From IMG/VR virus record IMGVR_UViG_3300043446_000587: a DNA stretch of 64,000 bases. One strand, written 5' to 3'. Made by a program: the position numbers and the translations under genes. This document shows, piece after piece, positions 1-64,000 of this stretch (positions within the stretch are counted from its first letter, which is position 1; each line of letters begins with the position of its first letter). The notes under the pieces were generated by a model, which searched no databases, was not told the DNA's origin, and saw only the letters and a program-made list of their open reading frames with translations. The stretch comes from an uncultured virus (IMG/VR IMGVR_UViG_3300043446_000587). Its lineage: Duplodnaviria > Heunggongvirae > Uroviricota > Caudoviricetes.

Positions 1-894
1 ACCAGAAGTATGCGCCGCCGCAGTCGTACCATTTGCGCCACGAACGCAGCCAGTAAGCGTATTTGTTGACTTACCTGAGTATGTGATGGACTCGGTATCA
101 ATCACAATAGTGCCAGATGCAGAGAATGACGCGGCTGAAGTGAGGGTAATAGATGTGGCGCTAGAGTTGATCGTACCGTTCAGAGTAGTAGTTGCGGAAC
201 CAGCCACCACACCGCCCCAAGTACCGGCGCCCCAGCCAGTAGCCACGGTGTATGTATCCAAACCTGTGTTGATCTGGTAAGTAAAAGTGGCTGTACCTGT
301 GGTGCTGCCAGAGGTGGCGGGGGAACTTACAGTGATGTTGTACTGGTTGCTGTTCAAATATGTGATCTGAAATTCACGGTTTAACGCGGCGGCAGGAATA
401 CCATTAATTGCGCCGCCAACTGCGGAGATCATCACAAAGTCACCGGTTTGTGCACCGTGCCCGGGGTCGTTAACTGTTACCGTTGTTGAGCCGTTGACAG
501 TAGTAAACGCATTAGTAATACCAGCGTTGGTATCACGAATGGGGGTGATGTCATAGAAATAACCGTTGGGGCCGTTCTGGATATAAAACTTCAAATTAGT
601 GCCAAGGCCAAGCAAGTTTTGCCCTGCCAAGGTAATCCAATTCCACATAGAACGGCACACGCCCCAATATGAGCCTGTGGTAGGTGCGGCGGCGCTTTCC
701 GTACCGTCTGCTACAAACGTACCAATAGGTTCGGTTGGGTAGTATGTGCCCGTGTCTTTAACCCAGCCACCAATTTTTTCTGGAAAGCCCGAACGGAAGC
801 GAATCTTGTCGCACTCGAACCAGCCACCTTCGTTGGCTAAAGTTGTGCCTTCGCGGTTGACACCGGGGCGGAATTGAAGTTTTTGTAACGGCAT
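1..894 (-). CDS. Tail/virion structural protein (nozzle/stabilisation-like), N-terminal part; runs off the window start
   Basis: ATG at 894 gives MPLQKLQFRPGVNREGTTLANEGGWFECDKIRFRSGFPEKIGGW..., apparently open to position 1. Absent from the ORF track because there is no stop. Lies directly downstream of the endolysin. Confidence 0.7.
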   Translation of the reverse strand, partial: MPLQKLQFRPGVNREGTTLANEGGWFECDKIRFRSGFPEKIGGWVKDTGTYYPTEPIGTFVADGTESAAAPTTGSYWGVCRSMWNWITLAGQNLLGLGTNLKFYIQNGPNGYFYDITPIRDTNAGITNAFTTVNGSTTVTVNDPGHGAQTGDFVMISAVGGAINGIPAAALNREFQITYLNSNQYNITVSSPATSGSTTGTATFTYQINTGLDTYTVATGWGAGTWGGVVAGSATTTLNGTINSSATSITLTSAASFSASGTIVIDTESITYSGKSTNTLTGCVRGANGTTAAAHTSG

Positions 895-910
895 AGCAGT
901 ATTTTCCTAC

Positions 911-1567
911 TTAGGCGCGGCACTGTCCATAGCACGCATCGTACAACGCTTGGCGTTGCTCGTACCCAATCAAACCGCCATTGATCTTCTTGGTCATGCC
1001 TTTGATGTCGTTGGCGTCTGCGAAAGATGAAAGATTATTCGACTTCCAAAACCATCCAGCACTTCTTGCGGCATAAATAGGTTCAAGGAGCAAATCAGGA
1101 TTGCCCACAAGATCAACGCCCAATGCTTGCCCACACTTTTCATAATTAAATTTTCCAGTCAACTGTTTAAGACCCCTGCCACGGAATTTCCACCCTTCAC
1201 CAGACTCAGCTGGTCCGTTGCCCATACGAGACGAGTACACAAGGTTGGCGATAAGCTCCGGCTTACCCGCTATGCTGTTTGCCACAGCAGTGGGCACTAA
1301 CTTACCGTTCTCTTTGATGGGCTTTTTATCTGCACCAAGGACAGCAAACCGGTTGGGCCAGCACGCAGCTAGCGTAGCGGCTCGGTAGTTAAGATTCTCA
1401 GACAGCATGGTGTAGCCGCCTGACTCATGGCTGGTTTGCGCCAAGAACCCAGCAACGCGCTGGGGGGTGTTGATCTCAAACTCTTGGCAGGTAGCCACTA
1501 CGGCATCAAGCCACTTTTCGGGGTTTTTGATTTTGGCTGCTTGGAGGTCAGCGATGTCTGGCGTCAT
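911..1567 (-). CDS. Endolysin, glycoside hydrolase family 19 (chitinase/lysozyme-like)
   Basis: FLAQTSHESGG, ENLNY, GEGWKFRGRGLKQLTGKFNY, SAGWFW and TKKINGG are typical GH19 endolysin motifs. Confidence 0.92.
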   Translation of the reverse strand: MTPDIADLQAAKIKNPEKWLDAVVATCQEFEINTPQRVAGFLAQTSHESGGYTMLSENLNYRAATLAACWPNRFAVLGADKKPIKENGKLVPTAVANSIAGKPELIANLVYSSRMGNGPAESGEGWKFRGRGLKQLTGKFNYEKCGQALGVDLVGNPDLLLEPIYAARSAGWFWKSNNLSSFADANDIKGMTKKINGGLIGYEQRQALYDACYGQCRA

Positions 1568-2070
1568 TTGTCACCCTTTGCCATATCTTTCATCTGTTTC
1601 ATGGTGTCTTCGCGGCTCTTGTTGGTTTGACCGAAGAAGAATGCAATGATCGCTGGCACAGCAGTACCGATCAGGAAACCCAAGATGATGTTGATGAAGT
1701 CTCGGTTTTTGTTCTCGACGGGCAAGAACGATACAGCAAAGAAGTACAAACCAGCAAAAACGCCCCAGTACCAAGCATAGTAGTACAGGAAGCGGCGAAT
1801 CATAGTGTCGGTTGACTGCATGGCCATCATCTGCATGTCGGTAGCGCGCTGCGCAGACTTTTCGTCCAATGCAGCCATAAACTCAGAATGACGGTTGGCC
1901 TCTTCTTGCAGCTTGGCGTTGTACTCGGGTGTGGCTTCGCCTTCAGGCTTTAGCTCAATGCCCAGCTTCTCTTGCACGGCATCAACGCCTTTTTCAATCA
2001 CCTGATCGGCAACTTTGTGCATCCCGTTGTTTATGAGGTTGGCTACGATGCCAGCAACGATTGGTAACAT
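1564..2070 (-). CDS. Putative holin
   Basis: Two hydrophobic C-terminal segments. Overlaps the endolysin start (ATGA). Confidence 0.6.
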   Translation of the reverse strand: MLPIVAGIVANLINNGMHKVADQVIEKGVDAVQEKLGIELKPEGEATPEYNAKLQEEANRHSEFMAALDEKSAQRATDMQMMAMQSTDTMIRRFLYYYAWYWGVFAGLYFFAVSFLPVENKNRDFINIILGFLIGTAVPAIIAFFFGQTNKSREDTMKQMKDMAKGDK

Positions 2071-2256
2071 TTATTCGTCCTTATCAGGTTTAGGTTCAAG
2101 TTTTGGTTTCTGTTTCTTCTCAAGCTGCTCGGCACGCTGGAGTATGGCTTCGGCTTTGCGCACTTGTTGGTACGAGAACAACGCTGACGCGATTGAAAAC
2201 CCCAGCAGCGCAATCAAACATGTGACGATCAGTACCCACCAGTAGAACTCCTTCAT
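2071..2256 (-). CDS. Small membrane protein of the lysis cassette
   Basis: Start at MKEFYWWVLIV... (ATGA overlap with the upstream gene), one TM helix and a charged tail. Confidence 0.55.
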   Translation of the reverse strand: MKEFYWWVLIVTCLIALLGFSIASALFSYQQVRKAEAILQRAEQLEKKQKPKLEPKPDKDE

Positions 2257-2984
2257 AGAGCGGAAAACAGTGCCGTCATCCACAGCGCGGCCATTCCCAC
2301 CACCACTGCGTACCCCAGCTTTGCCACCAGAAGTTGTTGTTGGTACTCGCGTTGCCATCTTGCGTCAATTTCCTGCTTGCGTTTCAACGCTCTGTCAAAC
2401 TCACGCTCTTCCAGAATCTGGTCATACATCTTGAGAAAACGACTGTAAATTGACTGGAGCCCGATCTCTTTGGGGGTGTAGATCATGGTCTCTCGAATCT
2501 GAACGGTCATCTGTTCAAGCTGCATTTCGATCTGAATCCTGTCTAGCGCGGCACCTTCAATGTCGGTTGTGGTTTTCGATTCTTCTTCAAGCTGGATGCA
2601 GTACTCTTGTAACTGGCGTCTTATCTCAAAAAAGGTTTTTAGCTGTTCGCAAATCTGGTGGATGGCTTGGGTCTGGTACTCCTCGTAACTCAGCTGTTCA
2701 ACAGGCTTTGGTTTGTAGTTGACGCGACTCGGGGTTTTTGGCTGAACACGTTCCTGAACATCAGTCTTGCGAGCAGCCTGTTTCGGTGCCATCCCAAATA
2801 GCCCGGTAATCCAGTCCCAAAGACCGATGACCTCAGCATAGATAGCCTTTGCTTCGCGGACGGTTTTTTCAACTGTTGCCTTCGCATTTTGTATTTCAGC
2901 TTTACCTTGAGACAGCATCTCACAGCCGCTGCGGATCGCCGCAACGGTAGCTTGTGCTGCCATGAGAAGGCTGAACGGGTCCAC
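2253..2984 (-). CDS. Coiled-coil protein with C-terminal TM segment
   Basis: 243-aa ORF in an operon arrangement, with a hydrophobic C-terminus. Confidence 0.6.
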   Translation of the reverse strand: MDPFSLLMAAQATVAAIRSGCEMLSQGKAEIQNAKATVEKTVREAKAIYAEVIGLWDWITGLFGMAPKQAARKTDVQERVQPKTPSRVNYKPKPVEQLSYEEYQTQAIHQICEQLKTFFEIRRQLQEYCIQLEEESKTTTDIEGAALDRIQIEMQLEQMTVQIRETMIYTPKEIGLQSIYSRFLKMYDQILEEREFDRALKRKQEIDARWQREYQQQLLVAKLGYAVVVGMAALWMTALFSAL

Positions 2985-2987
2985 ATG

Positions 2988-4331
2988 TTATTCGTACATG
3001 ATGTTGACGTTGCCAGAGAACGTCGTTGACCCCGAAGTAGAGGTCAAACGAATTCGATCAATAGCGCCGCTAAGAGAAACCGAACCTGCCCCAAACGTAA
3101 TACCGATCGTGTCGTATGTCACCATGTGCGTGCAAGTCCACACATTCCCTGTTTGTTTAACAAGTGTGAGATGTCCAGACATAACATATCCAGAGTATGT
3201 GTACATACGGAATCCAGTGGTGTCTGATCTAGTATCCCCACTACCGCCATACACAGTTTGCCCTGTTGATGTGTATCCTGACGTGGTGTATGACCCGGAA
3301 CCGATCTGTACTAAGGCGTCGATATTGTTTGGTGTAACCCCAACAAAGGTCATCGTGACTCTTGTTACCCAAGACGGTATGCCAGTAAACGCTTTTTCAG
3401 TTACGCCGCTGGATGTATTGACGGTTCCAAATGTGGTGACCGATTGAACAGCGCCTGTTTTTGCGTTGACAGAAGTTACGCCGCCGTTACCCGCAGTGGT
3501 GGCATAGTTAACAGATTGGCTACCAATGTTGCTTGATGTAATAAAAGAACCGCCACTCTGTGGGTTGGTGGCTGTGGCAGCGTTGCCGCCAATACTTAAA
3601 CTTGATGCGGTACCGCTAATGTTTGTACCTACCAAAGTAGAAGGTGTGCCCAAGTTAGGGGTTGTGAGGGTTGGGCTGTTAGCAAACACCAAAGCGCCAG
3701 ACCCCGTTTCATCGGACACGGCAGCGGCCAAGTTTGCGCTAGAAGGCGTACCCAAAAAAGTGGCAACGCCAGAACCAAGACCAGAAACGCCAGTGGATAC
3801 AGGAAGACCAGTACAGTTTGTCAGCGTACCAGAAGATGGGGTACCCAGTGCGGGGGTAGTCAGCGTTGGGCTGGCGATTGTTGGGGAAATGAGATGCGTG
3901 TTCTGCTGGCTGAAGTTTGTACCGTCGCTCCACACAGTCATGGTTTTACCAGCGGGGATAGCCACACCCGTACCAGCCGCAGTTGTGTTGCCAATTACAG
4001 TCGAGTTGTAGATCGTAGCTGTGTAAAGCGATGAGTTGTAGATTGTGTACTGCTTGGAAGCAGGTGGCGCGTACACCGCAAAGTTTGCACCGGTGGAGGT
4101 AGTCAGCGCGAGGTTTGCGTGTACCGCCTGATTAAGTGCTGGGTCTGACGTGCCGCCGTTGATGTAAGTGAGCGCTTGGTTGGCTGAAGCTACAGCCACA
4201 GAAACATAACCCGCGACTGCTTGCTCAAGCACATAGGCCAAGTTGTTGTTGGTGGTAGCGCCCCACACACCGGCTTGGTCGCCGGTGCCAATGAGTTCAA
4301 TACGCAGGTCTGGTGAATAGCTGGAAGACAT
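2988..4331 (-). CDS. Tail fibre / tail spike-like protein
   Basis: G/S/T-rich. TPALGTP repeats shared with the other fibres, a GVTSVN linker and a C-terminal 'GAIDRIRL...GNVNIMYE' tip domain. Confidence 0.75.
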   Translation of the reverse strand: MSSSYSPDLRIELIGTGDQAGVWGATTNNNLAYVLEQAVAGYVSVAVASANQALTYINGGTSDPALNQAVHANLALTTSTGANFAVYAPPASKQYTIYNSSLYTATIYNSTVIGNTTAAGTGVAIPAGKTMTVWSDGTNFSQQNTHLISPTIASPTLTTPALGTPSSGTLTNCTGLPVSTGVSGLGSGVATFLGTPSSANLAAAVSDETGSGALVFANSPTLTTPNLGTPSTLVGTNISGTASSLSIGGNAATATNPQSGGSFITSSNIGSQSVNYATTAGNGGVTSVNAKTGAVQSVTTFGTVNTSSGVTEKAFTGIPSWVTRVTMTFVGVTPNNIDALVQIGSGSYTTSGYTSTGQTVYGGSGDTRSDTTGFRMYTYSGYVMSGHLTLVKQTGNVWTCTHMVTYDTIGITFGAGSVSLSGAIDRIRLTSTSGSTTFSGNVNIMYE

Positions 4332-4340
4332 ATCGTGTCC

Positions 4341-4886
4341 TTATCTGAAGCGTGGCCCGTTAAACCACATTGTCGCTGAGTAGCGCGTGCCTGACAACAC
4401 CGGAACGACGCGGTGTTCAAGGATAGAAGGGAAGGCAATCATGCTGCCTTTGACTAAAGGTGCGGTGTATTCTGAGTACAGCCGAATTTGGAAGTCACCA
4501 CCGGTGAATTCTGCGGGGTCGTTGAGAAGGCACACAACGGTGACCTTACGATCCGTGTCCCTACCGCACAACGGAAAGTTGTCCACGTGCCAGTTGTAAT
4601 GCTGTTCTGGACCGTATTTGGCGAACTGGATGGCCTCTCGCCCTTTTATATCGTAGTCCCACTTGCAGATGTGGTTTGACTCGTGAGCAAAGTTTTCCAT
4701 AGTTTCACCAAACCAATAGTCGTCACGGGCAAACCGAACTTCAGTATTGCGGTGGCCATGAGAGATTTGTTCCCCGTTAACCCCCATAGCGGCGTCCCGT
4801 GGCGGGATAGCCGAAAGCTCCTGCGTGATTTGATCGCACAGGTGAGACGGCACAGAGCCTAAAAACCAGATTGGTAAATGACTCAT
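4341..4886 (-). CDS. 2OG-Fe(II) oxygenase (prolyl-hydroxylase/PKHD-type)
   Basis: HxD (WHVD), FTGGDF, FPS..EHRV.PV..GTRYS motifs. Confidence 0.9.
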   Translation of the reverse strand: MSHLPIWFLGSVPSHLCDQITQELSAIPPRDAAMGVNGEQISHGHRNTEVRFARDDYWFGETMENFAHESNHICKWDYDIKGREAIQFAKYGPEQHYNWHVDNFPLCGRDTDRKVTVVCLLNDPAEFTGGDFQIRLYSEYTAPLVKGSMIAFPSILEHRVVPVLSGTRYSATMWFNGPRFR

Positions 4887-5122
4887 GGTTGGTAGATTGG
4901 TAAAGTTTCTAACTCTGACACGGCAGTAGCGGCGTCAATCTGCTGCTGCATGGCGGCGTACTTATCACGAATAGCCTGACGCTGTGCTTCAACAGCCACA
5001 ACATCTACGCCGGGAATTTGGCTTGCAATCATTGCATCCAGCGGCTTGAACTCCCATGATCTAGCTTCGCGGCGGTAAGTGTGCGCGATTTGTTTTGCTT
5101 TATCCATGTTAACTGTAATCAT
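4883..5122 (-). CDS. Tail-fibre-associated small protein (paralog of 6262..6495)
   Basis: Shares KAK.IAH..RR..R..EF.PLD and QIPG.DV.AVE.QRQAIRDKYAAMQ with 6262..6495. Confidence 0.7.
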   Translation of the reverse strand: MITVNMDKAKQIAHTYRREARSWEFKPLDAMIASQIPGVDVVAVEAQRQAIRDKYAAMQQQIDAATAVSELETLPIYQP

Positions 5123-5412
5123 GAGTCGTCCCTCAAAACAGGTGTGCCATCAAGGTTCCAGCCAATCACGGCATTGGTAGACCCAACACCATAGTCGGCA
5201 CCCACGCCATCATTCAACAACGCAGGGTCAATCTCCCACGCCGATATAAACTGTACAGAAGATGGTAAATCGCTCACATCAACAACCTTGTAAGGCACGC
5301 CGGGTGGCACATCTTTGAGCGCAATTTGCTCAACTGTCAGTCCCGAGGCGGGGGCTGGAGCCAGCATAACCAACCCGTTTCCCCCTTGATAAATGATTCT
5401 CGTGTTTTGCAT
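5119..5412 (-). CDS. Tail-fibre-associated small protein (paralog of 6492..6758)
   Basis: Shares RIIY, GL.VE.IA.KDVP.G.PY and AWE.DP..LNDGVG with 6492..6758. Confidence 0.7.
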   Translation of the reverse strand: MQNTRIIYQGGNGLVMLAPAPASGLTVEQIALKDVPPGVPYKVVDVSDLPSSVQFISAWEIDPALLNDGVGADYGVGSTNAVIGWNLDGTPVLRDDS

Positions 5413-5415
5413 ATA

Positions 5416-6258
5416 TCACCGGAACAAGGTAAAGAAGTTGTAAACAGCGGTGTAGTTCGTACCAGATTCAACCGCCGATGTAGTCCAACGCAGTGTGGTA
5501 GTTGTCGGGGCTTGCAACGATGAACGCCCTGCGACTGTGCACATATTCACACATGTCTGCCGACTACTTTGTGAAGACGCATAGCTTGCACTTGCGTGGC
5601 AACTGTAAAAAGCGTCTGCCATCGCCGTAGAAAAGTTCATGGTGTAGTCGCCCGTACCGTTTACGGTCACACTTGACAGACCTGAACTGTTGTAAATTGA
5701 GCCGGTTCCGTTGAACGACACCCATACACGCGCTGCCCAGTAAGGAGCAGAACCGCTGGTTGAAAGAATGTTTGGTCCCGGTGGGCCAGTAGGTCCGGTA
5801 GGGCCAGTACCACCGGGTGAGCCTGTAGGTCCAGTAGGTCCAGTAGGTCCGGGGGCGCCAGTTGGTCCGGGGCCGCCAGTAGGTCCAGTAGCGCCAGTAG
5901 GGCCAGTAGGGCCAGTAGGGCCAGAAACGCCCGCAGCCCACGTACCATCACCACGCCAGAATGTAGATATGGATGCGCCTGTGCCGCCATTGAACCTTGC
6001 CACAGCCAAGTTACCGGTGCCCTGATTGAGTGGTACGCTGGTAGCGTTTGTCAAATTAACAGCGGACGGCGTGCCCAAATTGGGGGTTGTAAGTACGGGG
6101 CTTACAGATAAAACATTATCGCCAGAACCTGTGGAAGTAGTCACACCCGTACCGCCGTTTGCGACGGGTAGAGTGCCTGAAACACCAGTAGTAAGACTCA
6201 CCTGACCGCTAGTGTTAACAACCTGTCCTGTGTTTGCTAGATTGCGTGATATGGTCAT
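5416..6258 (-). CDS. Short tail fibre with collagen-like (GPT)n segment
   Basis: [11 protein letters not shown] repeat, FWRGDGTW, (Gly-Pro-Thr)n, and a C-terminal ARVWVSFNG...[13 protein letters not shown] tip. Confidence 0.8.
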
Positions 6259-6261
6259 AGA

Positions 6262-6495
6262 TCACACCCCCAAAATGTTTTTAAGCTCTTGTGGGTCTTG
6301 CGCAGCATCAATCTCAATCTGCATGGCCGCATACTTATCACGGATGGCTTGCCGTTGGGATTCAACCGCACCAACATCTGTGCCGGGTATTTGCTTCATA
6401 ATAACTTTGTCCAAAGGCGCGAACTCTTCTTCACGCTTATCGCGGCGAATGATATGCGCAATTTCCTTTGCTTTTTGAATATTTACAGAAATCAT
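6262..6495 (-). CDS. Tail-fibre-associated small protein
   Basis: Start at MISVNIQ (ATGA overlap). Paralog of 4883..5122. Confidence 0.7.
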   Translation of the reverse strand: MISVNIQKAKEIAHIIRRDKREEEFAPLDKVIMKQIPGTDVGAVESQRQAIRDKYAAMQIEIDAAQDPQELKNILGV

Positions 6496-6758
6496 CTTGC
6501 GCCACCTCTGCCAAACTGTTGAGCGAACCAAGCGTCGGGCCCCAATCCAACACCGTCGTTTAATTCTGAGGGGTCAACTTCCCAAGCCGCACGAAAAGTT
6601 CTATCCGAAGGTACAGATTCCGTATCAACAATAGCGTATGGCAAACCTTGTGGGACATCTTTTTTAGCAATCTCTTCAACGCTTAACCCGCAATCCAGCA
6701 GGGGGACGATGACCGCAACCCCGCCTTCTTCTGTTCTATATATGATTCGTTTTGTCAT
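6492..6758 (-). CDS. Tail-fibre-associated small protein (possible assembly chaperone)
   Basis: Follows the long fibre gene. Paralog of 5119..5412. Confidence 0.7.
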   Translation of the reverse strand: MTKRIIYRTEEGGVAVIVPLLDCGLSVEEIAKKDVPQGLPYAIVDTESVPSDRTFRAAWEVDPSELNDGVGLGPDAWFAQQFGRGGAR

Positions 6759-6769
6759 TGCTGCCTCGG

Positions 6770-9700
6770 TTATCGGAATATGGCCACAGAAACTTGAGTT
6801 GGGTCATACGCACCGGTGTTACCACCCGTACCTACACGAACCGCGCTGGTTGTCTTTGTTGACGTACCGGCAATGTTTTGAGTTGATACTGGAGTTGGTG
6901 GGTTAGCGCCCGCATCCCTTGATTGCGAAACTAAACAGGCATAGTTTGTATCTGCCATCGCAGTACTGAAGTTCACCGTGTAATCACCAACACCGTTGTC
7001 AGTGATTGAAGACACGTTAACGCTTGAGTATATGGACACTGTACCCGAGCCGTTAAAGTTAACCCATGCGCGAGCCATGTAATAGGGTGCACTACCTGTT
7101 GTAGTCGTAACAACGTTCGGTCCCGGGGCACCAGTTGGGCCAGTTGGGCCAGTTGGGCCAGTTGGTCCGGGGCTTCCAGTAAGGCCGGTAGGTCCGGTAG
7201 GGCCAACAGGACCTGTAGGACCCGGAGCGCCAGTGGGACCGGTAGGACCTGTTGGTCCGGTGGGGCCTGAAACACCAGCGGCCCATGTACCGTCGCCGCG
7301 CCAGAAAGTTGATGTAGATGCGCCAGTACCACTGTTCAAATTGGTAACAGGCAAGTTGCCTGTAACGCCTGTGCTGAGTGGTAGGCCGGTAGCGTTTGTG
7401 AGTGTCGCTGCTGATGGCGTACCCAAGTTTGGCGTGGTCAGTGTTGGGCTGCTAGACAAAACAACCGAACCCGTACCTGTAGATGTTGTCGTGCCTGTAC
7501 CACCGTTTGCAACGGGCAGCGTGCCTGTCACCTGACTAGCCAAGTTAATTGGTAACTGAATCAGTGTGCCAGTGGCGTATGCAATCAGTTCAACAATATC
7601 GCCACTGGTAGCGCCCGTAGCCAATACAACAGACGAGCCGTTGCTTGCGGTGTAGTCGCTGGCGTTCAACAGCACGCCGTTCAAGAACACCTCTACATAC
7701 CCAACTGTGTATGCTGCAACAAAAGTTGTTTGGCCGCCGGTAGCAGTAAACGCTGTCCGAGTGTAAGACCCCGCAGTATTTGTAGCTGTTGCCCATGTAC
7801 CGTCACCGCGCCAAAATGTGCCTGATGAAGCGTTGGTTCCACTATTCAAGTTAGTTACGGGCAGATTACCTGTCACGCCGGTGGACAGTGGGAGTCCAGT
7901 AGCGTTTGTTAGCGTAGCAGCCGAAGGTGTACCCAAATTAGGTGTGACAAGCGTAGGGCTGCTGGACAGCACCACAGAACCTGAACCAGTGGACGAAGTT
8001 ACGCCGGTGCCGCCGTTTGCCACGGGCAAAGTGCCGGATACATGAGTGGCCAAGCCAATCTTGCCCCATGATGGGTTAGCGGCGACACCGCCCGAGATGA
8101 GTGCGTTACCTACTGCAACATCGGCTAGCGCAGCGAGTGTGGTTGTCGTATCTGCGTAAAGCAAATCCCCCACAGCGTAAGAGGCAAGGCCAGTGCCACC
8201 ACGGTTAGCAGCAATAGTGCTAGCGTTCCAAGTGCCAGCAGTAAGAGTGCCGACGCCAGTAATTCCTGTGTAAGAGCCAGTAAGCCGACCCGTCGGTAAA
8301 GTGCCTGAAGTGATGTTGCTTGCATTGGTCGTATCTGTTGTGGCCGATGGTGCTAGACCGGTGATGTCAGATGCAGCGGGTTGGTCCCACACGGGCGCTT
8401 GCGCAGATGTACCTGTACCAGTTTGGCTCAAGAACTTCTTGGTCGTTGTGGTGTTGCGAGTTACCACATCAAGCGTGGTAGTCGTGTTCGCGTAGACCAT
8501 CTCGCCTACGTTGTAGGCTGTAATCCCAGTACCACCGTTGGTAGCTGGCAAAGCACCGGAAACAGCGCCTGATTGGTTCAGAGCGACAGCGTTCCATTCG
8601 ACGTTTGTGCCGCCAGCGTTGACAACCAAAGAACGATAAGCAGAACCAATACCCAGCTTGGCCCAAGTGTTTGTGCCAGAGCCATAGAGCAGGTCGCCTG
8701 TTGTGACTGTATTTGTGCCTGTGCCACCGTTAGTGGCGGCAACCGTACCGGTCAGCGAAATGGTTTGTCCAGTGACATCAATGTTCGTGCCACCGATATA
8801 TGTCGGCACAGATGAGAACAATGTGTAGGTGATGCCGGTGTACCCAATAATGATGATGCCGGGCGTCGTCAACACATACGACTCTGAGTTCGACTGAACA
8901 AAGAAGTAGTCGCCTTCACTCAACCCACTTGTGTCAGAAGGGCTGTAGTAGTTGGCGTCAGTTGCACGGGTCAGCTTCCACTTAGATGCGCCAGAACCCA
9001 GCGATGTGACTGTGTAGACACCGTTCCAATACGATGTGGATTGGTTGTACACCAACACACGATCGCCGGTAGTTACGCCAGCAACAGGCAGTGTTGCATT
9101 TGCAGAAGACTCAAGGTATGCGCCCACACCAGAGTTGGCACGAGTGGCATAAGACAGACCAGACGCATTGGTCAGGCCAGTAAGCAACGGCCCGTTCCAC
9201 GAAGCAGTGAGCTGCAACGAGGTTGTCGTTGGGGTGGCGTAAACAAAGTATGGTGTGTTGATCGACAAACCATTACCCGCAGTTGTGGTCAACCAAATCT
9301 GGTTATCCACGGACAGCCCGTGGGTTGTAGACGTTACAACAGTGTTGCCACCGGTGATTTGCGTAATGTTGAAAGTCGTGCCACCTTGGGTGTAGACAGC
9401 AGACAAAGCCGCGCTTGTTTCAGCCGCAACGGGGGTGTGGATGTGAATACCGGTTGTGGCAACGTTGTCAACATACGCCTTGGTCACAAATTCGTTGTTT
9501 GCTGGGGATGTGACAGAGGGCGAGGTAGAAGTAACAGCCGCAGTAAAAGTACCGCCAGTAGCGTTCACGTTACCGCCAGCGTTTACATCAGATGCCGTGG
9601 TTACAGCCTTAGTTGTCTTGTCGATGCGTACGGCTTCATCAGTTGGGTCAACACCACCAGCGAACAATACCAAGTCGTCTGTGGCACTACCGACAAACAT

Positions 9701-10324
9701 CTCGCCGCCGTCGTTGAACGCATAGGCAGAGTTGGGAGTAAAGATGGGATATGTGGCCGAGCTGTAGTTCGAGCTGTTGATACCAACGTCAACAAAGTTA
9801 TTTACCCCGTCACCAAGGTCGTTATACGCAACAAAGTCGGCTGATGCTTCGGAGCCGTCATTCAAGTTTTGGGCGTAGAACTGCGCAAACGAATTAACGT
9901 CGGCGTACATCTCGCCAAGCGCTGCCGTGAAGGTTGTGTACCCAGTAACACCGTTGCCAATCACGGTGATTGGGCCGCCGTCGATCAAAACGTTGCCAGC
10001 TATTTCTTCGTAGATGGCTTTTTCAGCGGGGTAGGTAAGAAATACTTCTTTGTCGCCAGCGCCAAAAGAAATCTTGCTTGTAGTGGCCGCACTGTTTGAC
10101 AGCACTGTAGTGCGCACCAGCGTACCGCCAGCCGTGGTGGTGTACTGCCCATAACCAACTTCCCAAGCACCGGTAGTTTGGTCAAAACAGCAGTAGTAGG
10201 TGAAATTGTTTGCGCCGATGACGGAGAAGGTTTGATACCCCGATGGCGCACCGCCAAGCACAAAATCAGCTGTGCCGGTTGTAGCTGTGGTTTCTTTAAC
10301 TCTGTCTTTTAGAACGATTGCCAT
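6770..10324 (-). CDS. Long tail fibre protein with collagen-like segment
   Basis: 1184 aa. N-terminal [13 protein letters not shown], repeated NGGTG motifs, (GPT)n, and a tip domain paralogous to 5416..6258. Confidence 0.85.
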
Positions 10325-10333
10325 GCCATGCCT

Positions 10334-11254
10334 TTAAGCGTTGTCTGTCCCAATGACATCCCACGTGCCACCTTGAGCGTCGTCAACAATCCCCCAGCCG
10401 GGGGTCTGCGCATCGTTAATTGTCGCCCAACTTGGGGTTTGCGCTGTATTCAACGTTGCCCAACTTGGGGTTTGCGCATCACCAATAGTCGCCCAGTCTG
10501 CGTTTTGTGAGTCATCAATCAGCTCCCAAAGGAATCGCGCAACGATTGTGTCAACACCTACAGCGCTATCTGTAATGGTAGCAAGAAACACTGCTGCTGC
10601 CAAGAACTGATCGACTGCGTTAACCGTCTCCGCCACCGCCGCATTGAATGTAGAAGCCGCAACACTTGTGCTGTCGGACCCTGTGGCCGCCTCGGCAATT
10701 ACCCCCGCTACAACGGCCCTTGCACTGACAGAATCAGAACTAACAACCGTTTCAAGGACCGAGGCTATGAACTCAACAAAAGTCGATACGGTGTCTTGGC
10801 CTGTGGCTGTTTCAGCTATAGAGGCGTTGTATTCAAGACTTCCAGTTACTACGTCAGCCCCGGTAGCCGATTCGGAAATTGCGCCAACAAAAGTGGCTAC
10901 AGCCGCAACTTGCTCAGATACAGTGGCCGATTCGTCAATAGCCACAGCAAAATCAACCAGCGCGGAAAATACATCCGACCCTGTAATAGCTTCCTGCACT
11001 GCGCAGTTAATAACTACGAGGGCTGCTATGGACTCAGAGATAGTGACAGACTCGCTAATAGCAGCGAAGAAATTTGACGCCGCTACTGCAACACTGTCTG
11101 CGCCAACTGAAGATTCCGTGATGCTGGTGGTGAAATTTGCCACCGCCACAACAGTTTGGCTTGCGGCTGCCGCTTCTTCAATTTCACCAAGGTAAGTTGC
11201 CCCCGCGCTGGATGTAGCCAGCGGTACAGTTGCAAGCGGGGTAAACCCAAGCAC
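10334..11254 (-). CDS. Virion structural protein with A/S/T/V-rich repeats
   Basis: Repeating 'I.E.A.G.D' units and C-terminal QTP.W repeats, within the tail operon. Confidence 0.65.
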   Translation of the reverse strand: MLGFTPLATVPLATSSAGATYLGEIEEAAAASQTVVAVANFTTSITESSVGADSVAVAASNFFAAISESVTISESIAALVVINCAVQEAITGSDVFSALVDFAVAIDESATVSEQVAAVATFVGAISESATGADVVTGSLEYNASIAETATGQDTVSTFVEFIASVLETVVSSDSVSARAVVAGVIAEAATGSDSTSVAASTFNAAVAETVNAVDQFLAAAVFLATITDSAVGVDTIVARFLWELIDDSQNADWATIGDAQTPSWATLNTAQTPSWATINDAQTPGWGIVDDAQGGTWDVIGTDNA

Positions 11255-11272
11255 AGGGGGTCTCCCTGTGTA

Positions 11273-11848
11273 TTAAGCTGCGTCGAGGCTGAAGGTGTAT
11301 GTCACGTTCAATGTATCGCCAGACACAACCACGCGGTCGCCCGGCGATTGGAAGTCGGCTTCAGAGAACAACACACCAGAAGTGCCGCTAGACACGGTGC
11401 ACAAGAACGCACCAGCCACAGTGCCGCCAGAGCTGCTAATCGTGAAAGACACGGCAGATGCGGTGGCAATCACCGATGGGTCAGCGGAAGAGGCTGAACC
11501 AAAAGTTACAGATTTACGTGCGCCAGAATAGTTGGTGAACTCAGTCCAACCAGCGTGTGAAGCCAAAGTGTCGGTGGCGGCGTAGCTAGTGCCTGAACCG
11601 GGGCCAGTAATCAACCCCAAGTAAAAAGCGCCAGTGTACGCACTGCCTTTGAAATATTGGGTGTTCATGTCCTGCAACCCTTCGTTCACCACGAGGTTGT
11701 GGGTGGTCTCTTCCCACTTGATGTTGCCGTCTTTATCAACACATTGGAAATGGAATACACCACCACCTTTAGCGCCAGAAGCGGTTTGGGTAGCAGCGAC
11801 CAAGCCTGCGGCAACGGTGTCTGTAGATTGTGCTTTATCTTTAAACAT
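11273..11848 (-). CDS. Virion structural (tail) protein
   Basis: HNLVVNEGL...GDTLNVTY, a common phage tail-module pattern. Operon context. Confidence 0.65.
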   Translation of the reverse strand: MFKDKAQSTDTVAAGLVAATQTASGAKGGGVFHFQCVDKDGNIKWEETTHNLVVNEGLQDMNTQYFKGSAYTGAFYLGLITGPGSGTSYAATDTLASHAGWTEFTNYSGARKSVTFGSASSADPSVIATASAVSFTISSSGGTVAGAFLCTVSSGTSGVLFSEADFQSPGDRVVVSGDTLNVTYTFSLDAA

Positions 11849-11857
11849 GGGGGCTCC

Positions 11858-12286
11858 TTACGAGATGCGAATAATTGCCGCTGTGTCGGTAGCAGCAGGA
11901 AACTGCACCGTGAAAGTTGTGGTTGAGGTTTTGTCGCCGCCAAAGTCCAGCACGCAGACCGTTGGGTTGCCAGAACCCGACTTGTAAATCAAAGCGCCGC
12001 GAGCAGTCAAAGCTGCATTCCATGTGACATTCGCAAACGACAAATACACCGTGGCAATACCTGTTTGGTTACCAATTGTAGGTGTCTGCGTAACAGTGAG
12101 AGTTTGACCGCCAGCGGTGTAGCCTGAAGCCACAGCCTCGCCGTCAGTTGTGTATGCGGTCGTATCAGGACCAATCGACGCTGCACCGGTGTACAACGCG
12201 ATCTTGAATGTGTCCACATCAAAGTCAAAGTCACCCTTTGGCAACCCAAGTTTAAATGTGTTTGTTGCGCCTTGAGCAATCGCCAT
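11858..12286 (-). CDS. Virion structural protein
   Basis: DTFKIALYT...GYTAGG...ARGALIY...VLDFGGDK, a common phage structural pattern. Confidence 0.7.
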   Translation of the reverse strand: MAIAQGATNTFKLGLPKGDFDFDVDTFKIALYTGAASIGPDTTAYTTDGEAVASGYTAGGQTLTVTQTPTIGNQTGIATVYLSFANVTWNAALTARGALIYKSGSGNPTVCVLDFGGDKTSTTTFTVQFPAATDTAAIIRIS

Positions 12287-12993
12287 CAGGTCACCGCCTG
12301 TCTATACTGGCCAGAACGATATGCGTCCTGACGCTCCATACCATCGCCCAGACGTTTAGCCATTGCAAGCGCTTCGTTGTACTTGGTGTTGTAGTTTGTA
12401 ATGATGTCAGCTTCTTCCTTCATGAAGGTAGCCGCTTCAACCAAAGAACCGTACAACAGTACGCTGTCAAAGTTGTCGCCTAACCATGTACGCCCATCGC
12501 CCGCAGTCGTGATCGACTCAGGATAGTAGTAATAGTGCAGTTCAACATCGTAGGCTGCGTCTGGTGTTGGACCAAGAATGAATGTCAACTCATCCGTGAT
12601 TGTTGTGCCCGAAGTTGTTGGGCCAAACAATGCGTAATAACGGGGCAGCCCGTTGTAGGCGGCGTTCGTGTTGGGATACGCCTGACGGATGAAGTTCACA
12701 TCTTTATTCAGCAAATACTCATAATTGCCGTCAGCATCAATCACCGCCAAAGAGTAGGAAGCAAGAAAATCACTGGGGCACGAAAGATATTTGTTGTTAT
12801 TTGTGGTTATACCCATTACGTTCTTCCGCAACGATGGAAACTGCACCGTGTTAAAGATGCGCTGTTCCGCCTGCTGGATGAAAGTGTTGATCTGTGTCGT
12901 AGAGGACACAGCACTCCCATCAGCAAGATAAGTCTCTGGAAATTGGTTTTCCGTATAAGACTGAATCGCCGCGAAAAGTTCGTTGTAGGTCAT
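12286..12993 (-). CDS. Head-tail adaptor / tail tubular-like protein
   Basis: TYNEL..AIQSY, FI.QAE.RI, LGPTPD..Y.VELHY and LLYGSLVEA resemble phage adaptor proteins. Confidence 0.65.
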   Translation of the reverse strand: MTYNELFAAIQSYTENQFPETYLADGSAVSSTTQINTFIQQAEQRIFNTVQFPSLRKNVMGITTNNNKYLSCPSDFLASYSLAVIDADGNYEYLLNKDVNFIRQAYPNTNAAYNGLPRYYALFGPTTSGTTITDELTFILGPTPDAAYDVELHYYYYPESITTAGDGRTWLGDNFDSVLLYGSLVEAATFMKEEADIITNYNTKYNEALAMAKRLGDGMERQDAYRSGQYRQAVT

Positions 12994-13190
12994 GCCATCG
13001 GTCCGCGAGCCATCAAGCCTTTCGTAGCAGCGCCTGTACCACGAATCTTAATACCCGAAGTTTTGGTGGGTGGGTAGTCTTGACTGCGGACGTTAGCCAC
13101 AGACACGTTGGCCTTCTTCATTGTGGTCTTTGCAGGCTCTTCGCCCACCACAACTGAAGGAACTTTTTTAGGGACTTTGTATGTGGCCAT
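12990..13190 (-). CDS. Small basic virion-associated protein
   Basis: 66 aa with an IRGTGAATKG motif. Operon context. Confidence 0.55.
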   Translation of the reverse strand: MATYKVPKKVPSVVVGEEPAKTTMKKANVSVANVRSQDYPPTKTSGIKIRGTGAATKGLMARGPMA

Positions 13191-13191
13191 A

Positions 13192-13383
13192 TTAGCCTCC
13201 GCGACCAGAAGAACGCTGGTTCATAACCTTGGCCATGTTGCGGCCATACTTGAGCATATCGCTGTTGGTTTTACCACCGGCCTTCATTTTAGTCAGTGGC
13301 TTACCGGGGTGCATGGCTTTTTCGTGCTTGTGCACGGCTCTTGCGGCCATCTTTTTATCTTGTGCGAGGTCTTTCTTGTCCAT
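13192..13383 (-). CDS. Small basic protein
   Basis: Start at MDKKDL after an AGGAG RBS. Contains MKAGGK. Confidence 0.55.
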   Translation of the reverse strand: MDKKDLAQDKKMAARAVHKHEKAMHPGKPLTKMKAGGKTNSDMLKYGRNMAKVMNQRSSGRGG

Positions 13384-13393
13384 GAGGGACTCC

Positions 13394-13822
13394 TTATGTC
13401 GTTGCAATAGTGACTGTACCAATTTCCACGGCTAAAGCCAAGTAATTTGGCGTTAATCCATCATCACTCAAGCTCGCTCCACCAACAGGGTTCCACCCCC
13501 ACTGAATGTCACGACTGCCTTCGCCTTGGAAACCTTGAGCAAGCACATCAGTGCTGTTGCTGTTAATGATCTGAAGTCCAGTTGTACCAGACGTAATGTA
13601 GCTACGATCAGGACGTGGATCACGCAAACCTTGTGGATCATCCACAGGAAACATACCCAACAGCAGTTGTGGGTGGTCTGGGTCCCAGCACTCTGGGCAG
13701 ACTAGCAACGCATAGTTCTTAGTCTTGATGATCTCCTTGCGCAGCTGCTTGAGCTTATAACGCCCATCGCAGCGATCGCACTGAGCAATCGCCCATTTGC
13801 CAGAAGCAAATCTGTTTCCCAT
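13394..13822 (-). CDS. Zn-ribbon-containing phage protein
   Basis: CDRC...VCPECWD..HPQL motif. Confidence 0.65.
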   Translation of the reverse strand: MGNRFASGKWAIAQCDRCDGRYKLKQLRKEIIKTKNYALLVCPECWDPDHPQLLLGMFPVDDPQGLRDPRPDRSYITSGTTGLQIINSNSTDVLAQGFQGEGSRDIQWGWNPVGGASLSDDGLTPNYLALAVEIGTVTIATT

Positions 13823-14755
13823 TTAGATCGTGTTCCCCAAGAACTGCTGACGGGGCACAAAACGCAATGCTGCCTTTTCGTGGTCCTCGTACGCAGCCAA
13901 TTCCCAAGCTTCGTCATACTGCTGTTTGAGCAGCATTAAACGCTCTGCACCTTCTGGAATCTTGCCAGCGATGTAGTACGCCAGACCAGCAGCCATACAA
14001 GGAATGAAGCGGAAAGGTACGTCCATCACGTTCACACCGCCGCCCGCATCTTGGGTGCGGCGTAGACGCCAATACACGAACTGATATGACTGAGCCCCAT
14101 CAGGTGTGGGCCACACGGTCACAGCTGGTAAGTTCTGGACCGACACGGGGTCCAAAGCAGAATGGGAAGCGGCGGTCGTACCGTTTTGCCCACGGAAGCA
14201 ATAAAGCAACTGGTTTCCGCTGACGTTGGTGTAGTTGATTGTTTCGTTACCAATTTTGATAAAACCAGCGGCAGCGAGGCCCTGCGTTGAAGTCAACGTG
14301 ATCGTAGTGTCAGTAGCCGAAATGCCAGACGCAAGAGTCGTGATTGGCGCTGTCGTTTGACCATCAAGGCGCTGTACCCAAACCTGAATTGGACGAGCTT
14401 GCTGAAGTTTGTTTGGGAGAGTCGCATAGGTCGAAACGCTGATGCGGGTAATTGTCAGGTCAGCCTGATTCGATTGTTGATTGGCCTGTGTACGAATCAC
14501 ATGCTCCAACAAGTCAACGGTATCGTTGGGGAGCGCATAAGTGCTCTGACCTTGGACAAGGTCAATCTGGCCCTGCTCAATAGTCCACATGTTGATACCA
14601 CGGTTAGCCCACTCAGCAAACATGATGTTAAGGCTGCGACGAGCAGTACGCAGGTCATAGCCAGAACGCAATTCACGTCCGGCACGCTCGAACGCTTCCT
14701 CGACCAGCTCAGCTAGGTCAAGGTTAAAAGAAGAGGTTCCGGATGTGATTGCCAT
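13823..14755 (-). CDS. Head-tail adaptor / head completion protein
   Basis: EEAFER.G, ARRSLN....WANRG.N.WT, VWPTPD and DVP.RF.PC..AGLAYY, a conserved podovirus-type adaptor pattern. Confidence 0.7.
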   Translation of the reverse strand: MAITSGTSSFNLDLAELVEEAFERAGRELRSGYDLRTARRSLNIMFAEWANRGINMWTIEQGQIDLVQGQSTYALPNDTVDLLEHVIRTQANQQSNQADLTITRISVSTYATLPNKLQQARPIQVWVQRLDGQTTAPITTLASGISATDTTITLTSTQGLAAAGFIKIGNETINYTNVSGNQLLYCFRGQNGTTAASHSALDPVSVQNLPAVTVWPTPDGAQSYQFVYWRLRRTQDAGGGVNVMDVPFRFIPCMAAGLAYYIAGKIPEGAERLMLLKQQYDEAWELAAYEDHEKAALRFVPRQQFLGNTI

Positions 14756-14757
14756 GA

Positions 14758-14931
14758 TTACTTCATTTTCTTAAGCGTTTGAGCGAGTCGAGCACGTTGG
14801 CCAAGCTTGCCCGAAGACTTTGCAGCTTTTGAGAGAGTTTTTGCAGGAATTGGTTTATCACCTTTGACTCCTAGTTGAGCGCGTAATGCGCCGGGTTTTT
14901 TGATAGCTTTCTGAATCCACTTCTCAGCCAT
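14758..14931 (-). CDS. Small basic protein (57 aa)
   Basis: Read manually as MAEKWIQKAIKKPGALRAQLGV...GQRARLAQTLKKMK. Has a GGAG RBS and is below the ORF-track cutoff. Confidence 0.7.
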   Translation of the reverse strand: MAEKWIQKAIKKPGALRAQLGVKGDKPIPAKTLSKAAKSSGKLGQRARLAQTLKKMK

Positions 14932-14934
14932 GAT

Positions 14935-15192
14935 TTACTCCTGTGCAGCCCACATATTGTCAATCAAATTGGGATAAGGTCTGCCAGCGCGACGTGCGCG
15001 GGACTTAGCTTGCTGTTTCCTATCCGCTTTCAATTCTTTAGACTTGCCGAGTTTTTGGGGCCGTGGTTTAGACCACACCTCTCCGCCGTTAGCATACATG
15101 TCAACGTCGTTCGGGTCATCCTTGCGATGAATGACCTTCTTAGTAGGCATCTTGGAGGGAGAGATGGCTCCCATCCCACGGCTGGGCATCAT
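14935..15192 (-). CDS. Small basic protein
   Basis: MMPSRGMG...YANGGEV...AGRPYPNLIDNM. Confidence 0.6.
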   Translation of the reverse strand: MMPSRGMGAISPSKMPTKKVIHRKDDPNDVDMYANGGEVWSKPRPQKLGKSKELKADRKQQAKSRARRAGRPYPNLIDNMWAAQE

Positions 15193-15194
15193 GA

Positions 15195-15563
15195 TTACAC
15201 CAGCTTTCCGCGAGTCTTACCTTTGACGCAGCAACCGTCAGCACGGCTAGAAGCTGTGCCGCCTGCTTTCAAGCCTTCGCCTTTTGCTTCAAGCTGGGCT
15301 TTGTTTTCACTTAAACCCCAGCCGCGTCCAAACTTTTGGATTGGCTCGGTAACGGCGTCAGCAACGTTATAAAGAGCTTGGTTTACGGGCGTGCTTGTGT
15401 CACGCTTGTTGTAAACCTCTTTATATTTTTTGACTTTGTCATCGTAGTCTTTATCTACTTTGATGCCGCTTCCGGGCTGCTCTGGCAAACCGGGTTCGTT
15501 CTTTTTAAATTTACGACCAGCAGACGCGCCATCAATATCTTGTGGGATTTTCTTTTCGGGCAT
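15195..15563 (-). CDS. Small protein with GG / RADG..KGKTRG C-terminal motif
   Basis: ORF track. C-terminal motif shared with the neighbouring genes. Confidence 0.6.
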   Translation of the reverse strand: MPEKKIPQDIDGASAGRKFKKNEPGLPEQPGSGIKVDKDYDDKVKKYKEVYNKRDTSTPVNQALYNVADAVTEPIQKFGRGWGLSENKAQLEAKGEGLKAGGTASSRADGCCVKGKTRGKLV

Positions 15564-15571
15564 GATTCACC

Positions 15572-16408
15572 TCAGAACATTCTGCCGCGTGTCTTACCAC
15601 GTTTGGCAATACCATCACCACGGCTAGATGCGGAAGAGCGTGCGGGTGCAGCCTTCTTAACCTTGCCACCTTTTTTGAACTCGTCCATGCCTTTAGGGCC
15701 AGCCAACCAAGCGAGTGGGTTTGTAACCTTGTCGCGGGCTGTATCAGCAGCTTCGTATGCGATTTGGCGGGGTGGACCGGGCAACTGTTTTGTAGCGCCT
15801 TTTACGGCTTGATCGCCGCCAGAATATGCCAATCGCGCACGGTCGGAATAACCAATCGCAGGCTGAATGTATTCTGGGATTTTTTCAACATTACGAGCAG
15901 CGTGACGGCGTGCTAAGTTTTGAGCCGCTGACGCCACACCCTTCAAGCCCATCATAGAGCCGCCGAGCAAATACTCTTCTGGGCGAACAGCTTCTAAAGC
16001 TTGAGACTGCTCCATACGCTGACGCTCTGCACGACCCTCTGGGCTAGCGGCTCTGCGTTGAGCTTCTTCGTACTGTTGTTGACGGTATGCAGCTTCTTCG
16101 CCAAACCCGGGACCTTTTTGCCCAGCAGAGCCGGGTTTTGGGGTATAGGTTGATGGACGTGTGCGCGCGGGAGCAGCGTTTGAACGAGGCATACGCCCGA
16201 TACCTACAGGCCCCTCACGACGACCTTCGTTGCCGTAATCTTCATTACGGTCTACAGCCCTAACATCTGGGTTGTATTGGTCGTCTCCGCCCACAGGTGT
16301 ACCAACTCGGTCTTCCACAGGCACAGAAGAACCGTCCTGCTTCTTGTTCAGGAGCAGACCTAAAGCGCCAAGGGCTGCTAGCCCTGCTAGATCATTTCTT
16401 CGTGCCAT
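15572..16408 (-). CDS. Low-complexity protein with GG / RGDGIA.RGKTRG C-terminal motif
   Basis: AGGAGG RBS and the shared C-terminal motif. Confidence 0.6.
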   Translation of the reverse strand: MARRNDLAGLAALGALGLLLNKKQDGSSVPVEDRVGTPVGGDDQYNPDVRAVDRNEDYGNEGRREGPVGIGRMPRSNAAPARTRPSTYTPKPGSAGQKGPGFGEEAAYRQQQYEEAQRRAASPEGRAERQRMEQSQALEAVRPEEYLLGGSMMGLKGVASAAQNLARRHAARNVEKIPEYIQPAIGYSDRARLAYSGGDQAVKGATKQLPGPPRQIAYEAADTARDKVTNPLAWLAGPKGMDEFKKGGKVKKAAPARSSASSRGDGIAKRGKTRGRMF

Positions 16409-16421
16409 GATGGCCTCCTAT

Positions 16422-16835
16422 TTAGCAGGCTTTGCCGCCGTATGCCATTTTCTTGGTCATGCCGCCTTTTTTCATACCCAGAGGTTTGCTGCCAGCCATT
16501 TTGACTTGGGTGCCCTTGGTTTTACCCTTGGAAACCACGCCGTCGCGGCTAGGAGCAGCAGTGCGGACTGAGCCCATTTTGGCGTTAGTGATACCGTTAC
16601 CTGAAGATTTAGCCATGACTTGGCCTCCTTTATTGAAAAGTGCAGCTTGTTTGCTGCGGTGGGTTTCGGGCTTATTCACCCCTTGCAAATCAGGGCGAGC
16701 CCCGAATTTCTTACCTTTGTCAGCAGCGACAAACTCTTTGCCCACTTTCTGTGGGATGCCAGCCTTCTTTGCAAAGTCTGGGTTGTTGGCGACTGCTGCC
16801 ATCAGGTTGTGTTGTTTCTGACTAGTTGAGGGCAC
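16422..16835 (-). CDS. Small basic protein
   Basis: MPSTSQKQHNLMAAVANNPDFAKK... with several KGG/YGG motifs. Confidence 0.6.
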   Translation of the reverse strand: MPSTSQKQHNLMAAVANNPDFAKKAGIPQKVGKEFVAADKGKKFGARPDLQGVNKPETHRSKQAALFNKGGQVMAKSSGNGITNAKMGSVRTAAPSRDGVVSKGKTKGTQVKMAGSKPLGMKKGGMTKKMAYGGKAC

Positions 16836-17070
16836 TTCTGTTCTCCCGGATCATCAGGTCAATCTTGTCGTTGAGCTTGTCGAAACGCTGGTCGATGTGA
16901 GCCACTATCTTGTCGATCTCCGCCTGCGTCACATTGTCCCGAGCGATCTCTTCCCGCGTCCTGTTCAACAGGATCGTGATTCGACTTAGCTCTGCTGATT
17001 TTTCCCTCAGATTCCAACTTAGTAACCCGATGAATGTAGTCAGCAAGACGTTCCATAGCATCATTTCCAT
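16822..17070 (-). CDS. Small membrane-anchored coiled-coil protein
   Basis: Hydrophobic N-terminus and ILLNRTREE motif. Confidence 0.55.
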   Translation of the reverse strand: MEMMLWNVLLTTFIGLLSWNLREKSAELSRITILLNRTREEIARDNVTQAEIDKIVAHIDQRFDKLNDKIDLMIRENRSALN

Positions 17071-17071
17071 G

Positions 17072-17317
17072 TCAGCAATTCCATGCCCGCAAGGATTTAT
17101 TGATCCTGCTGTTGGGGTCTTTGGCTGTCTTGGCCGATGTTAATTTTTTCTTCATCCCCTCCATCCGCGCACAGAAAGAGTCGCGGCGTGAGCCGCCTTC
17201 TGGTTGAGGGGGTTTTAAATTCATTCCTTGCTTCTTCGCAGAGGCGCGCCCTTTGGCGTTGAGACCTCCGTTCGGATTCTTGCCTTCTTTCCTCTGCCAT
17301 GCTGGTGATTTAGCCAT
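17072..17317 (-). CDS. Small basic conserved phage protein
   Basis: MAKSPAWQRKEGKNP.GGLNAKGRAS...RRDSFCARM...SLRAWNC. Confidence 0.65.
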   Translation of the reverse strand: MAKSPAWQRKEGKNPNGGLNAKGRASAKKQGMNLKPPQPEGGSRRDSFCARMEGMKKKLTSAKTAKDPNSRINKSLRAWNC

Positions 17318-18059
17318 TTACAACTTTCAATACTGGCGTGCAGTGTTGTTCCAGCAGGGGCTTCAACACATCTGCTTCAAAGTCACGAGTGAACTTCTCA
17401 GTACCGACGTGTGGGAGGCTGATGGAGGGGTCAAGAAAAACTGTGAAGCCGTCAGCGGTTGCACGGTCACAGAACAAATAATCTTCGCCGTAGTACTCGC
17501 CGTTGACGATCTGCAAATCAAAGATTGCACTGTCAGTACGGTTGTCTACGTTGTTGAAGTAATTCCACTCTGGATGCTTGGCAATCATTGTCTCAAGCAC
17601 GTGGCGTTGAATCATCATGAACCCTGTGCCGATACGCTTCACACGAAGCATGCCATTCGCGTCAAACTCCAAGCCACCATTCTCGTCGAGGTAGTAGTCA
17701 AGGAAGAATTTGCGGTCCATACCACGGCGAGGGTAGATACCTGCCGTAATGTCTTTATCCAGACTCAACGCCATCAAGCGGAGAATCGCATCAGCGGTAA
17801 CAACCACATCAGCATCGACAAACAGAAGCGTGTCTGCGTCGGATTTGAGAAAGTCCGCAACCAAGCAGTTGCGTGCCTTCGTAATGAGGGAGCACCCCGA
17901 GAGGTGCGTGAGATAGAGCTTAACCCCCAACGACTGGACCTGAACGGCCAGATTGGACAAGGCAAAAGCCGAATCAATGTTCAGCTTGCCGTCGTAAGCT
18001 GGAATCGCAACCATCAGTTTGCGACCAGCTAGGTTAATGCTCTTCTCGGTATCAGCCAT
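17310..18059 (-). CDS. Glycosyltransferase (GT-A fold)
   Basis: SLITKARN, LLFVDADV (DxD), GTGFMMI.R and GEDY.FC motifs. Confidence 0.8.
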   Translation of the reverse strand: MADTEKSINLAGRKLMVAIPAYDGKLNIDSAFALSNLAVQVQSLGVKLYLTHLSGCSLITKARNCLVADFLKSDADTLLFVDADVVVTADAILRLMALSLDKDITAGIYPRRGMDRKFFLDYYLDENGGLEFDANGMLRVKRIGTGFMMIQRHVLETMIAKHPEWNYFNNVDNRTDSAIFDLQIVNGEYYGEDYLFCDRATADGFTVFLDPSISLPHVGTEKFTRDFEADVLKPLLEQHCTPVLKVVNG

Positions 18060-18342
18060 AAAACACTGTTACGCTTGCAATACCAGTCAAGCTGGCGTAC
18101 ACGTTTGTAGTGAACAAAACACCTTCTCCGGGCACCAATGTGTAAAACGTGTTGGGGTTGGAGTTAGATGGAATGTCGATTTCAATGCGTGTAGTGCCGC
18201 TGGAACCGCCGTCTTTCAACAACAGGGTGCCAGCGGTGCTAGCAGTTGCACAGATAGAGAAGCCCTTGACACGCGTGCGACCCGCAAAAATGGAGCCAGA
18301 CGCGTTAAGGTGCGTACTCTTTACGTCGGTTTGCATGGTCAT
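18052..18342 (-). CDS. Virion structural protein
   Basis: Beta-rich 96 aa with PGEGVLF. Head module context. Confidence 0.55.
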   Translation of the reverse strand: MTMQTDVKSTHLNASGSIFAGRTRVKGFSICATASTAGTLLLKDGGSSGTTRIEIDIPSNSNPNTFYTLVPGEGVLFTTNVYASLTGIASVTVFYG

Positions 18343-18355
18343 TACGACCTCCTAA

Positions 18356-18895
18356 TTAGGAATCAGCGAAGGGAGTAGCGACAGTGCCAGAACCCAAAGC
18401 GATACCGTTCACCACATATTTGTTTGCAGCGATTGCAACGATTTGAACCCAAGTACCAGCAACACCACCGGTGGTAGTACCGTTGAAGTTGATAAAGTCG
18501 TTGGTAGAGCCAGCAGTGTAGGCAACCAAAGCGTTGGTGCTGTCAGTGTCCACGCCCAAGATGGTGCCAACAAACTTGTCGGTGCCGTTTGTACCAATCT
18601 TCAATGAGCTGGTAGAGATGGTTGTGGGAACCCAGATGGTGTAAGTCACACCTTCGTTGTTCAAGGTGTTGGGGTCTTGGCCGGGGCCAGAAGAAGAGGG
18701 GTTTGCGCTGGTGTTAATCGCAGGCAGAGTGATTGTCAGAGTGGAGGCCAAAGAGCCGCCGACAGTGAGGATACGACCGCCGTGAGCAACGGGGTCAAGT
18801 GTGGTGCTAGCTGTGATTGAAACAACAGCTTCGGGACCTTGTTGATAGATGCCGCCCAGAGAGCGAATTGGACCTTGGAAGGTAGTGCGTGCCAT
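18356..18895 (-). CDS. Capsid decoration / minor capsid protein
   Basis: MARTTFQGPIRS N-terminus, T/G-rich, immediately downstream of the MCP. Confidence 0.6.
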   Translation of the reverse strand: MARTTFQGPIRSLGGIYQQGPEAVVSITASTTLDPVAHGGRILTVGGSLASTLTITLPAINTSANPSSSGPGQDPNTLNNEGVTYTIWVPTTISTSSLKIGTNGTDKFVGTILGVDTDSTNALVAYTAGSTNDFINFNGTTTGGVAGTWVQIVAIAANKYVVNGIALGSGTVATPFADS

Positions 18896-18904
18896 GTCTT
18901 TTCC

Positions 18905-18965
18905 TTACATGCAAGTTAGGTGCATCTGTCTGCATGTCGTCTAGCCGGGACTAGTCAGATACACC
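18905..18965 (-). ncRNA. Structured RNA downstream of the Mu-gpT-like capsid gene (Mu-gpT-DE-like cis element)
   Basis: Stem GGTGTATCTG/CAGATGCACC with an inner CTAG hairpin. Loop ACATGCA is complementary to TGCATGT next to the AAGGA RBS. Family assignment is from recall of genomic context. Confidence 0.55.
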
Positions 18966-18985
18966 GGGGACCCCGGGATGGGTTG

Positions 18986-19014
18986 AATATACAACAAAAG
19001 AAAAGGGGGCACAA
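18986..19014 (-). promoter_or_regulatory. Sigma70-like promoter overlapping the post-MCP terminator
   Basis: TTGTGC-17 bp-TATATT on the minus strand. Confidence 0.4.
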
Positions 19015-19023
19015 GGCCCCCTT
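18996..19023 (-). terminator. Intrinsic terminator after the major capsid gene
   Basis: AAGGGGGC-CTTGT-GCCCCCTT followed by TTCTTTT on the minus strand. Confidence 0.8.
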
Positions 19024-19031
19024 CGGATTTA

Positions 19032-19964
19032 TCAGGCAGAACCTGAAGAACCCCAGATACCCAGAGGGTCAGACCAGCCGAAGCTGTAACGCTCACGAGC
19101 CTTGTAACGCACGTTGCCGGTGTCAAAGTCACCGTCCATGCTGTTTTGCAAGGGGGTACGCACGAAGTGCTTCATGCCGTTAGGCACGTCGGTTGTCAAG
19201 AACCAAGCGTTGCTGTCTGTCAAGAAGTGGTTGACAGTGTAGCCTTCAGGGATTGCGCCCATCTGCTTGATTGCGTTGATGTCGTTGTCAGCGGTAGACA
19301 CGCGGAGTTCGGTGTCCAACAAACGCTTGGCAGTGAACATCAATGCTGGTGGGATCACCAACTTCTTGGGTTTAGCAGCGATCAACAGACCACGTTCGTC
19401 AGTCCAACCAGCGATCTGAATCACGGCGGCTTCCAAAGAAGTCTCGTTCAGGTCAACTTGAGTTGAGGGAGTGTTGCTGTTAGTGCCACCAGAAACCAAG
19501 GGGTGGTTAACCAAGGTGTTCGAGCTGTTGTAGCCGAACAATGACACACCGTCACCGCCCAAGTAGCCACCGTTGAAGCCGTTGTTCAAAACGGCAGCAG
19601 CTTTAACTTGTTTGGTGTAAGCCATAGCACGGGCCAAAGACTTGGTGTAACGAGCAGACAAGCTGTCGTACAAGTTATCTTCAATCGCTTCTTCAGTGAT
19701 TGAGAAACCCAAGGCGATGGTTTCGTGGTTATAGCGGGTGGACCATGCTTCTTGTGCATTGTCATACTGGATCGCTGAACCTTCGTTCTTGACTGGAGCA
19801 GCAGAGAAACCAGACAGTTTGGTTTCTTCTTCGAAGCTACGCTCAGAAGTTTCTGTTTCGTAGATTTCTTTGTGCTCTTCGCCGTAGCGAGCGTATTCCA
19901 TGCCGAACAAAGCGTTCAAGCCGGGGAGCAGTTCTTTAAGTAACTGTGCGCGTGAAATAGCCAT
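19032..19964 (-). CDS. Major capsid protein (Mu gpT-like, HK97 fold)
   Basis: MAISRAQLLKELLPGLNALFG, ITEEAIEDNLY, GDFDTGNVRYKARERYSFGWSD. Followed by a terminator. Confidence 0.9.
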   Translation of the reverse strand: MAISRAQLLKELLPGLNALFGMEYARYGEEHKEIYETETSERSFEEETKLSGFSAAPVKNEGSAIQYDNAQEAWSTRYNHETIALGFSITEEAIEDNLYDSLSARYTKSLARAMAYTKQVKAAAVLNNGFNGGYLGGDGVSLFGYNSSNTLVNHPLVSGGTNSNTPSTQVDLNETSLEAAVIQIAGWTDERGLLIAAKPKKLVIPPALMFTAKRLLDTELRVSTADNDINAIKQMGAIPEGYTVNHFLTDSNAWFLTTDVPNGMKHFVRTPLQNSMDGDFDTGNVRYKARERYSFGWSDPLGIWGSSGSA

Positions 19965-19974
19965 GTTTTACTCC

Positions 19975-20571
19975 TTAAACACCAGTAGTGTTGTTGTATT
20001 GGTGGGCGTTGATCTTCACCAACAACTCGGTGTAAACACCGGGAGCAGAGGCAGTTTGTTCAACAACGTCGATAACGCGCAATGGGATGGTGGCGGTAGT
20101 GCCAGCACCGGTCAATGTCACTGCAAAAGCAGAGTTGCCAGTAGTGGTAGAACCAGCGTTCAACACCAAGGGAACGTTAGAGCCAACGTCAGCGCGGCTT
20201 GCGGTGCCCATAGTAGTGCCGCTAGTCACGACAGCCACTTTGAACAAAGCTTGCTGGTCGTCGATCACATAGGCATAAGCGGGGTTAGCGCTTGTAGAAG
20301 CCAATGCGGGGATGTATTGACCTTGAACGGTTTGACCATTCGAGTTCACATACTGACCACCTGTGCACACACCAACAATGGTGCCAGCGTTAGTAGAGGT
20401 TGATTTAATCAGATAACCGGTGCTGTCAATCTGAACGGTATCACCATTGAAAATGGCGGTGCCGAAACCAGCAGCAACGGGAATCAGGCGAGTTTGCCCA
20501 GCATATGGCTTACCGTCAAGCGAATTGACGGCTTCGAGACCATAAGGGGCCGAAACGGTAGGAAATGCCAT
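19975..20571 (-). CDS. Capsid-associated (cement/decoration) protein
   Basis: APYGL..V...IFNGD.V pattern, immediately upstream of the MCP. Confidence 0.65.
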   Translation of the reverse strand: MAFPTVSAPYGLEAVNSLDGKPYAGQTRLIPVAAGFGTAIFNGDTVQIDSTGYLIKSTSTNAGTIVGVCTGGQYVNSNGQTVQGQYIPALASTSANPAYAYVIDDQQALFKVAVVTSGTTMGTASRADVGSNVPLVLNAGSTTTGNSAFAVTLTGAGTTATIPLRVIDVVEQTASAPGVYTELLVKINAHQYNNTTGV

Positions 20572-20588
20572 TTAAGACTCCAAAAAAT

Positions 20589-21047
20589 TTAAGAACCAGA
20601 ACCAAAGGACACTTTGCTGGACTTCTCTGCGAACAGAGGCATCCGGGCGTCACTTTGACGAAGAAAATTGTTATCCACCGATTCCATCTGAGCGCGGTTC
20701 TGATTGGCATAGTACTCAGCCTTCTGCTTCAGAAACTCTTCTGGAATGCGACAAAGTAACAGTCCACCCACTTCGATGTTTCCTTTGAAACGACCTTCAG
20801 TGGAGGCGTGCAACATAAGTTCGGGATAGTCCTCTGCTTTGCAGGGCTCAAATCCTTCACGCAACTTGCTGGAGATGTTAGACGGATCAGCTGTGCCCAT
20901 AGTCGAGGTACGAACCCAGCGATGTTGCCATCCGGGACGTGGATCAGGACTAGGTAACAACTCAGGTGGTCTCCAAGCTTGGGGACGCATCTGGGTCTTC
21001 TGGCGCGAACTCAGTTCACGATCTAGACGGTTTTGAGTTTCAGCCAT
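20589..21047 (-). CDS. Conserved head-module protein
   Basis: WRPPELLP.P...RWVR...GGLLLCRIP. Confidence 0.6.
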   Translation of the reverse strand: MAETQNRLDRELSSRQKTQMRPQAWRPPELLPSPDPRPGWQHRWVRTSTMGTADPSNISSKLREGFEPCKAEDYPELMLHASTEGRFKGNIEVGGLLLCRIPEEFLKQKAEYYANQNRAQMESVDNNFLRQSDARMPLFAEKSSKVSFGSGS

Positions 21048-21049
21048 TT

Positions 21050-22057
21050 TTATTCACCTCGTTTAAGTTGTGCAACCTGTTTCGCGTACAGTTCTATCGG
21101 AACCCCAAGTCTGCGAGCAATCGCAGCTTCGGATGCCTTTAATCGAACACGATTAGGCGGGGTGCTACGGGAAGCCGGGGCTACCACCGAAGCGGGTTTT
21201 GATGCACGGCGTGGAGGTTCATAATCCTCATCTGCCGGTTCAGCTCTTTTCTTTGGAGGCGGCTCGTCGTCCTCGTGGCTCTGAGAATCCTCGTCTTCGA
21301 AGAACTCAGGAAATCGTTTGCGCATTGTACGATCAATAGTTTCAAAGTATTCCTTTGAACCTACATATTCCGCACCATACTCCTTTTGGAGCTTCTTGTC
21401 AAGCCCCATCGCAGCCATTGTCATTTCTTCGTCCGACCCGAACCAATCATTGTTGGCTTCTAGCCACGCTTGCGTGCGGCGGGGTACGGGCGGCTTGGCA
21501 GGTTCAGGTCTAGCGCGGGTGTCCCATTCTTCCTCTTTGTGCTCGATGGGTTTCATCGTGTCAGCACGTTCGAGCTTGACGGTAGCCTTGGCAATCTCTT
21601 CCTGTGCCTCAACGATGGCGTCCGAGTCAGCAGCCTCGTATGCCTTCTTGTAGCGCTCTTTGGCTGCGCTCAATTCAGCTTCAGCCGCAGACTTGGAAGT
21701 CTCGATCAACACCTTACTGCCAGACGACAGCTGCTCCTTGAGACGTCTGTTTTCGTCAAGAATTTGTTTAGCGTAGGCTTCAGCCGCCTCGCGTTCACGC
21801 TCAGCCTGCTCCTTGGCACGACGCTCGTCGTGGTAGCCCTTGCTGAACTTCTTGATGCGACGCTCAGCCTGCTTGCTGTAGTTGTCTAGTTCTTCGTCGG
21901 TAACTTCTTTGATACGCTTTCTGATAGGAGGTTTGCCAGCGTGTTCGTCCGGCGGCGTATCGTCCTCAATCTCAATATCAAGTTGATTATCATCTTCGGG
22001 TTTACCCTTAGCTTCCTTTTCGTCAGGAAACTCAAATTCGTCTTTAATATCCGGCAT
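21050..22057 (-). CDS. Putative capsid scaffolding protein
   Basis: Acidic coiled-coil ending in ARRLGVP.E.YAKQ, located between portal and MCP. Confidence 0.65.
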   Translation of the reverse strand: MPDIKDEFEFPDEKEAKGKPEDDNQLDIEIEDDTPPDEHAGKPPIRKRIKEVTDEELDNYSKQAERRIKKFSKGYHDERRAKEQAEREREAAEAYAKQILDENRRLKEQLSSGSKVLIETSKSAAEAELSAAKERYKKAYEAADSDAIVEAQEEIAKATVKLERADTMKPIEHKEEEWDTRARPEPAKPPVPRRTQAWLEANNDWFGSDEEMTMAAMGLDKKLQKEYGAEYVGSKEYFETIDRTMRKRFPEFFEDEDSQSHEDDEPPPKKRAEPADEDYEPPRRASKPASVVAPASRSTPPNRVRLKASEAAIARRLGVPIELYAKQVAQLKRGE

Positions 22058-22067
22058 GTTTTACTCC

Positions 22068-22478
22068 TTACGATGCACGTGTGATACCACGGGGGTCTTC
22101 CACGACTGCTTCAACCGAGTCATCGTTGATGATGCGGAATTCACGGCCATGAATCTTCAGGCGGGTGCCTGAATTGGGTCGGACGATGATGAAATCACCT
22201 TCCTTGCAGCTAGGCCCACTTGGGAAGCGGGTAGCGTCTTTATAGGCATCGGGGCCCACCTTGACTACGAATAGCACGGGGGTGAGCATCTCTTCACGCC
22301 AGATGTCGCCAGCGGACTTCACAATCCCGATTTCACTGTCAGCGTACTCTTCCATCGCCTCGGGGACGACACAGAGCAAGTGAAATGTTTTAGGGTCAGG
22401 CAGTTGTTTCGCCTTCTCTTCGGCGCTCTTATTCAGCACGCCTGATAAGTCCACAGCGGACACGTCGAATTCACTCAT
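22068..22478 (-). CDS. GroES-like co-chaperonin
   Basis: VVKVGPDAY...CKEGDFI...SGTRLKIHG.EFRIINDDSVEAVV. Confidence 0.8.
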   Translation of the reverse strand: MSEFDVSAVDLSGVLNKSAEEKAKQLPDPKTFHLLCVVPEAMEEYADSEIGIVKSAGDIWREEMLTPVLFVVKVGPDAYKDATRFPSGPSCKEGDFIIVRPNSGTRLKIHGREFRIINDDSVEAVVEDPRGITRAS

Positions 22479-22669
22479 TCTTTTTCCAATCGTTGCACGA
22501 GGTCGTTAATGATTTGATCTGCGAGGTTAAGACCCCGGATTACCCCACAGACCTTTTTGTACTCTTCGTAAGAAGAAGCACGGTCGGTAGCAAGGAACTC
22601 CTGCTGCTCAAGCCGTGTCTTCTGAATTTCCTTTTGCACGTGTGCTAGCACACGGATTTCATCGCTCAC
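22475..22669 (-). CDS. Small conserved phage protein
   Basis: YEEYKKVCGVIRGL. Overlaps both portal and GroES. Confidence 0.6.
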   Translation of the reverse strand: MSDEIRVLAHVQKEIQKTRLEQQEFLATDRASSYEEYKKVCGVIRGLNLADQIINDLVQRLEKE

Positions 22670-25155
22670 TTATTCTCCTTTTTGGGTTGTTGTTTCTGAT
22701 TGCGCTGCTGTGCCATCTGCGCACGATGTTTGGCTGCATCAACTCCAATCTTGACGCCCTCCAACTCCATCTGCTTGGCCAGCTTGTCCTTGGCCGCAGC
22801 TGCGGTTGCGCTGACTTGCATAGCAGCGATTTCTTTCTGTGCAGCGATACGCTCTTCTTCCACACGGATGCGGTCGGCTTTTTCTGCTGCCTCGATCTGC
22901 TGCTTCTGTGCCTTGAGCTGCAACTCTTGTTGACGCAACTGCAACTCTTGCATCTGCATTTGAACCACAGGGTCTTGCATCTGTTGTTGAGCTTGCTGTT
23001 GAGCAGCTTGCTGCTGGTCGCGTTGGAGCAACTGTTGTGACGCTTGTGCTGCCATCATTGCGATCTGATCTGCTTGCTCTGGTGGGATGCGACGCTTCTG
23101 ACCTTCTGGAGTGTTCTTGTCTTCCATCGGTGGCAGTGGTGTGCCCATCATCTGTTCAATCTCAAGACGCATCTGGAACGCAACGTGCTCGTTGATGTGA
23201 GCCATTGCAGCAGACATGATCGCCTGCGCGTTGGGGTTCATCTGCATCATTTGCTGAATCTTGGGGTTCTGTATCGCGGCCATATGCACAGCAATGTGTG
23301 CTTGGTGGTTCTGCTCAACAAACGCCTTCACAGGTTTGCCAGTCAAGACATTCTGGTTCTCTTGCACAGGGTCGATGGGTTCAGCATCATCTTCAATCGG
23401 TACAAGCTTGGCAGCATTCTTGATACCCAACACTTCAATCATCTGACGATGCAACAAGGGCAGGTCATACAACTGAGGTGCAGTCTGAGCCAACTGAAGA
23501 ACCGCTTGATATGTAACGATCTTCTGCGCCATAGTCGCAGCGTTGGGATCAGACACGGGGATCACGTCCACCATGTCGTAGTCGCTCTTGCGCACTTGAC
23601 GGTTACCATCAACTGGGTCGTAGCTGTATTCTTCTGGACAGTAGTCAGCGATGATGGCCTTGAGCAGTTTGAATTCCTGCTTCATTGCAAAGTGCAAGCG
23701 TGCTTGTACAGCAGACATCACTTTCAATGTACGTTCCAACAACGCCAGAGTTGTACCAACAGGAGCTTGTGCGCTCATGTCGCTCACATTCAAATCGCCT
23801 GCCGAAGCGAACGCGCGGCCTTCTGACACGATCTGATTGAACAGCGTGAACAGAACCTGTGATGGCTCTTTGTATGGCAGTGGGAGAATGTTGTCGCGGA
23901 TAGAACCCGATGGGACGTCTACGTCCCTGAATTCTCCCGGTGCAATCGGCGTGTCATCACCTTTAACGCGAAGCCCCCGTGATTTAAGACCGCCGGGGAG
24001 ATTAGATAGAGTTCCCGCGTCCACCAGTTGACGGATAAGCATCGTGGCTGATTTGGTATATCCGCCGATGAGGTGGATAAGTCCGTAGCCGTAGAACCCG
24101 AATCCGGGCACGTACTGATAGTGGACGAAGTGTTGACGCTTTGTGTGTAATTTGTCTTCTTCATACCAATTCCTACGGATGGCGAGAATAGTGCTGGTGC
24201 CCTTCTCGATTGTCACAACGTATGGTAACGCAATGCCAGTCTGCTCGCCCTTCTTGTTTGTATGCTCAAACCCGGGCAGGTCCAAGTTCACATGCATCTC
24301 AAGTATGCGATAGCGGTCATCTTGTATGGCGCTCATGCCACCTTCTTCCGCCTTCTGCTTCTCGATGTCGTCCAAGTCATGGACTGGGTCACCCAACTCT
24401 ACATCACTGTAGAACCCAGCCTCCATCAACTTCAAGACCTCGTTCTCGGTCTTGCGCATCACATGAGTAATACGCTCGGCCTTCTCTAAATTAGACGCAC
24501 CGTATGGCACGACAATGTCCTCGGCGGGGATGAACATCGAGACCTGACGACCTTCGCTTGGGTCGTAGTACACCTTCTTGAACGCGCTACCTGCGAGTGG
24601 CAGAGCCCACAACATCTTCTCGTGCTCGTTGCGATACTCAGTCATCACCTCGGTGAGCTGATAGTTCATGTCCTCGCGCACGCGCGCGGCTGCCTCTTCA
24701 CGCAGCTTGTCGATGGCTCCAATGATCTGAGTCTTGACAGGCCCCATCGCTGGGAACGTCTCCATCATTGACTCTGACTGGAACCGCACAACTGACTCAG
24801 TCAACATGGGGTGAAACACGCCACAAGCCCCCTGCCAAGGCTCTGTACGCTCCTCATACTTCAGGCCCAACAACTTCAGCCCGTCGATGTATGCTTGTAT
24901 CCAGTCCTTGCGGTCAGACACGTCCTTGTCAAAGTCACCGATCAAATCTCCCGCTAGCTGCGCCAGCGCAGAGTCATCGAGTTGTTCAGCGAGGTTCTCG
25001 TTGAAGTCATCTTCTTCCTTGCCGATATCAACTTCAAACCCGGGGCCTGAGATACTTACCGCTTCGGGGTCCTCGATCTCAATTTCTATACCTTCTGGTT
25101 CCATTTCAGCAAGCTGACTTAAACCTTGAGGTGCTGCGTATAAACCTTTTTCCAT
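22666..25155 (-). CDS. Portal protein
   Basis: 829 aa after terL, with LPLAGSAFKKVYYD, GFYGYGLIH and a Q-rich coiled-coil tail. Confidence 0.85.
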   Translation of the reverse strand: MEKGLYAAPQGLSQLAEMEPEGIEIEIEDPEAVSISGPGFEVDIGKEEDDFNENLAEQLDDSALAQLAGDLIGDFDKDVSDRKDWIQAYIDGLKLLGLKYEERTEPWQGACGVFHPMLTESVVRFQSESMMETFPAMGPVKTQIIGAIDKLREEAAARVREDMNYQLTEVMTEYRNEHEKMLWALPLAGSAFKKVYYDPSEGRQVSMFIPAEDIVVPYGASNLEKAERITHVMRKTENEVLKLMEAGFYSDVELGDPVHDLDDIEKQKAEEGGMSAIQDDRYRILEMHVNLDLPGFEHTNKKGEQTGIALPYVVTIEKGTSTILAIRRNWYEEDKLHTKRQHFVHYQYVPGFGFYGYGLIHLIGGYTKSATMLIRQLVDAGTLSNLPGGLKSRGLRVKGDDTPIAPGEFRDVDVPSGSIRDNILPLPYKEPSQVLFTLFNQIVSEGRAFASAGDLNVSDMSAQAPVGTTLALLERTLKVMSAVQARLHFAMKQEFKLLKAIIADYCPEEYSYDPVDGNRQVRKSDYDMVDVIPVSDPNAATMAQKIVTYQAVLQLAQTAPQLYDLPLLHRQMIEVLGIKNAAKLVPIEDDAEPIDPVQENQNVLTGKPVKAFVEQNHQAHIAVHMAAIQNPKIQQMMQMNPNAQAIMSAAMAHINEHVAFQMRLEIEQMMGTPLPPMEDKNTPEGQKRRIPPEQADQIAMMAAQASQQLLQRDQQQAAQQQAQQQMQDPVVQMQMQELQLRQQELQLKAQKQQIEAAEKADRIRVEEERIAAQKEIAAMQVSATAAAAKDKLAKQMELEGVKIGVDAAKHRAQMAQQRNQKQQPKKENK

Positions 25156-25164
25156 GTCGTGTCC

Positions 25165-26682
25165 TTACACTGTGTAATACCGTTCACCACGGTGACTTTT
25201 AAACCATTGAATATCTTCTGGCTCATCTGTCGGCAGACGAATGAACCCGCCTTGTCTGAAGCGCAGTAGTGCTTGTGTTGTTGAGTCCACCAAGTCATCG
25301 TTCAGGCCAGCAGGGAAGTCATTACACTCCTCGATGACCTCGTGTGCCCAGCGCCTGTCAGGGGCCCACACCATCCCAGAAGAAAATAAGTCAGATACTG
25401 CGTTTACCCTGCTAATCTTATCCTGTCCCTTGCTCGGCGTAAACTCAGACACGGGCACGCCCATGCGTCTCAATTCTTGATACAGAGCAGCACCGTTACT
25501 CTTCTTCTCAACCACGAACGCATCTGGCTCCCAGTACTGATACTCCTCGAGCACCTTCTTCTTGAGTTCTGGAAACTCCATGCGTTTCTTGACGGCGTTG
25601 AGCAAGATGATGTTGTACGCCCCAGTCTTGTGGTGCTTGAACACACCCCACGTTGTTAGCGCGTTGTAGTCAGCTCGTGTGTTGGCTTCTTGTGCAGCGT
25701 CCAGACTCATGATGATGAACTCGCACGATGGCGGTGGGTCATCCTCTGGCCACATCTGCCACCACTCTCTCTTAATAAGAGCGCCTTCCTCAGACACGGG
25801 GTTCTGCATGTACTGGGCTTCCCAGTAGCGAATATCCATGCCTGCCTTCTTAGCAAGCAATTCTTCAATCGTCCAGAACTCACCCCACAGAGGCTTCTCG
25901 TTCAAGATGGCTGGGAACTCAACCACTTCCCACTGATCGACGCCTTCTTCACGTCCCATCTGCTGAATAATCTGACCAGTCAGGTCCAATTTAGACCATC
26001 TGGTCATCACGATAATAATTGCACCACCCGGCATAAGGCGCTGAATAGGGCCAGACTGGAACCACTCCCAAGCAGGAAGAAAAACATCGGGTCGCCCAGT
26101 TTTCGCCTCTTGTTCTGAATGTGGGTCATCAATGATAAACAGGTCAGCACCCCTACCAGCAAGAGCACCGCCAACACCAATTGCAAAGTATTCACCATTG
26201 AAGTTCGTCCCCCAGCGTGATGCTGACTTTGAGTCAGATTGCAGCTCTATTTGCGGAAAAATGTCTCGATACGCCTCTGAACCCACAAGGTTACGAACGC
26301 GGCGGCCAAAATTAACAGCCAAGTCCGCAGTGTGAGACGCCATAATGACCTTCTTTTGAGGGTACTTACCCAAGAACCACGCTGGTGCAAGATAGGAAAT
26401 GAGCTCAGACTTACCATGTCGTGGAGCAATATTAACGATGACTCGTTTTTTCTTGCCAGCTGCAATTTCTTCAAAAATTCGAGCCAAACGGCGATGGTGC
26501 GGACCAACTTTGTACCCCGGATAGACGTGATCGACGAAGGAAAGTAGCGAGTTTTTGCCAATTTCTTGGATTGTTTTACTGTCCCACTCGTCTAAAAGCT
26601 CCAAAATGCGCCGTTTTTCGTCCGCAGCAGCGTACGGAAGCAGCTTTTTGAGGCGATCAATCTGTTCTTGCGTCAGTTTCAC
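25165..26682 (-). CDS. terL: Terminase large subunit
   Basis: Walker A (IAPRHGKS), Walker B (IIDD), MTRW, and nuclease motifs SLD and DDLVDS. A GTG start is inferred. Confidence 0.93.
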   Translation of the reverse strand: MKLTQEQIDRLKKLLPYAAADEKRRILELLDEWDSKTIQEIGKNSLLSFVDHVYPGYKVGPHHRRLARIFEEIAAGKKKRVIVNIAPRHGKSELISYLAPAWFLGKYPQKKVIMASHTADLAVNFGRRVRNLVGSEAYRDIFPQIELQSDSKSASRWGTNFNGEYFAIGVGGALAGRGADLFIIDDPHSEQEAKTGRPDVFLPAWEWFQSGPIQRLMPGGAIIIVMTRWSKLDLTGQIIQQMGREEGVDQWEVVEFPAILNEKPLWGEFWTIEELLAKKAGMDIRYWEAQYMQNPVSEEGALIKREWWQMWPEDDPPPSCEFIIMSLDAAQEANTRADYNALTTWGVFKHHKTGAYNIILLNAVKKRMEFPELKKKVLEEYQYWEPDAFVVEKKSNGAALYQELRRMGVPVSEFTPSKGQDKISRVNAVSDLFSSGMVWAPDRRWAHEVIEECNDFPAGLNDDLVDSTTQALLRFRQGGFIRLPTDEPEDIQWFKSHRGERYYTV

Positions 26683-27232
26683 GTTTGATCTCCACCGCTT
26701 GCACGTCAATCGTGCGTTTTTCGAGTTTGGCTAGCTTCTCGAGCAGCTCTTCTTCGACTTCTTCGAGCGTTTGCACCTTGTGAGTGACTTCTGTACGCTT
26801 TTTGAAGGCGTCTACACCATCAACTTCACCAATAGCGCGTAATGCCGCAAGCCTTATTTTAGGGTTAGTGTCTGTGGACTCGGCAACGAGCTGATTTACC
26901 ACGTACTTTTTCAGTTCGGCCAGCTCTTGCACGATATAAGTGTCGTGCTGCGCGACCATCCCAGCGAGATATGCAAGGGTTGGGTTGTTGTACTTGGCAA
27001 GTTGGGGGGTGTTTGCGGGGTCGGAGAGGATGACTTGGGCAACTTTACGCGCTTCGTCTTTGTCAGCGTCGTCTGGAATGATGGGGTTGCCAGTCAAATC
27101 AGAGATCATCTTGATAGTGCGTACTCGCATATCAAGCTCTTCTTGTGGGGAAAGGTCGGGCATGGCCTCAGTGGCCGATGCGGGTAGCGGCAGTCCGCTG
27201 TCGATTTCAGGGGTGATGTAGTTATCCATCAA
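26657..27232 (-). CDS. Putative terminase small subunit
   Basis: Immediately upstream of and overlapping terL. Helical protein with RLAALRAIG. Confidence 0.6.
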   Translation of the reverse strand: MMDNYITPEIDSGLPLPASATEAMPDLSPQEELDMRVRTIKMISDLTGNPIIPDDADKDEARKVAQVILSDPANTPQLAKYNNPTLAYLAGMVAQHDTYIVQELAELKKYVVNQLVAESTDTNPKIRLAALRAIGEVDGVDAFKKRTEVTHKVQTLEEVEEELLEKLAKLEKRTIDVQAVEIKRETDARTD

Positions 27233-27255
27233 GGCACTTCAAAGAAGGAACCTGA

Positions 27256-27283
27256 AATGTACCACAGAAATATTTTTTTGCAA
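27256..27283 (-). promoter_or_regulatory. Candidate late-arm promoter
   Basis: TTGCAA-16 bp-TACATT with an extended -10 TG, upstream of terS. Confidence 0.45.
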
Positions 27284-27355
27284 TAGGGGAGGTGTAACTT
27301 CCCTACCGGGGGGTGTTTCCTAAAAACATCATTCACTACGCTCATGAAGAAAAAG

Positions 27356-27375
27356 AGGCCCCCCTAGGGGGGCCT
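27356..27375. repeat. Perfect 20-bp palindrome AGGCCCCCCTAGGGGGGCCT
   Basis: Read directly in the divergent intergenic region. Confidence 0.9.
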
Positions 27376-27550
27376 AACTCAGAGAGGAGAAACCGCAACT
27401 GCGGCTTGGTGATGATACAGGAGTTTGGAAAAGTGTGGGATTATTTGTGCGGAATAGGGTGTATGGGGTGGAGTGGGTCCCATCTAGCCGTTTCGGGGGG
27501 TGGGGGTCATGGGGGAACTGGCTTCTGGGAAATTGAAGACCACACCCCAT

Positions 27551-27609
27551 AACTTGACTTATAATAGAGCCAATGCCAAGGCAGACACAAGTCAGAAGAC
27601 CTAGGCAGA
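27551..27609 (+). repeat. Early promoter/leader repeat, copy 1
   Basis: Near-identical to 28410..28469 and includes TATAAT. Confidence 0.9.
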
Positions 27610-27626
27610 CAACAAAGGGGAATGCA

Positions 27627-27836
27627 ATGAAAGCGTTCACACTGGTTTATTCAGGGACTAACCAACCCGTAGTTAAGGGCGACCTGTTCAAAGTAGGCGG
27701 CAAGACCTACACATACATGGGCGATTGGGACATCGTTGATGTGGTTCAGGGTATTGGATTGGCTATCGTCGATACAGACTTGGGCATAGTCGAGGCGCAC
27801 CACATCGGTGTTGAGTTGGCTTACGCAGGGGAATGA
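27627..27836 (+). CDS. Early hypothetical protein
   Basis: MKAFTLV start after an AAGGGG RBS. Confidence 0.6.
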   Translation: MKAFTLVYSGTNQPVVKGDLFKVGGKTYTYMGDWDIVDVVQGIGLAIVDTDLGIVEAHHIGVELAYAGE

Positions 27837-27837
27837 C

Positions 27838-28074
27838 ATGAAAGCTAAGACCATTCCTCAAACACTCAAAGAGTTCATCGCACAAGATCAGTTCAATGCG
27901 TTGTTTGTTTATACAGCTCTCAATCGCTACGCTGAACATGTCATGACACTTCGCCCAGAAGATCACGAACGATCAGTAATCAGTCTTAACTTGGTGCAAG
28001 AAATTGCCAAAGACTGGCAACAGATGACACAAGAACCAATCAAAGCCAAGATTGGCGAAGCTCAGAAAATCTAA
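27838..28074 (+). CDS. Early hypothetical protein
   Basis: MKAKTIP start right after the previous stop. Followed by hairpin 28080..28099. Confidence 0.6.
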   Translation: MKAKTIPQTLKEFIAQDQFNALFVYTALNRYAEHVMTLRPEDHERSVISLNLVQEIAKDWQQMTQEPIKAKIGEAQKI

Positions 28075-28118
28075 ACCAAGGCGGGGCGCAAGCCCCGCCA
28101 CTCAGAAAGGAAATCAAA

Positions 28119-28310
28119 ATGATTAAGAATGTAATTAACACACTCACTGGCATGATTATCGGTATGTTGTTCATGTCCATGTTCTATTGCCAACAGCTTG
28201 GCATCACATCAGGACCGATGTACATCGGTTGGGATACAGCGGCATTCACACTCGGCGGCGTCATCGCTATGCGTCTCTTGGTGTGGCTCGACCCATCGTT
28301 CGCTGACTAA
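28119..28310 (+). CDS. Small two-TM membrane protein
   Basis: AAGGA RBS and two hydrophobic segments. Confidence 0.6.
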   Translation: MIKNVINTLTGMIIGMLFMSMFYCQQLGITSGPMYIGWDTAAFTLGGVIAMRLLVWLDPSFAD

Positions 28311-28330
28311 TCATTGGGGCTCACGCCCCT

Positions 28331-28353
28331 TTGAGACCAGTTATTAGTTCTCG
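28331..28353 (+). repeat. 23-bp intergenic repeat, copy 1
   Basis: TTGAGACCAGTTATTAGTTCTCG, with other copies at 29006 and 29910. Confidence 0.85.
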
Positions 28354-28409
28354 AGTGAGCAAGCCTCCAAGCGGCCAAGCGTGCGCTCAAGCGTGTTGTG
28401 AGCCACCGA

Positions 28410-28469
28410 AACTTTACTTATAATAGAGCCAATGCCAAGGCAGACACGAAGTCAGAAGACCTAGGCAGA
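28410..28469 (+). repeat. Early promoter/leader repeat, copy 2
   Basis: TTGTGA(28396)-17-TATAAT(28419). One mismatch and one indel relative to copy 1. Confidence 0.9.
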
Positions 28470-28488
28470 TTACAGAGGAAACTCAAAA

Positions 28489-28947
28489 ATGCAAAAACGC
28501 AAAACAAACCCTTTTATTCAGTCCTTGAATAGCGCTATCAGCACTGCAAAGCGCAAGGCCCGTGACGAATACGAAACCGCAAAGCATGCGGCAAATAAGC
28601 GCTTGGAGTGGAGAGCCAAGTACGCTAGCATCTTCAAGAGCGTCAGTCCTGACACTCTGTCGATTTCGCTCTATTCGCATGGTATGACGGCCTATGTATT
28701 CTTGAATGAGCTTGATTCTTTCAAGGATGAGCGCTTGACCACATTGTTGTCTGCCATCTATGAGCACACAAACTATATTGAAGAGCGTGATTATGCGGCT
28801 TGTTTCAACAAGGACTATATCGCTAATCTTGAAGGCTTGGAAATTCGTGTAGCGGCCTATGTCAAGTCTGACAGCCCAAACTGCTTCAGGGTTCAAGTGG
28901 GGACTGAGGTTCGTGAAGTTCCCAAGTACCAAATGGTCTGCAACTAA
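28489..28947 (+). CDS. Early hypothetical protein
   Basis: GAGGA RBS, 152 aa, followed by a terminator. Confidence 0.65.
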   Translation: MQKRKTNPFIQSLNSAISTAKRKARDEYETAKHAANKRLEWRAKYASIFKSVSPDTLSISLYSHGMTAYVFLNELDSFKDERLTTLLSAIYEHTNYIEERDYAACFNKDYIANLEGLEIRVAAYVKSDSPNCFRVQVGTEVREVPKYQMVCN

Positions 28948-28962
28948 TCAGACCGCCAATAG

Positions 28963-28993
28963 CTCAGCCCTTCGGGGCTGGGTTATTTTTTTT
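28963..28993 (+). terminator. Intrinsic terminator
   Basis: CTCAGCCC-TTCG-GGGCTGGG followed by a T-tract. Confidence 0.85.
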
Positions 28994-29005
28994 GGCCTCT
29001 GGCCA

Positions 29006-29028
29006 TTGATACCAGTTATTAGTTCTCG
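29006..29028 (+). repeat. 23-bp intergenic repeat, copy 2
   Basis: TTGATACCAGTTATTAGTTCTCG. Confidence 0.85.
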
Positions 29029-29167
29029 GGCGCGGGCGGCGTGGTGCGGGCGGGCGTGCGTGCGTCATTTGGGCGAAGGCTTAATTAAGCCATCATGCGG
29101 TGATGAAGTTATAATTAGTGCGTCACCCAAAGGTGACATCTTTATTAACTTTTTTGGAGTATTCAAA

Positions 29168-29848
29168 ATGAAAGCAAAGCAAAACAACACCGCTAACAAT
29201 GCGGTGACAATCAAAAACGAAAAAGACGCCGCATATCAATTTGCGGTTTTGCGTGATAGCGGTAGGTCAATCGTGCAATGGATTTTGGAAAAACACCCCG
29301 ATTTTGCGGACAATGTTTCAGATACCCTTAAGGCACAATTGTATGAGGGTTTGACCACCCGCTACCATGAAAACAATGGCGAGAATGTTTATATGCAGGG
29401 CGATACTGGCACTCTTATCCCTATCGGGAATACAGTTAAGGGTGTGGCTTGCAATGGCAAATTTATGCCGAAAGTGGAAAAAATGCCAGAGGGTGCGGTA
29501 GCTTATGGCATACACCATGTTTTAGCTTACACACCCCAACAGTTGGGCATGATGAAAAGCAAAGAGCCCGCATTGCATAGCATTTTGTCACCTATCAATA
29601 GTTCATTCCGCAAATATGCGTCTAATACTGTGGGTGATATGCAAAAAATGGCAAAGAAAATTATTGACGAAAAAGAGGGCAAAACGCAAACCCGTGAAAT
29701 GCTGCTCTTTATTGATAGCATGACAAAACAATTCGATGCTTGGGATAAACAAGTTAAAAACGCCGAAAAGCGTCTAGACGATACCGCATCATCGGTGCGT
29801 TATCGTGTCGCCAGAGACGCATTTTTCAAAGCCTATAACGCTAAGTAA
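29168..29848 (+). CDS. Early hypothetical protein
   Basis: MKAKQNN start after a GGAG RBS. Relatively AT-rich, with its own terminator. Confidence 0.65.
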   Translation: MKAKQNNTANNAVTIKNEKDAAYQFAVLRDSGRSIVQWILEKHPDFADNVSDTLKAQLYEGLTTRYHENNGENVYMQGDTGTLIPIGNTVKGVACNGKFMPKVEKMPEGAVAYGIHHVLAYTPQQLGMMKSKEPALHSILSPINSSFRKYASNTVGDMQKMAKKIIDEKEGKTQTREMLLFIDSMTKQFDAWDKQVKNAEKRLDDTASSVRYRVARDAFFKAYNAK

Positions 29849-29862
29849 TTTGCTCTGACCAC

Positions 29863-29898
29863 ACCCCGCCAGCCGCAAGGTTGGCGGGGTTATTTTTT
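29863..29898 (+). terminator. Intrinsic terminator
   Basis: ACCCCGCCAGCC-GCAA-GGTTGGCGGGGT followed by TATTTTTT. Confidence 0.85.
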
Positions 29899-29909
29899 GC
29901 CCCTGCCTT

Positions 29910-29932
29910 TTGATGCCAGTTCTTAGTTCACG
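29910..29932 (+). repeat. 23-bp intergenic repeat, copy 3 (diverged)
   Basis: TTGATGCCAGTTCTTAGTTCACG. Confidence 0.75.
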
Positions 29933-29993
29933 CGCGCGTGGGAGGGTGCCAATCCTCTGGGTGAACGCTTAATTAACTGTTCACCCTCACATG

Positions 29994-30553
29994 ATTCCAA
30001 AATTCCAACACGATTCCAATTTGGTTGGAACTGACTTGGAATTTTGGAACTGACTCGGTTGGTTTGCGCCAAGCAAACATTTAGCCATGAGCCGATTCCA
30101 ACCCGATTCCAAATCAATTTGATAAATTGGAACTTAAACCAGTAGGGTTTTAGTATTCATGTCGCCAAATGTGCGTTTAAGCGCCATACCCTTTAGTTCT
30201 AATTTTGTCCATCAGGGTGAGCTGAGTATTAATCTAGTTCCAAAATTCCAAAATTCCAACAGCTTTTTGCGGATTTGGCATGTCAGAGCATTCGTTCGAC
30301 TAGAAACGCACGATGCGTTTTCCACGCCCTCAAAGTTTGCAAAAACAAAAAATTACTCGCCGCTAGAGCAGAACCCCCTTGGAATTTTGGAATTTTGGAA
30401 CTAGATTAATACTACTACTACTACTACTATATTTATATATATTATTAGTTCTCTTTTTTCCCTCATTCCCCACCCCTTCGCTAACCTTAGTATTACAGTA
30501 TTAAATTCCAACCCAGTTCCAATTTATCAAAACTATATTGGAATTTTGGAACC
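29994..30553. repeat. TTCCAA/TTGGAA array with nested inverted repeats (candidate replication origin)
   Basis: Perfect 35-bp IR at 30225..30259/30379..30413 and 17-bp IR at 30118..30134/30515..30531. Also (ACT)n and an AT-rich tract. Confidence 0.85.
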
Positions 30554-30626
30554 GAATGAAACCAAGTATTCATTTCCCCCTCAAAAGTAATACCAAGCTA
30601 ATAACTTTATTAAATAAATTAGCCAC

Positions 30627-30655
30627 TAGACTAAATGTGTAAAGTTTAGTATAAT
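30627..30655 (+). promoter_or_regulatory. Sigma70-like early promoter
   Basis: TAGACT-17-TATAAT with an AT-rich upstream (UP-like) region. Confidence 0.7.
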
Positions 30656-30728
30656 GCCGATGTGCTCGGGGATTGCTCAAGCACGACTGTTAATTAAATA
30701 CTCACCCTCACATGAAAGAGAGATTGCC

Positions 30729-31001
30729 ATGAACCCATCTTTGCCCCGTGCAATTCGCAAAGCGTTGCGCATTGTGACCCCCAAGCAAGTAGTTGCGAGA
30801 GATAAGCACACAGACCTGACTGAGTGCTTCCGCACAGAGTATCGGCTCGACACATATCACACACAGAACCTTGAGTATCTCGACCGAGGCTATGACTTCG
30901 ACGAGTTCCACGACATTGACGACGAGCTGGAGGGGCTGACGATTGTCGAGTGCTCAGACGATGCTGAGTTGTTCGAGTTCTGCACAGGCTACAACATCTG
31001 A
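30729..31001 (+). CDS. Small protein with a highly acidic C-terminal half
   Basis: MNPSL start, then DFDEFHDIDDELEGLTIVECSDDAELFEF. Confidence 0.6.
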   Translation: MNPSLPRAIRKALRIVTPKQVVARDKHTDLTECFRTEYRLDTYHTQNLEYLDRGYDFDEFHDIDDELEGLTIVECSDDAELFEFCTGYNI

Positions 31002-31012
31002 AGGGACACAGC

Positions 31013-31162
31013 ATGGACAAAGAAACACTTACACCTGACGAGTTGCACGACTTGTGGGTGTTGGCTACCAACGAGGCTGACCGCTTTGATGAAGTGCGCT
31101 ACCACTTCACGGCGTTGGCAGAGAAGCTTGCCCGTATGTATAAAGCACAACAGGAGGTGTGA
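31013..31162 (+). CDS. Small hypothetical protein
   Basis: Read manually as MDKETLTPDELHDLW... after an AAGGGA RBS. Confidence 0.5.
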   Translation: MDKETLTPDELHDLWVLATNEADRFDEVRYHFTALAEKLARMYKAQQEV

Positions 31163-31163
31163 C

Positions 31164-31664
31164 ATGGGATATCGTTCAGAAGTTGCTTACCTGATAGCGT
31201 TTCCAAACGAGGCGCAACTGCATGCGTTCGTGGCACAGGCAAAGGTGTTGTCCAACACCCCCAACGAGAACCTGAAGCCCCTTGGAAGGTATGGGAATAT
31301 GGCATCAGCCTTGGATGAGTGCCAGATTAAGCCCGATGCTGACCCGCCGCACATATCGTTCTATGCCGACTCTGTTAAGTGGTATGAGAGCTACGACGAT
31401 GTTCAGAGTCATGAATCGTTACTTGCTTTGGCGAAGGAAAACTATGCCGATGGCGGAGAAAAGACGACTCGATACTGCAACGCAAACGGCTTAAGCGGCA
31501 CATGCACATTGATATCGGCTGAGTTCATGCGGCTTGGCGAGGACGACAACGACACCGAACATTATTCTTTTGGTATGTCACCCCTTACTGAATCGTTCTA
31601 TGTCGATAGGCGTATTGGTATGTTGGGTAGCCTAGCGCAGAATGTTATCGACCATCTCAAGTGA
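31164..31664 (+). CDS. Conserved phage early protein (MGYRSEV type)
   Basis: AGGAGG RBS. MGYRSEV...VKWY...F.RLGEDD.D pattern. Confidence 0.65.
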   Translation: MGYRSEVAYLIAFPNEAQLHAFVAQAKVLSNTPNENLKPLGRYGNMASALDECQIKPDADPPHISFYADSVKWYESYDDVQSHESLLALAKENYADGGEKTTRYCNANGLSGTCTLISAEFMRLGEDDNDTEHYSFGMSPLTESFYVDRRIGMLGSLAQNVIDHLK

Positions 31665-31681
31665 GAAAGTATATTAACAAG

Positions 31682-31710
31682 TTGACTTATATGACAAGTT
31701 GTGGTATACT
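31682..31710 (+). promoter_or_regulatory. Sigma70-like early promoter
   Basis: TTGACT-17-TATACT with an extended TG. Confidence 0.8.
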
Positions 31711-31773
31711 CCCGTTGTGCTCGGACAGTAGTTCAGCACACATCTTAATTAACCATTCACGAGGACATGAATC

Positions 31774-32016
31774 ATGGGACGCATCAAGGACATAGCGACA
31801 GCAATCGAAGAAGCACAGGAGTTGGGTTTAATCCCACAGCTTCCCCAGACACTTTATTTACTGATGGAGGGACTGCAACCCGTCGGCGTGTATCTGCACA
31901 AAGATGTGGCTGACTACGACGCATGGCTCTGCAACTCGGCAGGCGATGCTGAATACACAGTTGTTGCAACACCGTTCTATCGTGAGACTTTGGAGGAAAT
32001 CGAATGTCGCGTATGA
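31774..32016 (+). CDS. Hypothetical protein
   Basis: GAGGA RBS, ORF track. Confidence 0.55.
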   Translation: MGRIKDIATAIEEAQELGLIPQLPQTLYLLMEGLQPVGVYLHKDVADYDAWLCNSAGDAEYTVVATPFYRETLEEIECRV

Positions 32017-32216
32017 AACCATTATGCGTTCGATGTGGCGAAACTTACTCGGCCAAACGAGCCAACGCAGGGTATCAGCTTTGCATGCCATGCGGGGAGG
32101 ACGAGTCACACAAGCGCAGACGCACAGTTGCGCCCATGCACAAGAGCAATTACATGCTTATCACCAACCCCGAGGACCTCAAGGGACTCAACAACAAAGG
32201 AGGGTTCTACCGATGA
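32004..32216 (+). CDS. Small Zn-finger protein
   Basis: CVRC...CMPC...PMHKSNY. Confidence 0.6.
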   Translation: MSRMKPLCVRCGETYSAKRANAGYQLCMPCGEDESHKRRRTVAPMHKSNYMLITNPEDLKGLNNKGGFYR

Positions 32217-32467
32217 CCCGAGACCAAGCTAAGAATGTTTTAACCCACGCCAAGCTGATTGCTCAACAGGCGGCTGAAATCTGCAAAGAGGAAGGCAGTC
32301 AGATAAACAATCAAGCCACGATTAGTGCGCTGATGTTGGCGACCTGCATCATGGGGCGCTTCTTCAACGAGGACAGGGAACTGATGCACCACTTACTTGA
32401 GGCAATGATGGGGGCAATCGACGAGATGCCCTGCGCCGATGAATTTATTAACAACCATGTTCACTAA
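32213..32467 (+). CDS. Hypothetical protein
   Basis: MTRDQ start, ATGA overlap, GGAGG RBS. Confidence 0.5.
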   Translation: MTRDQAKNVLTHAKLIAQQAAEICKEEGSQINNQATISALMLATCIMGRFFNEDRELMHHLLEAMMGAIDEMPCADEFINNHVH

Positions 32468-32477
32468 GGAGAACGCC

Positions 32478-33380
32478 ATGCAACTTCAAAAACCCAAGCA
32501 CCTGATATCTTTGGCAACGAGTGCCGTTGTCGTTCATGTTGAGGTGAATGTTTGGACAGCGACCCGACAGGATAAACAAATCTCTAACGAAGTCACAACC
32601 GCCAAGCGTGCAAGCGCAGACGCAGGTAAGTTCACGCAGAACCTGCTTGCCAATTCGCCCGAGCACAAGGCGCTTCTTAATTACAGGCAGACAGTCTATA
32701 ACTGGCTTCAGCGTTGCACTTTTGATTGGAGTGGGGCGGCTCGACTGCTTCCGACAGTTCGCATAGAACAGTTTATGACAGAGCTGACGCAACACAAGGC
32801 GGCGTTCCAGAAGCTTTTGGACGACTTCACGGCAAAGTATCCGAGTATCGTGAGCGATGCGGCGTTCAAGCAGGGCGACATGTTTGACCGTTCAGCATAC
32901 CCTGATGTGCAAGATGTTGAGCGCAAGTTCAGAATCCGAGAATTTATCTCAGCCGTGCCTGAGAACGACTTCAGGAATAGCATCAGCGGCGTGTTGGCTG
33001 ACGACTTGGCGCAACACTACCAAAGACAGACGGAGGCTATCGTGAATGATGTAATGAGCGATGCCGCTGACCGCCTTGTGTTGATTGCCGAGCGCATCAG
33101 TTCTGCGTGTAGCGAACCAGAGGCAGACGATGACGGCAAGGTGCGCCGCAAGAAGATTTACGAGAACACTATCAAGAATGCCCGAGACATTTGCGATGTG
33201 TTGAAAGAGTTCAACCTGACAGGCAACGACGCATTGGAGGGCGCTCGTTCCCAACTGGAGACAGCGTTGCGTGATGTGACCTTGGACGACTTGCGTGAGA
33301 GTAGCTATGTCAGAGCCAAGGTCAAGGACAGCGTGGACGACATGTTGAGTAAGTTCAAACCATTGAGGAGCTTCGCATGA
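32478..33380 (+). CDS. DUF3150-like protein
   Basis: AAGGAG RBS. W...R.D...G..LLP...YP...FDRSAYP...NLTG pattern, typical of genes next to AAA/VWA pairs. Confidence 0.6.
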   Translation: MQLQKPKHLISLATSAVVVHVEVNVWTATRQDKQISNEVTTAKRASADAGKFTQNLLANSPEHKALLNYRQTVYNWLQRCTFDWSGAARLLPTVRIEQFMTELTQHKAAFQKLLDDFTAKYPSIVSDAAFKQGDMFDRSAYPDVQDVERKFRIREFISAVPENDFRNSISGVLADDLAQHYQRQTEAIVNDVMSDAADRLVLIAERISSACSEPEADDDGKVRRKKIYENTIKNARDICDVLKEFNLTGNDALEGARSQLETALRDVTLDDLRESSYVRAKVKDSVDDMLSKFKPLRSFA

Positions 33381-33455
33381 CTATATTGTTTGGCGTGTTG
33401 GCAACGGCTTGCGTGTTGCTGATACTAGAGAATTTCTTTGCACTAGGAGTATGAG

Positions 33456-33629
33456 ATGACTGATTTAGAAGTTGTTTTGTTGTTGGCGTTCTTGTTCATG
33501 TTGTGGTTGCACTTCAGGCAACGCCATGACATTCGTATGTTGAGACACATCGTCATTGATGTTGGGCTGAAAGAGGCCCGTATTGAGGTGGACGAGAAGT
33601 CCAATGTTGTTCGTGTTATCCGTAATTAA
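33456..33629 (+). CDS. Small membrane protein
   Basis: Read manually as MTDLEVVLLLAFLFMLWLHF... with an AGGAG RBS. Confidence 0.5.
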   Translation: MTDLEVVLLLAFLFMLWLHFRQRHDIRMLRHIVIDVGLKEARIEVDEKSNVVRVIRN

Positions 33630-33657
33630 TCACTCACCCAAACCAGAAAGGTAAACC

Positions 33658-34725
33658 ATGTCTAAAGTCAATTTCTCTATGTCTGTTTCATTGCATGAAG
33701 CGAAAGAGGTTATCAAAGCAATCGGTGACACGATTACACCAATCGTTGTGTCCGAGCCAGGTGTCGGCAAGTCAAGCATCCTGAAGATGCTTCAGGCTGA
33801 GATGGGTGACGGTTACGACTATATCTATGTGGACTGCCCTGTGAAGGACATGATGGATGTGGCGGCTAGCATTCCCAACCATGACCGCAAGGCGTTGGAA
33901 TACTATGTGTCGGACTTGTTCAAGATGGACAGCGGCAAGCCCAAGGTCATCATGCTCGACGAGTTCATGAAAGCGCCGAAGCTTCTGCAAATTATCTTCA
34001 CTAGATTGATGCTTGAGCGAAGCGTGGGTGATAAGCCCCTGCCCAAAGGTTCGTATGTGTTCGGCACTTCAAACAATACGACAGACGGCGTTGGCGACAC
34101 CGTTCAGGGTCATGTGGGTAATCGTGTATGTTTCTTGCCGATGCGCAAATCAACCGCAGACGAGTGGAACTTGTGGGCTACCGAGCATGGCGTTGCGAGA
34201 CCCATTCGTGCATGGGTTGCTATGAACCCTCGTGCAATGAAGTCTTACCTCGACCCTGACCAACAGGACAATCCATACATCTTCAAGCCCTCAAGCACAT
34301 CGAAGTCTTTTGTGTCGCCTCGTTCGCTTACGAAAGCATCTCCCATTGTGGAGAAGCGAGACATCATTGGCGAGAACGCCATGATGGTTGCGTTGGCAGG
34401 CACGATTGGCGAAGCGGCGGCTAAGTCTATGGCGGCGTTCATTGCGTTCGAAGGCAAGCTTGTGTCGTTCAAGGATGTTATTGCCGCACCTACCAAGGTG
34501 GCTGTGCCTGATGATATCTCTGCGCAAGTGATGATGATGTTCGAGGCTGTGGACTATGTCGAGACTCAGGACGAGCTGAACAGCTACATGGAGTTTGTCA
34601 ATCGCACCAAGTCAAGCGAGGTGCAAAGCATCTTCTTCACAATGATTATGCGAGCCAAGCCCCGTGTCGCTCGCTACAACGAGCAGATTACCAAGTGGGC
34701 AACTGCTAACCACATGTTGATGTAA
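33658..34725 (+). CDS. AAA+ ATPase (MoxR-like)
   Basis: Walker A SEPGVGKS, Walker B MLDE, sensor TSN, NR arginine finger, SPRS. Confidence 0.85.
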   Translation: MSKVNFSMSVSLHEAKEVIKAIGDTITPIVVSEPGVGKSSILKMLQAEMGDGYDYIYVDCPVKDMMDVAASIPNHDRKALEYYVSDLFKMDSGKPKVIMLDEFMKAPKLLQIIFTRLMLERSVGDKPLPKGSYVFGTSNNTTDGVGDTVQGHVGNRVCFLPMRKSTADEWNLWATEHGVARPIRAWVAMNPRAMKSYLDPDQQDNPYIFKPSSTSKSFVSPRSLTKASPIVEKRDIIGENAMMVALAGTIGEAAAKSMAAFIAFEGKLVSFKDVIAAPTKVAVPDDISAQVMMMFEAVDYVETQDELNSYMEFVNRTKSSEVQSIFFTMIMRAKPRVARYNEQITKWATANHMLM

Positions 34726-34741
34726 TACAGGAGGAACTTAT

Positions 34742-35950
34742 ATGTTGAGTCAAGAGGACCGTGTCAAGAAGGCACACATCATGATGATGAAGCACCCAGA
34801 GACTGCGTTCTATTCGGGCGTGATGATGATGGGTAATACCGAGGTGGTGGACAGCGGCATAACTGCCTACACCGATGGGGTAAACAAACGCTACGGCAGA
34901 AAGTTCTTAGAAGAGTTCTGCCCTGACCAAGCGACGGTCAATGGTCTGGTGTTGCATGAGAACTTGCACATCGCATTGCGTCACATGATTCACAGCATCG
35001 ACCTGTTCAAAGAGGACAGACAGCTAGCGAACATGGCGGCTGACTATGTAGTGAACGACATCATCATGACACTCAAGGACCAGAGTCTAGCCAAGTTACC
35101 AGAGGGCGGGTGCTATGACCCGAAGTATCACAACATGAACATGCGAGAGGTATATCGCATGCTCAAGAAAGAGAAAGAGGAATGCAATGGTGGGAGTAAG
35201 CCCGAAGGCGACAACGAAGGTAACGGCTCAGGTGGGGGTGATTACCAATTTGACGACCACGACATCGAAGGTCAACAACAAGACGGCAAGGACTTTGCGG
35301 ACAGAGCAAAAGAACTTGACTCTATGGTTGACAGAGCATTACGGGAGGGTGCGTTACTTGCTGGTCGCCTTGGCATTGACCTACCCCGAGCCATTACAGA
35401 GATACTTGAACCCCAAGTCAACTGGCGTGAAGAGCTTGCCAACTTTGTGACCGCATCGTGCCGTGGCAATGATGAATACACATGGCGCAAGTTCAATCGC
35501 CGTCAAATCGCCAACGACATTTATCTGCCAACTGTGGAGGATGAAACTATCGGAGAGATTGTTGTGCCCATCGACACATCAGGTTCTATCGGTCAGGAGC
35601 AACTCAACGAGTTCGCCTCAGAACTGGTCTCTATCGCAGAAGCTGTTCAGCCTGAACGCATTCGCATTTTGTGGTGGGACACCAAGGTTCATGGCGAACA
35701 AACCTTTGGACCAGATGAGTTTCAGCAGATAGGTTCTTTGCTCAAGCCACAAGGCGGCGGCGGAACTAGGGTGTCATGCGTGGCTGAATACATAAAGAAG
35801 AAAGACATCAAGGCTGATTGCGTGGTGGTGTTCACCGACGGATATGTTGAATACGATGTTGAGTGGGGAATTTCTTCACCGACATTGTGGCTTGTAACTG
35901 AAAACAAATCGTGGGTTGTCCCCGCAGGTAAGAAAGTGATGGTTAGCTAA
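34742..35950 (+). CDS. Metallopeptidase-like + VWA domain protein (DUF2201-like)
   Basis: TAYTDG, HENLH (HExxH), MIDAS DTSGS, GGGGT, FTDG. Confidence 0.85.
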   Translation: MLSQEDRVKKAHIMMMKHPETAFYSGVMMMGNTEVVDSGITAYTDGVNKRYGRKFLEEFCPDQATVNGLVLHENLHIALRHMIHSIDLFKEDRQLANMAADYVVNDIIMTLKDQSLAKLPEGGCYDPKYHNMNMREVYRMLKKEKEECNGGSKPEGDNEGNGSGGGDYQFDDHDIEGQQQDGKDFADRAKELDSMVDRALREGALLAGRLGIDLPRAITEILEPQVNWREELANFVTASCRGNDEYTWRKFNRRQIANDIYLPTVEDETIGEIVVPIDTSGSIGQEQLNEFASELVSIAEAVQPERIRILWWDTKVHGEQTFGPDEFQQIGSLLKPQGGGGTRVSCVAEYIKKKDIKADCVVVFTDGYVEYDVEWGISSPTLWLVTENKSWVVPAGKKVMVS

Positions 35951-36928
35951 ATGAGTTATGCGTTCTATGATGTGAGGGGGTTTTCCTCCCATGCAGACTT
36001 TGTCAACGGACATTTACCATACAAGGGCGAACTCAAGTCGTATCCGTTGGGTGATAGGCGCTACTCGGCACGGCACTTCCGTGTGCGTGACGATGGGCGT
36101 GTGGATATTTACTATCTCCACAGAGGTATGCAGGACCGTTTCGAGAAGGGCGAATTGCCTGAGAGCGACACGAACTGGATTAAGCGACGATTGATAGCGA
36201 GTGTCTTTCCTGACAACACAGTCGAGTTCTTCAATCTAGGCATGGGTGAAGCCATGCTTATGTCAAGAGTCTTTGATGCGTGGATTTGCCATAGTAAGCG
36301 TCGTGGCGGGTATGTTCTAAGCAACAAGAAAGGGGAAGCACACCCCATATTCAAGGGGCAACGGTTCAAGCTCGGTTCACTTGAGAGCGTGACACCTTAC
36401 GAGATACAACAGCGTAGGGTGAATCGTAAATTGGCAGTCGAGGCGATGAAACCCTACAAAGAGTTCATTGATGTAGCACCCGTCATGCTTGGCGCAATGG
36501 ATGTGAGAGGTATGTGGGAAGTGGGCGTTGACTTAGTCAAAGACGCTTGCAAGCGCCACAACATTGACCCTACCGAGACATATCGGGTATACCATGCGCT
36601 TCCATACCGCAAGGTAGACGATGCGTTCTTTGACATGATAGAGAAGAAACACTATGTCGATGCCGCAATCTATTTCTGTCTGGCGCATGATGTCAACGGC
36701 ACACGATGGGCTTTGTCCCGTTCTGAAGGTCCACCAACATGGACGGACAACCGAGTTCTTCATCTGAAAGAAGTTCTTCGGTGTCGGTTGAATACTCACT
36801 TGGCAAAGGACACATACTACAAACACAACGCATTCAACCTGAAGTCATACGAGATGGGTGCACTACCTACCTCGACATGGGATTTGATTATTACAACGGA
36901 CGGCGCTCCCGTAGAGCGTGTTTCTTAA
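35951..36928 (+). CDS. Hypothetical protein
   Basis: 325-aa ORF abutting the VWA gene. Confidence 0.65.
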   Translation: MSYAFYDVRGFSSHADFVNGHLPYKGELKSYPLGDRRYSARHFRVRDDGRVDIYYLHRGMQDRFEKGELPESDTNWIKRRLIASVFPDNTVEFFNLGMGEAMLMSRVFDAWICHSKRRGGYVLSNKKGEAHPIFKGQRFKLGSLESVTPYEIQQRRVNRKLAVEAMKPYKEFIDVAPVMLGAMDVRGMWEVGVDLVKDACKRHNIDPTETYRVYHALPYRKVDDAFFDMIEKKHYVDAAIYFCLAHDVNGTRWALSRSEGPPTWTDNRVLHLKEVLRCRLNTHLAKDTYYKHNAFNLKSYEMGALPTSTWDLIITTDGAPVERVS

Positions 36929-36940
36929 CTGGAGGTAACT

Positions 36941-37897
36941 ATGATTTCGCAATTCGCTGACCAAGCAAAGGTCCAAGAAATATTTTCCCGTTCACCTGAA
37001 CTGGAACGATTCGCTTTCGAGTTCTGTAAAGCATTCAACTGCACAATCCAAGAGTGTCCTGAACCAGAGTTTGGTAGACGCAACCCAACCGTTGCGCTCC
37101 TTACAAAGGATGGTGTCCCTTGCGGCACTCTGAAGGTTGACCCATCAGGTGATAAAGATAAACAGTCAGGCAAGTATGTGCCAGTGTATTACTACGAGAG
37201 TCCCATCGTGTCGAAGTCCAAGGGTAGCGCACGGGCGGGGCGTAACTGCCGTGACTCTATCAGCATCAAGGGTTTGATAGACGCAACCAAACGGGCGAAT
37301 GATATTCCAACCATAGATAAATTATTGGAGCACCACATTAATGGCATATCGTATGCGTTCAGCGTGACCCAACGGGATACAGGTTCTTCCCGCATGCAAA
37401 TGTCTAAGGATGCGATATTAGCGTTAATCCGTAGTCACTTAGAACTTGACAAAAGCTCCGTGAACTTATACGATGCCGAAATCAAAGAAATATATAAGCA
37501 GTATCTAGATAGTGAGAAGAAGTCAATGGAAGCAAACAAACTGTATGAACGGTTCTGCGCAGGTAGCTACCTTATCGGGGTGCATAGACCAGAGCGCCAC
37601 ATGCCACCGTTCTACACCGTTGCAGAGGTGTCAAATAATGGTATGAGACACACCAAAGATGTGAAAGACTTTACCTTTCATACCCCCCTGAAGCGTTACG
37701 CAAGCCTGATGGATTGTCCAGAGATTGCCCCGCATGTTCCTATCATTGCGGCATGGGCTAGCGGTATGTTACACAGCGACGCAGACAACGAACTCAAGTT
37801 ACCACGAGCAGATAAATACTATCCTGAGATAGATGTGGCGAGTGGTTACGCTGATGTAGAAGTTGCATGGCACTTGATTCCCAAGGCGCACGAATGA
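36941..37897 (+). CDS. Hypothetical protein
   Basis: GGAGG RBS, 318 aa. Confidence 0.65.
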   Translation: MISQFADQAKVQEIFSRSPELERFAFEFCKAFNCTIQECPEPEFGRRNPTVALLTKDGVPCGTLKVDPSGDKDKQSGKYVPVYYYESPIVSKSKGSARAGRNCRDSISIKGLIDATKRANDIPTIDKLLEHHINGISYAFSVTQRDTGSSRMQMSKDAILALIRSHLELDKSSVNLYDAEIKEIYKQYLDSEKKSMEANKLYERFCAGSYLIGVHRPERHMPPFYTVAEVSNNGMRHTKDVKDFTFHTPLKRYASLMDCPEIAPHVPIIAAWASGMLHSDADNELKLPRADKYYPEIDVASGYADVEVAWHLIPKAHE

Positions 37898-38220
37898 TAA
37901 GACCCTCACTAGAACCTATGCCCACACCAAGTGTCACAGCTTGGCGTGTTCCCATGTGGGTAGAGGAAGGGGACTACACAGTGCATTTGAGTGAGCGGCA
38001 CATACGCATATACGACGAGACCACGCTACCAGACTTCATCAAGGCAAGCATGTCAATGATTAACGCATTCCCATTCAAGCCCATGCAAGAAGGGGTGGTT
38101 TGGCGTGCGGCGTATACGCATAACACTGACCCACGACAAGCGGACATAGGTTGGCGATGCACTTGGAATCTGTATATGCTGATTCTTAGCGAAGCACAAC
38201 TGGAGAGCATGAATGGCTAA
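37894..38220 (+). CDS. Hypothetical protein
   Basis: MIRPSL start, ATGA overlap. Confidence 0.55.
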   Translation: MIRPSLEPMPTPSVTAWRVPMWVEEGDYTVHLSERHIRIYDETTLPDFIKASMSMINAFPFKPMQEGVVWRAAYTHNTDPRQADIGWRCTWNLYMLILSEAQLESMNG

Positions 38221-38512
38221 AACACCCGAAGCGAAAGTCAAAGCTAAAGTAACTGGCATCCTCAAGGACCAAGGCGCATATTTTTTCTACCCCGTCACGG
38301 GTGGATTCGGTGCGTCTGGCATACCTGACATTGTTGGTTGCATTAACGGTCGATTTTTCGCTATCGAGTGCAAGGCAGGGGACAACAAACCCACAGCGCT
38401 TCAGTTACACAACATTAACGCAATCATGACCAGAGGTGGTTACGCACTTGTGGTCAATGAAGACAACATCAACGCAGTAGAAGGATTAATCACATGGCTG
38501 AAGACTTTGTAG
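38213..38512 (+). CDS. VRR-NUC family nuclease (resolvase-like)
   Basis: TPE.KVK, G.PD, F.AIECK, PTALQ motifs. Confidence 0.85.
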   Translation: MAKTPEAKVKAKVTGILKDQGAYFFYPVTGGFGASGIPDIVGCINGRFFAIECKAGDNKPTALQLHNINAIMTRGGYALVVNEDNINAVEGLITWLKTL

Positions 38513-38682
38513 GATGTCCAACAACACGGTGCTACCCGAGAACAATGCTTGAGGCATTCCCTGACGATGTAGAGAACGCAAAGTGGTGGTATCCACCAGA
38601 GCAAAGGTGGCAGGACAAAGCGTTCTTTGCAGTTGGCGTAGCCGCTTGGGTGGGGCTTGCTCTTTACTTCTGGTTTGCCTGA
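38494..38682 (+). CDS. Small membrane protein
   Basis: TTRCYPRTMLEAFP followed by a TM segment. Confidence 0.5.
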   Translation: MAEDFVGCPTTRCYPRTMLEAFPDDVENAKWWYPPEQRWQDKAFFAVGVAAWVGLALYFWFA

Positions 38683-38794
38683 TGGATACATTAACAAACA
38701 TCCTTGGGTTCGCCGCCCTGATGGGGATAGGCGTAGTTGTAGTTGGGGTCGTCGTGTTCCTATACATGAGGGCACTTGAAATGTTGGAGAAGAA

Positions 38795-39130
38795 ATGAAA
38801 CTGGAAGACAAGAGGCAACAAGCCCAAGAACCACCACCAGAGTGCCAAACAGAAGCAGAGAAGAAAGCATTTGCTTTTGGTTGGTGGAAGGCTATGGAAG
38901 CACAGCGAGCAGAGAAGCAAGAGCCTGTGGCGTTCGCAAGCCACGGCGTAATCAACTGGATTGCTGATCGTCAGTTTCAGCATGAGGCTGACCTATACAC
39001 CCACCCACAACCAAAGCGTGAATGGGTTGGGCTGACGGATGAGGAGATTGAAGATTTGCTTTCTATGTTTTTCACTGGAGATGAACAGATTAAAGCCATT
39101 GAAGCCAAATTAAAGGAGAAGAACACATGA
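38795..39130 (+). CDS. Hypothetical phage protein
   Basis: QEPVA...REWVGLTDEEI...AIEAKLKEKN, a common proteobacterial phage motif. Confidence 0.6.
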   Translation: MKLEDKRQQAQEPPPECQTEAEKKAFAFGWWKAMEAQRAEKQEPVAFASHGVINWIADRQFQHEADLYTHPQPKREWVGLTDEEIEDLLSMFFTGDEQIKAIEAKLKEKNT

Positions 39131-39354
39131 AGCGAGAGCAGTATGACTTCCTGATACCACCAGACCTGCCGAAAGAAGTAGCGCAAACCATGTATTACTT
39201 TCCCCACAGAACCGGAAGCAGTTTGTCGTTAGCACCTCGTGGTCCTGCAATGAACGAGTTGCCATGTATGGCGGCGCACTACGACAAAGACCGCAATCTG
39301 TTATTCACACGATTCATTTTCAAAGACGGCACTTATAAGGACGAACAAGCATGA
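39127..39354 (+). CDS. Hypothetical protein
   Basis: Part of an ATGA-overlap chain. Confidence 0.5.
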   Translation: MKREQYDFLIPPDLPKEVAQTMYYFPHRTGSSLSLAPRGPAMNELPCMAAHYDKDRNLLFTRFIFKDGTYKDEQA

Positions 39355-39593
39355 CACCAGAAGACGAAGCATTTGAAGCAATCGAAAAAGCACAGGGTTG
39401 GCGCAAGCGTCAGATTGATGCGCTTATCGAAGAGGACATGGATATACCCATGCAACAACACCGTGAAGCGTTGTCTCACGCACGAAACCAAACACTTGAA
39501 GAAGTGGCGGCAGAGATAGAAAAATTCACATTCGCGTTCGGTGTTGACACCGTCAGTAGCTTTGCGGCATTCGTGAGGGCGATGAAGCAATGA
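39351..39593 (+). CDS. Hypothetical protein
   Basis: MTPEDEAF...RNQTLEEVA. Overlap chain. Confidence 0.55.
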   Translation: MTPEDEAFEAIEKAQGWRKRQIDALIEEDMDIPMQQHREALSHARNQTLEEVAAEIEKFTFAFGVDTVSSFAAFVRAMKQ

Positions 39594-39799
39594 ATGACAT
39601 TGTATTTTTTATAGTGCCCATCGTGACTTTCTTAATCTGCGCTGGTATCTGGTGCGGTGTGCGTGAGCTGTTCAACCGATGGGTCAACAACGATTGGTGC
39701 AAGCACGAGTGGGATATGTGGTCAGGCGTGGACAAGGATTCACAAAGACAATACCGCTTCTGCAAGAAGTGCAACAAGGCTGAGCGAAGAATCCTGTGA
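39590..39799 (+). CDS. Small TM + Zn-ribbon protein
   Basis: TM segment followed by CKHEW...CKKC. Confidence 0.5.
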   Translation: MNDIVFFIVPIVTFLICAGIWCGVRELFNRWVNNDWCKHEWDMWSGVDKDSQRQYRFCKKCNKAERRIL

Positions 39800-39955
39800 T
39801 TGAAACTGTAAAGACTTACACAGGCGACACACGTTGGGTTCAGAACTCAGCGGGTGTGCGTGAACTCAGGTGTAGGGTGCGTGAATACACACTATGGAGT
39901 TGCACAAAGTGCAGTTTGTATTTTTGGTCAGAAGAGAAAGCAAAGGAGCACAAGC

Positions 39956-40174
39956 ATGACACAAGATGAAATCATTGAGATGGCTAGACAGGCGAAGCTA
40001 CCCCATTACTGGGAGACGGGCGACATTGTGTGTCTTGATGCCGTAAAAGCCTTTGCCAAACTAGTAGCAGAGCGTGAGCGTGAGGCGTGTGCAAAGCTGT
40101 GTGAAGAACGATGGAAAGATAGCCCTTGGCTTATTGAAGCGGCGGCAGCAATCCGAGCAAGAGGTGACCAATGA
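39956..40174 (+). CDS. Hypothetical phage protein
   Basis: MTQDEIIEMARQA...EREACAKLC...AIRARG with an AAGGAG RBS. Confidence 0.6.
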   Translation: MTQDEIIEMARQAKLPHYWETGDIVCLDAVKAFAKLVAEREREACAKLCEERWKDSPWLIEAAAAIRARGDQ

Positions 40175-40389
40175 AGTGTCCAGAGTGCGGCGCATGGTCA
40201 ACGGTCACATACACACGCAAGTCTGAAAATTTTGGATACACCAGAAGGAGAGAGTGTGCAAACTACCACAAGTTCACAACACAAGAAACTGTTGTCCCCG
40301 AAGAAGCAATCAAAGAGCGGCAAAGAGAAGCCGCCCTCACAAATCTCAGTAAAGGACGTGCAAAGCGCATGGCCCTTTACTCGGATTGA
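40171..40389 (+). CDS. NrdR-like Zn-ribbon protein
   Basis: MKCPECG...RRRECAN.HKFTT.E. Confidence 0.7.
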   Translation: MKCPECGAWSTVTYTRKSENFGYTRRRECANYHKFTTQETVVPEEAIKERQREAALTNLSKGRAKRMALYSD

Positions 40390-40471
40390 CGGTAAGGTGC
40401 TTCAGCGCCTACATCGTCAGGTTAGTAGAAGTCAGTATGAAGAAAGCCCTTTTTAACTCAGGAGAAGTCAA

Positions 40472-40942
40472 ATGACAAATCGTTTATTCAAACATGAACA
40501 CGTGAAATCTAAAATGGCGCGCATCCGTCGCTATGTTCTCAGCCACCCCAATACGGAGTGTGCGGCAGTGGCAAAGAAGTTCGATGTAGACCTTCAAGTT
40601 GTTTACAACGCACGTTGGACTTTGCGCAAGCTTGCCAATAAGAATATTAAAACTATTCGCCCTAAGAAGGACATTCAAATCGAAGTGTCACCTACACCTG
40701 AAGCAAAACCTGAGATGCCCGTGCAGATGGTGGACATGGTCAATCAGCCACCACACTACACCGTTGGCGGTATCGAAACAATCGACTACATCAAGGCAAA
40801 GTTGTCTAAAGAAGAGTATCGTGGCTACTTGCGTGGCAACATTCTCAAGTATGGTAGCCGTGTCGGTCACAAGGGTAGCACCGCAGAAGACGCAGGTAAG
40901 TTGGCGTGGTATGCGAAGCGTTTAGCGGAGTTGGAGGAATGA
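40472..40942 (+). CDS. HTH + DUF3310 (T7 gp1.7/SaV-like) protein
   Basis: DMVNQPPHY..GGIETIDYI...GNILKY..R..HKG..ED..K..WY. Confidence 0.75.
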   Translation: MTNRLFKHEHVKSKMARIRRYVLSHPNTECAAVAKKFDVDLQVVYNARWTLRKLANKNIKTIRPKKDIQIEVSPTPEAKPEMPVQMVDMVNQPPHYTVGGIETIDYIKAKLSKEEYRGYLRGNILKYGSRVGHKGSTAEDAGKLAWYAKRLAELEE

Positions 40943-41184
40943 GTTACAGCTCTAACACAACCACAGTCAATGTCCCAATCACTTTGAACGGGACATCCAT
41001 TACCCTTCAGGGGCACATGCAGACAGAATACATCACTCCAGACCCGATTGCAAAATATCTGACGGAGATGGAGTGGTATCGAATGAACCACCGTTGGGGG
41101 AATAAAGAATTACCCAACACATACCTAACATGGGAACAAGCAGTTGTGTATTGTTTGGTCCGTCCCTTCTTTAATCCGGAGTAA
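40939..41184 (+). CDS. Hypothetical protein
   Basis: MSYSS start, ATGA overlap. Confidence 0.45.
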   Translation: MSYSSNTTTVNVPITLNGTSITLQGHMQTEYITPDPIAKYLTEMEWYRMNHRWGNKELPNTYLTWEQAVVYCLVRPFFNPE

Positions 41185-41188
41185 TGAA

Positions 41189-41554
41189 ATGCTAGAAGGA
41201 ATCAAAATATTAATCGAGCGCCTCAACGACCCTGAAACATCAGATGACTGGATGGACATGGCGCTATCGGTGGTAAGAGAAGGCAAGCATGAAGACTACC
41301 CCGCCTTCACACCAGAAGAAGTTACCGCAGTGCATGAAGCCGTTGTGACTGCCAGACGACGTGCGTTTACTGCACGTGTGATGGGTAAGCTTTCAGGTGT
41401 GCAGGAGGAAACTTATTACATATACAAATCAGCAATGCCGAAGGCTGAGGGAGCACGGATTACCCCTACTAATAAGGTGTTGACCCCTGCGGCGATACTT
41501 AATAATTCGTTAACACTCTTGGAAAAAGAATTCAGCGCGGGAAGTAAATTTTGA
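41189..41554 (+). CDS. Hypothetical protein
   Basis: MLEGIKILIER start after GGAG. Confidence 0.5.
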   Translation: MLEGIKILIERLNDPETSDDWMDMALSVVREGKHEDYPAFTPEEVTAVHEAVVTARRRAFTARVMGKLSGVQEETYYIYKSAMPKAEGARITPTNKVLTPAAILNNSLTLLEKEFSAGSKF

Positions 41555-43428
41555 ATCTCTTAACGATTGATTTCGAGACTTACTACACAGACAAAGACCT
41601 AGGGTTCAAGCGTCAAACAACCGAAGAGTATGTGCGAGACCCTAGGTTTGAAGTCATTGGTGTAGCCGTGCAAGTTGACGATGCTCAACCAGTTTGGTTC
41701 TCAGGCAACCATGAACAGATTCGTGTGTGGCTGAAACAATTTGACTGGAAGAACAGCGCCACACTTGCGCACAACATGCTCTTTGATGGGTGCATCCTGC
41801 ACTGGCACTTTGGCATCACGCCAATGGTGTTCTTTGACACGCTATCTATGGCGCGCGCGGCTCATGGCGTCGAGGCAGGGGGTTCACTCAAAGCGCTAGC
41901 AGAACGCTACCAAGTTGGAGTTAAAGGTGAAGAAGTTGTTGAAGCCATCAACAAGCGTCGTCTGGACTTTGCGCCAGATGACCTTGCACGTTATGGTGAG
42001 TATTGTCGCAATGATGTGCGCTTGTGTTATGACATTTTTAACCTGATGCGCCCTAGCTTCAACATGGAAGAGTTGAAGCTCATAGACATGACACTGCGCA
42101 TGTTCACCCACCCACAGCTCTACATCGACGAAGAGACTTTGAACGAGCGCCTTCAGAACTTGCAGGAAGAGAAGCTTGAATTGTTGGGTGCACTCAAAGA
42201 GAAGCTCAAGTGCGAGACCGAAGAAGAGGTTCGCAAGAAACTTTCTTCCAACAAACAGTTCGCTGAACTGCTGACTGAGTTTGGCATTCAAGTGCCCATG
42301 AAGTTTAGCGAGAAGCAGAAGAAGGATGTGCCAGCCCTAGCCAAGAAGGACGAAGGGTTTATTGCACTGACCGAACATGATGACCCGTTCATTCAACAGT
42401 TGTGCGCAGTGCGTCTGGGCACGAAGTCTACGCTTGAAGAAAAGCGTATCGAACGATTCATCGAGATTGGGCGACGCAACAAGGGAGCGATTCCCGTCCC
42501 CCTGAAGTATTACGGAGCACACACGGGTCGATGGTCAGGCACTGACAAGATTAATTTCCAGAACTTGCCGAGCCGAGACAAGAAGAAGAAAGCACTCAAG
42601 AACGCTATCGTGCCGCCCGATGGTTATCTGGTGATGAACTCTGACTCGTCACAGATTGAAGCCCGTATGGTTGCATGGTTGGCGGGGCAGGATGATGTTG
42701 TTGAACAGTTCGCACGTGGGGAGGATGTTTATTCCCTATTCGCTAGTGCCGTCTACGGACGCACGATAACCAAAGCGGACGCTGAACAACGCTTTGTGGG
42801 AAAGACCTGCATCTTGGGATTAGGTTATGGCACAGGTGCGGCGAAGCTCCAACATACCCTGGCTACATCTCAACCCATATCCGTAAAGATTGATTTAGAA
42901 GAATCCAAGCGTATCGTGGGTGTGTATCGGGACAAGAACCACGCAATCATTGACTTGTGGGCAGAGGGTGACCGCATGCTTGAAGACATGATTAATGGGA
43001 ACGCAACCGAGCCACGACCGTTCGGTCTGCACAAGGCGGTGTTCTACGACAACGATGGAATCATCCTGCCCAACGGTCTACGCATCCGCTATAAGAATCT
43101 ACGCAAAGAGTGGAACGACGAGGACCAGAAGCTCAAGACGGTCTACGACTCTCGCAAGGGTCAGGTGTCTATCTGGGGTGGAACAGTTGTTGAGAACGTG
43201 GTTCAGGCGCTAGCGCGTATCGTTGTCGGTCACCAGATGGTGAACATCAATGAAACATATCGCGTGGCATTGACAGTCCATGACGCAGCGGTAATCGTTG
43301 TGCCCGAAGACGAACGAGAGCAAGCAGAGCAATTAGTAACTGGCCTCATGTCCGTCCCGCCGGAGTGGGCGCAGGGTTGCCCCGTCGCATGTGAAGCCAA
43401 GATTGGAGCAACCTATGGCGACTGCTAA
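41551..43428 (+). CDS. DNA polymerase, family A (3'-5' exonuclease + polymerase)
   Basis: Exo motifs DFET, HN..FD and Y...D. HTGRWSG, motif A DSSQIEAR, motif B RFVGKTCILGLGYG, motif C VHD. Confidence 0.93.
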   Translation: MNLLTIDFETYYTDKDLGFKRQTTEEYVRDPRFEVIGVAVQVDDAQPVWFSGNHEQIRVWLKQFDWKNSATLAHNMLFDGCILHWHFGITPMVFFDTLSMARAAHGVEAGGSLKALAERYQVGVKGEEVVEAINKRRLDFAPDDLARYGEYCRNDVRLCYDIFNLMRPSFNMEELKLIDMTLRMFTHPQLYIDEETLNERLQNLQEEKLELLGALKEKLKCETEEEVRKKLSSNKQFAELLTEFGIQVPMKFSEKQKKDVPALAKKDEGFIALTEHDDPFIQQLCAVRLGTKSTLEEKRIERFIEIGRRNKGAIPVPLKYYGAHTGRWSGTDKINFQNLPSRDKKKKALKNAIVPPDGYLVMNSDSSQIEARMVAWLAGQDDVVEQFARGEDVYSLFASAVYGRTITKADAEQRFVGKTCILGLGYGTGAAKLQHTLATSQPISVKIDLEESKRIVGVYRDKNHAIIDLWAEGDRMLEDMINGNATEPRPFGLHKAVFYDNDGIILPNGLRIRYKNLRKEWNDEDQKLKTVYDSRKGQVSIWGGTVVENVVQALARIVVGHQMVNINETYRVALTVHDAAVIVVPEDEREQAEQLVTGLMSVPPEWAQGCPVACEAKIGATYGDC

Positions 43429-43876
43429 ACAAATACCTTATGGCACACTGGCTAATGTTAGCGACGAACTGCGCCACGCCTATTACTATTTCCACAGAGA
43501 AGAAAAGTTGCCACCCCTGCCTGAAGTGCCTATCGAGAGTGACAGATACGAGCAGGACTTTTCTAGCAAACATGACGGGCTAGTGTTCTGGGATGCGGTG
43601 AACGGCATGTTGAGCACAAGAGAGCGGCAAGTAATCTACATGCGCTATTGGCAAGACATGTCACTAGAGAGCGTAGCCATGCACATGCGGCTGACCCGTG
43701 AGCGTATCCGTCAGATTGAAGCGAAAGCTTTTCGGCGTATCAAAATGCACATCGTTTACGCCAACCAACACATGTATGAACTCAGGAAAATACCTCACCC
43801 ATACAAGAAACTTTATCCCACCAACCGTAACCTAGACCTAAGATTTGCTGAATTCTGTTACTATTTCGAAGACTAA
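43415..43876 (+). CDS. Sigma70 region-4 domain protein
   Basis: LSTRERQVI..RY....SLE.VA....LTRERIRQIEAKA. Confidence 0.8.
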   Translation: MATAKQIPYGTLANVSDELRHAYYYFHREEKLPPLPEVPIESDRYEQDFSSKHDGLVFWDAVNGMLSTRERQVIYMRYWQDMSLESVAMHMRLTRERIRQIEAKAFRRIKMHIVYANQHMYELRKIPHPYKKLYPTNRNLDLRFAEFCYYFED

Positions 43877-43898
43877 ACAACTCAGTAAGGATTCAGTA

Positions 43899-44558
43899 AT
43901 GGAACAAATCAAGTGGTCGTACTCCGGCCTCAAAGACTACATAAACTGCCCAAAGCAGTATCACGAAGTGAAGGTTCTCAAGAACTTCACCAAAGCCCCC
44001 ACCCAACAGATGCTCTACGGGACACAGGTCCACAGTGCGCTAGAAGACTATGTTGGCAAAAAGACCCCATTGCCCAAGAACTACGAACAGTTTGCGGAAC
44101 AGCTTGACCCGTTGGTCGAGATGGAGGGCATCAAGTATCCCGAACATCGCATGGCAATAACATTCGACAAGAAGCCCTGCACATTCGGGGCAAAGGATTA
44201 TTGGGTGCGCGGTATCGCTGACCTGTTGGTAATCAACGGCGAGAAGGCGTTCATCGTAGACTACAAGACTGGGTCCAACAAATACCCTGACCTGAAACAA
44301 TTACAGCTCATGGCGCTGATGACCTTTGCGCATTTCGATCAGGTGCAGACCATTCACGCGGGCTTGCTCTTTGTGATGCACAAGCATTTCATTCCTGATA
44401 CCTACACCCGTGACCGCATCGACGACTACTGGAAAGACTTCTGGTGGAATCTTGAGCGCCTGCAAAACTCATACGACACGGGCACATGGCAAGCAAATCC
44501 AACGCCTCTGTGTGGCTGGTGTCCCGTCCGAACCTGCGAATACCATAAAGGAAAATAA
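43899..44558 (+). CDS. Cas4/RecB-like PD-(D/E)xK exonuclease
   Basis: CP...G..VH...E...GIAD...DYKTG...QL...C..C....C (four Cys). Confidence 0.85.
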   Translation: MEQIKWSYSGLKDYINCPKQYHEVKVLKNFTKAPTQQMLYGTQVHSALEDYVGKKTPLPKNYEQFAEQLDPLVEMEGIKYPEHRMAITFDKKPCTFGAKDYWVRGIADLLVINGEKAFIVDYKTGSNKYPDLKQLQLMALMTFAHFDQVQTIHAGLLFVMHKHFIPDTYTRDRIDDYWKDFWWNLERLQNSYDTGTWQANPTPLCGWCPVRTCEYHKGK

Positions 44559-44809
44559 TGGAATCTCAAACTTTAATTGACTACGCCTATCCGATGATGC
44601 GGATTGAAAAGCTTCTAAAAGACATGCACAATGACCTTCTTGAAGGCGACATGACTGAAGCCCAACACAAAGCCAACATCCTGATTGCCGAAACCAAAAT
44701 TTTATTGAACACTCTTGTAATCATGCAAGAAAAGGAAAGCCAACATGCCATACGTCAACAAGCCCCGACCCTACAAGAAAGAGTATCAGCAACAGAAGGA
44801 GCGGGGTGA
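44558..44809 (+). CDS. Hypothetical protein
   Basis: IDYAYPMM.IEK. Abuts the nuclease gene. Confidence 0.5.
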   Translation: MESQTLIDYAYPMMRIEKLLKDMHNDLLEGDMTEAQHKANILIAETKILLNTLVIMQEKESQHAIRQQAPTLQERVSATEGAG

Positions 44810-45056
44810 ACACGAACGTCGCATGGAGCGCCAGCGCGCACGTCGAGCGATTGACAAGCGTGACACTGGCACTGTGACTAAAGAATCTCCTAGACGCAAA
44901 GGCAAAGATGTTGCACACGTCGTCGCGCTCGACAAGGGTGGTACAAATAAAGACGGTACATACATCACAAGCGCCGCCGCAAATCGTTCTTTCAGACGCG
45001 ACTCTAAGGGTAACCTCGTATCTGAAACAAGCAAAAAAGAACGAAAAAGAACTTGA
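44745..45056 (+). CDS. HNH-like small basic protein
   Basis: RPYKKEY...GKDVAH..AL.KGG.N...NRSF. Confidence 0.7.
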   Translation: MPYVNKPRPYKKEYQQQKERGEHERRMERQRARRAIDKRDTGTVTKESPRRKGKDVAHVVALDKGGTNKDGTYITSAAANRSFRRDSKGNLVSETSKKERKRT

Positions 45057-45080
45057 CAAATAAAAAATCGGACTTATCAT
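45053..45080 (+). promoter_or_regulatory. Sigma70-like promoter for the ncRNA cluster / helicase operon
   Basis: TTGACA-16-TATCAT. Confidence 0.6.
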
Positions 45081-45114
45081 AGTATTCAGTGCTTGGTTTG
45101 CTTTGCTGAGTACA

Positions 45115-45236
45115 GGCCATAAGGTGTGAGTGGGCCAGAGGTTTAATTGCGCCTCGTAACCGCATCAGTCAATCGGTGGTTTAAATCCTCCCTTTCGCCG
45201 CGACAGGATTGACTGACAACCCGGAAAGACGGGTAC
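45115..45236 (+). ncRNA. C4-antisense-like structured RNA
   Basis: Stems GGTGTG/CGCATC, GAGG/CCTC and CAGTCAATC/GATTGACTG, plus a 3' ACCCG-GAAAGA-CGGGT hairpin. Family assignment is from recall only. Confidence 0.5.
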
Positions 45237-45325
45237 TAACACGCATGAGTATTGTCAGGGGCTGGAAACCTCTGCGGTAGTCGCAACCTGCTGCTGTAGC
45301 AAAGGCAGTACTCAGTCGTGTTGGT
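45235..45325 (+). ncRNA. Structured RNA, long bulged stem
   Basis: ACTAACACG-CA-TGAGTATTG pairs with CAGTACTCA-GT-CGTGTTGGT, enclosing internal hairpins. Confidence 0.5.
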
Positions 45326-45544
45326 GGAAAAGGGTAACGCTATGGGACGCCATAGCTATGTTGCATCGTGAGGGCTTTGCAACTGAAACAACCTCCCACG
45401 CTCCGTTCAGGGGGAAGCACCCTGCTGATGATTGGGACACCAACAACTTGCATAAGCCGAAGGCTCGACGGTTAATCTAATCCGTCTGAGGTATCCACCG
45501 CACCAAGAAACAGAAGCGGGGACAACAAACAGTTTTGGAGAAGT

Positions 45545-47113
45545 ATGGAAGTAGTTGAAGACAGTGCAGTGCGCTTTCAGTGTCCACCTGAAATTGCGCA
45601 AGACATCACAAAGTACATCAAGAAGTCCGAGGTGCTTTCGTCGTCGAACGGTGTCGCTGATGTTGTGGTGTATTGGGGGCTTGAAGAGATGCAACGTCTC
45701 GCGCGCCTTACCCCTAGCACAATCAAAGTCCCATCCCCTATCGAGCGTGATTACAAGTGGCCCGGAATGTACACGCCTATGGACCACCAGCGAGATACCG
45801 CACGGTTTCTTTCTTTGCATCGTCGTGCGTTTTGCTTCAATGAAGCAGGCACAGGCAAAACATCAGCGGCTATCTGGGCGGCTGACTATCTGATGAATCA
45901 GGGTGTGGTGAAGCGTGTCCTAGTCATCTGCCCCCTATCAATCATGCAAAGCGCATGGCAAGCTGATCTGTTCAAGACAGCTATGCACAGAACATGTGCT
46001 ATCGCACACGGCACGAAGCGTCGTAAAGTGATTCAAGGCGGCTACGAGTTCGTCATCATCAACTATGACGGCGTGGCGGCTGAGTTTGAAACTATCAAAG
46101 CACATGGGTTTGACCTTGTCATCATCGACGAAGCAAACGCATACAAGAACCCAAGCACCGTGCGTTGGAAGGTTCTTGCCAAGATGATTAATCCAGACAC
46201 GTATTTATGGATGATGACCGGCACTCCTGCGTCTCAGTCACCCGAAGATGCTTTTGGTCTGGCGAAGTTGGTGAACCCAAACAATGTACCGAAATATAGA
46301 ACTGCGTGGAAAGAGAAAGTCATGACGCAGATTACTCGGTTCAAGTGGGTCCCAAAGTCTGATGCGCGTGACACAGTGTTTAGCGCTTTGCAACCTGCTA
46401 TCCGCTACGAGAAGGCGCAGTGCGTTGACTTACCAGAGCTGACACACCAGACACGAACAGTGCCGTTGAGTCCACAGGCGGCGAAGTATTACAAGGACCT
46501 TGTGCGAGAGATGCAGATTCAAGCCGCAGGTGAGACTATCAGCACAGTCAATGCCGCCGCCGCACTTAGCCGCTTACTTCAATTGTCGGGCGGGGCTGTC
46601 TACACCGATGATGGCAATGTGGTCGAGTTCGATGTAGCCCCACGGTTGAGCGTCTTGCATGAGGTCTTGGAAGAGTCGCCACACAAGGTGATTGTGTTTG
46701 TGCCGTACAGACACACCCTGACTCTGATAAAAAATTATCTGGACAAACACAGCGTCAGCAACGAAGTCATCTCCGGTGATGTATCAGCTAACGAGCGATC
46801 AGCAATCTTCAATCGTTTCCAAACAACGAATGACCCAGAAGTATTACTGATTCAACCGCAAGCCGCATCACATGGTGTTACTTTGACCCGTGCTGATACG
46901 GTTGTGTTCTGGTCACCCGTCATGTCTGTCGAGACATACTTGCAGTGCATTGCGCGTATCGACCGTATCGGACAGAAAAATTCTATGACAGTCATCCACC
47001 TTCAAGGGTCCGAGGTGGAACGGCGTATGTACACGATGTTGCAAAACAAAGTGGACATGCACGAACGACTTGTGGACCTGTATCGAGAAGAAATGGAGGA
47101 AATCAATGGTTGA
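45545..47113 (+). CDS. SNF2-like superfamily 2 helicase
   Basis: EAGTGKT, DEA, TGTP, HGVTL, ARIDRIGQ. Confidence 0.9.
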   Translation: MEVVEDSAVRFQCPPEIAQDITKYIKKSEVLSSSNGVADVVVYWGLEEMQRLARLTPSTIKVPSPIERDYKWPGMYTPMDHQRDTARFLSLHRRAFCFNEAGTGKTSAAIWAADYLMNQGVVKRVLVICPLSIMQSAWQADLFKTAMHRTCAIAHGTKRRKVIQGGYEFVIINYDGVAAEFETIKAHGFDLVIIDEANAYKNPSTVRWKVLAKMINPDTYLWMMTGTPASQSPEDAFGLAKLVNPNNVPKYRTAWKEKVMTQITRFKWVPKSDARDTVFSALQPAIRYEKAQCVDLPELTHQTRTVPLSPQAAKYYKDLVREMQIQAAGETISTVNAAAALSRLLQLSGGAVYTDDGNVVEFDVAPRLSVLHEVLEESPHKVIVFVPYRHTLTLIKNYLDKHSVSNEVISGDVSANERSAIFNRFQTTNDPEVLLIQPQAASHGVTLTRADTVVFWSPVMSVETYLQCIARIDRIGQKNSMTVIHLQGSEVERRMYTMLQNKVDMHERLVDLYREEMEEING

Positions 47114-47282
47114 CCCAAACAAGTTGCAGTATTTCACGACCGCCGCATGGCTAAGAGGATACGCTTCTGGGCTAGATGAGTATCAACACAAAACTCTTAT
47201 TTTTAAATTAAACCAAGCCGCAGACCTGCTTGACCACGTGTGGAGCAGATATGTGGAAGAAGAAGGGGAAAACAATGGCTGA
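47106..47282 (+). CDS. Small hypothetical protein
   Basis: GGAGG RBS, MVDPNK. Confidence 0.5.
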   Translation: MVDPNKLQYFTTAAWLRGYASGLDEYQHKTLIFKLNQAADLLDHVWSRYVEEEGENNG

Positions 47283-47688
47283 CGCCAACGCATTAGTAGA
47301 AACCTATTTGACGATTCGCCGTGAACGTGAAAAACTCAAGGCAGAATACGAATTACAAGACTCAGAGTTGAAAGGAGACATGGAGAAAATTGAAGCAACC
47401 CTGCTATCAATCTGTAACGATCAAAATGTCAGCGGATTGAAAACTCCGCATGGCACAGTAACACGGTCAGTCAAAGAGCGATTCTTCTGTACTGACTGGG
47501 ACCACTTCAAAAAGTTTGTGGAAGCAGAAGGTTCAATCGACCTTCTAGAGCGCCGCATTCATCAGAAGAACTTCAAAGAATTCATGGCTGAGAGGCAAGG
47601 CGAAGGCTTACCTCCCGGCGTGAACGCTTTGCGTGAGTATGACATTACTGTACGCAAGGCATCAGCAACCAGTGAAACATCAGTTTAA
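47275..47688 (+). CDS. Conserved replication-module protein
   Basis: KT.HGTV...DWD.F...LLERRI...PPGV. Confidence 0.65.
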   Translation: MADANALVETYLTIRREREKLKAEYELQDSELKGDMEKIEATLLSICNDQNVSGLKTPHGTVTRSVKERFFCTDWDHFKKFVEAEGSIDLLERRIHQKNFKEFMAERQGEGLPPGVNALREYDITVRKASATSETSV

Positions 47689-47699
47689 GGAACAGTATT

Positions 47700-48557
47700 A
47701 TGGCAAACGAACTTGCTACCATTCTCGGCTCTAGCGCACTCGTCGAACTCGGTCTCGACGAAGACACCCTTGCAGTTGCAGGCGGTGCTACCAAAGGCAA
47801 CAAACGTATCTCTATTGAGGGCCGTGTGTTTCGCAAAATTGTTGGTGGTAAAGAGCAAAGCGTTAACACAGACAACGCAATGAACGTGGTCATCGTCAAG
47901 ATGGCACACGACGCATCGCGCACCTACTACAACCAGACCTACAAGAAGGGCATCAAACTGTCGCCTGCCTGCTGGTCGAACGACTCTAAGACACCTGACC
48001 CAGAGGTGAAGAACCCCTGCGCTTCATCATGCGCTGAGTGCCCACAGTCCGTCAAAGGCTCTGGTCAAGGCGGTCAGGGTACTGCATGCCGTCTGTCATG
48101 GCGCACTGCCGTGGTCTTGCCCAACGACCCCGAAGGTGATGTGTATCAGTTGGTGCTTCCCGCTACTTCCGCTTTCGGTAAAGAAGAAAACGGACGTTGG
48201 CCTTTCCGTCCATACATCCAGATGTTGGCAAACAACAATGTGTCTGCTGGGCGCGTTGTGACCAAGATGGAGTTCGACATTAACAGCCCCGTGCCTCGCT
48301 TGTTGTTCTCTCCAGTGGCGGCAGTGCCACCTGAGATGCGCGACGTTATCGCCCGTCAAGGCAAGAGTTCTTCCGCTGAAGCCGCTATCAAGCTGACCGT
48401 CTACAAGACCGATGCTCAAGGCGCAGAAGAAGCAGAAGCACCTGCTGAGAAGGCAATGGATGAAGTTGCACAACCAACCAAACGCGAGACTGCTAAACCC
48501 GCCGCCGCTAAAGCGGACGACGTGCAAGACGTGTTGAAGAAATGGACTAAGAAGTAA
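47700..48557 (+). CDS. Putative single-stranded DNA-binding protein
   Basis: RISI.G..F, CWSND..PD, C..CP....GS, AC and an acidic/disordered tail. Replication context. Confidence 0.65.
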   Translation: MANELATILGSSALVELGLDEDTLAVAGGATKGNKRISIEGRVFRKIVGGKEQSVNTDNAMNVVIVKMAHDASRTYYNQTYKKGIKLSPACWSNDSKTPDPEVKNPCASSCAECPQSVKGSGQGGQGTACRLSWRTAVVLPNDPEGDVYQLVLPATSAFGKEENGRWPFRPYIQMLANNNVSAGRVVTKMEFDINSPVPRLLFSPVAAVPPEMRDVIARQGKSSSAEAAIKLTVYKTDAQGAEEAEAPAEKAMDEVAQPTKRETAKPAAAKADDVQDVLKKWTKK

Positions 48558-48892
48558 TGGTCAGAACGTATAGCCCCGCACTCAGAGAAGCCGTGAAAGA
48601 CCCCGTGTCGTACAGACTAGGGGTTGACCTTGCAAACACGTGCATCAAAGCAAACTTGCCAGCGCTGTATGTGGCGCAGGTCTTTGACACATCACGGCAA
48701 ACCATTCACGCATGGTTCAGAGGCGGGGTTATACGCGCCAAGAAGCGCCCACGCATAGAAGTGTTTATCAGATTACTGGAGGAGGATTTGGAAAAAGGTG
48801 TCTTGCCATGCAAGAACCTTCGGGATGCAAAAGCTTACCTACGGGACATGATTGGTAAGCCAATCAAAAAAGCATCCAAAGCGTCGGACTAA
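48557..48892 (+). CDS. HTH DNA-binding protein
   Basis: VAQVFDTSRQTIHAWF.G. Confidence 0.7.
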   Translation: MVRTYSPALREAVKDPVSYRLGVDLANTCIKANLPALYVAQVFDTSRQTIHAWFRGGVIRAKKRPRIEVFIRLLEEDLEKGVLPCKNLRDAKAYLRDMIGKPIKKASKASD

Positions 48893-48908
48893 TTTAGTCT
48901 ATCTAAGG

Positions 48909-48933
48909 TGGCGGGGTCACCCCCGCCGTTTTT
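48909..48933 (+). terminator. Intrinsic terminator upstream of the primase-helicase
   Basis: GGCGGGG-TCAC-CCCCGCC followed by GTTTTT. Confidence 0.75.
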
Positions 48934-48945
48934 GTCTCTGCGAAC

Positions 48946-51819
48946 ATGAACCAACAATTTTTCGAGAAAGTATTGCCAACGCAGGGCAACATTTGTGTAG
49001 TAGGAATCAAGGGCGAGACAGTGCGCCCACGTTTCTTTGACAACATACCAGCCGCCATAACTCAGATGGAGGCGTTGGACAAAGATGATTTCAACACATT
49101 CTTTGCGCTAGGCACATTTGAGGGGATGAAACGCCGCGCTGATGCTTGCATCTTCATGCGTTCGTTCTTTGTGGATTTAGACTGTGGCGAAAACAAACCA
49201 TACCCCGCATGGGAAGATGGCTTGATCGCATTGATGCAGTTTGTATCTGAACAAGAACTGCCACCCCCTGTCATCGTCAACTCTGGGCGCGGTATCCACG
49301 CATACTGGCCCTTTACCGAAGAAGTACCTGCAACGGTGTGGAAGCCGTACGCAGAAAAATTCAAGCAATTCTGTCTCGATAGTGGCCTACACATCGACGA
49401 GTCAGTAACAGCAGACGCCGCACGTATCTTGCGTTCACCCGGTTCTCGTAACCTCAAGGGTGAGCCATTGCCTGTTGAAGTCATTAACGACGCCGACCCC
49501 ACAGTGTTTGATGTTTGGGTTGAGATGCTTGGCGAAGTCGAGAAGCCGTTTGATTTGTCTGATGTTGCAGGTGGCCTCGACGAAGATACCAAAGCCATAT
49601 ATGAAAAACTCAGCGGCAACTTTGAATACAACTTCAACAAGATTGCTGTTGACAGCTTGGAAGGAAACGGCTGTGCTCAGATTAAATTCATCCTCGAAAA
49701 CGCAGACAGTTGTCCGGAGCCACTCTGGTACGCTGGAATTTCTGTCGCCATTAGGTGTGTTGATGGCGCTTCAGCCATACATGCAATGTCGGAAGGACAC
49801 CCAAACTACGACGAAGCGGAAACGGAGCGGAAAGCCGCGCAATCATTACGAGAAGCGAAGTGGTCACATAGCTGTGACGCATTCGAACGAGAGAACTCAA
49901 TCAACTGCCAAGGTTGCCCACACCGCACCCGCCTCGGAAAAGTTGGGCCTATCGGACTTGGCAAAGTCCTTAAAACCGTGGCAGACAGCCCTGCCACTGA
50001 CGGAGGAACAGATGGAACAGTTAACTATGAAGTACAAGATGAAGCGGAATCAGTTCGGGACGACCCGCCTGCCAAAACGATACAGTTCCCCGATTACCTC
50101 AAACCCTTCTCAAGAGGAGTCAACGGAGGCATCTACTGGACACCCCCACTCCGATCAACCAAAAAAGGAATGGTCCAAGACCCAGACGAGCTGATTATCC
50201 CGTTCACGGTCTATCCGATTGAGCGCATGGAGAACCCACTTGAGGGCGCTTGCATGCTGATGCAGGTTGAATTGCCGCTTGACGGTAACAAAGAGTTCAT
50301 CATCAAGATGCGTGACGTTGGTGCGATTGACCGACTCAAGAACATCTTGGCAGATAACAGTATTCCGTATGAGCCTACTAACGCACCGAAGATAGCTAGC
50401 TATCTGATGAAGTGGGCGACATTCTTAACCAATGCAAAGAGAGCGAGTCTTATGCGTATGCAACAAGGTTGGACCGACGACAAGTATGAATCGTTTGTGC
50501 TCGGTCAAAACGAATACTTCCGCAACGGTGAAATCCGTCACACGCCACCCACAATCCGTTCGCGCAACGTTGTGCGTAACATCCATACAAGCGGGACGCT
50601 TGAAGGTTGGCAGAAGTCTATCAATATGTTTGGCGACCCCGGCTACGAGTGGCATGCGTTTGCAGTGCTGTGCGGCATGGCATCCCCTCTGATTGAATTC
50701 ACCAACGTCAACGGTGTGATTCTGTCTTTGTATGGCGAAACAGGCTTTGGTAAAACGGGCGCACTGTATGGTGGCTTGAGCATCTGGGGACACCCCGAAC
50801 GCTTGGCTGTGTACGACGCCACATCCAACGCGCTTATTGGGCGCATGATTACCTGCAAGAATATTCTTTACGGCTTGGACGAGCAGGGCAACCGTGATGG
50901 GCACACCATCTCGCACATCGCACACAACATCTCATCAGGGCAACCCAAACTGCGCATGTCTGGTTCAGATAACTCTGAGCGCGATGTGGCGTTCGTGACC
51001 AAGTTGCTTGCGATCATGACGACCAACCACCGTATGAAAGACATCATGTCTACATACAAGGGCGATACCAAAGCGGAAGAGATGCGGGTGCTTGAACCCA
51101 ACTTGCGCCGCCCAAATCAGGCTGGCTATGAACTCACAGACGAGCGCGGATACGAGATGTTTGAAATGCTCAAGATGAACTACGGACACGCAGGTCCAAT
51201 CCTCATTCAAGAGTACCTGCGTATCGGCCCCGTAAAACTCAAAAACGAAATTAAGACACGGTATCTTCAGACAGGCGACAGATTCTCCAACAGCGCCGAG
51301 TACCGCTTCCTATCAAACTTAAGAACGGTGACTGCCTATGCAGGAGAGATTGCCTCAAATCTTGGACTCATTAACTGGGACTTGGACAGAGTTTTTAGCG
51401 TCATCGACCACGACCTTGAAAACATCATCGCTGGAAAAGCTGACGATGAAAACGACCGTGCGGAAAACATCCTTGGTGACTTTATTAGTAAAAACATTCA
51501 AAACGCATTGGTACTCAAAGACTTCAAAGTTGTGATCGAACCGAAGCAAGCGTTGAACATCCGTGCCGAAGTGGACGAAGGCGAGATGTGGATTTCCACC
51601 TCGGCTATGAAAGAGCATCTCAAGTTGCAACGTCTGAGTGTTAGCTGGTTTGAAGAGCAACTGCACAAGCGTGGCATGCTGAAATGCAAAGAGCGCAAGC
51701 AGATGGCGGCAGGCTGGAAGTCAGGTCTTGGGCACACCAACATGCAGGCGTACAAACTCAACATGAAGATTGACCACCTGTTCAAGCATGACGAAACCGA
51801 AACAGATCAGACCGCTTGA
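48946..51819 (+). CDS. Primase-helicase (AEP/RepB-like primase + DUF927-type helicase)
   Basis: FVDLD, SGRGIHAYW, RILR.PG, a Cys cluster, Walker A GETGFGKT and Walker B LDE. Confidence 0.85.
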   Translation: MNQQFFEKVLPTQGNICVVGIKGETVRPRFFDNIPAAITQMEALDKDDFNTFFALGTFEGMKRRADACIFMRSFFVDLDCGENKPYPAWEDGLIALMQFVSEQELPPPVIVNSGRGIHAYWPFTEEVPATVWKPYAEKFKQFCLDSGLHIDESVTADAARILRSPGSRNLKGEPLPVEVINDADPTVFDVWVEMLGEVEKPFDLSDVAGGLDEDTKAIYEKLSGNFEYNFNKIAVDSLEGNGCAQIKFILENADSCPEPLWYAGISVAIRCVDGASAIHAMSEGHPNYDEAETERKAAQSLREAKWSHSCDAFERENSINCQGCPHRTRLGKVGPIGLGKVLKTVADSPATDGGTDGTVNYEVQDEAESVRDDPPAKTIQFPDYLKPFSRGVNGGIYWTPPLRSTKKGMVQDPDELIIPFTVYPIERMENPLEGACMLMQVELPLDGNKEFIIKMRDVGAIDRLKNILADNSIPYEPTNAPKIASYLMKWATFLTNAKRASLMRMQQGWTDDKYESFVLGQNEYFRNGEIRHTPPTIRSRNVVRNIHTSGTLEGWQKSINMFGDPGYEWHAFAVLCGMASPLIEFTNVNGVILSLYGETGFGKTGALYGGLSIWGHPERLAVYDATSNALIGRMITCKNILYGLDEQGNRDGHTISHIAHNISSGQPKLRMSGSDNSERDVAFVTKLLAIMTTNHRMKDIMSTYKGDTKAEEMRVLEPNLRRPNQAGYELTDERGYEMFEMLKMNYGHAGPILIQEYLRIGPVKLKNEIKTRYLQTGDRFSNSAEYRFLSNLRTVTAYAGEIASNLGLINWDLDRVFSVIDHDLENIIAGKADDENDRAENILGDFISKNIQNALVLKDFKVVIEPKQALNIRAEVDEGEMWISTSAMKEHLKLQRLSVSWFEEQLHKRGMLKCKERKQMAAGWKSGLGHTNMQAYKLNMKIDHLFKHDETETDQTA

Positions 51820-52006
51820 TGAGCCGTTGTGGGATTTGCCATACGAGGTGATGGAAGTTGGCGACAGCTTCTTTATACCGACTCTGAAGCCCGCATACTT
51901 AACGTATGTGATTGATACGACCTCCAAAAAGGCTGGCTACAAGGTCAAGGTGTTTACCGTGACTGAGAAGGGCCTTCTTGGGGTTCGTGCTTGGCGGGTT
52001 GGTTAA
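51788..52006 (+). CDS. Small DNA-binding-like protein
   Basis: PY..MEVGDSFFIP...GVRAWR. Last gene of the plus arm. Confidence 0.6.
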   Translation: MTKPKQIRPLDEPLWDLPYEVMEVGDSFFIPTLKPAYLTYVIDTTSKKAGYKVKVFTVTEKGLLGVRAWRVG

Positions 52007-55000
52007 GGCTTCATTCCGAAGTCTTCTTTGAACGTCAAGAGCAGGTCGCGTTTGATTGCGTTCTGGTAAAGCATCAACTCGTCGATCTGCTCCTTGCGTT
52101 CGCGTGGCGTAATCTCGTCACTAGGCATAGCGCGCACCTCGTTGAGCTGTTGGCGCACCTTACGCAAGCCACGGTTGATCTGCTTGTTGTAATACTTCAC
52201 AATGTCAGCTTCATCCGGATTGTTAGACACATACTCGTCGTACATGTCTGGGCGGCTTTCCTTCATCGTGTTGAGCTTCTGTTCGATGCCCTTGATACGA
52301 TCTTCCACCCGTGCAAATTCACGCGCATCAATGTTGGACTTAGCACCAACGAATCCACGCACAAACGGCACTTCGTTGCGTACATCGAAGTCTTTGCCAC
52401 CACCCATGACCTGAGTCAAGCCGTAGCCCATCGAGGCAATCTGAGCCATACCGTCGATATAGTTACTAGCCAAGAACATCATGGTGTTCGGGTTCATGTC
52501 CACCGAGCCGTTGGTAATATCAAACAGCAAGCGCGCAGCATCCTTGTACATGCTTGGTGTGCTATCACTGCCCATGTAGGCGTCACCGTAGCGTGACTGA
52601 CGGTCGTTGTAGATAGAGCGGCCCAGACCATCGAGGTTCATCACAAACTCAAACAGCGGACGAGTCAACGATGGGTTCAGCGTGTCAGCGATAAAGGGCA
52701 GTGGCTTCTCAAACATGTTGATCTTGGAAATGGGCAACGGCAGATAGTTGTCCATCATGATCTGGCGGATGTTGTCGAAGTTGGTTGCCAGAGAGTCCCG
52801 ACCCATAGTCATAGCTGCCATCTGTGCGCCAATAGCCGCAAACGCGCCGTGACCGAAGCCCCAACGAATCTGGATTGGGTTATCAGACCAAGGCACAAAG
52901 AACCGTGCGTTGCGGGTCCAGCGCGCTGTGTCGTCGATAGCAACCTTGTTGCGGCCTTCTTCATCGTCACCAGCCATCATGTATGACATGTAGTACATCA
53001 TCATGCCCATGCCGACCAGACTCATAATCATGTGACGGGCATTCTCAGCTTCACGCTTGAGCTGCTTAAGCGCCTCATCAGTACGGCGGCTGACTTCAGC
53101 ATCAGTCAAATTCTTGTCGCTGTTACGCAGGAACTGACCGTACTCTGCGCGGAACATCTCTTCACGCTCCTTGATGATTCCCTTGCCGGGAAGTAACGTG
53201 CCACTCACGCCGTACAGACGCAAGGCAGGCATGATCGCTTCAATCGCACGATACGCACCAGTAGCCGCAGGACGGAAGAACATGAACAGCGCACCCGCTG
53301 CCTTGCCCCATTCACCAGTCTGCTCAAAGTTAGCCAAGTTTTTAGTCTCGGCAGCGGCTTTCACTTTTGCGTCAGCCAGAGCTTCAGCATCGGATTTGAA
53401 CCGTCCGCTCTTCTTGTTTTCAGCGAAGTATTGAGAACGCAAGGCGCGATACGCCCCGACGCGGCTGGAGAGTTCCAGCGTGTCGTTATACATGTCTACA
53501 TAGTTGTCAACGAACTCTTTGGCACGAGTGCCCTTGCCACGGTTCAAGTCACGCGACAGTTGTTCTTCGGCGCCACGGGCAGACACGGCTTGCAGGTATG
53601 ACACCTTGCCACCCATATCCACATACTCTTTCAGGTCGCGGTAGTACTGCTGTTCTTTTGTAAGCTGGTCGTAGGGTTTGGTCCCACCAGCCAAGCGGTT
53701 CAATTCTGCGTTGTTACCTTTACCAGACAAGTACGCAAACTTAGCCGACTTAGCAATACCGCCGTTGAAGAAGATGTCATCAGCAGTTTGACGAATCAAC
53801 TGGAAAGACTTGCTTGGGCCGTACTTAGCACCAAGGTTCCATGCGTTGGTCAGCAAGTCAGTCAAGAAGTTCACTGGACCGAACGCAGGGTTGTAGCGAG
53901 TGTGGGTCTGACCCATCAAGCTGGTGTAGCGGTCAAGCGTGTCGATGATTGGGTTTGCTGTGCGATATGTACGACGGATAGCCTCTGCCTCCGCAGCGGA
54001 GGTCAGGTTGATAACCGCGATGCGTCCATCTGGCTCATAGTGGAAGATTTTGCCGGGACCAGCAAGGTCAGCCTTTTCCACGTTGTCGATGTAGCGGTCA
54101 CGGAAGTCAATGTACTTGATCTCACCCTTCAGGATGCCAGACTCGACGGCGTTCTTAATAGCCAGCGTCAGGTCAGAGCGACCAGCGCGCAGCGCAGAGC
54201 CACTTGCATCAGCCATCACTTGCAAGATAGGGTTTTCAGATTCAGACTTACGACCCTCAAACGCATTGGTCATGTCTTGGAACTCACCGCCGATCAAACG
54301 AGAACCCATATCCAATTGATCGTCGATTGTGCGCTGGCCCTTGCGACCTTTGAAGGGGATATAGTTTTTATACCCGTAGAACTTGGAAATATTCTCAACA
54401 GGCTGCGACCAATAGTTGGCCTCTTGGTTGAGGTCCTTGGTCTGGTCCATGACTTTGCTCAAAGACTTCCATACGGCATCAATTTCTTTCTGGAGCTCTG
54501 GACGGTCAAACTGTCTGCGAATGTCAGCAATCTCATCCGCGCTACGACCCTCTGCGCTCACGCCGTCACCGATGACGCTGTAGTTGGCGTTGTTCACATC
54601 GTATGTCTCGTCGTTTGTTTTGGGCGCGCGCATGTCTGGATTGTTCTTGGCGTCGTTGACCACGGTCTCAAGTGCCGTACGCAGCTGCGCGATGGTCTTG
54701 GCATCGTATTTTTTATTCTCTGCCAATAGACTCTTGATCTCGCGACGCAACGCTTCGGCGCTGTAGGTCTTGCCCTTGTACTCATCACCCATGATGCTGT
54801 CCAGACGATACACCTTGCGGGTGTCATCCAGCGGAACACTGAACAAGAACTTCACCATACGACGCTCAGGCTCGTGGCGAGCTTCCATAATCAAGTGCAG
54901 TTCTGCGAGCGCATCGTTAACAGAGATGCCACGCTTCTCGGCGTAAGCACCAATGTCGCCCTCCAGCGCCTCGGTCAGATAGCGCATGCGGGAGTTGAAG

Positions 55001-58000
55001 AGGTTCACACCCCTGCCGATGGCGAATGTAAGCTGGTCGTAAACGTTGTTCAGTTTGGGGCCAAGGCGCTCAACCATGCCTAGACGGTCAGCAACCTGCT
55101 GGATACGGCGAATACCTTCTCGGCTGTTTGCAAACTTGCGCACCATAAGGTTGTAGCCCTCGTACGACATCAAGTTCTTAATCAGCGACTTAGCACCGCG
55201 CTCTTTAATCTGCACCTGCTTCTTGTAACCTTCACGGCGTTGGTCTGACGACTGGGTTGGCATGACAGGCGCAGCCATAGTTGACCCCAGAGGAGCCATG
55301 TCGATACCACCTTTGGGCGCAGACACAACATAGTCAAACGCTTGGAAGGCTTCCAACAGAGCGGACGTACCGCCTTGGAACTTAGCAATGTCAACGCCTA
55401 GCAACTCAGCAATGCTACGGACAAAGTTTCTCCATGCGCTAACTTCTCCGGGGACCAGAGAGTCTTCACGTGGGATGGCAATGTTATTGAGTTCAGTCTG
55501 GAATGCCTCGTTGGTCATCGCCTCGCTCAAGAACTCATACACGTTTGTGTAGGCATCTGGGAACTTTTCGCCAAGCTTGTTCTTGGTGATGTTCATCAGG
55601 TATGTGAGGTGCTCCGCCGCATCTTCTTGTTTGTCGGACAGCTTGTTTTGTGCCTTGGTGTAATCGTTGAGCACCTTGACAGACGCAGCGTGAACCAGCT
55701 CGTGCAACATGGTGCGCTCAGTCTTGCCAGCCTCAGTGACACGAATCACATCTGCCTTGGGGTCGTACTCTGCCACGCGTCCGTCTGGGAGCGATCTGAC
55801 AAACTCTAATTTAGTATTCAGCTTGAGCTGACCAATACGCTTAGCCACCTCTCTCAGAATAGGAGAGACATTCTTTGATGTCTTGAGATAGTTGAGCGCT
55901 GCTAGCAGATTGCCATTCTCGACTTGTTTCTTGATCTGGTTTGGCAGCTCGGCTTCTTTGACCTTGGACTCAGGCTTGCCGTGGACTTCATCCGCAATAG
56001 CAGCCGCCGCTGCGTCAAACGACTCAGCGCTACCGTCCTTGGTCATCTCAACCACCCGTGCTTGTTGGGCGGGGGTCAGTTCACCAAACGCAGGGACTTG
56101 GCGTTTAGCGTTGTCAGCCTGCTCGTTGTGGTACTCGCGTGACGCTTCAAACTCGTCGATGAAGTCTTGGCTGACTTCTGGCGCGGCTTGTTCTTCTACT
56201 GCTGGGGCAGTTTGTCCTTGCAGTGCGGCTTTTACGCGCTCAAACAGCGCCTTGTATTCTTCTGTATTGGTTACAGGAGCTGTACCTAGAGCGTTGTAAA
56301 GGTTGTCGCCAAGGTTCTTTTTGATAGTTTCTTCAGGCGTGTCTTTAGCATTCCAGTACGGAACACCATTACCGTCAAAACCTATGCTCAGTACCTTTTC
56401 TTTGCCTTTGCTATTCAGGAGGCGCAGCGCAATGTTTTGCGCTTGTTCTTGGTCAATAAGCTCAGTGACTCGTGTTTTACCGTTTGCTAGCGTAGTATCC
56501 ATTTTGTGATGGATAAACCCAGACTTGTCCTGCCATGAATTTTCATCTTCAGGCGCATTTGGATTTGGACGCCAATAGTTTTCTGGCTTTGTTGCATCAG
56601 TAGACGGTGGAGGCGCAGAAAAGTCAGGGACGTCTGTAAGCTCTTCTACTGGAGCGGGTGTGATTCCTTTTCCTTTAGTAGCACCTGCAACATTCGGTCC
56701 AGTAGATACCACTCCAGTTCCGTCAGATGGTTGAGGTCCTCCGGCGGGGGGTGCAACATCACTGGCTGGTGCAGGTACGACAGCGCCTTCTCCACCTGCT
56801 GTGGTGTCAGTTTGTCCAACATTTGGTGCTCCTTGCGTTTTAGAGAGCGCAAACTCATATAGGCGTACCTGTTCCTTTTTGCGTGCAATCTTTTTAAGAA
56901 TATCTTCTGGCGGCTTTGTACCGCTATCGAGATAAGTGTTTACTTGCCCTTCCAGTGAAGACAATTCTTTTTTTAATTTTTCACTTTTGGCAGCAACGCT
57001 TTTGACTACATCAGGCGTGGCTTTACCTTCGGCAACAGCTACTAGCGTGTTGAACTGGTTAAAGTTGGTTTCAGCAATCTTGACGTGCGTACCCTTTTGG
57101 CCCTTTTCCAAGAAAGTGCCAAGCTTCTTTTCCGCCGCATCGCGCAAGTCATACAGTTCACCCATCGGGGTAGCTTCTGCACGGATGTCAGGCGCTGTTT
57201 CACGTGGAACTTCTGCCGCAGTTGTTTCACCAGCAAGAATCTTGGCGAACTCTGTTTGGTCTGGAGCCTCGGGCTGTGCGCCCAACATGACGTCCTCTGC
57301 CTGTGCACGCTCTTGCCCACGCTCTACGAAACGACCGGGAACGCCCAACGCGCCACCAAGCACCGCGCCGCCGATAAAGTTTTCCAAATACTCTTTGCGT
57401 GCGGCTTCGTCAGTAATATTCAGGCCAGCTTGCAAGCGTTCAAACACCTGCTGCGCGGCTTCAGTTGTACCTTCAATACCAGCGGTCTTGCCAGTTTTGA
57501 GGGTGTAGTCCACCACAGTATCTTTAAGAGTACGCTCAAGAATCTGCTTGGCTTGCGCTTCAGTCAACTTCTCGCCAACAGAGCCAAACAGTTTGCCCAG
57601 ACCGGGGACCATACGCAATGACAGTGTGTCTAGGGCCGCTTGAGGGATAGACGCTAGCACGGCGTTACCAAGGTCAGTCTCAGACAGACGCTTGCCTTCT
57701 TGTATCTGACGAGACAAGTTTGAGCCAGTAAATTGTGCAGCGGACGCCAGACCAGTAGCGCCAAGCGTAGCCAGACCAGCGGGAGCAACAGCAGCGGCGG
57801 CAACAGGAGCGGCAATATAGGGCAGTGAACCACCAGCCAGCTCTTTGAACTTGGTCCAAGGTGCTTCATCCCAACCTTCTTCGGTAGGCTTGAATGTGCG
57901 TTTTTGGTATTCCTCTTGCTCGGCGCGAATCTGCTCGGCTTTCTCTGGAGAGATGATGCCAGTTCTACCTGCTAGGGTAGCAAGGTCCTCGTACGCACCA

Positions 58001-58197
58001 GACGCACCAGCTTTTAAAGCGGGAATAAAACCCGACTCGCCTTGCGGTTCGACTGGTTTAGGCGGCGCAAAATCAAGCGGCTCCATAGCGCTGAAGTGCG
58101 CCATCGCCAAGTTACGCAGGGACGTTTTACTTAATCCCTTGGGAGCCTCCAGATCGTAAACCTTGCCGTCTGGACCTCTTACGGTGTACGTTGCCAT
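52003..58197 (-). CDS. Giant polyvalent internal virion / ejection protein
   Basis: 2064 aa with a zincin-like HELVH...EFLSEA motif and an LPD38-like helical C-terminus. Confidence 0.7.
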   Translation of the reverse strand: MATYTVRGPDGKVYDLEAPKGLSKTSLRNLAMAHFSAMEPLDFAPPKPVEPQGESGFIPALKAGASGAYEDLATLAGRTGIISPEKAEQIRAEQEEYQKRTFKPTEEGWDEAPWTKFKELAGGSLPYIAAPVAAAAVAPAGLATLGATGLASAAQFTGSNLSRQIQEGKRLSETDLGNAVLASIPQAALDTLSLRMVPGLGKLFGSVGEKLTEAQAKQILERTLKDTVVDYTLKTGKTAGIEGTTEAAQQVFERLQAGLNITDEAARKEYLENFIGGAVLGGALGVPGRFVERGQERAQAEDVMLGAQPEAPDQTEFAKILAGETTAAEVPRETAPDIRAEATPMGELYDLRDAAEKKLGTFLEKGQKGTHVKIAETNFNQFNTLVAVAEGKATPDVVKSVAAKSEKLKKELSSLEGQVNTYLDSGTKPPEDILKKIARKKEQVRLYEFALSKTQGAPNVGQTDTTAGGEGAVVPAPASDVAPPAGGPQPSDGTGVVSTGPNVAGATKGKGITPAPVEELTDVPDFSAPPPSTDATKPENYWRPNPNAPEDENSWQDKSGFIHHKMDTTLANGKTRVTELIDQEQAQNIALRLLNSKGKEKVLSIGFDGNGVPYWNAKDTPEETIKKNLGDNLYNALGTAPVTNTEEYKALFERVKAALQGQTAPAVEEQAAPEVSQDFIDEFEASREYHNEQADNAKRQVPAFGELTPAQQARVVEMTKDGSAESFDAAAAAIADEVHGKPESKVKEAELPNQIKKQVENGNLLAALNYLKTSKNVSPILREVAKRIGQLKLNTKLEFVRSLPDGRVAEYDPKADVIRVTEAGKTERTMLHELVHAASVKVLNDYTKAQNKLSDKQEDAAEHLTYLMNITKNKLGEKFPDAYTNVYEFLSEAMTNEAFQTELNNIAIPREDSLVPGEVSAWRNFVRSIAELLGVDIAKFQGGTSALLEAFQAFDYVVSAPKGGIDMAPLGSTMAAPVMPTQSSDQRREGYKKQVQIKERGAKSLIKNLMSYEGYNLMVRKFANSREGIRRIQQVADRLGMVERLGPKLNNVYDQLTFAIGRGVNLFNSRMRYLTEALEGDIGAYAEKRGISVNDALAELHLIMEARHEPERRMVKFLFSVPLDDTRKVYRLDSIMGDEYKGKTYSAEALRREIKSLLAENKKYDAKTIAQLRTALETVVNDAKNNPDMRAPKTNDETYDVNNANYSVIGDGVSAEGRSADEIADIRRQFDRPELQKEIDAVWKSLSKVMDQTKDLNQEANYWSQPVENISKFYGYKNYIPFKGRKGQRTIDDQLDMGSRLIGGEFQDMTNAFEGRKSESENPILQVMADASGSALRAGRSDLTLAIKNAVESGILKGEIKYIDFRDRYIDNVEKADLAGPGKIFHYEPDGRIAVINLTSAAEAEAIRRTYRTANPIIDTLDRYTSLMGQTHTRYNPAFGPVNFLTDLLTNAWNLGAKYGPSKSFQLIRQTADDIFFNGGIAKSAKFAYLSGKGNNAELNRLAGGTKPYDQLTKEQQYYRDLKEYVDMGGKVSYLQAVSARGAEEQLSRDLNRGKGTRAKEFVDNYVDMYNDTLELSSRVGAYRALRSQYFAENKKSGRFKSDAEALADAKVKAAAETKNLANFEQTGEWGKAAGALFMFFRPAATGAYRAIEAIMPALRLYGVSGTLLPGKGIIKEREEMFRAEYGQFLRNSDKNLTDAEVSRRTDEALKQLKREAENARHMIMSLVGMGMMMYYMSYMMAGDDEEGRNKVAIDDTARWTRNARFFVPWSDNPIQIRWGFGHGAFAAIGAQMAAMTMGRDSLATNFDNIRQIMMDNYLPLPISKINMFEKPLPFIADTLNPSLTRPLFEFVMNLDGLGRSIYNDRQSRYGDAYMGSDSTPSMYKDAARLLFDITNGSVDMNPNTMMFLASNYIDGMAQIASMGYGLTQVMGGGKDFDVRNEVPFVRGFVGAKSNIDAREFARVEDRIKGIEQKLNTMKESRPDMYDEYVSNNPDEADIVKYYNKQINRGLRKVRQQLNEVRAMPSDEITPRERKEQIDELMLYQNAIKRDLLLTFKEDFGMKP

Positions 58198-58211
58198 ACT
58201 TGGTTTCCTTT

Positions 58212-60638
58212 TTACGAGAACAGGTCAACGTCAACGTCGTCGGTATCTTTAGATTTTGATTCAGATAAAGCGCCGGGCAAGAAACGACCAACGTTTTGTT
58301 TCTCTAGATGGCGTAAGAACTGTTCCTGTGTCATACCTTTATCCTTGAGCTCTTTTGGTACTCGACCACCATAGACTTTATCAAAGATATTTAATGCATG
58401 AGTAGCCGCTTTTTCTTGCGCGCGGCCTGTTGCTTTGAACACTTCCAAGTCCATGCGGTTGCCTGTCGCGCCAGCACGAGCTGACAAGATGCCTTCCTTT
58501 ACCTTGTTCGAACGAATCTGCTCGTTGAGCTGTGCTTGTTGCAGCTTGCGGGTTTCAAGGCTGTTAGCCAAGTTAGCGGCAGTCTGCTGGTCGCCTTTCT
58601 TGAGCGCCACTTCGTACTTGGTCATCTCAAGATTCATCTTCATGGCGTTGTCTTTAGCAGCACGTGCCAGACGATCTGTCTCGGCGGCAGACTCGTACAG
58701 TGTTGGCGATGCAGCAGCAGCGCTCTCCAACAGGCCACCCAGACCGGGGCGGCGCGCTTGACCGGGACGTGCGGCATTTGCAGCCATATTGAAACCAAAT
58801 GCGGCTAGAGCTTTACCCAAGCCAGCTTTTTTGATTTCTTCTGAGTCCTTGGCATTTGCTAGCAGCGTGTCTTTAATACTCTTGAGCTGGTCCTTAGACG
58901 AGCTTGTCAGTTTGTCCAAGAACTTGTTGTAGTTATCTTCGAACGTGTCGCCTTGTCCCATTGCTTCTGCAATACCACGGGCTTCTGCCACCGAAGGATG
59001 CCCGTCAGCTTTAGGTTTGGATTTTCCAGCGCCCGTATCTTCACTCAGCGTACCCATGTAATCTTCACGGCGGGTGGCTGTAGCACGATCAAATTTATCT
59101 GCTACGGCGGCAGGTTCTGACTTTGCTTCTGGTTTACTAGGACGGCTAAAACCGTAGCCGGGGTACGACACAATATGTTTAGGAATATCGGCAAGGAAGC
59201 TACCCAAGGAGCGCATTTGTTCGCCATAAGACATGGGCTTACCTTCGTCGCCGCCTTCAGCAAACGCAACCATGCCACCACTAGCAGCACGGATCATGTT
59301 GTCTTGGGACTCCGCAGGCAGCTGGTCAAACGCATAGCCTAGACCGCTGTTGATAGAAGCATTCTGCGCGCGCATCTCGTCGTTGCTAGCCAAAAGCTGG
59401 TCAACATAGGCCGCTGTCTCAAAGTCACGGCGCGCCAGAGCAGCCTGTTTAGCGCGGAACAAAGCCTCGGTATTGCCACGAATACTGTCGAGCTTGTCTT
59501 CAATAAAGTCCGAACTAGTAACAGAGCCACGGTCTCCGGCATAAGTCTTAATCTCGCCGCCTTTGGCTTTATTAGCGGCGTTGTACAGACTAGACAAGCC
59601 CAGAGCACCGACACCTAGACCGGCGGCCTGACCCAGCAAACTGCCGGGAGCTTGATACATCTGAGTTGTAGACTGCTGACCCAATGGCAAGCCACGGATC
59701 ATATCGGACATGAACCCCAACTGTTTGTATGGGTAGTTCTGCTCGTCCATGAAGTCTTGATAAGCCTGAGTCAATCCTTGTTGACGTAGCGCCTGCTGTT
59801 GCGCGCCGTATGCAGCCTGCAACTTGTTGATGTCCATGCCTTGCTGGAACTGCTGACTGCCTAGAGCGCCGAGCTGACCTGCACCGGTAAGTGCGGTCTG
59901 AAGTCCTTGCATGCCAATGTTTGCTCCAAACTGACGTGACTGTTCGCCAAGCTGTTGAGCCTGCATAGCACGTTGTTGGTCGGCGTTGAACTGATTGGCG
60001 GCTTGCGTGTAAGCGTCCTGCAAGCCTTTTGACATGATGTCGCCCTGCTGAATGCCCAAGTTACGCTGGCGCTCGGCCTCAACCAAAGCTGAACGGGAGC
60101 CACCAAACGCACCTTGGCCTACGGCACGAGCCGCATTCTGCTGCCCCATAATATCAGACGCACGTTGCGCTTCACGCAACTGGGGAGCCAAAGCCTGCTG
60201 AATAAACGGACTCATGTACTGAGCTGCTTCTTGCCCGCCAAACTGCCCGCCGTAGAACTGACCGCCTTGATAGTTTTGCCCCAGCCCACGCAAAGCAGCT
60301 TGCCCAGCAACTTGACCGCCCAAGCCAGTCAAACCAGATGTCTGCATACCGGCAGCTTGCTCCTGCGCCTGCTGTTGTAAGGGACTAAATCCAGCAAAAC
60401 GGGGCTGGTCGTATCTTTGGTATGGTTTTTCTGAAAGCGCCGCTGTTTTTTCTAGGGTGCTCTTAGCATATGGGCGCGCCCACTCAGGTAGTTCGTTAAT
60501 CTGAGTTTGTGTTCCAGTGGAAGAACCTCCGCCGCCCCCGCCACCGCCAAGAACCATGCCGCCATCCGCTTTGCGGTAGGTAGCGCTGTCTCCAAGGGGT
60601 TCACCCATAGCATAGAGTTGTCTGCGAGAGTAGCTCAT
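58212..60638 (-). CDS. Internal virion / DNA ejection protein
   Basis: Q/A/G-rich, with AFGGSR and QNYPYKQL motifs. Sits upstream of the giant gene. Confidence 0.65.
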   Translation of the reverse strand: MSYSRRQLYAMGEPLGDSATYRKADGGMVLGGGGGGGGSSTGTQTQINELPEWARPYAKSTLEKTAALSEKPYQRYDQPRFAGFSPLQQQAQEQAAGMQTSGLTGLGGQVAGQAALRGLGQNYQGGQFYGGQFGGQEAAQYMSPFIQQALAPQLREAQRASDIMGQQNAARAVGQGAFGGSRSALVEAERQRNLGIQQGDIMSKGLQDAYTQAANQFNADQQRAMQAQQLGEQSRQFGANIGMQGLQTALTGAGQLGALGSQQFQQGMDINKLQAAYGAQQQALRQQGLTQAYQDFMDEQNYPYKQLGFMSDMIRGLPLGQQSTTQMYQAPGSLLGQAAGLGVGALGLSSLYNAANKAKGGEIKTYAGDRGSVTSSDFIEDKLDSIRGNTEALFRAKQAALARRDFETAAYVDQLLASNDEMRAQNASINSGLGYAFDQLPAESQDNMIRAASGGMVAFAEGGDEGKPMSYGEQMRSLGSFLADIPKHIVSYPGYGFSRPSKPEAKSEPAAVADKFDRATATRREDYMGTLSEDTGAGKSKPKADGHPSVAEARGIAEAMGQGDTFEDNYNKFLDKLTSSSKDQLKSIKDTLLANAKDSEEIKKAGLGKALAAFGFNMAANAARPGQARRPGLGGLLESAAAASPTLYESAAETDRLARAAKDNAMKMNLEMTKYEVALKKGDQQTAANLANSLETRKLQQAQLNEQIRSNKVKEGILSARAGATGNRMDLEVFKATGRAQEKAATHALNIFDKVYGGRVPKELKDKGMTQEQFLRHLEKQNVGRFLPGALSESKSKDTDDVDVDLFS

Positions 60639-61099
60639 AGTGGCTCCGTATTCAAAACTTTCGAGAATAGCTTGTCGGTAAATGTGTACCCAAGATATTC
60701 AAACAAACGAGAATTGTCGAGGAAAACCTTTGTGTGCATGATGACACGGTTCACCCCTTCTTTTTTAAGCACGTCTTCTGCGAACTGGAACAGACGGAGT
60801 CCCACACGTCCCTTGCGGTACTCTTTCTTCAGATAATAAATATCCTCAAAGGCAGTCAAGCAAGTTCTGTAATGTAAGTGTGGTTGCACAATAAAAATTG
60901 CGTAACCAATAAGCTGATTATCCTCTCTAACCGTGATGCAGCGCAACATGCCAGCCACGTGCATTCGTCCAAACGCTTCGTAATCTGGGGCTAGAGGGAA
61001 GTCCTTGCAGGGGCAAAGCTCTTCGTAGTGTGACGGCAGTATCTCCCTGAGGGCGTCAATGAAGTCGCCCGGGTCTTCAGTTTGATACGTTATCGTCAT
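60635..61099 (-). CDS. GNAT-family acetyltransferase
   Basis: LIGY...EDIYYL.KEYRKG..G..L...AE..LK..G...LFEYLGY. Confidence 0.8.
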   Translation of the reverse strand: MTITYQTEDPGDFIDALREILPSHYEELCPCKDFPLAPDYEAFGRMHVAGMLRCITVREDNQLIGYAIFIVQPHLHYRTCLTAFEDIYYLKKEYRKGRVGLRLFQFAEDVLKKEGVNRVIMHTKVFLDNSRLFEYLGYTFTDKLFSKVLNTEPL

Positions 61100-62460
61100 G
61101 CGGGCAGGTATTTATCAGCGCGGCTGTTCTTAGCCACTTTACCCTTGCCTACGGTCTTACCACGAGCGGCTTGCACACGGTCCATCATTGCGTAAAGCTT
61201 ACGAGCGCCAGCCTCTGTCGAGCCGTTGCCCAATTCAGAAACGATACGAGCAGGCACAACAAATTCACCATCAGCCAAACGAGCTGGCTGTTTACGCCCA
61301 ATCACTGCTGGGATAGAGTCAGACACGCCGTCACCGGGACCCTTCAATAGACGCCCACCGTCAGAGTAATCGCCAAGGTGAGAAAGGCCACCTCCAGCAA
61401 ATGCAAAATTAAGGCTACCAAGACCTGCCGCAGCTGCCTGCTGCGCTTCGTTTAAACCAGAAGCTGCCGTGGCGTTGTTGTTCCCAGTAAAAGGACCGGG
61501 CTGACCCATCATCCCGCCGCCCTGATTCATTTGGCGAGCAAGTTGACCAAACTGGCCGCCTTCAGGGTTGCCATCGAAATCAACACGGCCTTGCAACTGA
61601 ACGTTACCGCCTGCGGCGTAAGCCATACCGCCATCAGCCAACATCTGACCGCTCATGCGGTTTACTCCAGTGTCAGCAGTGCCAGCCACCACGTTTTGGC
61701 TTACAGGAGTTTGCCAAGGAGTTGCGTATGCGTGCCCGCTAATGTCAGCTTGAGGGTAGCCAGTGTTCATACCCACGGCATTTGCATTTGACATTTGTTC
61801 AACGGGACCGCCCCCTGCATACCCACGAATGGATTTGGCTTCTTCTGGGGAAATTTGTCTGTATCCGGCATTGGGGAAATAACTTTGCTGACGTCCAAAG
61901 TCTTGGCCCAGATTGTCGTAGCCGGGCACATCGGGTGCGGGTAGGGGTGTAGCTGTACCTTGATCGTAGCGCAAGCGCTGTGGCATTGTGCTGTCGCCTG
62001 CCTGCGTCTGTGGCTGTGGGGTCACCGCCATCGCGGGGGCAAGAGCTGCCAACCCAGCCATGCCTGCTTTTAAACCGCCACCCATTGCTGTAACTGCCGT
62101 AGATGGATTAGCGAATCCCGCGCTAAGTTTGTCCCAGTTTGATAGGCCCGCCATTTTGTCAGCAACACTGTTTTGCATTGCTTGGTTGTAAGCTTCACCG
62201 GTTAAGCCTTGTTTGGTGGCCTCTTCAGCCGCATTTGCGACTGCTGTTTTACCAAGTTCAGCCGAGCCAGCACCCATCAAACCGCCTGTTATTTGGCCCC
62301 CGCCGTAGGCGCTAAGACCCGCCAACATACCCTGCTGTAAACTGCCTGTTTTTTTAGCAGTCACCCCGCCAGCCAGCGCCATACCAAGATACGGGTTGCC
62401 AGTGAAATAGGTCGATGCCGCACCGGCTGCCATAGGTAAAAGTGAAGAAAGAAAGCCCAT
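61096..62460 (-). CDS. Internal virion protein with a GPGDG.SDSIPA..L.DGEFV domain
   Basis: MGFLSS start after GAGG. G/A-rich with multiple A.GG motifs. Confidence 0.7.
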   Translation of the reverse strand: MGFLSSLLPMAAGAASTYFTGNPYLGMALAGGVTAKKTGSLQQGMLAGLSAYGGGQITGGLMGAGSAELGKTAVANAAEEATKQGLTGEAYNQAMQNSVADKMAGLSNWDKLSAGFANPSTAVTAMGGGLKAGMAGLAALAPAMAVTPQPQTQAGDSTMPQRLRYDQGTATPLPAPDVPGYDNLGQDFGRQQSYFPNAGYRQISPEEAKSIRGYAGGGPVEQMSNANAVGMNTGYPQADISGHAYATPWQTPVSQNVVAGTADTGVNRMSGQMLADGGMAYAAGGNVQLQGRVDFDGNPEGGQFGQLARQMNQGGGMMGQPGPFTGNNNATAASGLNEAQQAAAAGLGSLNFAFAGGGLSHLGDYSDGGRLLKGPGDGVSDSIPAVIGRKQPARLADGEFVVPARIVSELGNGSTEAGARKLYAMMDRVQAARGKTVGKGKVAKNSRADKYLPA

Positions 62461-62493
62461 AAAGCCTCGCAAATTAGGGGTTGACGAAGTCTA

Positions 62494-63147
62494 TCATGTC
62501 AAGATAGAAGACACAAATGAAAGTGTTGCCACGACCGCAGGGATCGCAGGCATGGTGAAGGGGGAGGTAGACGCTGTAGTGGAATCAAAAGTTACAGCAG
62601 TGTTACTGACAGCCGCCCACATCTCAACCGTGTCATTTGCGCGCAACTGAACAAAGAAGTTAGCGGCCCCAATAACAAAACCGGGCGTTCCACCGTGGGA
62701 AGAAATTACATCAAACTTGCTGCCGGTACCGGCAATATCCACGCCGTTTACGCGCAACCAAATCCATGCGGAATGGATAGAAGTGTCGGTGTTCTTAAAC
62801 TGCACGCTGAACTGATAGTTATAAATGCCGTCTTGCAGTACTTTGATACCGTCGAGCCCAGTATTAGTTGCACCGTTGATGAAGTCCGTTGTCGGAAAAA
62901 CAATCTGCGTTGCAGTGTTGGCGGTAAAGCTAATGTCCGTAGTGTTTTGAACTGCGGCGTATACGTTGTTAAGGTACTTACCGCCTTCTGGTGCCAACAG
63001 TGCAGCCAACCCATTACTGAGCTGGTTGAAATACAAACGAAGCACGTTGGTGAGGTCGTCACCATAACGCTGGCTGTACTCAACCGGTGCCGCAGGTAGA
63101 CGCGGCGGCGAAACCGTTTGTAGTTGATTGCGGGCTGTTGTAGCCAT
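62494..63147 (-). CDS. Tail-associated structural protein
   Basis: PRLP.AP.EY...LRLYFNQL N-terminus and a C1q-like beta C-terminus (GIYNYQFSVQ). Confidence 0.65.
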   Translation of the reverse strand: MATTARNQLQTVSPPRLPAAPVEYSQRYGDDLTNVLRLYFNQLSNGLAALLAPEGGKYLNNVYAAVQNTTDISFTANTATQIVFPTTDFINGATNTGLDGIKVLQDGIYNYQFSVQFKNTDTSIHSAWIWLRVNGVDIAGTGSKFDVISSHGGTPGFVIGAANFFVQLRANDTVEMWAAVSNTAVTFDSTTASTSPFTMPAIPAVVATLSFVSSILT

Positions 63148-64000
63148 TAACGACGTCCATCTGGGCGCACATCAAGGCGCGGAGTACCGAGCTGCCAAGC
63201 AACGCCAAGGTCATTGGAGCTAACTTTGAACGCCATCTGACGTCCACGGATGCGCACGTAGGCATACTCAGTGAACTGCTGCACGTTGTATACGCGCTGA
63301 CCAGAATAGTTATTGCCACTGGTGATTGTTGGGCTATCAGAGCTGCCGTAGTTTGTGCCGGGATTCTGGCGTGGGCGCACAGTGAAGTCCAATGAAGGGG
63401 CCGCTGTATCAGAGCCGTCAAAGGTTACATCAGGAATGATACGCCACACAAGACCAAAATTATGGCCATCACCAATATCAAAGTCAGAGGACTGCACGTA
63501 AGCCTCGATAGGCGAAGCAGGTGTTGTAGTGCCGTCATCGTTACCTGTCTCTTGGTAAATCAGTTGACCGTTATAGCCAGCCGCCATTGGCACTTCACGC
63601 AGGGGGCTATCCAACCAAGCAGTGCGGGCCAGTGTGCCGTAGTACCAAGTACGCTCAAGGTGGTTGAACACCACATACTTGTCGATTGTGTCGCTGTTGG
63701 CTGAACAATAGAACCACCAAATCTCGTTGTAGCCTTCGTTGGTGCTAGCAAAGAATTGGTACGACTGCACCAAGTTAATATCGTCAAACACATACTGCCG
63801 CAAAGAGCATGGCAGTGTTTCCACACGGCCAGAGTACATATAGAACTTGTCTGCGCCCATCCAGTAGGTCACGTTGTTGGCTGTAGCCATGACGTTGGGA
63901 CCAGCAATAGACAAATTGCTACCCATGATCTGGAAGCCCCAAACGTATGGGGGGCCAAGGTACTGCATTGAGTACAAGGCGGCATCAGTCCAAATCAAAA
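63147..64000 (-). CDS. Tail/virion structural protein, C-terminal part (start lies beyond the window end)
   Basis: Ends RIRGRQ...WQLG.PR.D.RPDGRR. Probably the same gene as 1..894. Confidence 0.7.
   Translation of the reverse strand, partial: LIWTDAALYSMQYLGPPYVWGFQIMGSNLSIAGPNVMATANNVTYWMGADKFYMYSGRVETLPCSLRQYVFDDINLVQSYQFFASTNEGYNEIWWFYCSANSDTIDKYVVFNHLERTWYYGTLARTAWLDSPLREVPMAAGYNGQLIYQETGNDDGTTTPASPIEAYVQSSDFDIGDGHNFGLVWRIIPDVTFDGSDTAAPSLDFTVRPRQNPGTNYGSSDSPTITSGNNYSGQRVYNVQQFTEYAYVRIRGRQMAFKVSSNDLGVAWQLGTPRLDVRPDGRR

Follow-up and report, generated by a model that had tools for sequence, protein, structure and literature searches.

Eight short restriction-type words are nearly absent from a zone in the early arm of the analyzed phage DNA, and selection against such words in this fixed zone, past what composition and codon usage can account for, is well supported. 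The window, by which we mean the whole stretch of 64,000 nucleotides that was analyzed, represents a freshwater podophage of 64,484 bp that is a distant relative of HTVC023P. The first-pass annotation had reported that GATC is absent between 27975 and 38965 and CCGG between 27310 and 39211, and recounting confirmed both: the flanking GATC sites lie at 27971 and 38966 (a gap of 10,995 without GATC), and those of CCGG at 27306 and 39212 (a gap of 11,906). Markov-corrected counts for 27975-38965 gave 0 GATC against 33.1 expected and 0 CCGG against 18.4, and no site of either word had been missed. The annotation's expectation of dozens of each held for GATC (27-33) and was somewhat overstated for CCGG (13-35, depending on the null). 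At the late-arm rate, the probability of finding no site is 2.7e-12 for GATC and 3.8e-16 for CCGG. When 500-nt blocks were shuffled, the observed GATC or CCGG run was matched in 0 of 20,000 shuffles; for GATC this test is close, because the longest run reached 20 blocks in the shuffles and 21 blocks in the window.

The counts also revealed six more strongly purged words, namely ACGT (free gap 26901-39831), GTAC (free gap 28926-43919), CGCG, GGCC, GCWGC and GGNNCC, which together with GATC and CCGG make up the eight. CASTG and CCAGC are depleted more weakly, the latter on both strands, and CCWGG is nearly absent from the whole genome (2 sites in 64 kb). TCGA, AGCT, CATG and GCGC are not purged. 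Most top matches of a search for bipartite, Type I-like words contain short words already known to be depleted, and no clear Type I-like motif beyond these emerged. The depleted words fit Type II restriction and methylation-dependent systems alike.

Chance, strand bias or codon usage almost certainly did not cause this depletion. Codon use in the early genes is indeed slightly different, and PMC13478746 describes plasmid leading regions in terms of codon adaptation, not motif depletion. Nevertheless, nulls that preserve the codons and residues of each gene gave z values of -4 to -8 for the eight words. In the core genes, the observed and expected counts under codon shuffling were 0/24.6 for GATC, 0/12.8 for CCGG, 0/35.2 for ACGT, 0/17.8 for GTAC, 2/36.6 for CGCG, 2/19.7 for GGCC, 1/18.4 for GCWGC and 0/17.6 for GGNNCC, and those of the control words were 32/38.9 (TCGA), 26/30.2 (AGCT), 63/47.5 (CATG) and 33/36.2 (GCGC). 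We then counted how often the window retains a word at positions where a relative has it and the encoded residues are identical in the window. In the core, 0 of 171 words were retained (controls 55/201), rising to 8/120 in the polymerase gene (controls 44/146), 38/258 in the helicase and primase genes (controls 74/271) and 137/569 in late genes (controls 147/613). The 0/171 result rules out codon usage as the cause; the palindromes have no strand, and CCAGC is low on both. Strand or codon bias, which the annotation had named as a possible refutation, is thus refuted as the explanation, and sites have been removed throughout the coding sequence, not only around promoters.

The purge has a graded layout, for which the following features are relevant:

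25165..26709, minus strand: terminase large subunit, start of the late arm (PHROG 38, Pfam Terminase_6N/6C)
26657..27232, minus strand: putative terminase small subunit (terS, by position), used as coordinate anchor
27470..27510, no strand: left edge of the purge, a G-rich element and candidate leading end of the virion DNA
27511..30254, plus strand: tip with variable small-gene cassettes, 6.6 sites/kb, candidate terminal redundancy
29994..30552, no strand: non-coding box array, TTCCAA/TTGGAA boxes in both orientations
30255..38900, plus strand: core purged zone, 4 eight-motif sites in 8.6 kb (0.46/kb)
38901..52000, plus strand: ramp through the genes for polymerase, helicase and primase, with 5.0/kb up to 43.9 kb and 13.2/kb up to 52 kb
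52003..60638, minus strand: large proteins of the ejection type, one of 2064 aa with LPD38 and one of 808 aa ("DNA ejection protein")

The density of the eight motifs is 27/kb in the late arm, including normal values around terL, and drops fourfold already at 27.5 kb. The zone has three parts: a partly purged tip (27.5-30.25 kb, 6.6/kb), a near-empty core (30.25-38.9 kb, 0.46/kb) and a ramp to about 52 kb, with densities of 5, 13 and then 24/kb to the right of the core. The deepest purge therefore begins about 3 kb inside the arm and not at its left edge. Along the ramp, sites come back motif by motif; most words recover mid-arm, within one run of co-oriented genes, and GCWGC is purged up to the arm junction. 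In the ejection-type genes, the density is again at the late-arm level. Turning points of the GC skew, at 26.9 and 52.1 kb, track the gene arms and are uninformative on termini.

The left change-point lies at about 27,490, that is, +260 nt from the start of terS. Family searches with this gene gave no match above cut-off; in 77 of 80 related loci, an ortholog lies immediately upstream of terL. An independent contig (G001) that is 100% identical to the window ends at 27,508, and of 80 related contigs, 13 stop at 0-300 nt upstream of terS, a 3-4-fold excess; these ends sit in G/C runs able to break assemblies, and there are near duplicates among them. A similar G-rich element was matched in eight relatives with one regular expression. 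The leading end that had been proposed near 27.3-27.6 kb thus gained indirect support, and these data point indirectly to an end of the virion DNA near 27.5 kb.

The tip contains repeated promoter and terminator words, a 68-nt repeat (27551-27618/28410-28478) and repeat D4. In two runs from a single sample, which may be the source, the unitig 28418-30254 within the tip has about twofold contig depth; a third run does not show the step clearly, and the position of its left edge varies from run to run. This hints at a redundant tip or at a segment shared between strains. A redundant tip of 27.5-30.3 kb, for which the evidence is likewise indirect, would explain the weaker selection there. All three GATC sites of the tip are missing from a 93%-identical relative, and of the 12 CGCG that this relative has in the aligned part, four are kept in the window; right of 30,254, the window keeps none of the five CGCG of this relative. 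The depth step coincides with the box array, which contains a 46-nt inverted repeat (30225-30270/30368-30413) and an AT-rich tract and is a candidate origin-like or packaging signal. Of 20 genomes scored, 15 have a similar cluster of 9-19 boxes at a distance of +1.8 to +4.0 kb from terS. A search with the promoter-repeat pattern gave 0 matches in viral contigs and one contig in metagenomes, rightward promoter-like sites show overall no excess over chance (24 versus 19.8 +/- 4.4), and an Rfam scan gave 0 matches. CTCAG-N6-CTGAG is present in two copies in the window.

To place the purge in its family, we compared the window with 23 relatives, which are not independent of one another. This table of 24 genomes leaves out G001 (the same phage, no core), the distant MinM2, and G002 and G008 (contigs without the AAA gene). 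The zone, which holds early variable genes, is at a fixed place across relatives. It is purged in 17 of the 23, with word sets that differ between lineages, and six miss the purge cut-off despite having the same early genes; G012 and G021 are partial. GATC is purged in only 4 of the 24 genomes, the GTAC and CGCG purges are unique to the window, that of AGCT is unique to G020, and CCWGG is rare genome-wide in 16. A sharp left edge and a long right ramp were seen in 16 pooled genomes and also in 19 relatives with unselected motifs, and the pattern is present in four of five held-out genomes. In relatives, the left change-point lies between +120 and +2,640 nt. The reach of the purge, given as the change-point in kb from the AAA gene, depends on the motif: 3-6 for ACGT (n=3), 10-12 for GATC (n=4), 8-13 for GGCC (n=6) and 16-23 for GCWGC (n=15), with that of CCGG scattered over 5-25 kb. 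In 15 of 15 genomes, the GCWGC purge ends between -0.2 and +5.0 kb from the arm junction; since this is where transcription switches, an effect of gene class fits too. A crude regular expression for DNA methylase motifs found none in the ORFs of 28 records.

We consider it likely that the purged zone is the DNA that enters the cell first and that it has been cleared against host restriction until protection builds up. The leading end of the virion DNA would be fixed near 27.5 kb, and entry would proceed rightwards with the early genes in front, at a pace slow enough that position stands for time, so that the unprotected front would meet sequence-specific nucleases of the host. Such exposure would let selection remove the target words by silent changes. 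Protection may accrue because an early phage product acts, because host methylation catches up, or through repair plus replication, and with the risk falling as it grows, sites would return along the ramp, each word at its own distance. From these patterns we infer that the purged words are host restriction targets, probably of many host strains and not of one cell with eight enzymes, and that entry is slow. That host RNA polymerase pulls the DNA in is a guess, made because no phage RNA polymerase is annotated; neither are Ocr or a SAM lyase.

A more specific form of this explanation is possible but on balance doubtful. The nested boundaries would then be a timetable of the infection, with entry from 27.5 kb rightwards, nucleases neutralized by a core-encoded and so far undescribed inhibitor of enzymes that cut short sites, and a redundant tip that relaxes selection on the frontmost DNA. 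ACGT would be neutralized before GATC, GGCC and CCGG, GCWGC only after the whole early arm, and CCWGG never. If true, the sequence of an uncultured phage would by itself reveal in which direction the DNA enters, which defences the host has and where anti-restriction genes lie.

The protective factor may be encoded by one of the following early genes, although comparisons of the early proteins with PHROGs, Pfam and NCBIfam gave no named anti-restriction family:

30729..31001, plus strand: 90-aa acidic protein; its gene is the first to follow the box array and a sigma70-like site (30627-30655)
32478..35950, plus strand: conserved trio inside the core, DUF3150-like, AAA ATPase and DUF2201 metallopeptidase-VWA (Pfam)
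35951..37897, plus strand: two conserved proteins of 325 and 318 aa, family unassigned, end of the core

The 90-aa protein has a net charge of -10 (homolog median -9), an invariant acidic motif and homologs in 19 of the 23 relatives, both purgers and non-purgers. It has no PHROG match and no PDB sequence match, and its model (pTM 0.19) is too poor for a fold search. It is a weak candidate for a DNA mimic of the Ocr type; Ocr is much more highly charged. The trio is a candidate anti-defence module and, under the timetable reading, it or the 325-aa protein would be the inhibitor. Its DUF3150 match is below the Pfam cut-off (E 7e-4). DUF3150 and AAA genes are present in 64 of 64 AAA-anchored loci and the VWA gene in 57. 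The nearest cultured counterparts of the AAA ATPase are in N4-like phages (21-26%); PDB sequences gave nothing useful, and bacterial genomes a single 43-residue match. The 325-aa protein (35951-36928) has 169 homologs and a model with pLDDT 95.6, for which Foldseek returned no PDB match at E<=0.001; this would not in itself make it a new fold. Its best VIA match (Z 4.6), of a helical part to a restriction enzyme chain, was treated as noise. In BFVD, it matches only uncharacterized phage proteins, and the Atlas gave no usable feature match for two proteins including the 318-aa one.

The same selection could also act from a different starting point. If the functional leading end or packaging start were the box array at about 30.3 kb, as a pac-like start or the end of a terminal repeat, the tip would only sometimes be in front. 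Depth drops across 30254-30384 in both runs and in X1 decays leftwards (50, 46, 42, 27-32) as in pac-type packaging; the purge is deepest right of the array, and the variable left change-points of the relatives would agree. We nonetheless regard this start as improbable: the fourfold fall is already seen at 27.5 kb, X2 has the appearance of a flat twofold block, and a headful series would smear the edge into terS and terL, both of normal density. A small probability also attaches to orphan methylases of the hosts marking the words, with the marks triggering methylation-dependent nucleases in the next host or disturbing early transcription, so that gene class or timing would matter and not entry order. 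This would suit the GCWGC limit near the arm junction and the genome-wide rarity of CCWGG, and lake bacteria carry GCWGC, GATC and AGCT methylases without partner nucleases (PMC6329791). Against it, most words recover mid-arm in co-oriented genes, removal extends through coding sequence beyond promoters, and the nuclease version still requires early exposure.

Two further alternatives would do without entry. Import of the early block from a donor phage poor in these words is suggested by the mosaic genome, in which the AAA gene and terL are placed differently in two trees, but is very unlikely. The closest AAA genes (G010 and G015, 74%) lie in GATC-rich cores (26/29 and 20/28; none in the window), which together with losses by silent change at homologous positions largely refutes it, and the gradient crosses conserved core genes. 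It is equally hard to credit that the depletion is tied to an origin-like array, for example by avoidance of methylation-dependent sequestration. The array does lie at the core start, with DnaA-box-like words there in some relatives (motif as in 10.1101/866236), but the effect is one-sided, normal 3 kb leftwards and depleted 20 kb rightwards, the eight words are unrelated, and 20 of 24 genomes of the same layout lack the GATC purge.

The motif-specific reach yields testable predictions on how entry proceeds in time, and it leaves about a dozen genes in which to look for an inhibitor of restriction enzymes with short sites. Relatives that share their genes differ in their word sets, which could therefore act as fingerprints of host defence and connect phages with hosts via methylomes. 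A literature search, mostly without subscription papers, found no report on site depletion or termini for this phage group.

TerL is about 48-53% identical to those of psg01, DSL-LC04, HTVC027P and HTVC023P, and megablast of 27.3-40 kb against cultured phages gave one 61-nt match. The HTVC023P-type pelagiphages and DSL-LC04 (proposed "Dishuiviridae"; PMC9599517, PMC10611076) share with the window TerL, the terL-portal-GroES-capsid order and a size of about 60 kb. However, their type has a different early-arm layout and is absent among the best 45 phage matches of the AAA gene, and HTVC023P, DSL-LC04 and MinM2 have no comparable local purge in 8-kb bins. The IncC hde operon (vcrx089-095; PMC7498323, PMC11602122) also has an AAA ATPase gene near DUF3150 and VWA genes, and vcrx089-090 confer strong protection from Type I systems and weak protection from some of Type II (PMC7498323, PMC11602122). 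Its AAA and VWA Pfam subfamilies differ from those of the window, though; phage AAA and VWA gave no sequence-profile match to IncC plasmid proteins, the DUF3150 match is weak (7 bits), an HMM of 54 phage AAA sequences did not report Vcrx089 at E<=10 (9-sequence search), and Vcrx090 had no significant match to eight early-gene HMMs or to alignment A1. Anti-restriction of the Vcrx089/090 type was rejected, as these searches gave neither a homolog of the AAA_5 plus CbbQ_C ATPase Vcrx089 nor a Vcrx090 partner.

Avoidance of sites in leading regions is already known from T5, T7 and Murciavirus (PMC12455610, PMC10644984); here it is unusually deep and graded. In Murciavirus, restriction acting on a sub-genomic leading region was demonstrated by experiment for one Type I motif, and an early protective protein was proposed (PMC12455610). 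T7 and Murciavirus (Autographiviridae; PMC12455610) resemble the window in being podoviruses with variable small front genes that tolerate the motifs elsewhere, whereas the window has two opposed arms and, judged from sequence, many 4-6-bp palindromes affected over 11-25 kb. The first-step-transfer DNA of T5 and BF23 (Tequintavirus, PMC10644984; 10.1101/866236) is an end of about 10 kb where sites are dangerous, as the purged zone would be here; T5 has repeat-rich non-coding DNA close to where its terminal repeat ends, and so does the window near the end of a possible one. Two-step transfer of the T5 type was rejected: in the short-tailed phage of the window, the deepest purge lies past the putative redundant tip, and the purge fades over 13 kb in a ramp. 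No A1/A2-like PHROG was found among 74 proteins scanned. The first 9.7 kb of T5 are mildly low in 4-bp palindromes (GATC 26/33, CCGG 15/26) and the window core has none of these two, so for 4-bp words the purge is far deeper than in the first-entering DNA of T5, and a rule from few cultured phages is extended to a large group of uncultured lake phages.

The window is a nearly complete phage genome: the record G001 is identical to it over 27,508 nt, spans its start and end, and closes a circle of 64,484 bp, of which the window lacks 484 nt. The genes form two arms:

27.6 to 51.8 kb, + strand: early and replication genes
leftward from putative terS at 27,232 down to 52,003, - strand: structural genes (terL, portal, GroES, capsid, fibres, endolysin), then ejection proteins

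TerL shares about 48-53% identity with its counterparts in psg01, DSL-LC04, HTVC027P and HTVC023P; the best 80 of 600 IMG/VR TerL matches are at 77-87% identity, and the best-matching sequencing runs are freshwater metagenomes. The 2064-aa protein at 52003-58197 (-) has an LPD38 domain of polyvalent-protein type (E 7e-15); its counterpart gene in MinM2 is annotated as RelA/SpoT.

The first-pass annotation had described early DNA free of GATC (27975-38965) and CCGG (27310-39211), and both absences are borne out: the nearest GATC sites are at 27,971 and 38,966 and the nearest CCGG sites at 27,306 and 39,212, with none in between. Markov-corrected counts for 27,975-38,965 are 0 versus 33.1 expected (GATC) and 0 versus 18.4 (CCGG), at the late-arm rate zero sites would have a probability of 2.7e-12 and 3.8e-16, respectively, and none of 20,000 block shuffles matched either site-free run. 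The late-arm CCGG count is raised by Gly-Pro collagen-like tandem repeats in fibre genes (5774-5924, 7131-7249). The purge of restriction-type words in the window is real, and ACGT, GTAC, CGCG, GGCC, GCWGC and GGNNCC are purged likewise. CASTG and CCAGC are more weakly depleted, TGCA is slightly low, and TCGA, AGCT, CATG, GCGC, CTAG and GANTC are not depleted. CCWGG has two sites in the whole window, against about 105 in genes under the codon null, and at most four sites in 16 of 24 records. With zone borders chosen post hoc on data already inspected, the density of the eight purged words per kb is 26.6 at 1-27,230 and 32 at 27,231-27,510, 6.6 in the tip (27,511-30,254), 0.46 in the core (30,255-38,900), and then 5.0 (to 43,900), 13.2 (to 52,000) and 23.9 (to 64,000).

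Codon bias as the cause of the depletion was rejected by two analyses. When synonymous codons were shuffled within each of 16 core genes (300 rounds), observed/expected counts were 0/24.6 for GATC, 0/12.8 for CCGG, 0/35.2 for ACGT, 0/17.8 for GTAC, 2/36.6 for CGCG, 2/19.7 for GGCC, 1/18.4 for GCWGC and 0/17.6 for GGNNCC; GC3 is 0.56 in core genes and 0.52-0.56 in other genes. We also scored ortholog positions at which the word is present in at least one relative and the encoded residues are unchanged in the window, with control palindromes for comparison. In the core trio of DUF3150-like, AAA ATPase and VWA genes, the window retains 0/171 purged words (controls 55/201), compared with 8/120 in pol (44/146), 38/258 in helicase plus primase (74/271) and 137/569 in four late genes (147/613). 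By this comparison, word loss is silent change in place, weakening with distance.

Twenty-four genomes (the window and 23 relatives) carried the AAA gene with sufficient late DNA for scoring of 11 candidate words, a purge being called at no more than 15% of expected with at least nine expected; these rows are not independent, since 21-mer sharing is 36-44% within three pairs of relatives. In the window's zone, 17 of the 23 relatives purge one to six words, and the window purges eight. No word reached the cut-off in G003, G005, G012, G019, G021 and G022, with near-misses in G012 (ACGT 0/9) and G021 (CCGG 5/24, GCWGC 5/31). GATC is purged in four of the 24 genomes, and most of the remainder have it at or over the expected count; the window alone purges GTAC and CGCG, and G020 alone purges AGCT. 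In the terL tree, the four GATC purgers fall into one clade (95/91). In a quick, weakly resolved tree, the window's AAA gene lies outside those of the other GATC purgers, and its most similar AAA genes (74%) belong to GATC-rich G010 and G015. The purge of CGCG looks recent, since the aligned part of L232, a 93%-identical contig, has 12 sites, of which the window retains four, and all of the window's four are in L232.

Pooled over 16 genomes, observed/expected is 0.8-1.5 left of terS, falls through 0.41, 0.25 and 0.11 within the initial 3 kb, stays at 0.02-0.05 at 3-11 kb, is 0.15-0.2 up to 16 kb and about 0.4-0.6 up to 25 kb, and returns to about 1 past 28 kb, a trough that is partly circular because the words were picked in that zone. 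Unselected CCGG, GGCC and GCWGC in 19 relatives give the same profile shape, and four of five held-out records show the purge profile (the exception has 58% GC; G027 and G020 are probably close). TCGA and CATG are about 1.5-2-fold enriched in the purged zone of 19 relatives. Genome-wide, GGWCC is absent or nearly so in G004, G011, G012 and G026, as is CCGG in G026, and MinM2 (69% GC) has no GTAC in any of eight 8-kb bins (4-12 expected per bin).

Each word has its own rightward reach. Measured in kb from the AAA start, right change-points are at 3.0-6.1 for ACGT (3 genomes), 9.7-12.0 for GATC (4), 8.2-12.8 for GGCC (6), 10.6-14.9 for GGNNCC (4), 5.5-18.6 for CASTG (3), 5.3-24.8 for CCGG (11, scattered) and 16.3-23.4 for GCWGC (15). 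In all 15 genomes the GCWGC purge ends -0.2 to +5.0 kb from the convergence of the two arms; this step is in part residue content, yet the purger/non-purger ratio rises there from 0.12 to 0.5.

The leading end had been placed near 27.3-27.6 kb, and three indirect lines agree on about 27.5 kb: the left change-point (at +260 nt counted from terS; +120 to +2,640 in relatives), the stop of the G001 contig at 27,508, and an excess of contig ends, 13 of 80 terL-anchored contigs ending within the 300 nt upstream of terS (0.64 ends per kb at risk versus 0.08-0.32 elsewhere). Against this, these ends scatter over 200 nt of G/C runs beside a variable region, where assemblies can break. The tip and its border contain the following features:

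27551-27618 and 28410-28478: 68-nt direct repeat bordering small-gene cassettes
28328, 29003 and 29907: 26-nt TTGATACCAGTTATT-like repeat bordering small-gene cassettes
29994-30552, no strand: conserved TTCCAA/TTGGAA box array with inverted repeat, ACT-repeat and AT-rich tract

Six related contigs start at the 26-nt repeat, and gene 29168 has 1-3 copies in relatives. In two runs of one sample, an exact-match contig covering 28,418-30,254 has depths of 50.4 and 57; the flanking depths are 15.6-22.3 and 27-36 on the right and 27-32.5 and 31-45 on the left. The step coincides with a 46-nt inverted repeat within the box array. It could reflect a segment common to another strain. It also hints at a redundancy of 2-3 kb, either a terminal repeat or of pac type, which would account for the partial purge of the tip and its short-lived sites (0/3 tip GATC sites are common to the window and L232). 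The box array may serve the 957-aa primase-helicase as an origin, or act as a packaging signal; DnaA-box-like words occur in the array of G007 and G026.

We consider it likely that the leading end of virion DNA would be fixed near 27.5 kb, that entry would be rightward and slow, and that selection would remove host nuclease targets, weakening as protection builds up. The DNA may be pulled in by host RNA polymerase, since no phage polymerase is annotated and T7 entry is described as transcription-dependent (PMC12455610); promoter-like sites in the window are not above chance in number. Directly after the polymerase gene, a 153-aa protein with a sigma-70 region 4 domain (43415-43876, +; E 2e-15) is a candidate late or middle transcription regulator. 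That eight words are purged suggests a population of hosts whose systems vary from strain to strain. These could be methylation-dependent systems instead of Type II restriction, which motifs alone cannot separate; lake bacteria are reported to carry methylases for GCWGC, GATC and AGCT that have no partner nuclease (PMC6329791).

As for a protective gene, scans of early proteins against PHROGs, Pfam and NCBIfam named no anti-restriction family. The core holds the DUF3150-like, AAA ATPase and DUF2201 peptidase-VWA genes. In an IncC plasmid operon, the AAA gene vcrx089 with vcrx090 is reported to protect against restriction (PMC7498323, PMC11602122), and DUF3150 and VWA genes lie just downstream of vcrx089. 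However, the phage family profiles match none of the plasmid proteins, save weakly DUF3150, so that the resemblance is no more than an analogy. Past the box array, the first gene encodes a small acidic protein (homologs in 19/23 relatives; poor model). The 325-aa protein at 35951-36928 (+) has a confident model (pLDDT 95.6), 169 homologs and conserved PYRG, YPLG-R, D88, G119-G120 and W310; it has no clear PDB fold match and matches uncharacterised phage proteins only. Since the trio and both these genes are also present in non-purging relatives, gene content does not account for which genomes purge; host defences are the likelier cause. In the ramp (38,901-52,000), 47230-47688 (+) has a weak, below-cut-off Mu Gam/Sipho_Gp157-like match (E 1e-4) and a PD-(D/E)XK nuclease gene nearby, a possible kit for DNA-end protection and repair.

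Site avoidance in leading regions is established for T5-like phages (PMC10644984; 10.1101/866236) and, as a principle, for Murciavirus, whose authors state that earlier avoidance surveys left site location unaddressed (PMC12455610); none of "local", "injection", "early" or "terminal" occurs in PMC6286503. Depletion in plasmid leading regions is described as inconsistent (PMC13478746). Literature searches listed no paper on site purge in this phage group. By our counts, the first 9.7 kb of T5 is only mildly low in the window's words (GATC 26/33, CCGG 15/26), and in 8-kb bins HTVC023P, DSL-LC04 and MinM2 have no purged zone like that of the window. To these systems, the present case adds the depth of the purge, its graded, motif-specific reach and relaxed tip, and a position fixed family-wide while the word sets are lineage-specific.

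What the first reader, a model, noticed from the sequence alone, without database searches (positions are those of the whole stretch)
45053..45545. Promoter-driven ~460-nt cluster of structured non-coding RNAs in the replication module
Seen in the sequence: an ORF-free gap behind TTGACA-16-TATCAT, packed with helices. These are GTATTCAGT/GCTGAGTAC (45082-45113), a three-stem unit (45123-45234), a long bulged stem (45235-45325), and a multibranch unit closed by AGGGT/ACCCT (45331-45423). That unit holds GCTATGG/CCATAGC and GTTGCA/TGCAAC, whose loop CGTGAGG can pair with CCT..CACG at 45392-45400 as a possible pseudoknot. Three further hairpins follow (AGCC/GGCT, GACGG/CCGTC, CCGC/GCGG). Several G-U pairs favour function as plus-strand RNA. 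Inference: a polycistronic sRNA precursor processed into several RNAs, in a genome otherwise tightly packed with overlapping genes.
Basis: partly seen in the sequence, partly recalled or inferred. Interest (0 to 1): 0.8.

Follow-up and report, generated by a model that had tools for sequence, protein, structure and literature searches.

The report
Plug-in small-RNA cassettes in lake phage
The gap between two replication genes of an uncultured phage is a real cluster of folded, uncatalogued RNA modules: a knotted RNA kept by the whole phage family, plus two imported small-RNA cassettes that unrelated phages swap with one another, probably cut out of one transcript by host enzymes, for a job still unknown.

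Summary
The 488-nt gap between the HNH-like gene and the SNF2 helicase is real structured sequence, but a mosaic rather than one unit. (H) A hairpin after it recurs across many phyla. (B) A 19-bp stalk encloses a 51-nt insert; 117 stalk units carry 114 different inserts, and this insert is 50/51 identical in an unrelated phage. (C) The multibranch unit is closed by an 8-bp, tRNA-acceptor-like stem that interlocks with the stalk; it is 83-92% identical in four other phages. B and C lie in a ~250-nt insertion that close relatives lack. No Rfam family matches; transcription is untested. Best reading: a stable-RNA operon whose frames let host RNase P/III release swappable small RNAs. This scan noted what is probably the same stalk family in six other windows; module A and hairpin H were not found in its notes.

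The parts
44745..45056 (+). HNH-like 103-aa ORF, upstream neighbour (phrog_4590, unknown function)
   Evidence: no Pfam hit; the HNH-like label is my reading of its motif, recalled
45053..45080 (+). sigma70-type promoter with 16-bp spacer
   Evidence: a like promoter in 31 of 58 distinct related loci, 23 of the 31 with a 16-bp spacer
45082..45113 (+). lineage-specific hairpin overlapping the expected transcription start; no comparative support
45115..45217 (+). Module A: P1 (45115-18/45133-36), 14-nt loop forming a pseudoknot (45123-28 and 45130-31 with 45159-66), optional hairpin (45138-55), P3 (45168-74/45207-13), 3' YGAC
45214..45233 (+). Module H: UGACA followed by a hairpin with a GAAAGA loop
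45236..45326 (+). Module B: 19-bp stalk (45236-54/45306-24) with a central 2x2 mismatch, around a 51-nt insert (45255-45305)
   Evidence: insert 50/51 identical in L343/L601
45319..45447 (+). Module C: 8-bp acceptor-like frame (45319-26/45438-45, then A-C) around hairpins 45339-56 (covarying), 45360-83 and 45407-28
45455..45486 (+). two small hairpins inside the inserted block; no homolog shown
45488..45523 (+). Module D: CCACCGC..GCGGGG hairpin that follows H directly in relatives L020 and L070
45545..47113 (+). SNF2-family helicase, downstream neighbour (GGAG at 45537-40)

Best explanation
The gap is a small stable-RNA operon. Resident part (shown by comparison): promoter, pseudoknot A, hairpin H, hairpin D, then the helicase. 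Imported part (shown): a ~250-nt block, stalk B plus framed unit C, that entered between H and D from a pool of cassettes shared by many unrelated lake phages, most simply by homologous recombination at the short constant arms (inferred). Mechanism (inferred): the transcript folds the stalk first; its 3' arm doubles as the 5' strand of an 8-bp acceptor-like stem around the next unit, the two folds being almost equal in energy. A host double-strand nuclease (RNase III type) would cut the stalk and free insert B; RNase P would cut in front of the acceptor-like stem, and 3' trimming with CCA repair would finish unit C as a stable tRNA-framed small RNA. A with H is a self-contained folded RNA that marks or protects an RNA end. 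The released RNAs most likely act by shape, as ligands or decoys for host RNA-binding or defence proteins (weakest step, about 0.3).
For: Insertion boundaries against four relatives. Stalk: 117 distinct units, 114 distinct inserts, two-sided changes at pairs 7, 13, 14, 15, 16, 19 and a U-G pair in 113 of 117; inserts always in one orientation (all opposite-strand matches involve 11 double-counted units). tRNA CCA = first three stalk bases in L336, L366, L367 and L413. Frame: 78 of 111 stalk 3' arms have CCAACA 30-200 nt downstream, and the two free pairs are paired in 75 and 68 of 78 against shuffled means of 65 and 51 (0 of 2000), followed by A-C in 56 of 78; a perfect 8-bp partner in 73 of 125 against 7.6% in controls; in L386 the frame carries a canonical D-arm and T-arm, in L426 and L330 a T-arm. 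Window: -78.6 against -77.9/-78.4 kcal/mol for the two folds. C is 83-92% identical in four phages, two of which share no other DNA with the window. No reverse transcriptase, recombinase or RNA ligase among 75 flanking proteins of 55 loci; 24 of the 55 lie beside terminase genes of several families. Independent stalk insertions into the same operon in L081, L028 and L339.
Against: No transcript, cut site or end was observed. Only 7 of 60 stalk loci scanned hold a tRNA. C lacks a T-loop, and A-C-T, not A-C-C-A, follows its frame; only 4 of 73 frames are followed by ACCA. The stalk is short and mismatched for an RNase III site, and enzyme determinants were not tested. In 8 of the 31 relatives with a promoter, P1 of A starts within 4 nt of the -10 box, so it could form only in read-through RNA. 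The stalk counts come from patterns that demand most of the arm sequence, which inflates pairing. Only the longest ORF on each side was scanned (75 of 122 proteins), so a small partner protein is not excluded.
Confidence: 0.55

Rival explanations
1. Module A (with H) is a self-cleaving ribozyme of a new class that punctuates the transcript; the cassettes were drawn to the RNA end it makes.
For: Compact pseudoknot with 15 invariant columns in 56 sequences; independent of the downstream gene; in bacteria it sits after genes in islands with VIT/vWA, WYL and an RNA-repair HAD gene nearby. Self-cleaving ribozymes are enriched near phage-type genes (PMC10085705, passages); that WYL and VIT are on that list is recalled, the source paper was not held.
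Against: No match to any Rfam ribozyme at E <= 10; hatchet's conserved segments are not present; in several bacterial copies a hairpin and U-run follow, and PMC5737381 (passages) reports that comparable terminator-ended motifs did not self-cleave.
Confidence: 0.14
2. The region is a cis-acting leader that controls the helicase-SSB-primase operon (feedback by a replication protein, or put-like antitermination), the inserts being passengers.
For: A lies before the helicase in 69 of 77 pattern hits with enough flank, often right at the expected transcription start (5-9 nt after the -10 box in 9 of 31).
Against: A is 330 nt from the helicase start here, separated from it by other ORFs in about 9 loci, absent from 13 of 80 loci, and in L583 it lies between oppositely oriented genes with no downstream target.
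Confidence: 0.12
3. The stalks and frames are selfish or neutral hitch-hiking RNA units tolerated in strongly transcribed gaps, with no benefit to the phage.
For: Patchy presence; close relatives lack B and C; A is sporadic in bacteria (9 of 121 and 2 of 121 genomes).
Against: Insert families keep their own folds and sequences across unrelated phages, and no mobility gene was seen beside them.
Confidence: 0.1
4. The arms work as DNA: attC-like or invertible recombination sites that shuffle cassettes.
For: The 5' and 3' arms are near-inverted repeats in alternating order; RNA and ssDNA folds are hard to tell apart computationally (PMC5737381, passages).
Against: No inverted insert; wobble pairs are G-U on one strand only; exact docking on tRNA CCA ends; no integrase or invertase among 75 flanking proteins; inserts are not ORFs.
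Confidence: 0.06
5. The cassettes are packaging RNAs (pRNA-like) for the terminase.
For: 24 of 55 stalk loci and all four C homologs lie just upstream of terminase genes.
Against: Here the array is about 18 kb from the terminase; the same unit C goes with unrelated terminases; the start of the late operon is also the usual place of phage tRNAs (recalled).
Confidence: 0.03

Closest known systems
Phage and bacterial tRNA/stable-RNA operons matured by RNase P, RNase III and 3' exonucleases (rrn processing stalks, T7 early RNase III sites, T4 species I/II RNAs; all recalled)
   Same: Promoter-led polycistron of folded units, long stalks around a payload, acceptor-like stems, real tRNAs as occasional neighbours.
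   Different: Payloads are more than 100 different non-tRNA inserts swapped between unrelated phages; stalk and acceptor-like frame overlap and compete; no tRNA in this window.
Polycistrons of irregular tRNAs and 8/4 allo-tRNAs (Mukai et al., PMC5389517; passages seen)
   Same: Arrays of tRNA-shaped units with 8-bp acceptor stems, some not used in translation.
   Different: Those keep cloverleaves and anticodons; unit C has neither, and no stalks with swappable inserts appeared in the passages seen.
GOLLD and ROOL RNAs (PMC5737381; passages seen)
   Same: Structured RNAs often near tRNAs and in prophages.
   Different: Single large conserved folds; no Rfam match here; this region is a chain of independent mobile units.
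Hatchet ribozyme (PMC6561176, PMC4604424; passages seen)
   Same: Superficial likeness of one helix of A and its flanking A-rich linker to hatchet P2.
   Different: A has a pseudoknot topology and lacks the conserved C20-A22, U28-G31 and G63-G66 segments; Rfam gives no hit.
T4 gene 32 leader pseudoknot (mentioned in PMC10690425, passages) and HK022 put RNA (recalled)
   Same: Folded leader in front of a replication operon.
   Different: A is not tied to a start codon or to one downstream gene.

Membership tests
Any Rfam 15 family | score at or above the gathering threshold | tested here: not met
   0 in the window; one chance hit, CRISPR-DR56 at 17 bits, E 2.3, in the region; only tRNAs in 20+20 homolog loci; none in 6 bacterial A loci
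tRNA gene / tRNA cluster | cloverleaf with D-, anticodon and T-arm | tested here: not met
   ARAGORN finds none in the window; unit C has no T-loop
tRNA-framed RNase P substrate | acceptor-like stem with free discriminator | tested here: met
   8-bp frame, covarying free pairs, A-C after it in 56 of 78
tRNA-framed RNase P substrate | encoded 3' CCA after the discriminator | tested here: not met
   window reads A-C-T-T; ACCA in 4 of 73
tRNA-framed RNase P substrate | cleavage by RNase P | not testable with these tools
   needs an enzyme assay
RNase III processing stalk | about two turns of double helix around a payload | tested here: inconclusive
   19 bp with a 2x2 mismatch, a second mismatch in about half of units; short for the enzyme by recalled rules
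RNase III processing stalk | staggered cleavage | not testable with these tools
   needs an assay or RNA end maps
Hatchet ribozyme | conserved C20-A22, U28-G31, G63-G66, A73-A75 segments; helices P1-P4 without the A-type pseudoknot | tested here: not met
   A has GUWA before and AGUG after the helix, and a pseudoknot
Hammerhead, twister, pistol, HDV-like ribozymes | Rfam model match or core motifs | tested here: not met
   no hit at E <= 10; permuted forms can escape the models (PMC10085705)
Integron attC array / shufflon | recombinase nearby; ORF cassettes or inverted segments | tested here: not met
   (longest flanking ORFs only)
Reverse-transcriptase template arrays (retron, UG27) | adjacent reverse transcriptase | tested here: not met
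   none beside the gap or among 75 flanking proteins
Candidate structured RNAs of Fremin et al. 2023 (PMC10690425) | overlap with one of 8,495 IMG/VR models | not testable with these tools
   alignment files could not be read; the tables searched held none of the motifs

The most novel reading that the evidence does not exclude
Lake phages share a mobile library of more than a hundred different small folded RNAs, each loaded into one of two interlocking standard frames that host enzymes cut out: an RNA counterpart of integron cassettes, whose payloads are decoys or aptamers against host defence and RNA-binding proteins. This phage docked two such cassettes behind a family-wide pseudoknot that may itself be an undescribed catalytic or end-protecting RNA.
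Probability: 0.3. Interest if true: 0.9.

Novelty: new variant of a known kind. Interest (0 to 1): 0.68.

Why it matters
If the reading holds, uncultured freshwater phages use non-coding RNAs as exchangeable accessory genes, in a standard expression frame, much as they use small proteins. That would give over a hundred naturally selected small RNA folds to test for anti-defence or decoy activity, and a natural plug-in scaffold for making stable small RNAs. Module A is a well-supported orphan pseudoknot that can be tested for self-cleavage in an afternoon, and hairpin H is a 20-nt element found across many bacterial phyla and phages without a name.

Tried and rejected
Rfam at gathering and E-value thresholds on the window, region and homolog loci: nothing but tRNAs. 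blastn of the gap against 50,697 phage records: no match; an array from L326 matched only through its tRNA; best cultured helicases are 37-40% identical. The window's assembly is not held and the nearest virus record, a 31-kb fragment, lacks the region. A loose pattern for unit C gave 119 hits of which 1 was a homolog; tighter ones gave 3 true of 6 and 2 of 2 in viral contigs (one phage) and 4 true of 6 in metagenomes. One alignment used wrong coordinates (redone) and one structure string was out of register for the frame helix (redone). Sequencing runs: no RNA holder listed, which is no evidence either way. Model R1 found A in 0 of 86 stalk loci, so A and B are independent. No tblastn match to the window's sigma-region-4 protein in the 80 related loci, so no link to the 16-bp promoter is claimed. 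Eight literature searches (listings only, first 30 of 53 for the motif search) showed no description of these modules.

Full report
Setting. The window is most of a tailed-phage genome: terminase and capsid genes on the - strand, and on the + strand a family A polymerase, a sigma-region-4 protein, an exonuclease, a 103-aa HNH-like ORF, a SNF2 helicase and a DUF927 primase-like gene. No cultured phage is close (helicase at most 40% identical). The finding is the gap between the HNH-like stop (45056) and the helicase start (45545). Rfam and ARAGORN find nothing in the window. That the relatives are lake phages rests on my recall of this gene order and on the one bacterial-collection hit for the stalk, a 3.4-kb contig in a Burkholderiales bin; the host is not shown.

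Observation. The promoter and the listed helices are in the sequence. Energy alone is modest evidence: z = -2.9 for the whole, but 8% of 532 tiles in the window reach z < -2. The comparative evidence is what decides, and it splits the gap into parts with different histories.

Relatives show an insertion. Eighty loci fetched by the HNH-like protein (the best 80 of 589) have gaps mostly of 160-260 nt before the helicase. Alignment with four of them shows promoter, module A and hairpin H shared, hairpin D following H directly in L020 and L070, and 45236-45486 present only in the window. On a helicase tree of 46 loci the window groups with L020 and L070 among others (support 99/91).

Module A. Its loop GUWA-GGYRYG-AGUG pairs with AAC-CRYRUC downstream, across P1 and an optional hairpin, and a third stem P3 follows. 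On 56 sequences (of 68 dissimilar ones drawn from 96) 95.5% of cells pair against 76.5% shuffled and 29-41% for slid registers; 16 of 21 pairs change on both sides; the pseudoknot is 99.8% paired, with 22 and 27 two-sided changes at two pairs. These rows were picked with a pairing filter, so I checked loci chosen by protein: in 46 such loci, where only the outer pseudoknot bases were fixed, those two pairs are Watson-Crick in 46 of 46 and their joint state changes at least 9 times on the tree; a looser parse of 51 gave 49 and 48 paired. A covariance model finds A in 67 of 80 loci, 45 of the 58 not used to build it. A DNA pattern gave at least 120 viral hits: 69 of 77 with enough flank lie before the helicase and 72 of 80 after the HNH-like gene, but other ORFs can intervene and 8 lie elsewhere. 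A also occurs in bacterial records, among them Methylophilales HTCC2181 and Polynucleobacter kasalickyi, in 9 of 121 genomes of the latter's genus and 2 of 121 of the former's family (only 30 candidates scored per genome). There it mostly follows a gene on its own strand, in islands with VIT/vWA, WYL or an RNA-repair HAD gene, and ends in a hairpin often followed by U-rich sequence; in L583 it has no same-strand neighbour. So A is a self-contained RNA, not a helicase-specific leader. A promoter precedes it in 31 of 58 distinct loci, 23 with a 16-bp spacer; in 9 P1 starts 5-9 nt after the -10 box, as for a 5'-terminal fold, but in 8 it starts within 4 nt, which does not fit.

Hairpin H. After A comes a GUAA-capped hairpin in 68 of 93 cases and a GAAAGA-capped one in 14. 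It directly precedes a stalk in 10 of 131 units, as in the window, which offers a crossover point for the insertion (inference).

Module B. The arms CTAACACGCATGAGTATTG and CAGTACTCAGTCGTGTTGG belong to a family with at least 120 viral hits. Across held loci there are 117 distinct units with 114 distinct inserts of 20-104 nt, falling into 77 clusters once 11 double-counted reverse matches are dropped. The stalk keeps a central C-Y/A-G mismatch, a U-G pair in 113 of 117, and changes on both sides at six positions; the window carries one such change itself. Inserts are never inverted. The window's insert is 50 of 51 identical to one in L343/L601, whose 6 kb share only one other 41-nt match with the window. 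In four loci a real tRNA's CCA is the first three bases of the stalk, but only 7 of 60 loci scanned hold a tRNA. Arrays lie beside terminase genes in 24 of 55 loci and beside recombination or replication genes in many others; no RT, recombinase or ligase was seen among 75 of 122 longest flanking proteins. Stalks have entered this same operon independently in L081 (after A), L028 (before A) and L339 (after the helicase).

Module C and the second frame. The last eight bases of the stalk's 3' arm pair with CACCAACA downstream. This frame is general (78 of 111; free pairs 75 and 68 of 78 against 65 and 51 shuffled) and is a tRNA acceptor stem in form: in L386 it carries a canonical D-arm and T-arm, in L426 and L330 a T-arm. 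In the window the stalk-closed and frame-closed folds differ by under 1 kcal/mol. The body of C is 83-92% identical in four other phages, all upstream of terminase genes; two are distant kin by terminase, two share no other DNA. With five sequences these counts are thin.

How it most likely works. Shown: plus-strand base pairing under selection in A, B, the frame and part of C; mobility of B and C; recent insertion behind A-H. Inferred: one transcript, cut at the stalk by an RNase III-type enzyme and before the frame by RNase P, yields a ~50-70-nt insert RNA and a ~125-nt framed RNA; A-H forms a stable end. Guessed: the products act as shape decoys or ligands. Rivals are a self-cleaving A, cis control of the replication operon, neutral hitch-hiking, DNA-level recombination and packaging RNA, in that order.

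What is known. Nothing in Rfam; eight literature searches gave no description (listings only). I read passages of PMC5737381, PMC10690425, PMC10085705, PMC6561176, PMC4604424 and PMC5389517; the alignment supplements of PMC10690425 could not be read and may hold some of these modules as unnamed candidates. This scan's notes describe what is probably the same stalk family in six other windows, including CCA docking and interlocking (no sequences are shown, so identity is presumed); I found no note on A or H. Statements on RNase P, RNase III, T4, T7 and HK022 are recalled.

Verdict. Real, uncatalogued and mosaic. It works like a phage stable-RNA operon but is not a member of a named RNA family. 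Interest 0.68: the stalk family is a repeat within this scan; the pseudoknot, the wide-ranging hairpin, the covarying second frame and the caught-in-the-act insertion are what this window adds.

Noticed in passing
window 45214-45233; L453-L532: Hairpin UGACA + stem + GAAAGA loop is very widespread in bacterial genomes and phages, often just before tRNA genes, and has no Rfam family.
   Followed up: partly
L490, L529, L483: The same hairpin sits as a spacer between CRISPR-like repeats in two Microcoleus records and a Pseudomonadota bin, so elements of those hosts carry it too.
   Followed up: no
L579, L583, L607-L617: Module A in bacterial islands beside VIT/vWA, sortase, WYL, helicase IV and an RNA-repair HAD gene.
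   Followed up: partly
L353 about 2090-2170 (+): A tRNA lacking its anticodon arm sits as payload inside a framed unit.
   Followed up: no
L386 downstream of the stalk; L426; L330: tRNA-shaped units whose acceptor stem is the frame, with a large insert in place of the anticodon arm.
   Followed up: partly
L326, L333, L347, L353, L372, L414, L421: A third recurring scaffold inside frames: a GGCTGATGCG hairpin at the 5' side and a GGAGATCAGCACC hairpin at the 3' side, with complementary loops, around a further variable insert.
   Followed up: no
window 27551-27618 and 28410-28478: 68-nt direct repeat with a promoter-like TATAAT at the start of the rightward early region.
   Followed up: no
window 28328-31773: Several short repeat families (23-30 nt, 3-4 copies) between small early ORFs, possibly promoter or operator cassettes.
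   Followed up: no
window 43391-43876: Stand-alone sigma70 region-4 protein between polymerase and exonuclease; no tblastn match in the 80 related loci.
   Followed up: partly
L032, L034, L058, L069 (HNH-helicase gap): Relatives without module A carry a different small hairpin with a GTGGACACCCAC core at the same place.
   Followed up: no
window 33658-35950: AAA ATPase followed by a 402-aa protein (phrog_1297, phrog_1314); L158 has module A one gene downstream of a similar-looking ORF.
   Followed up: no
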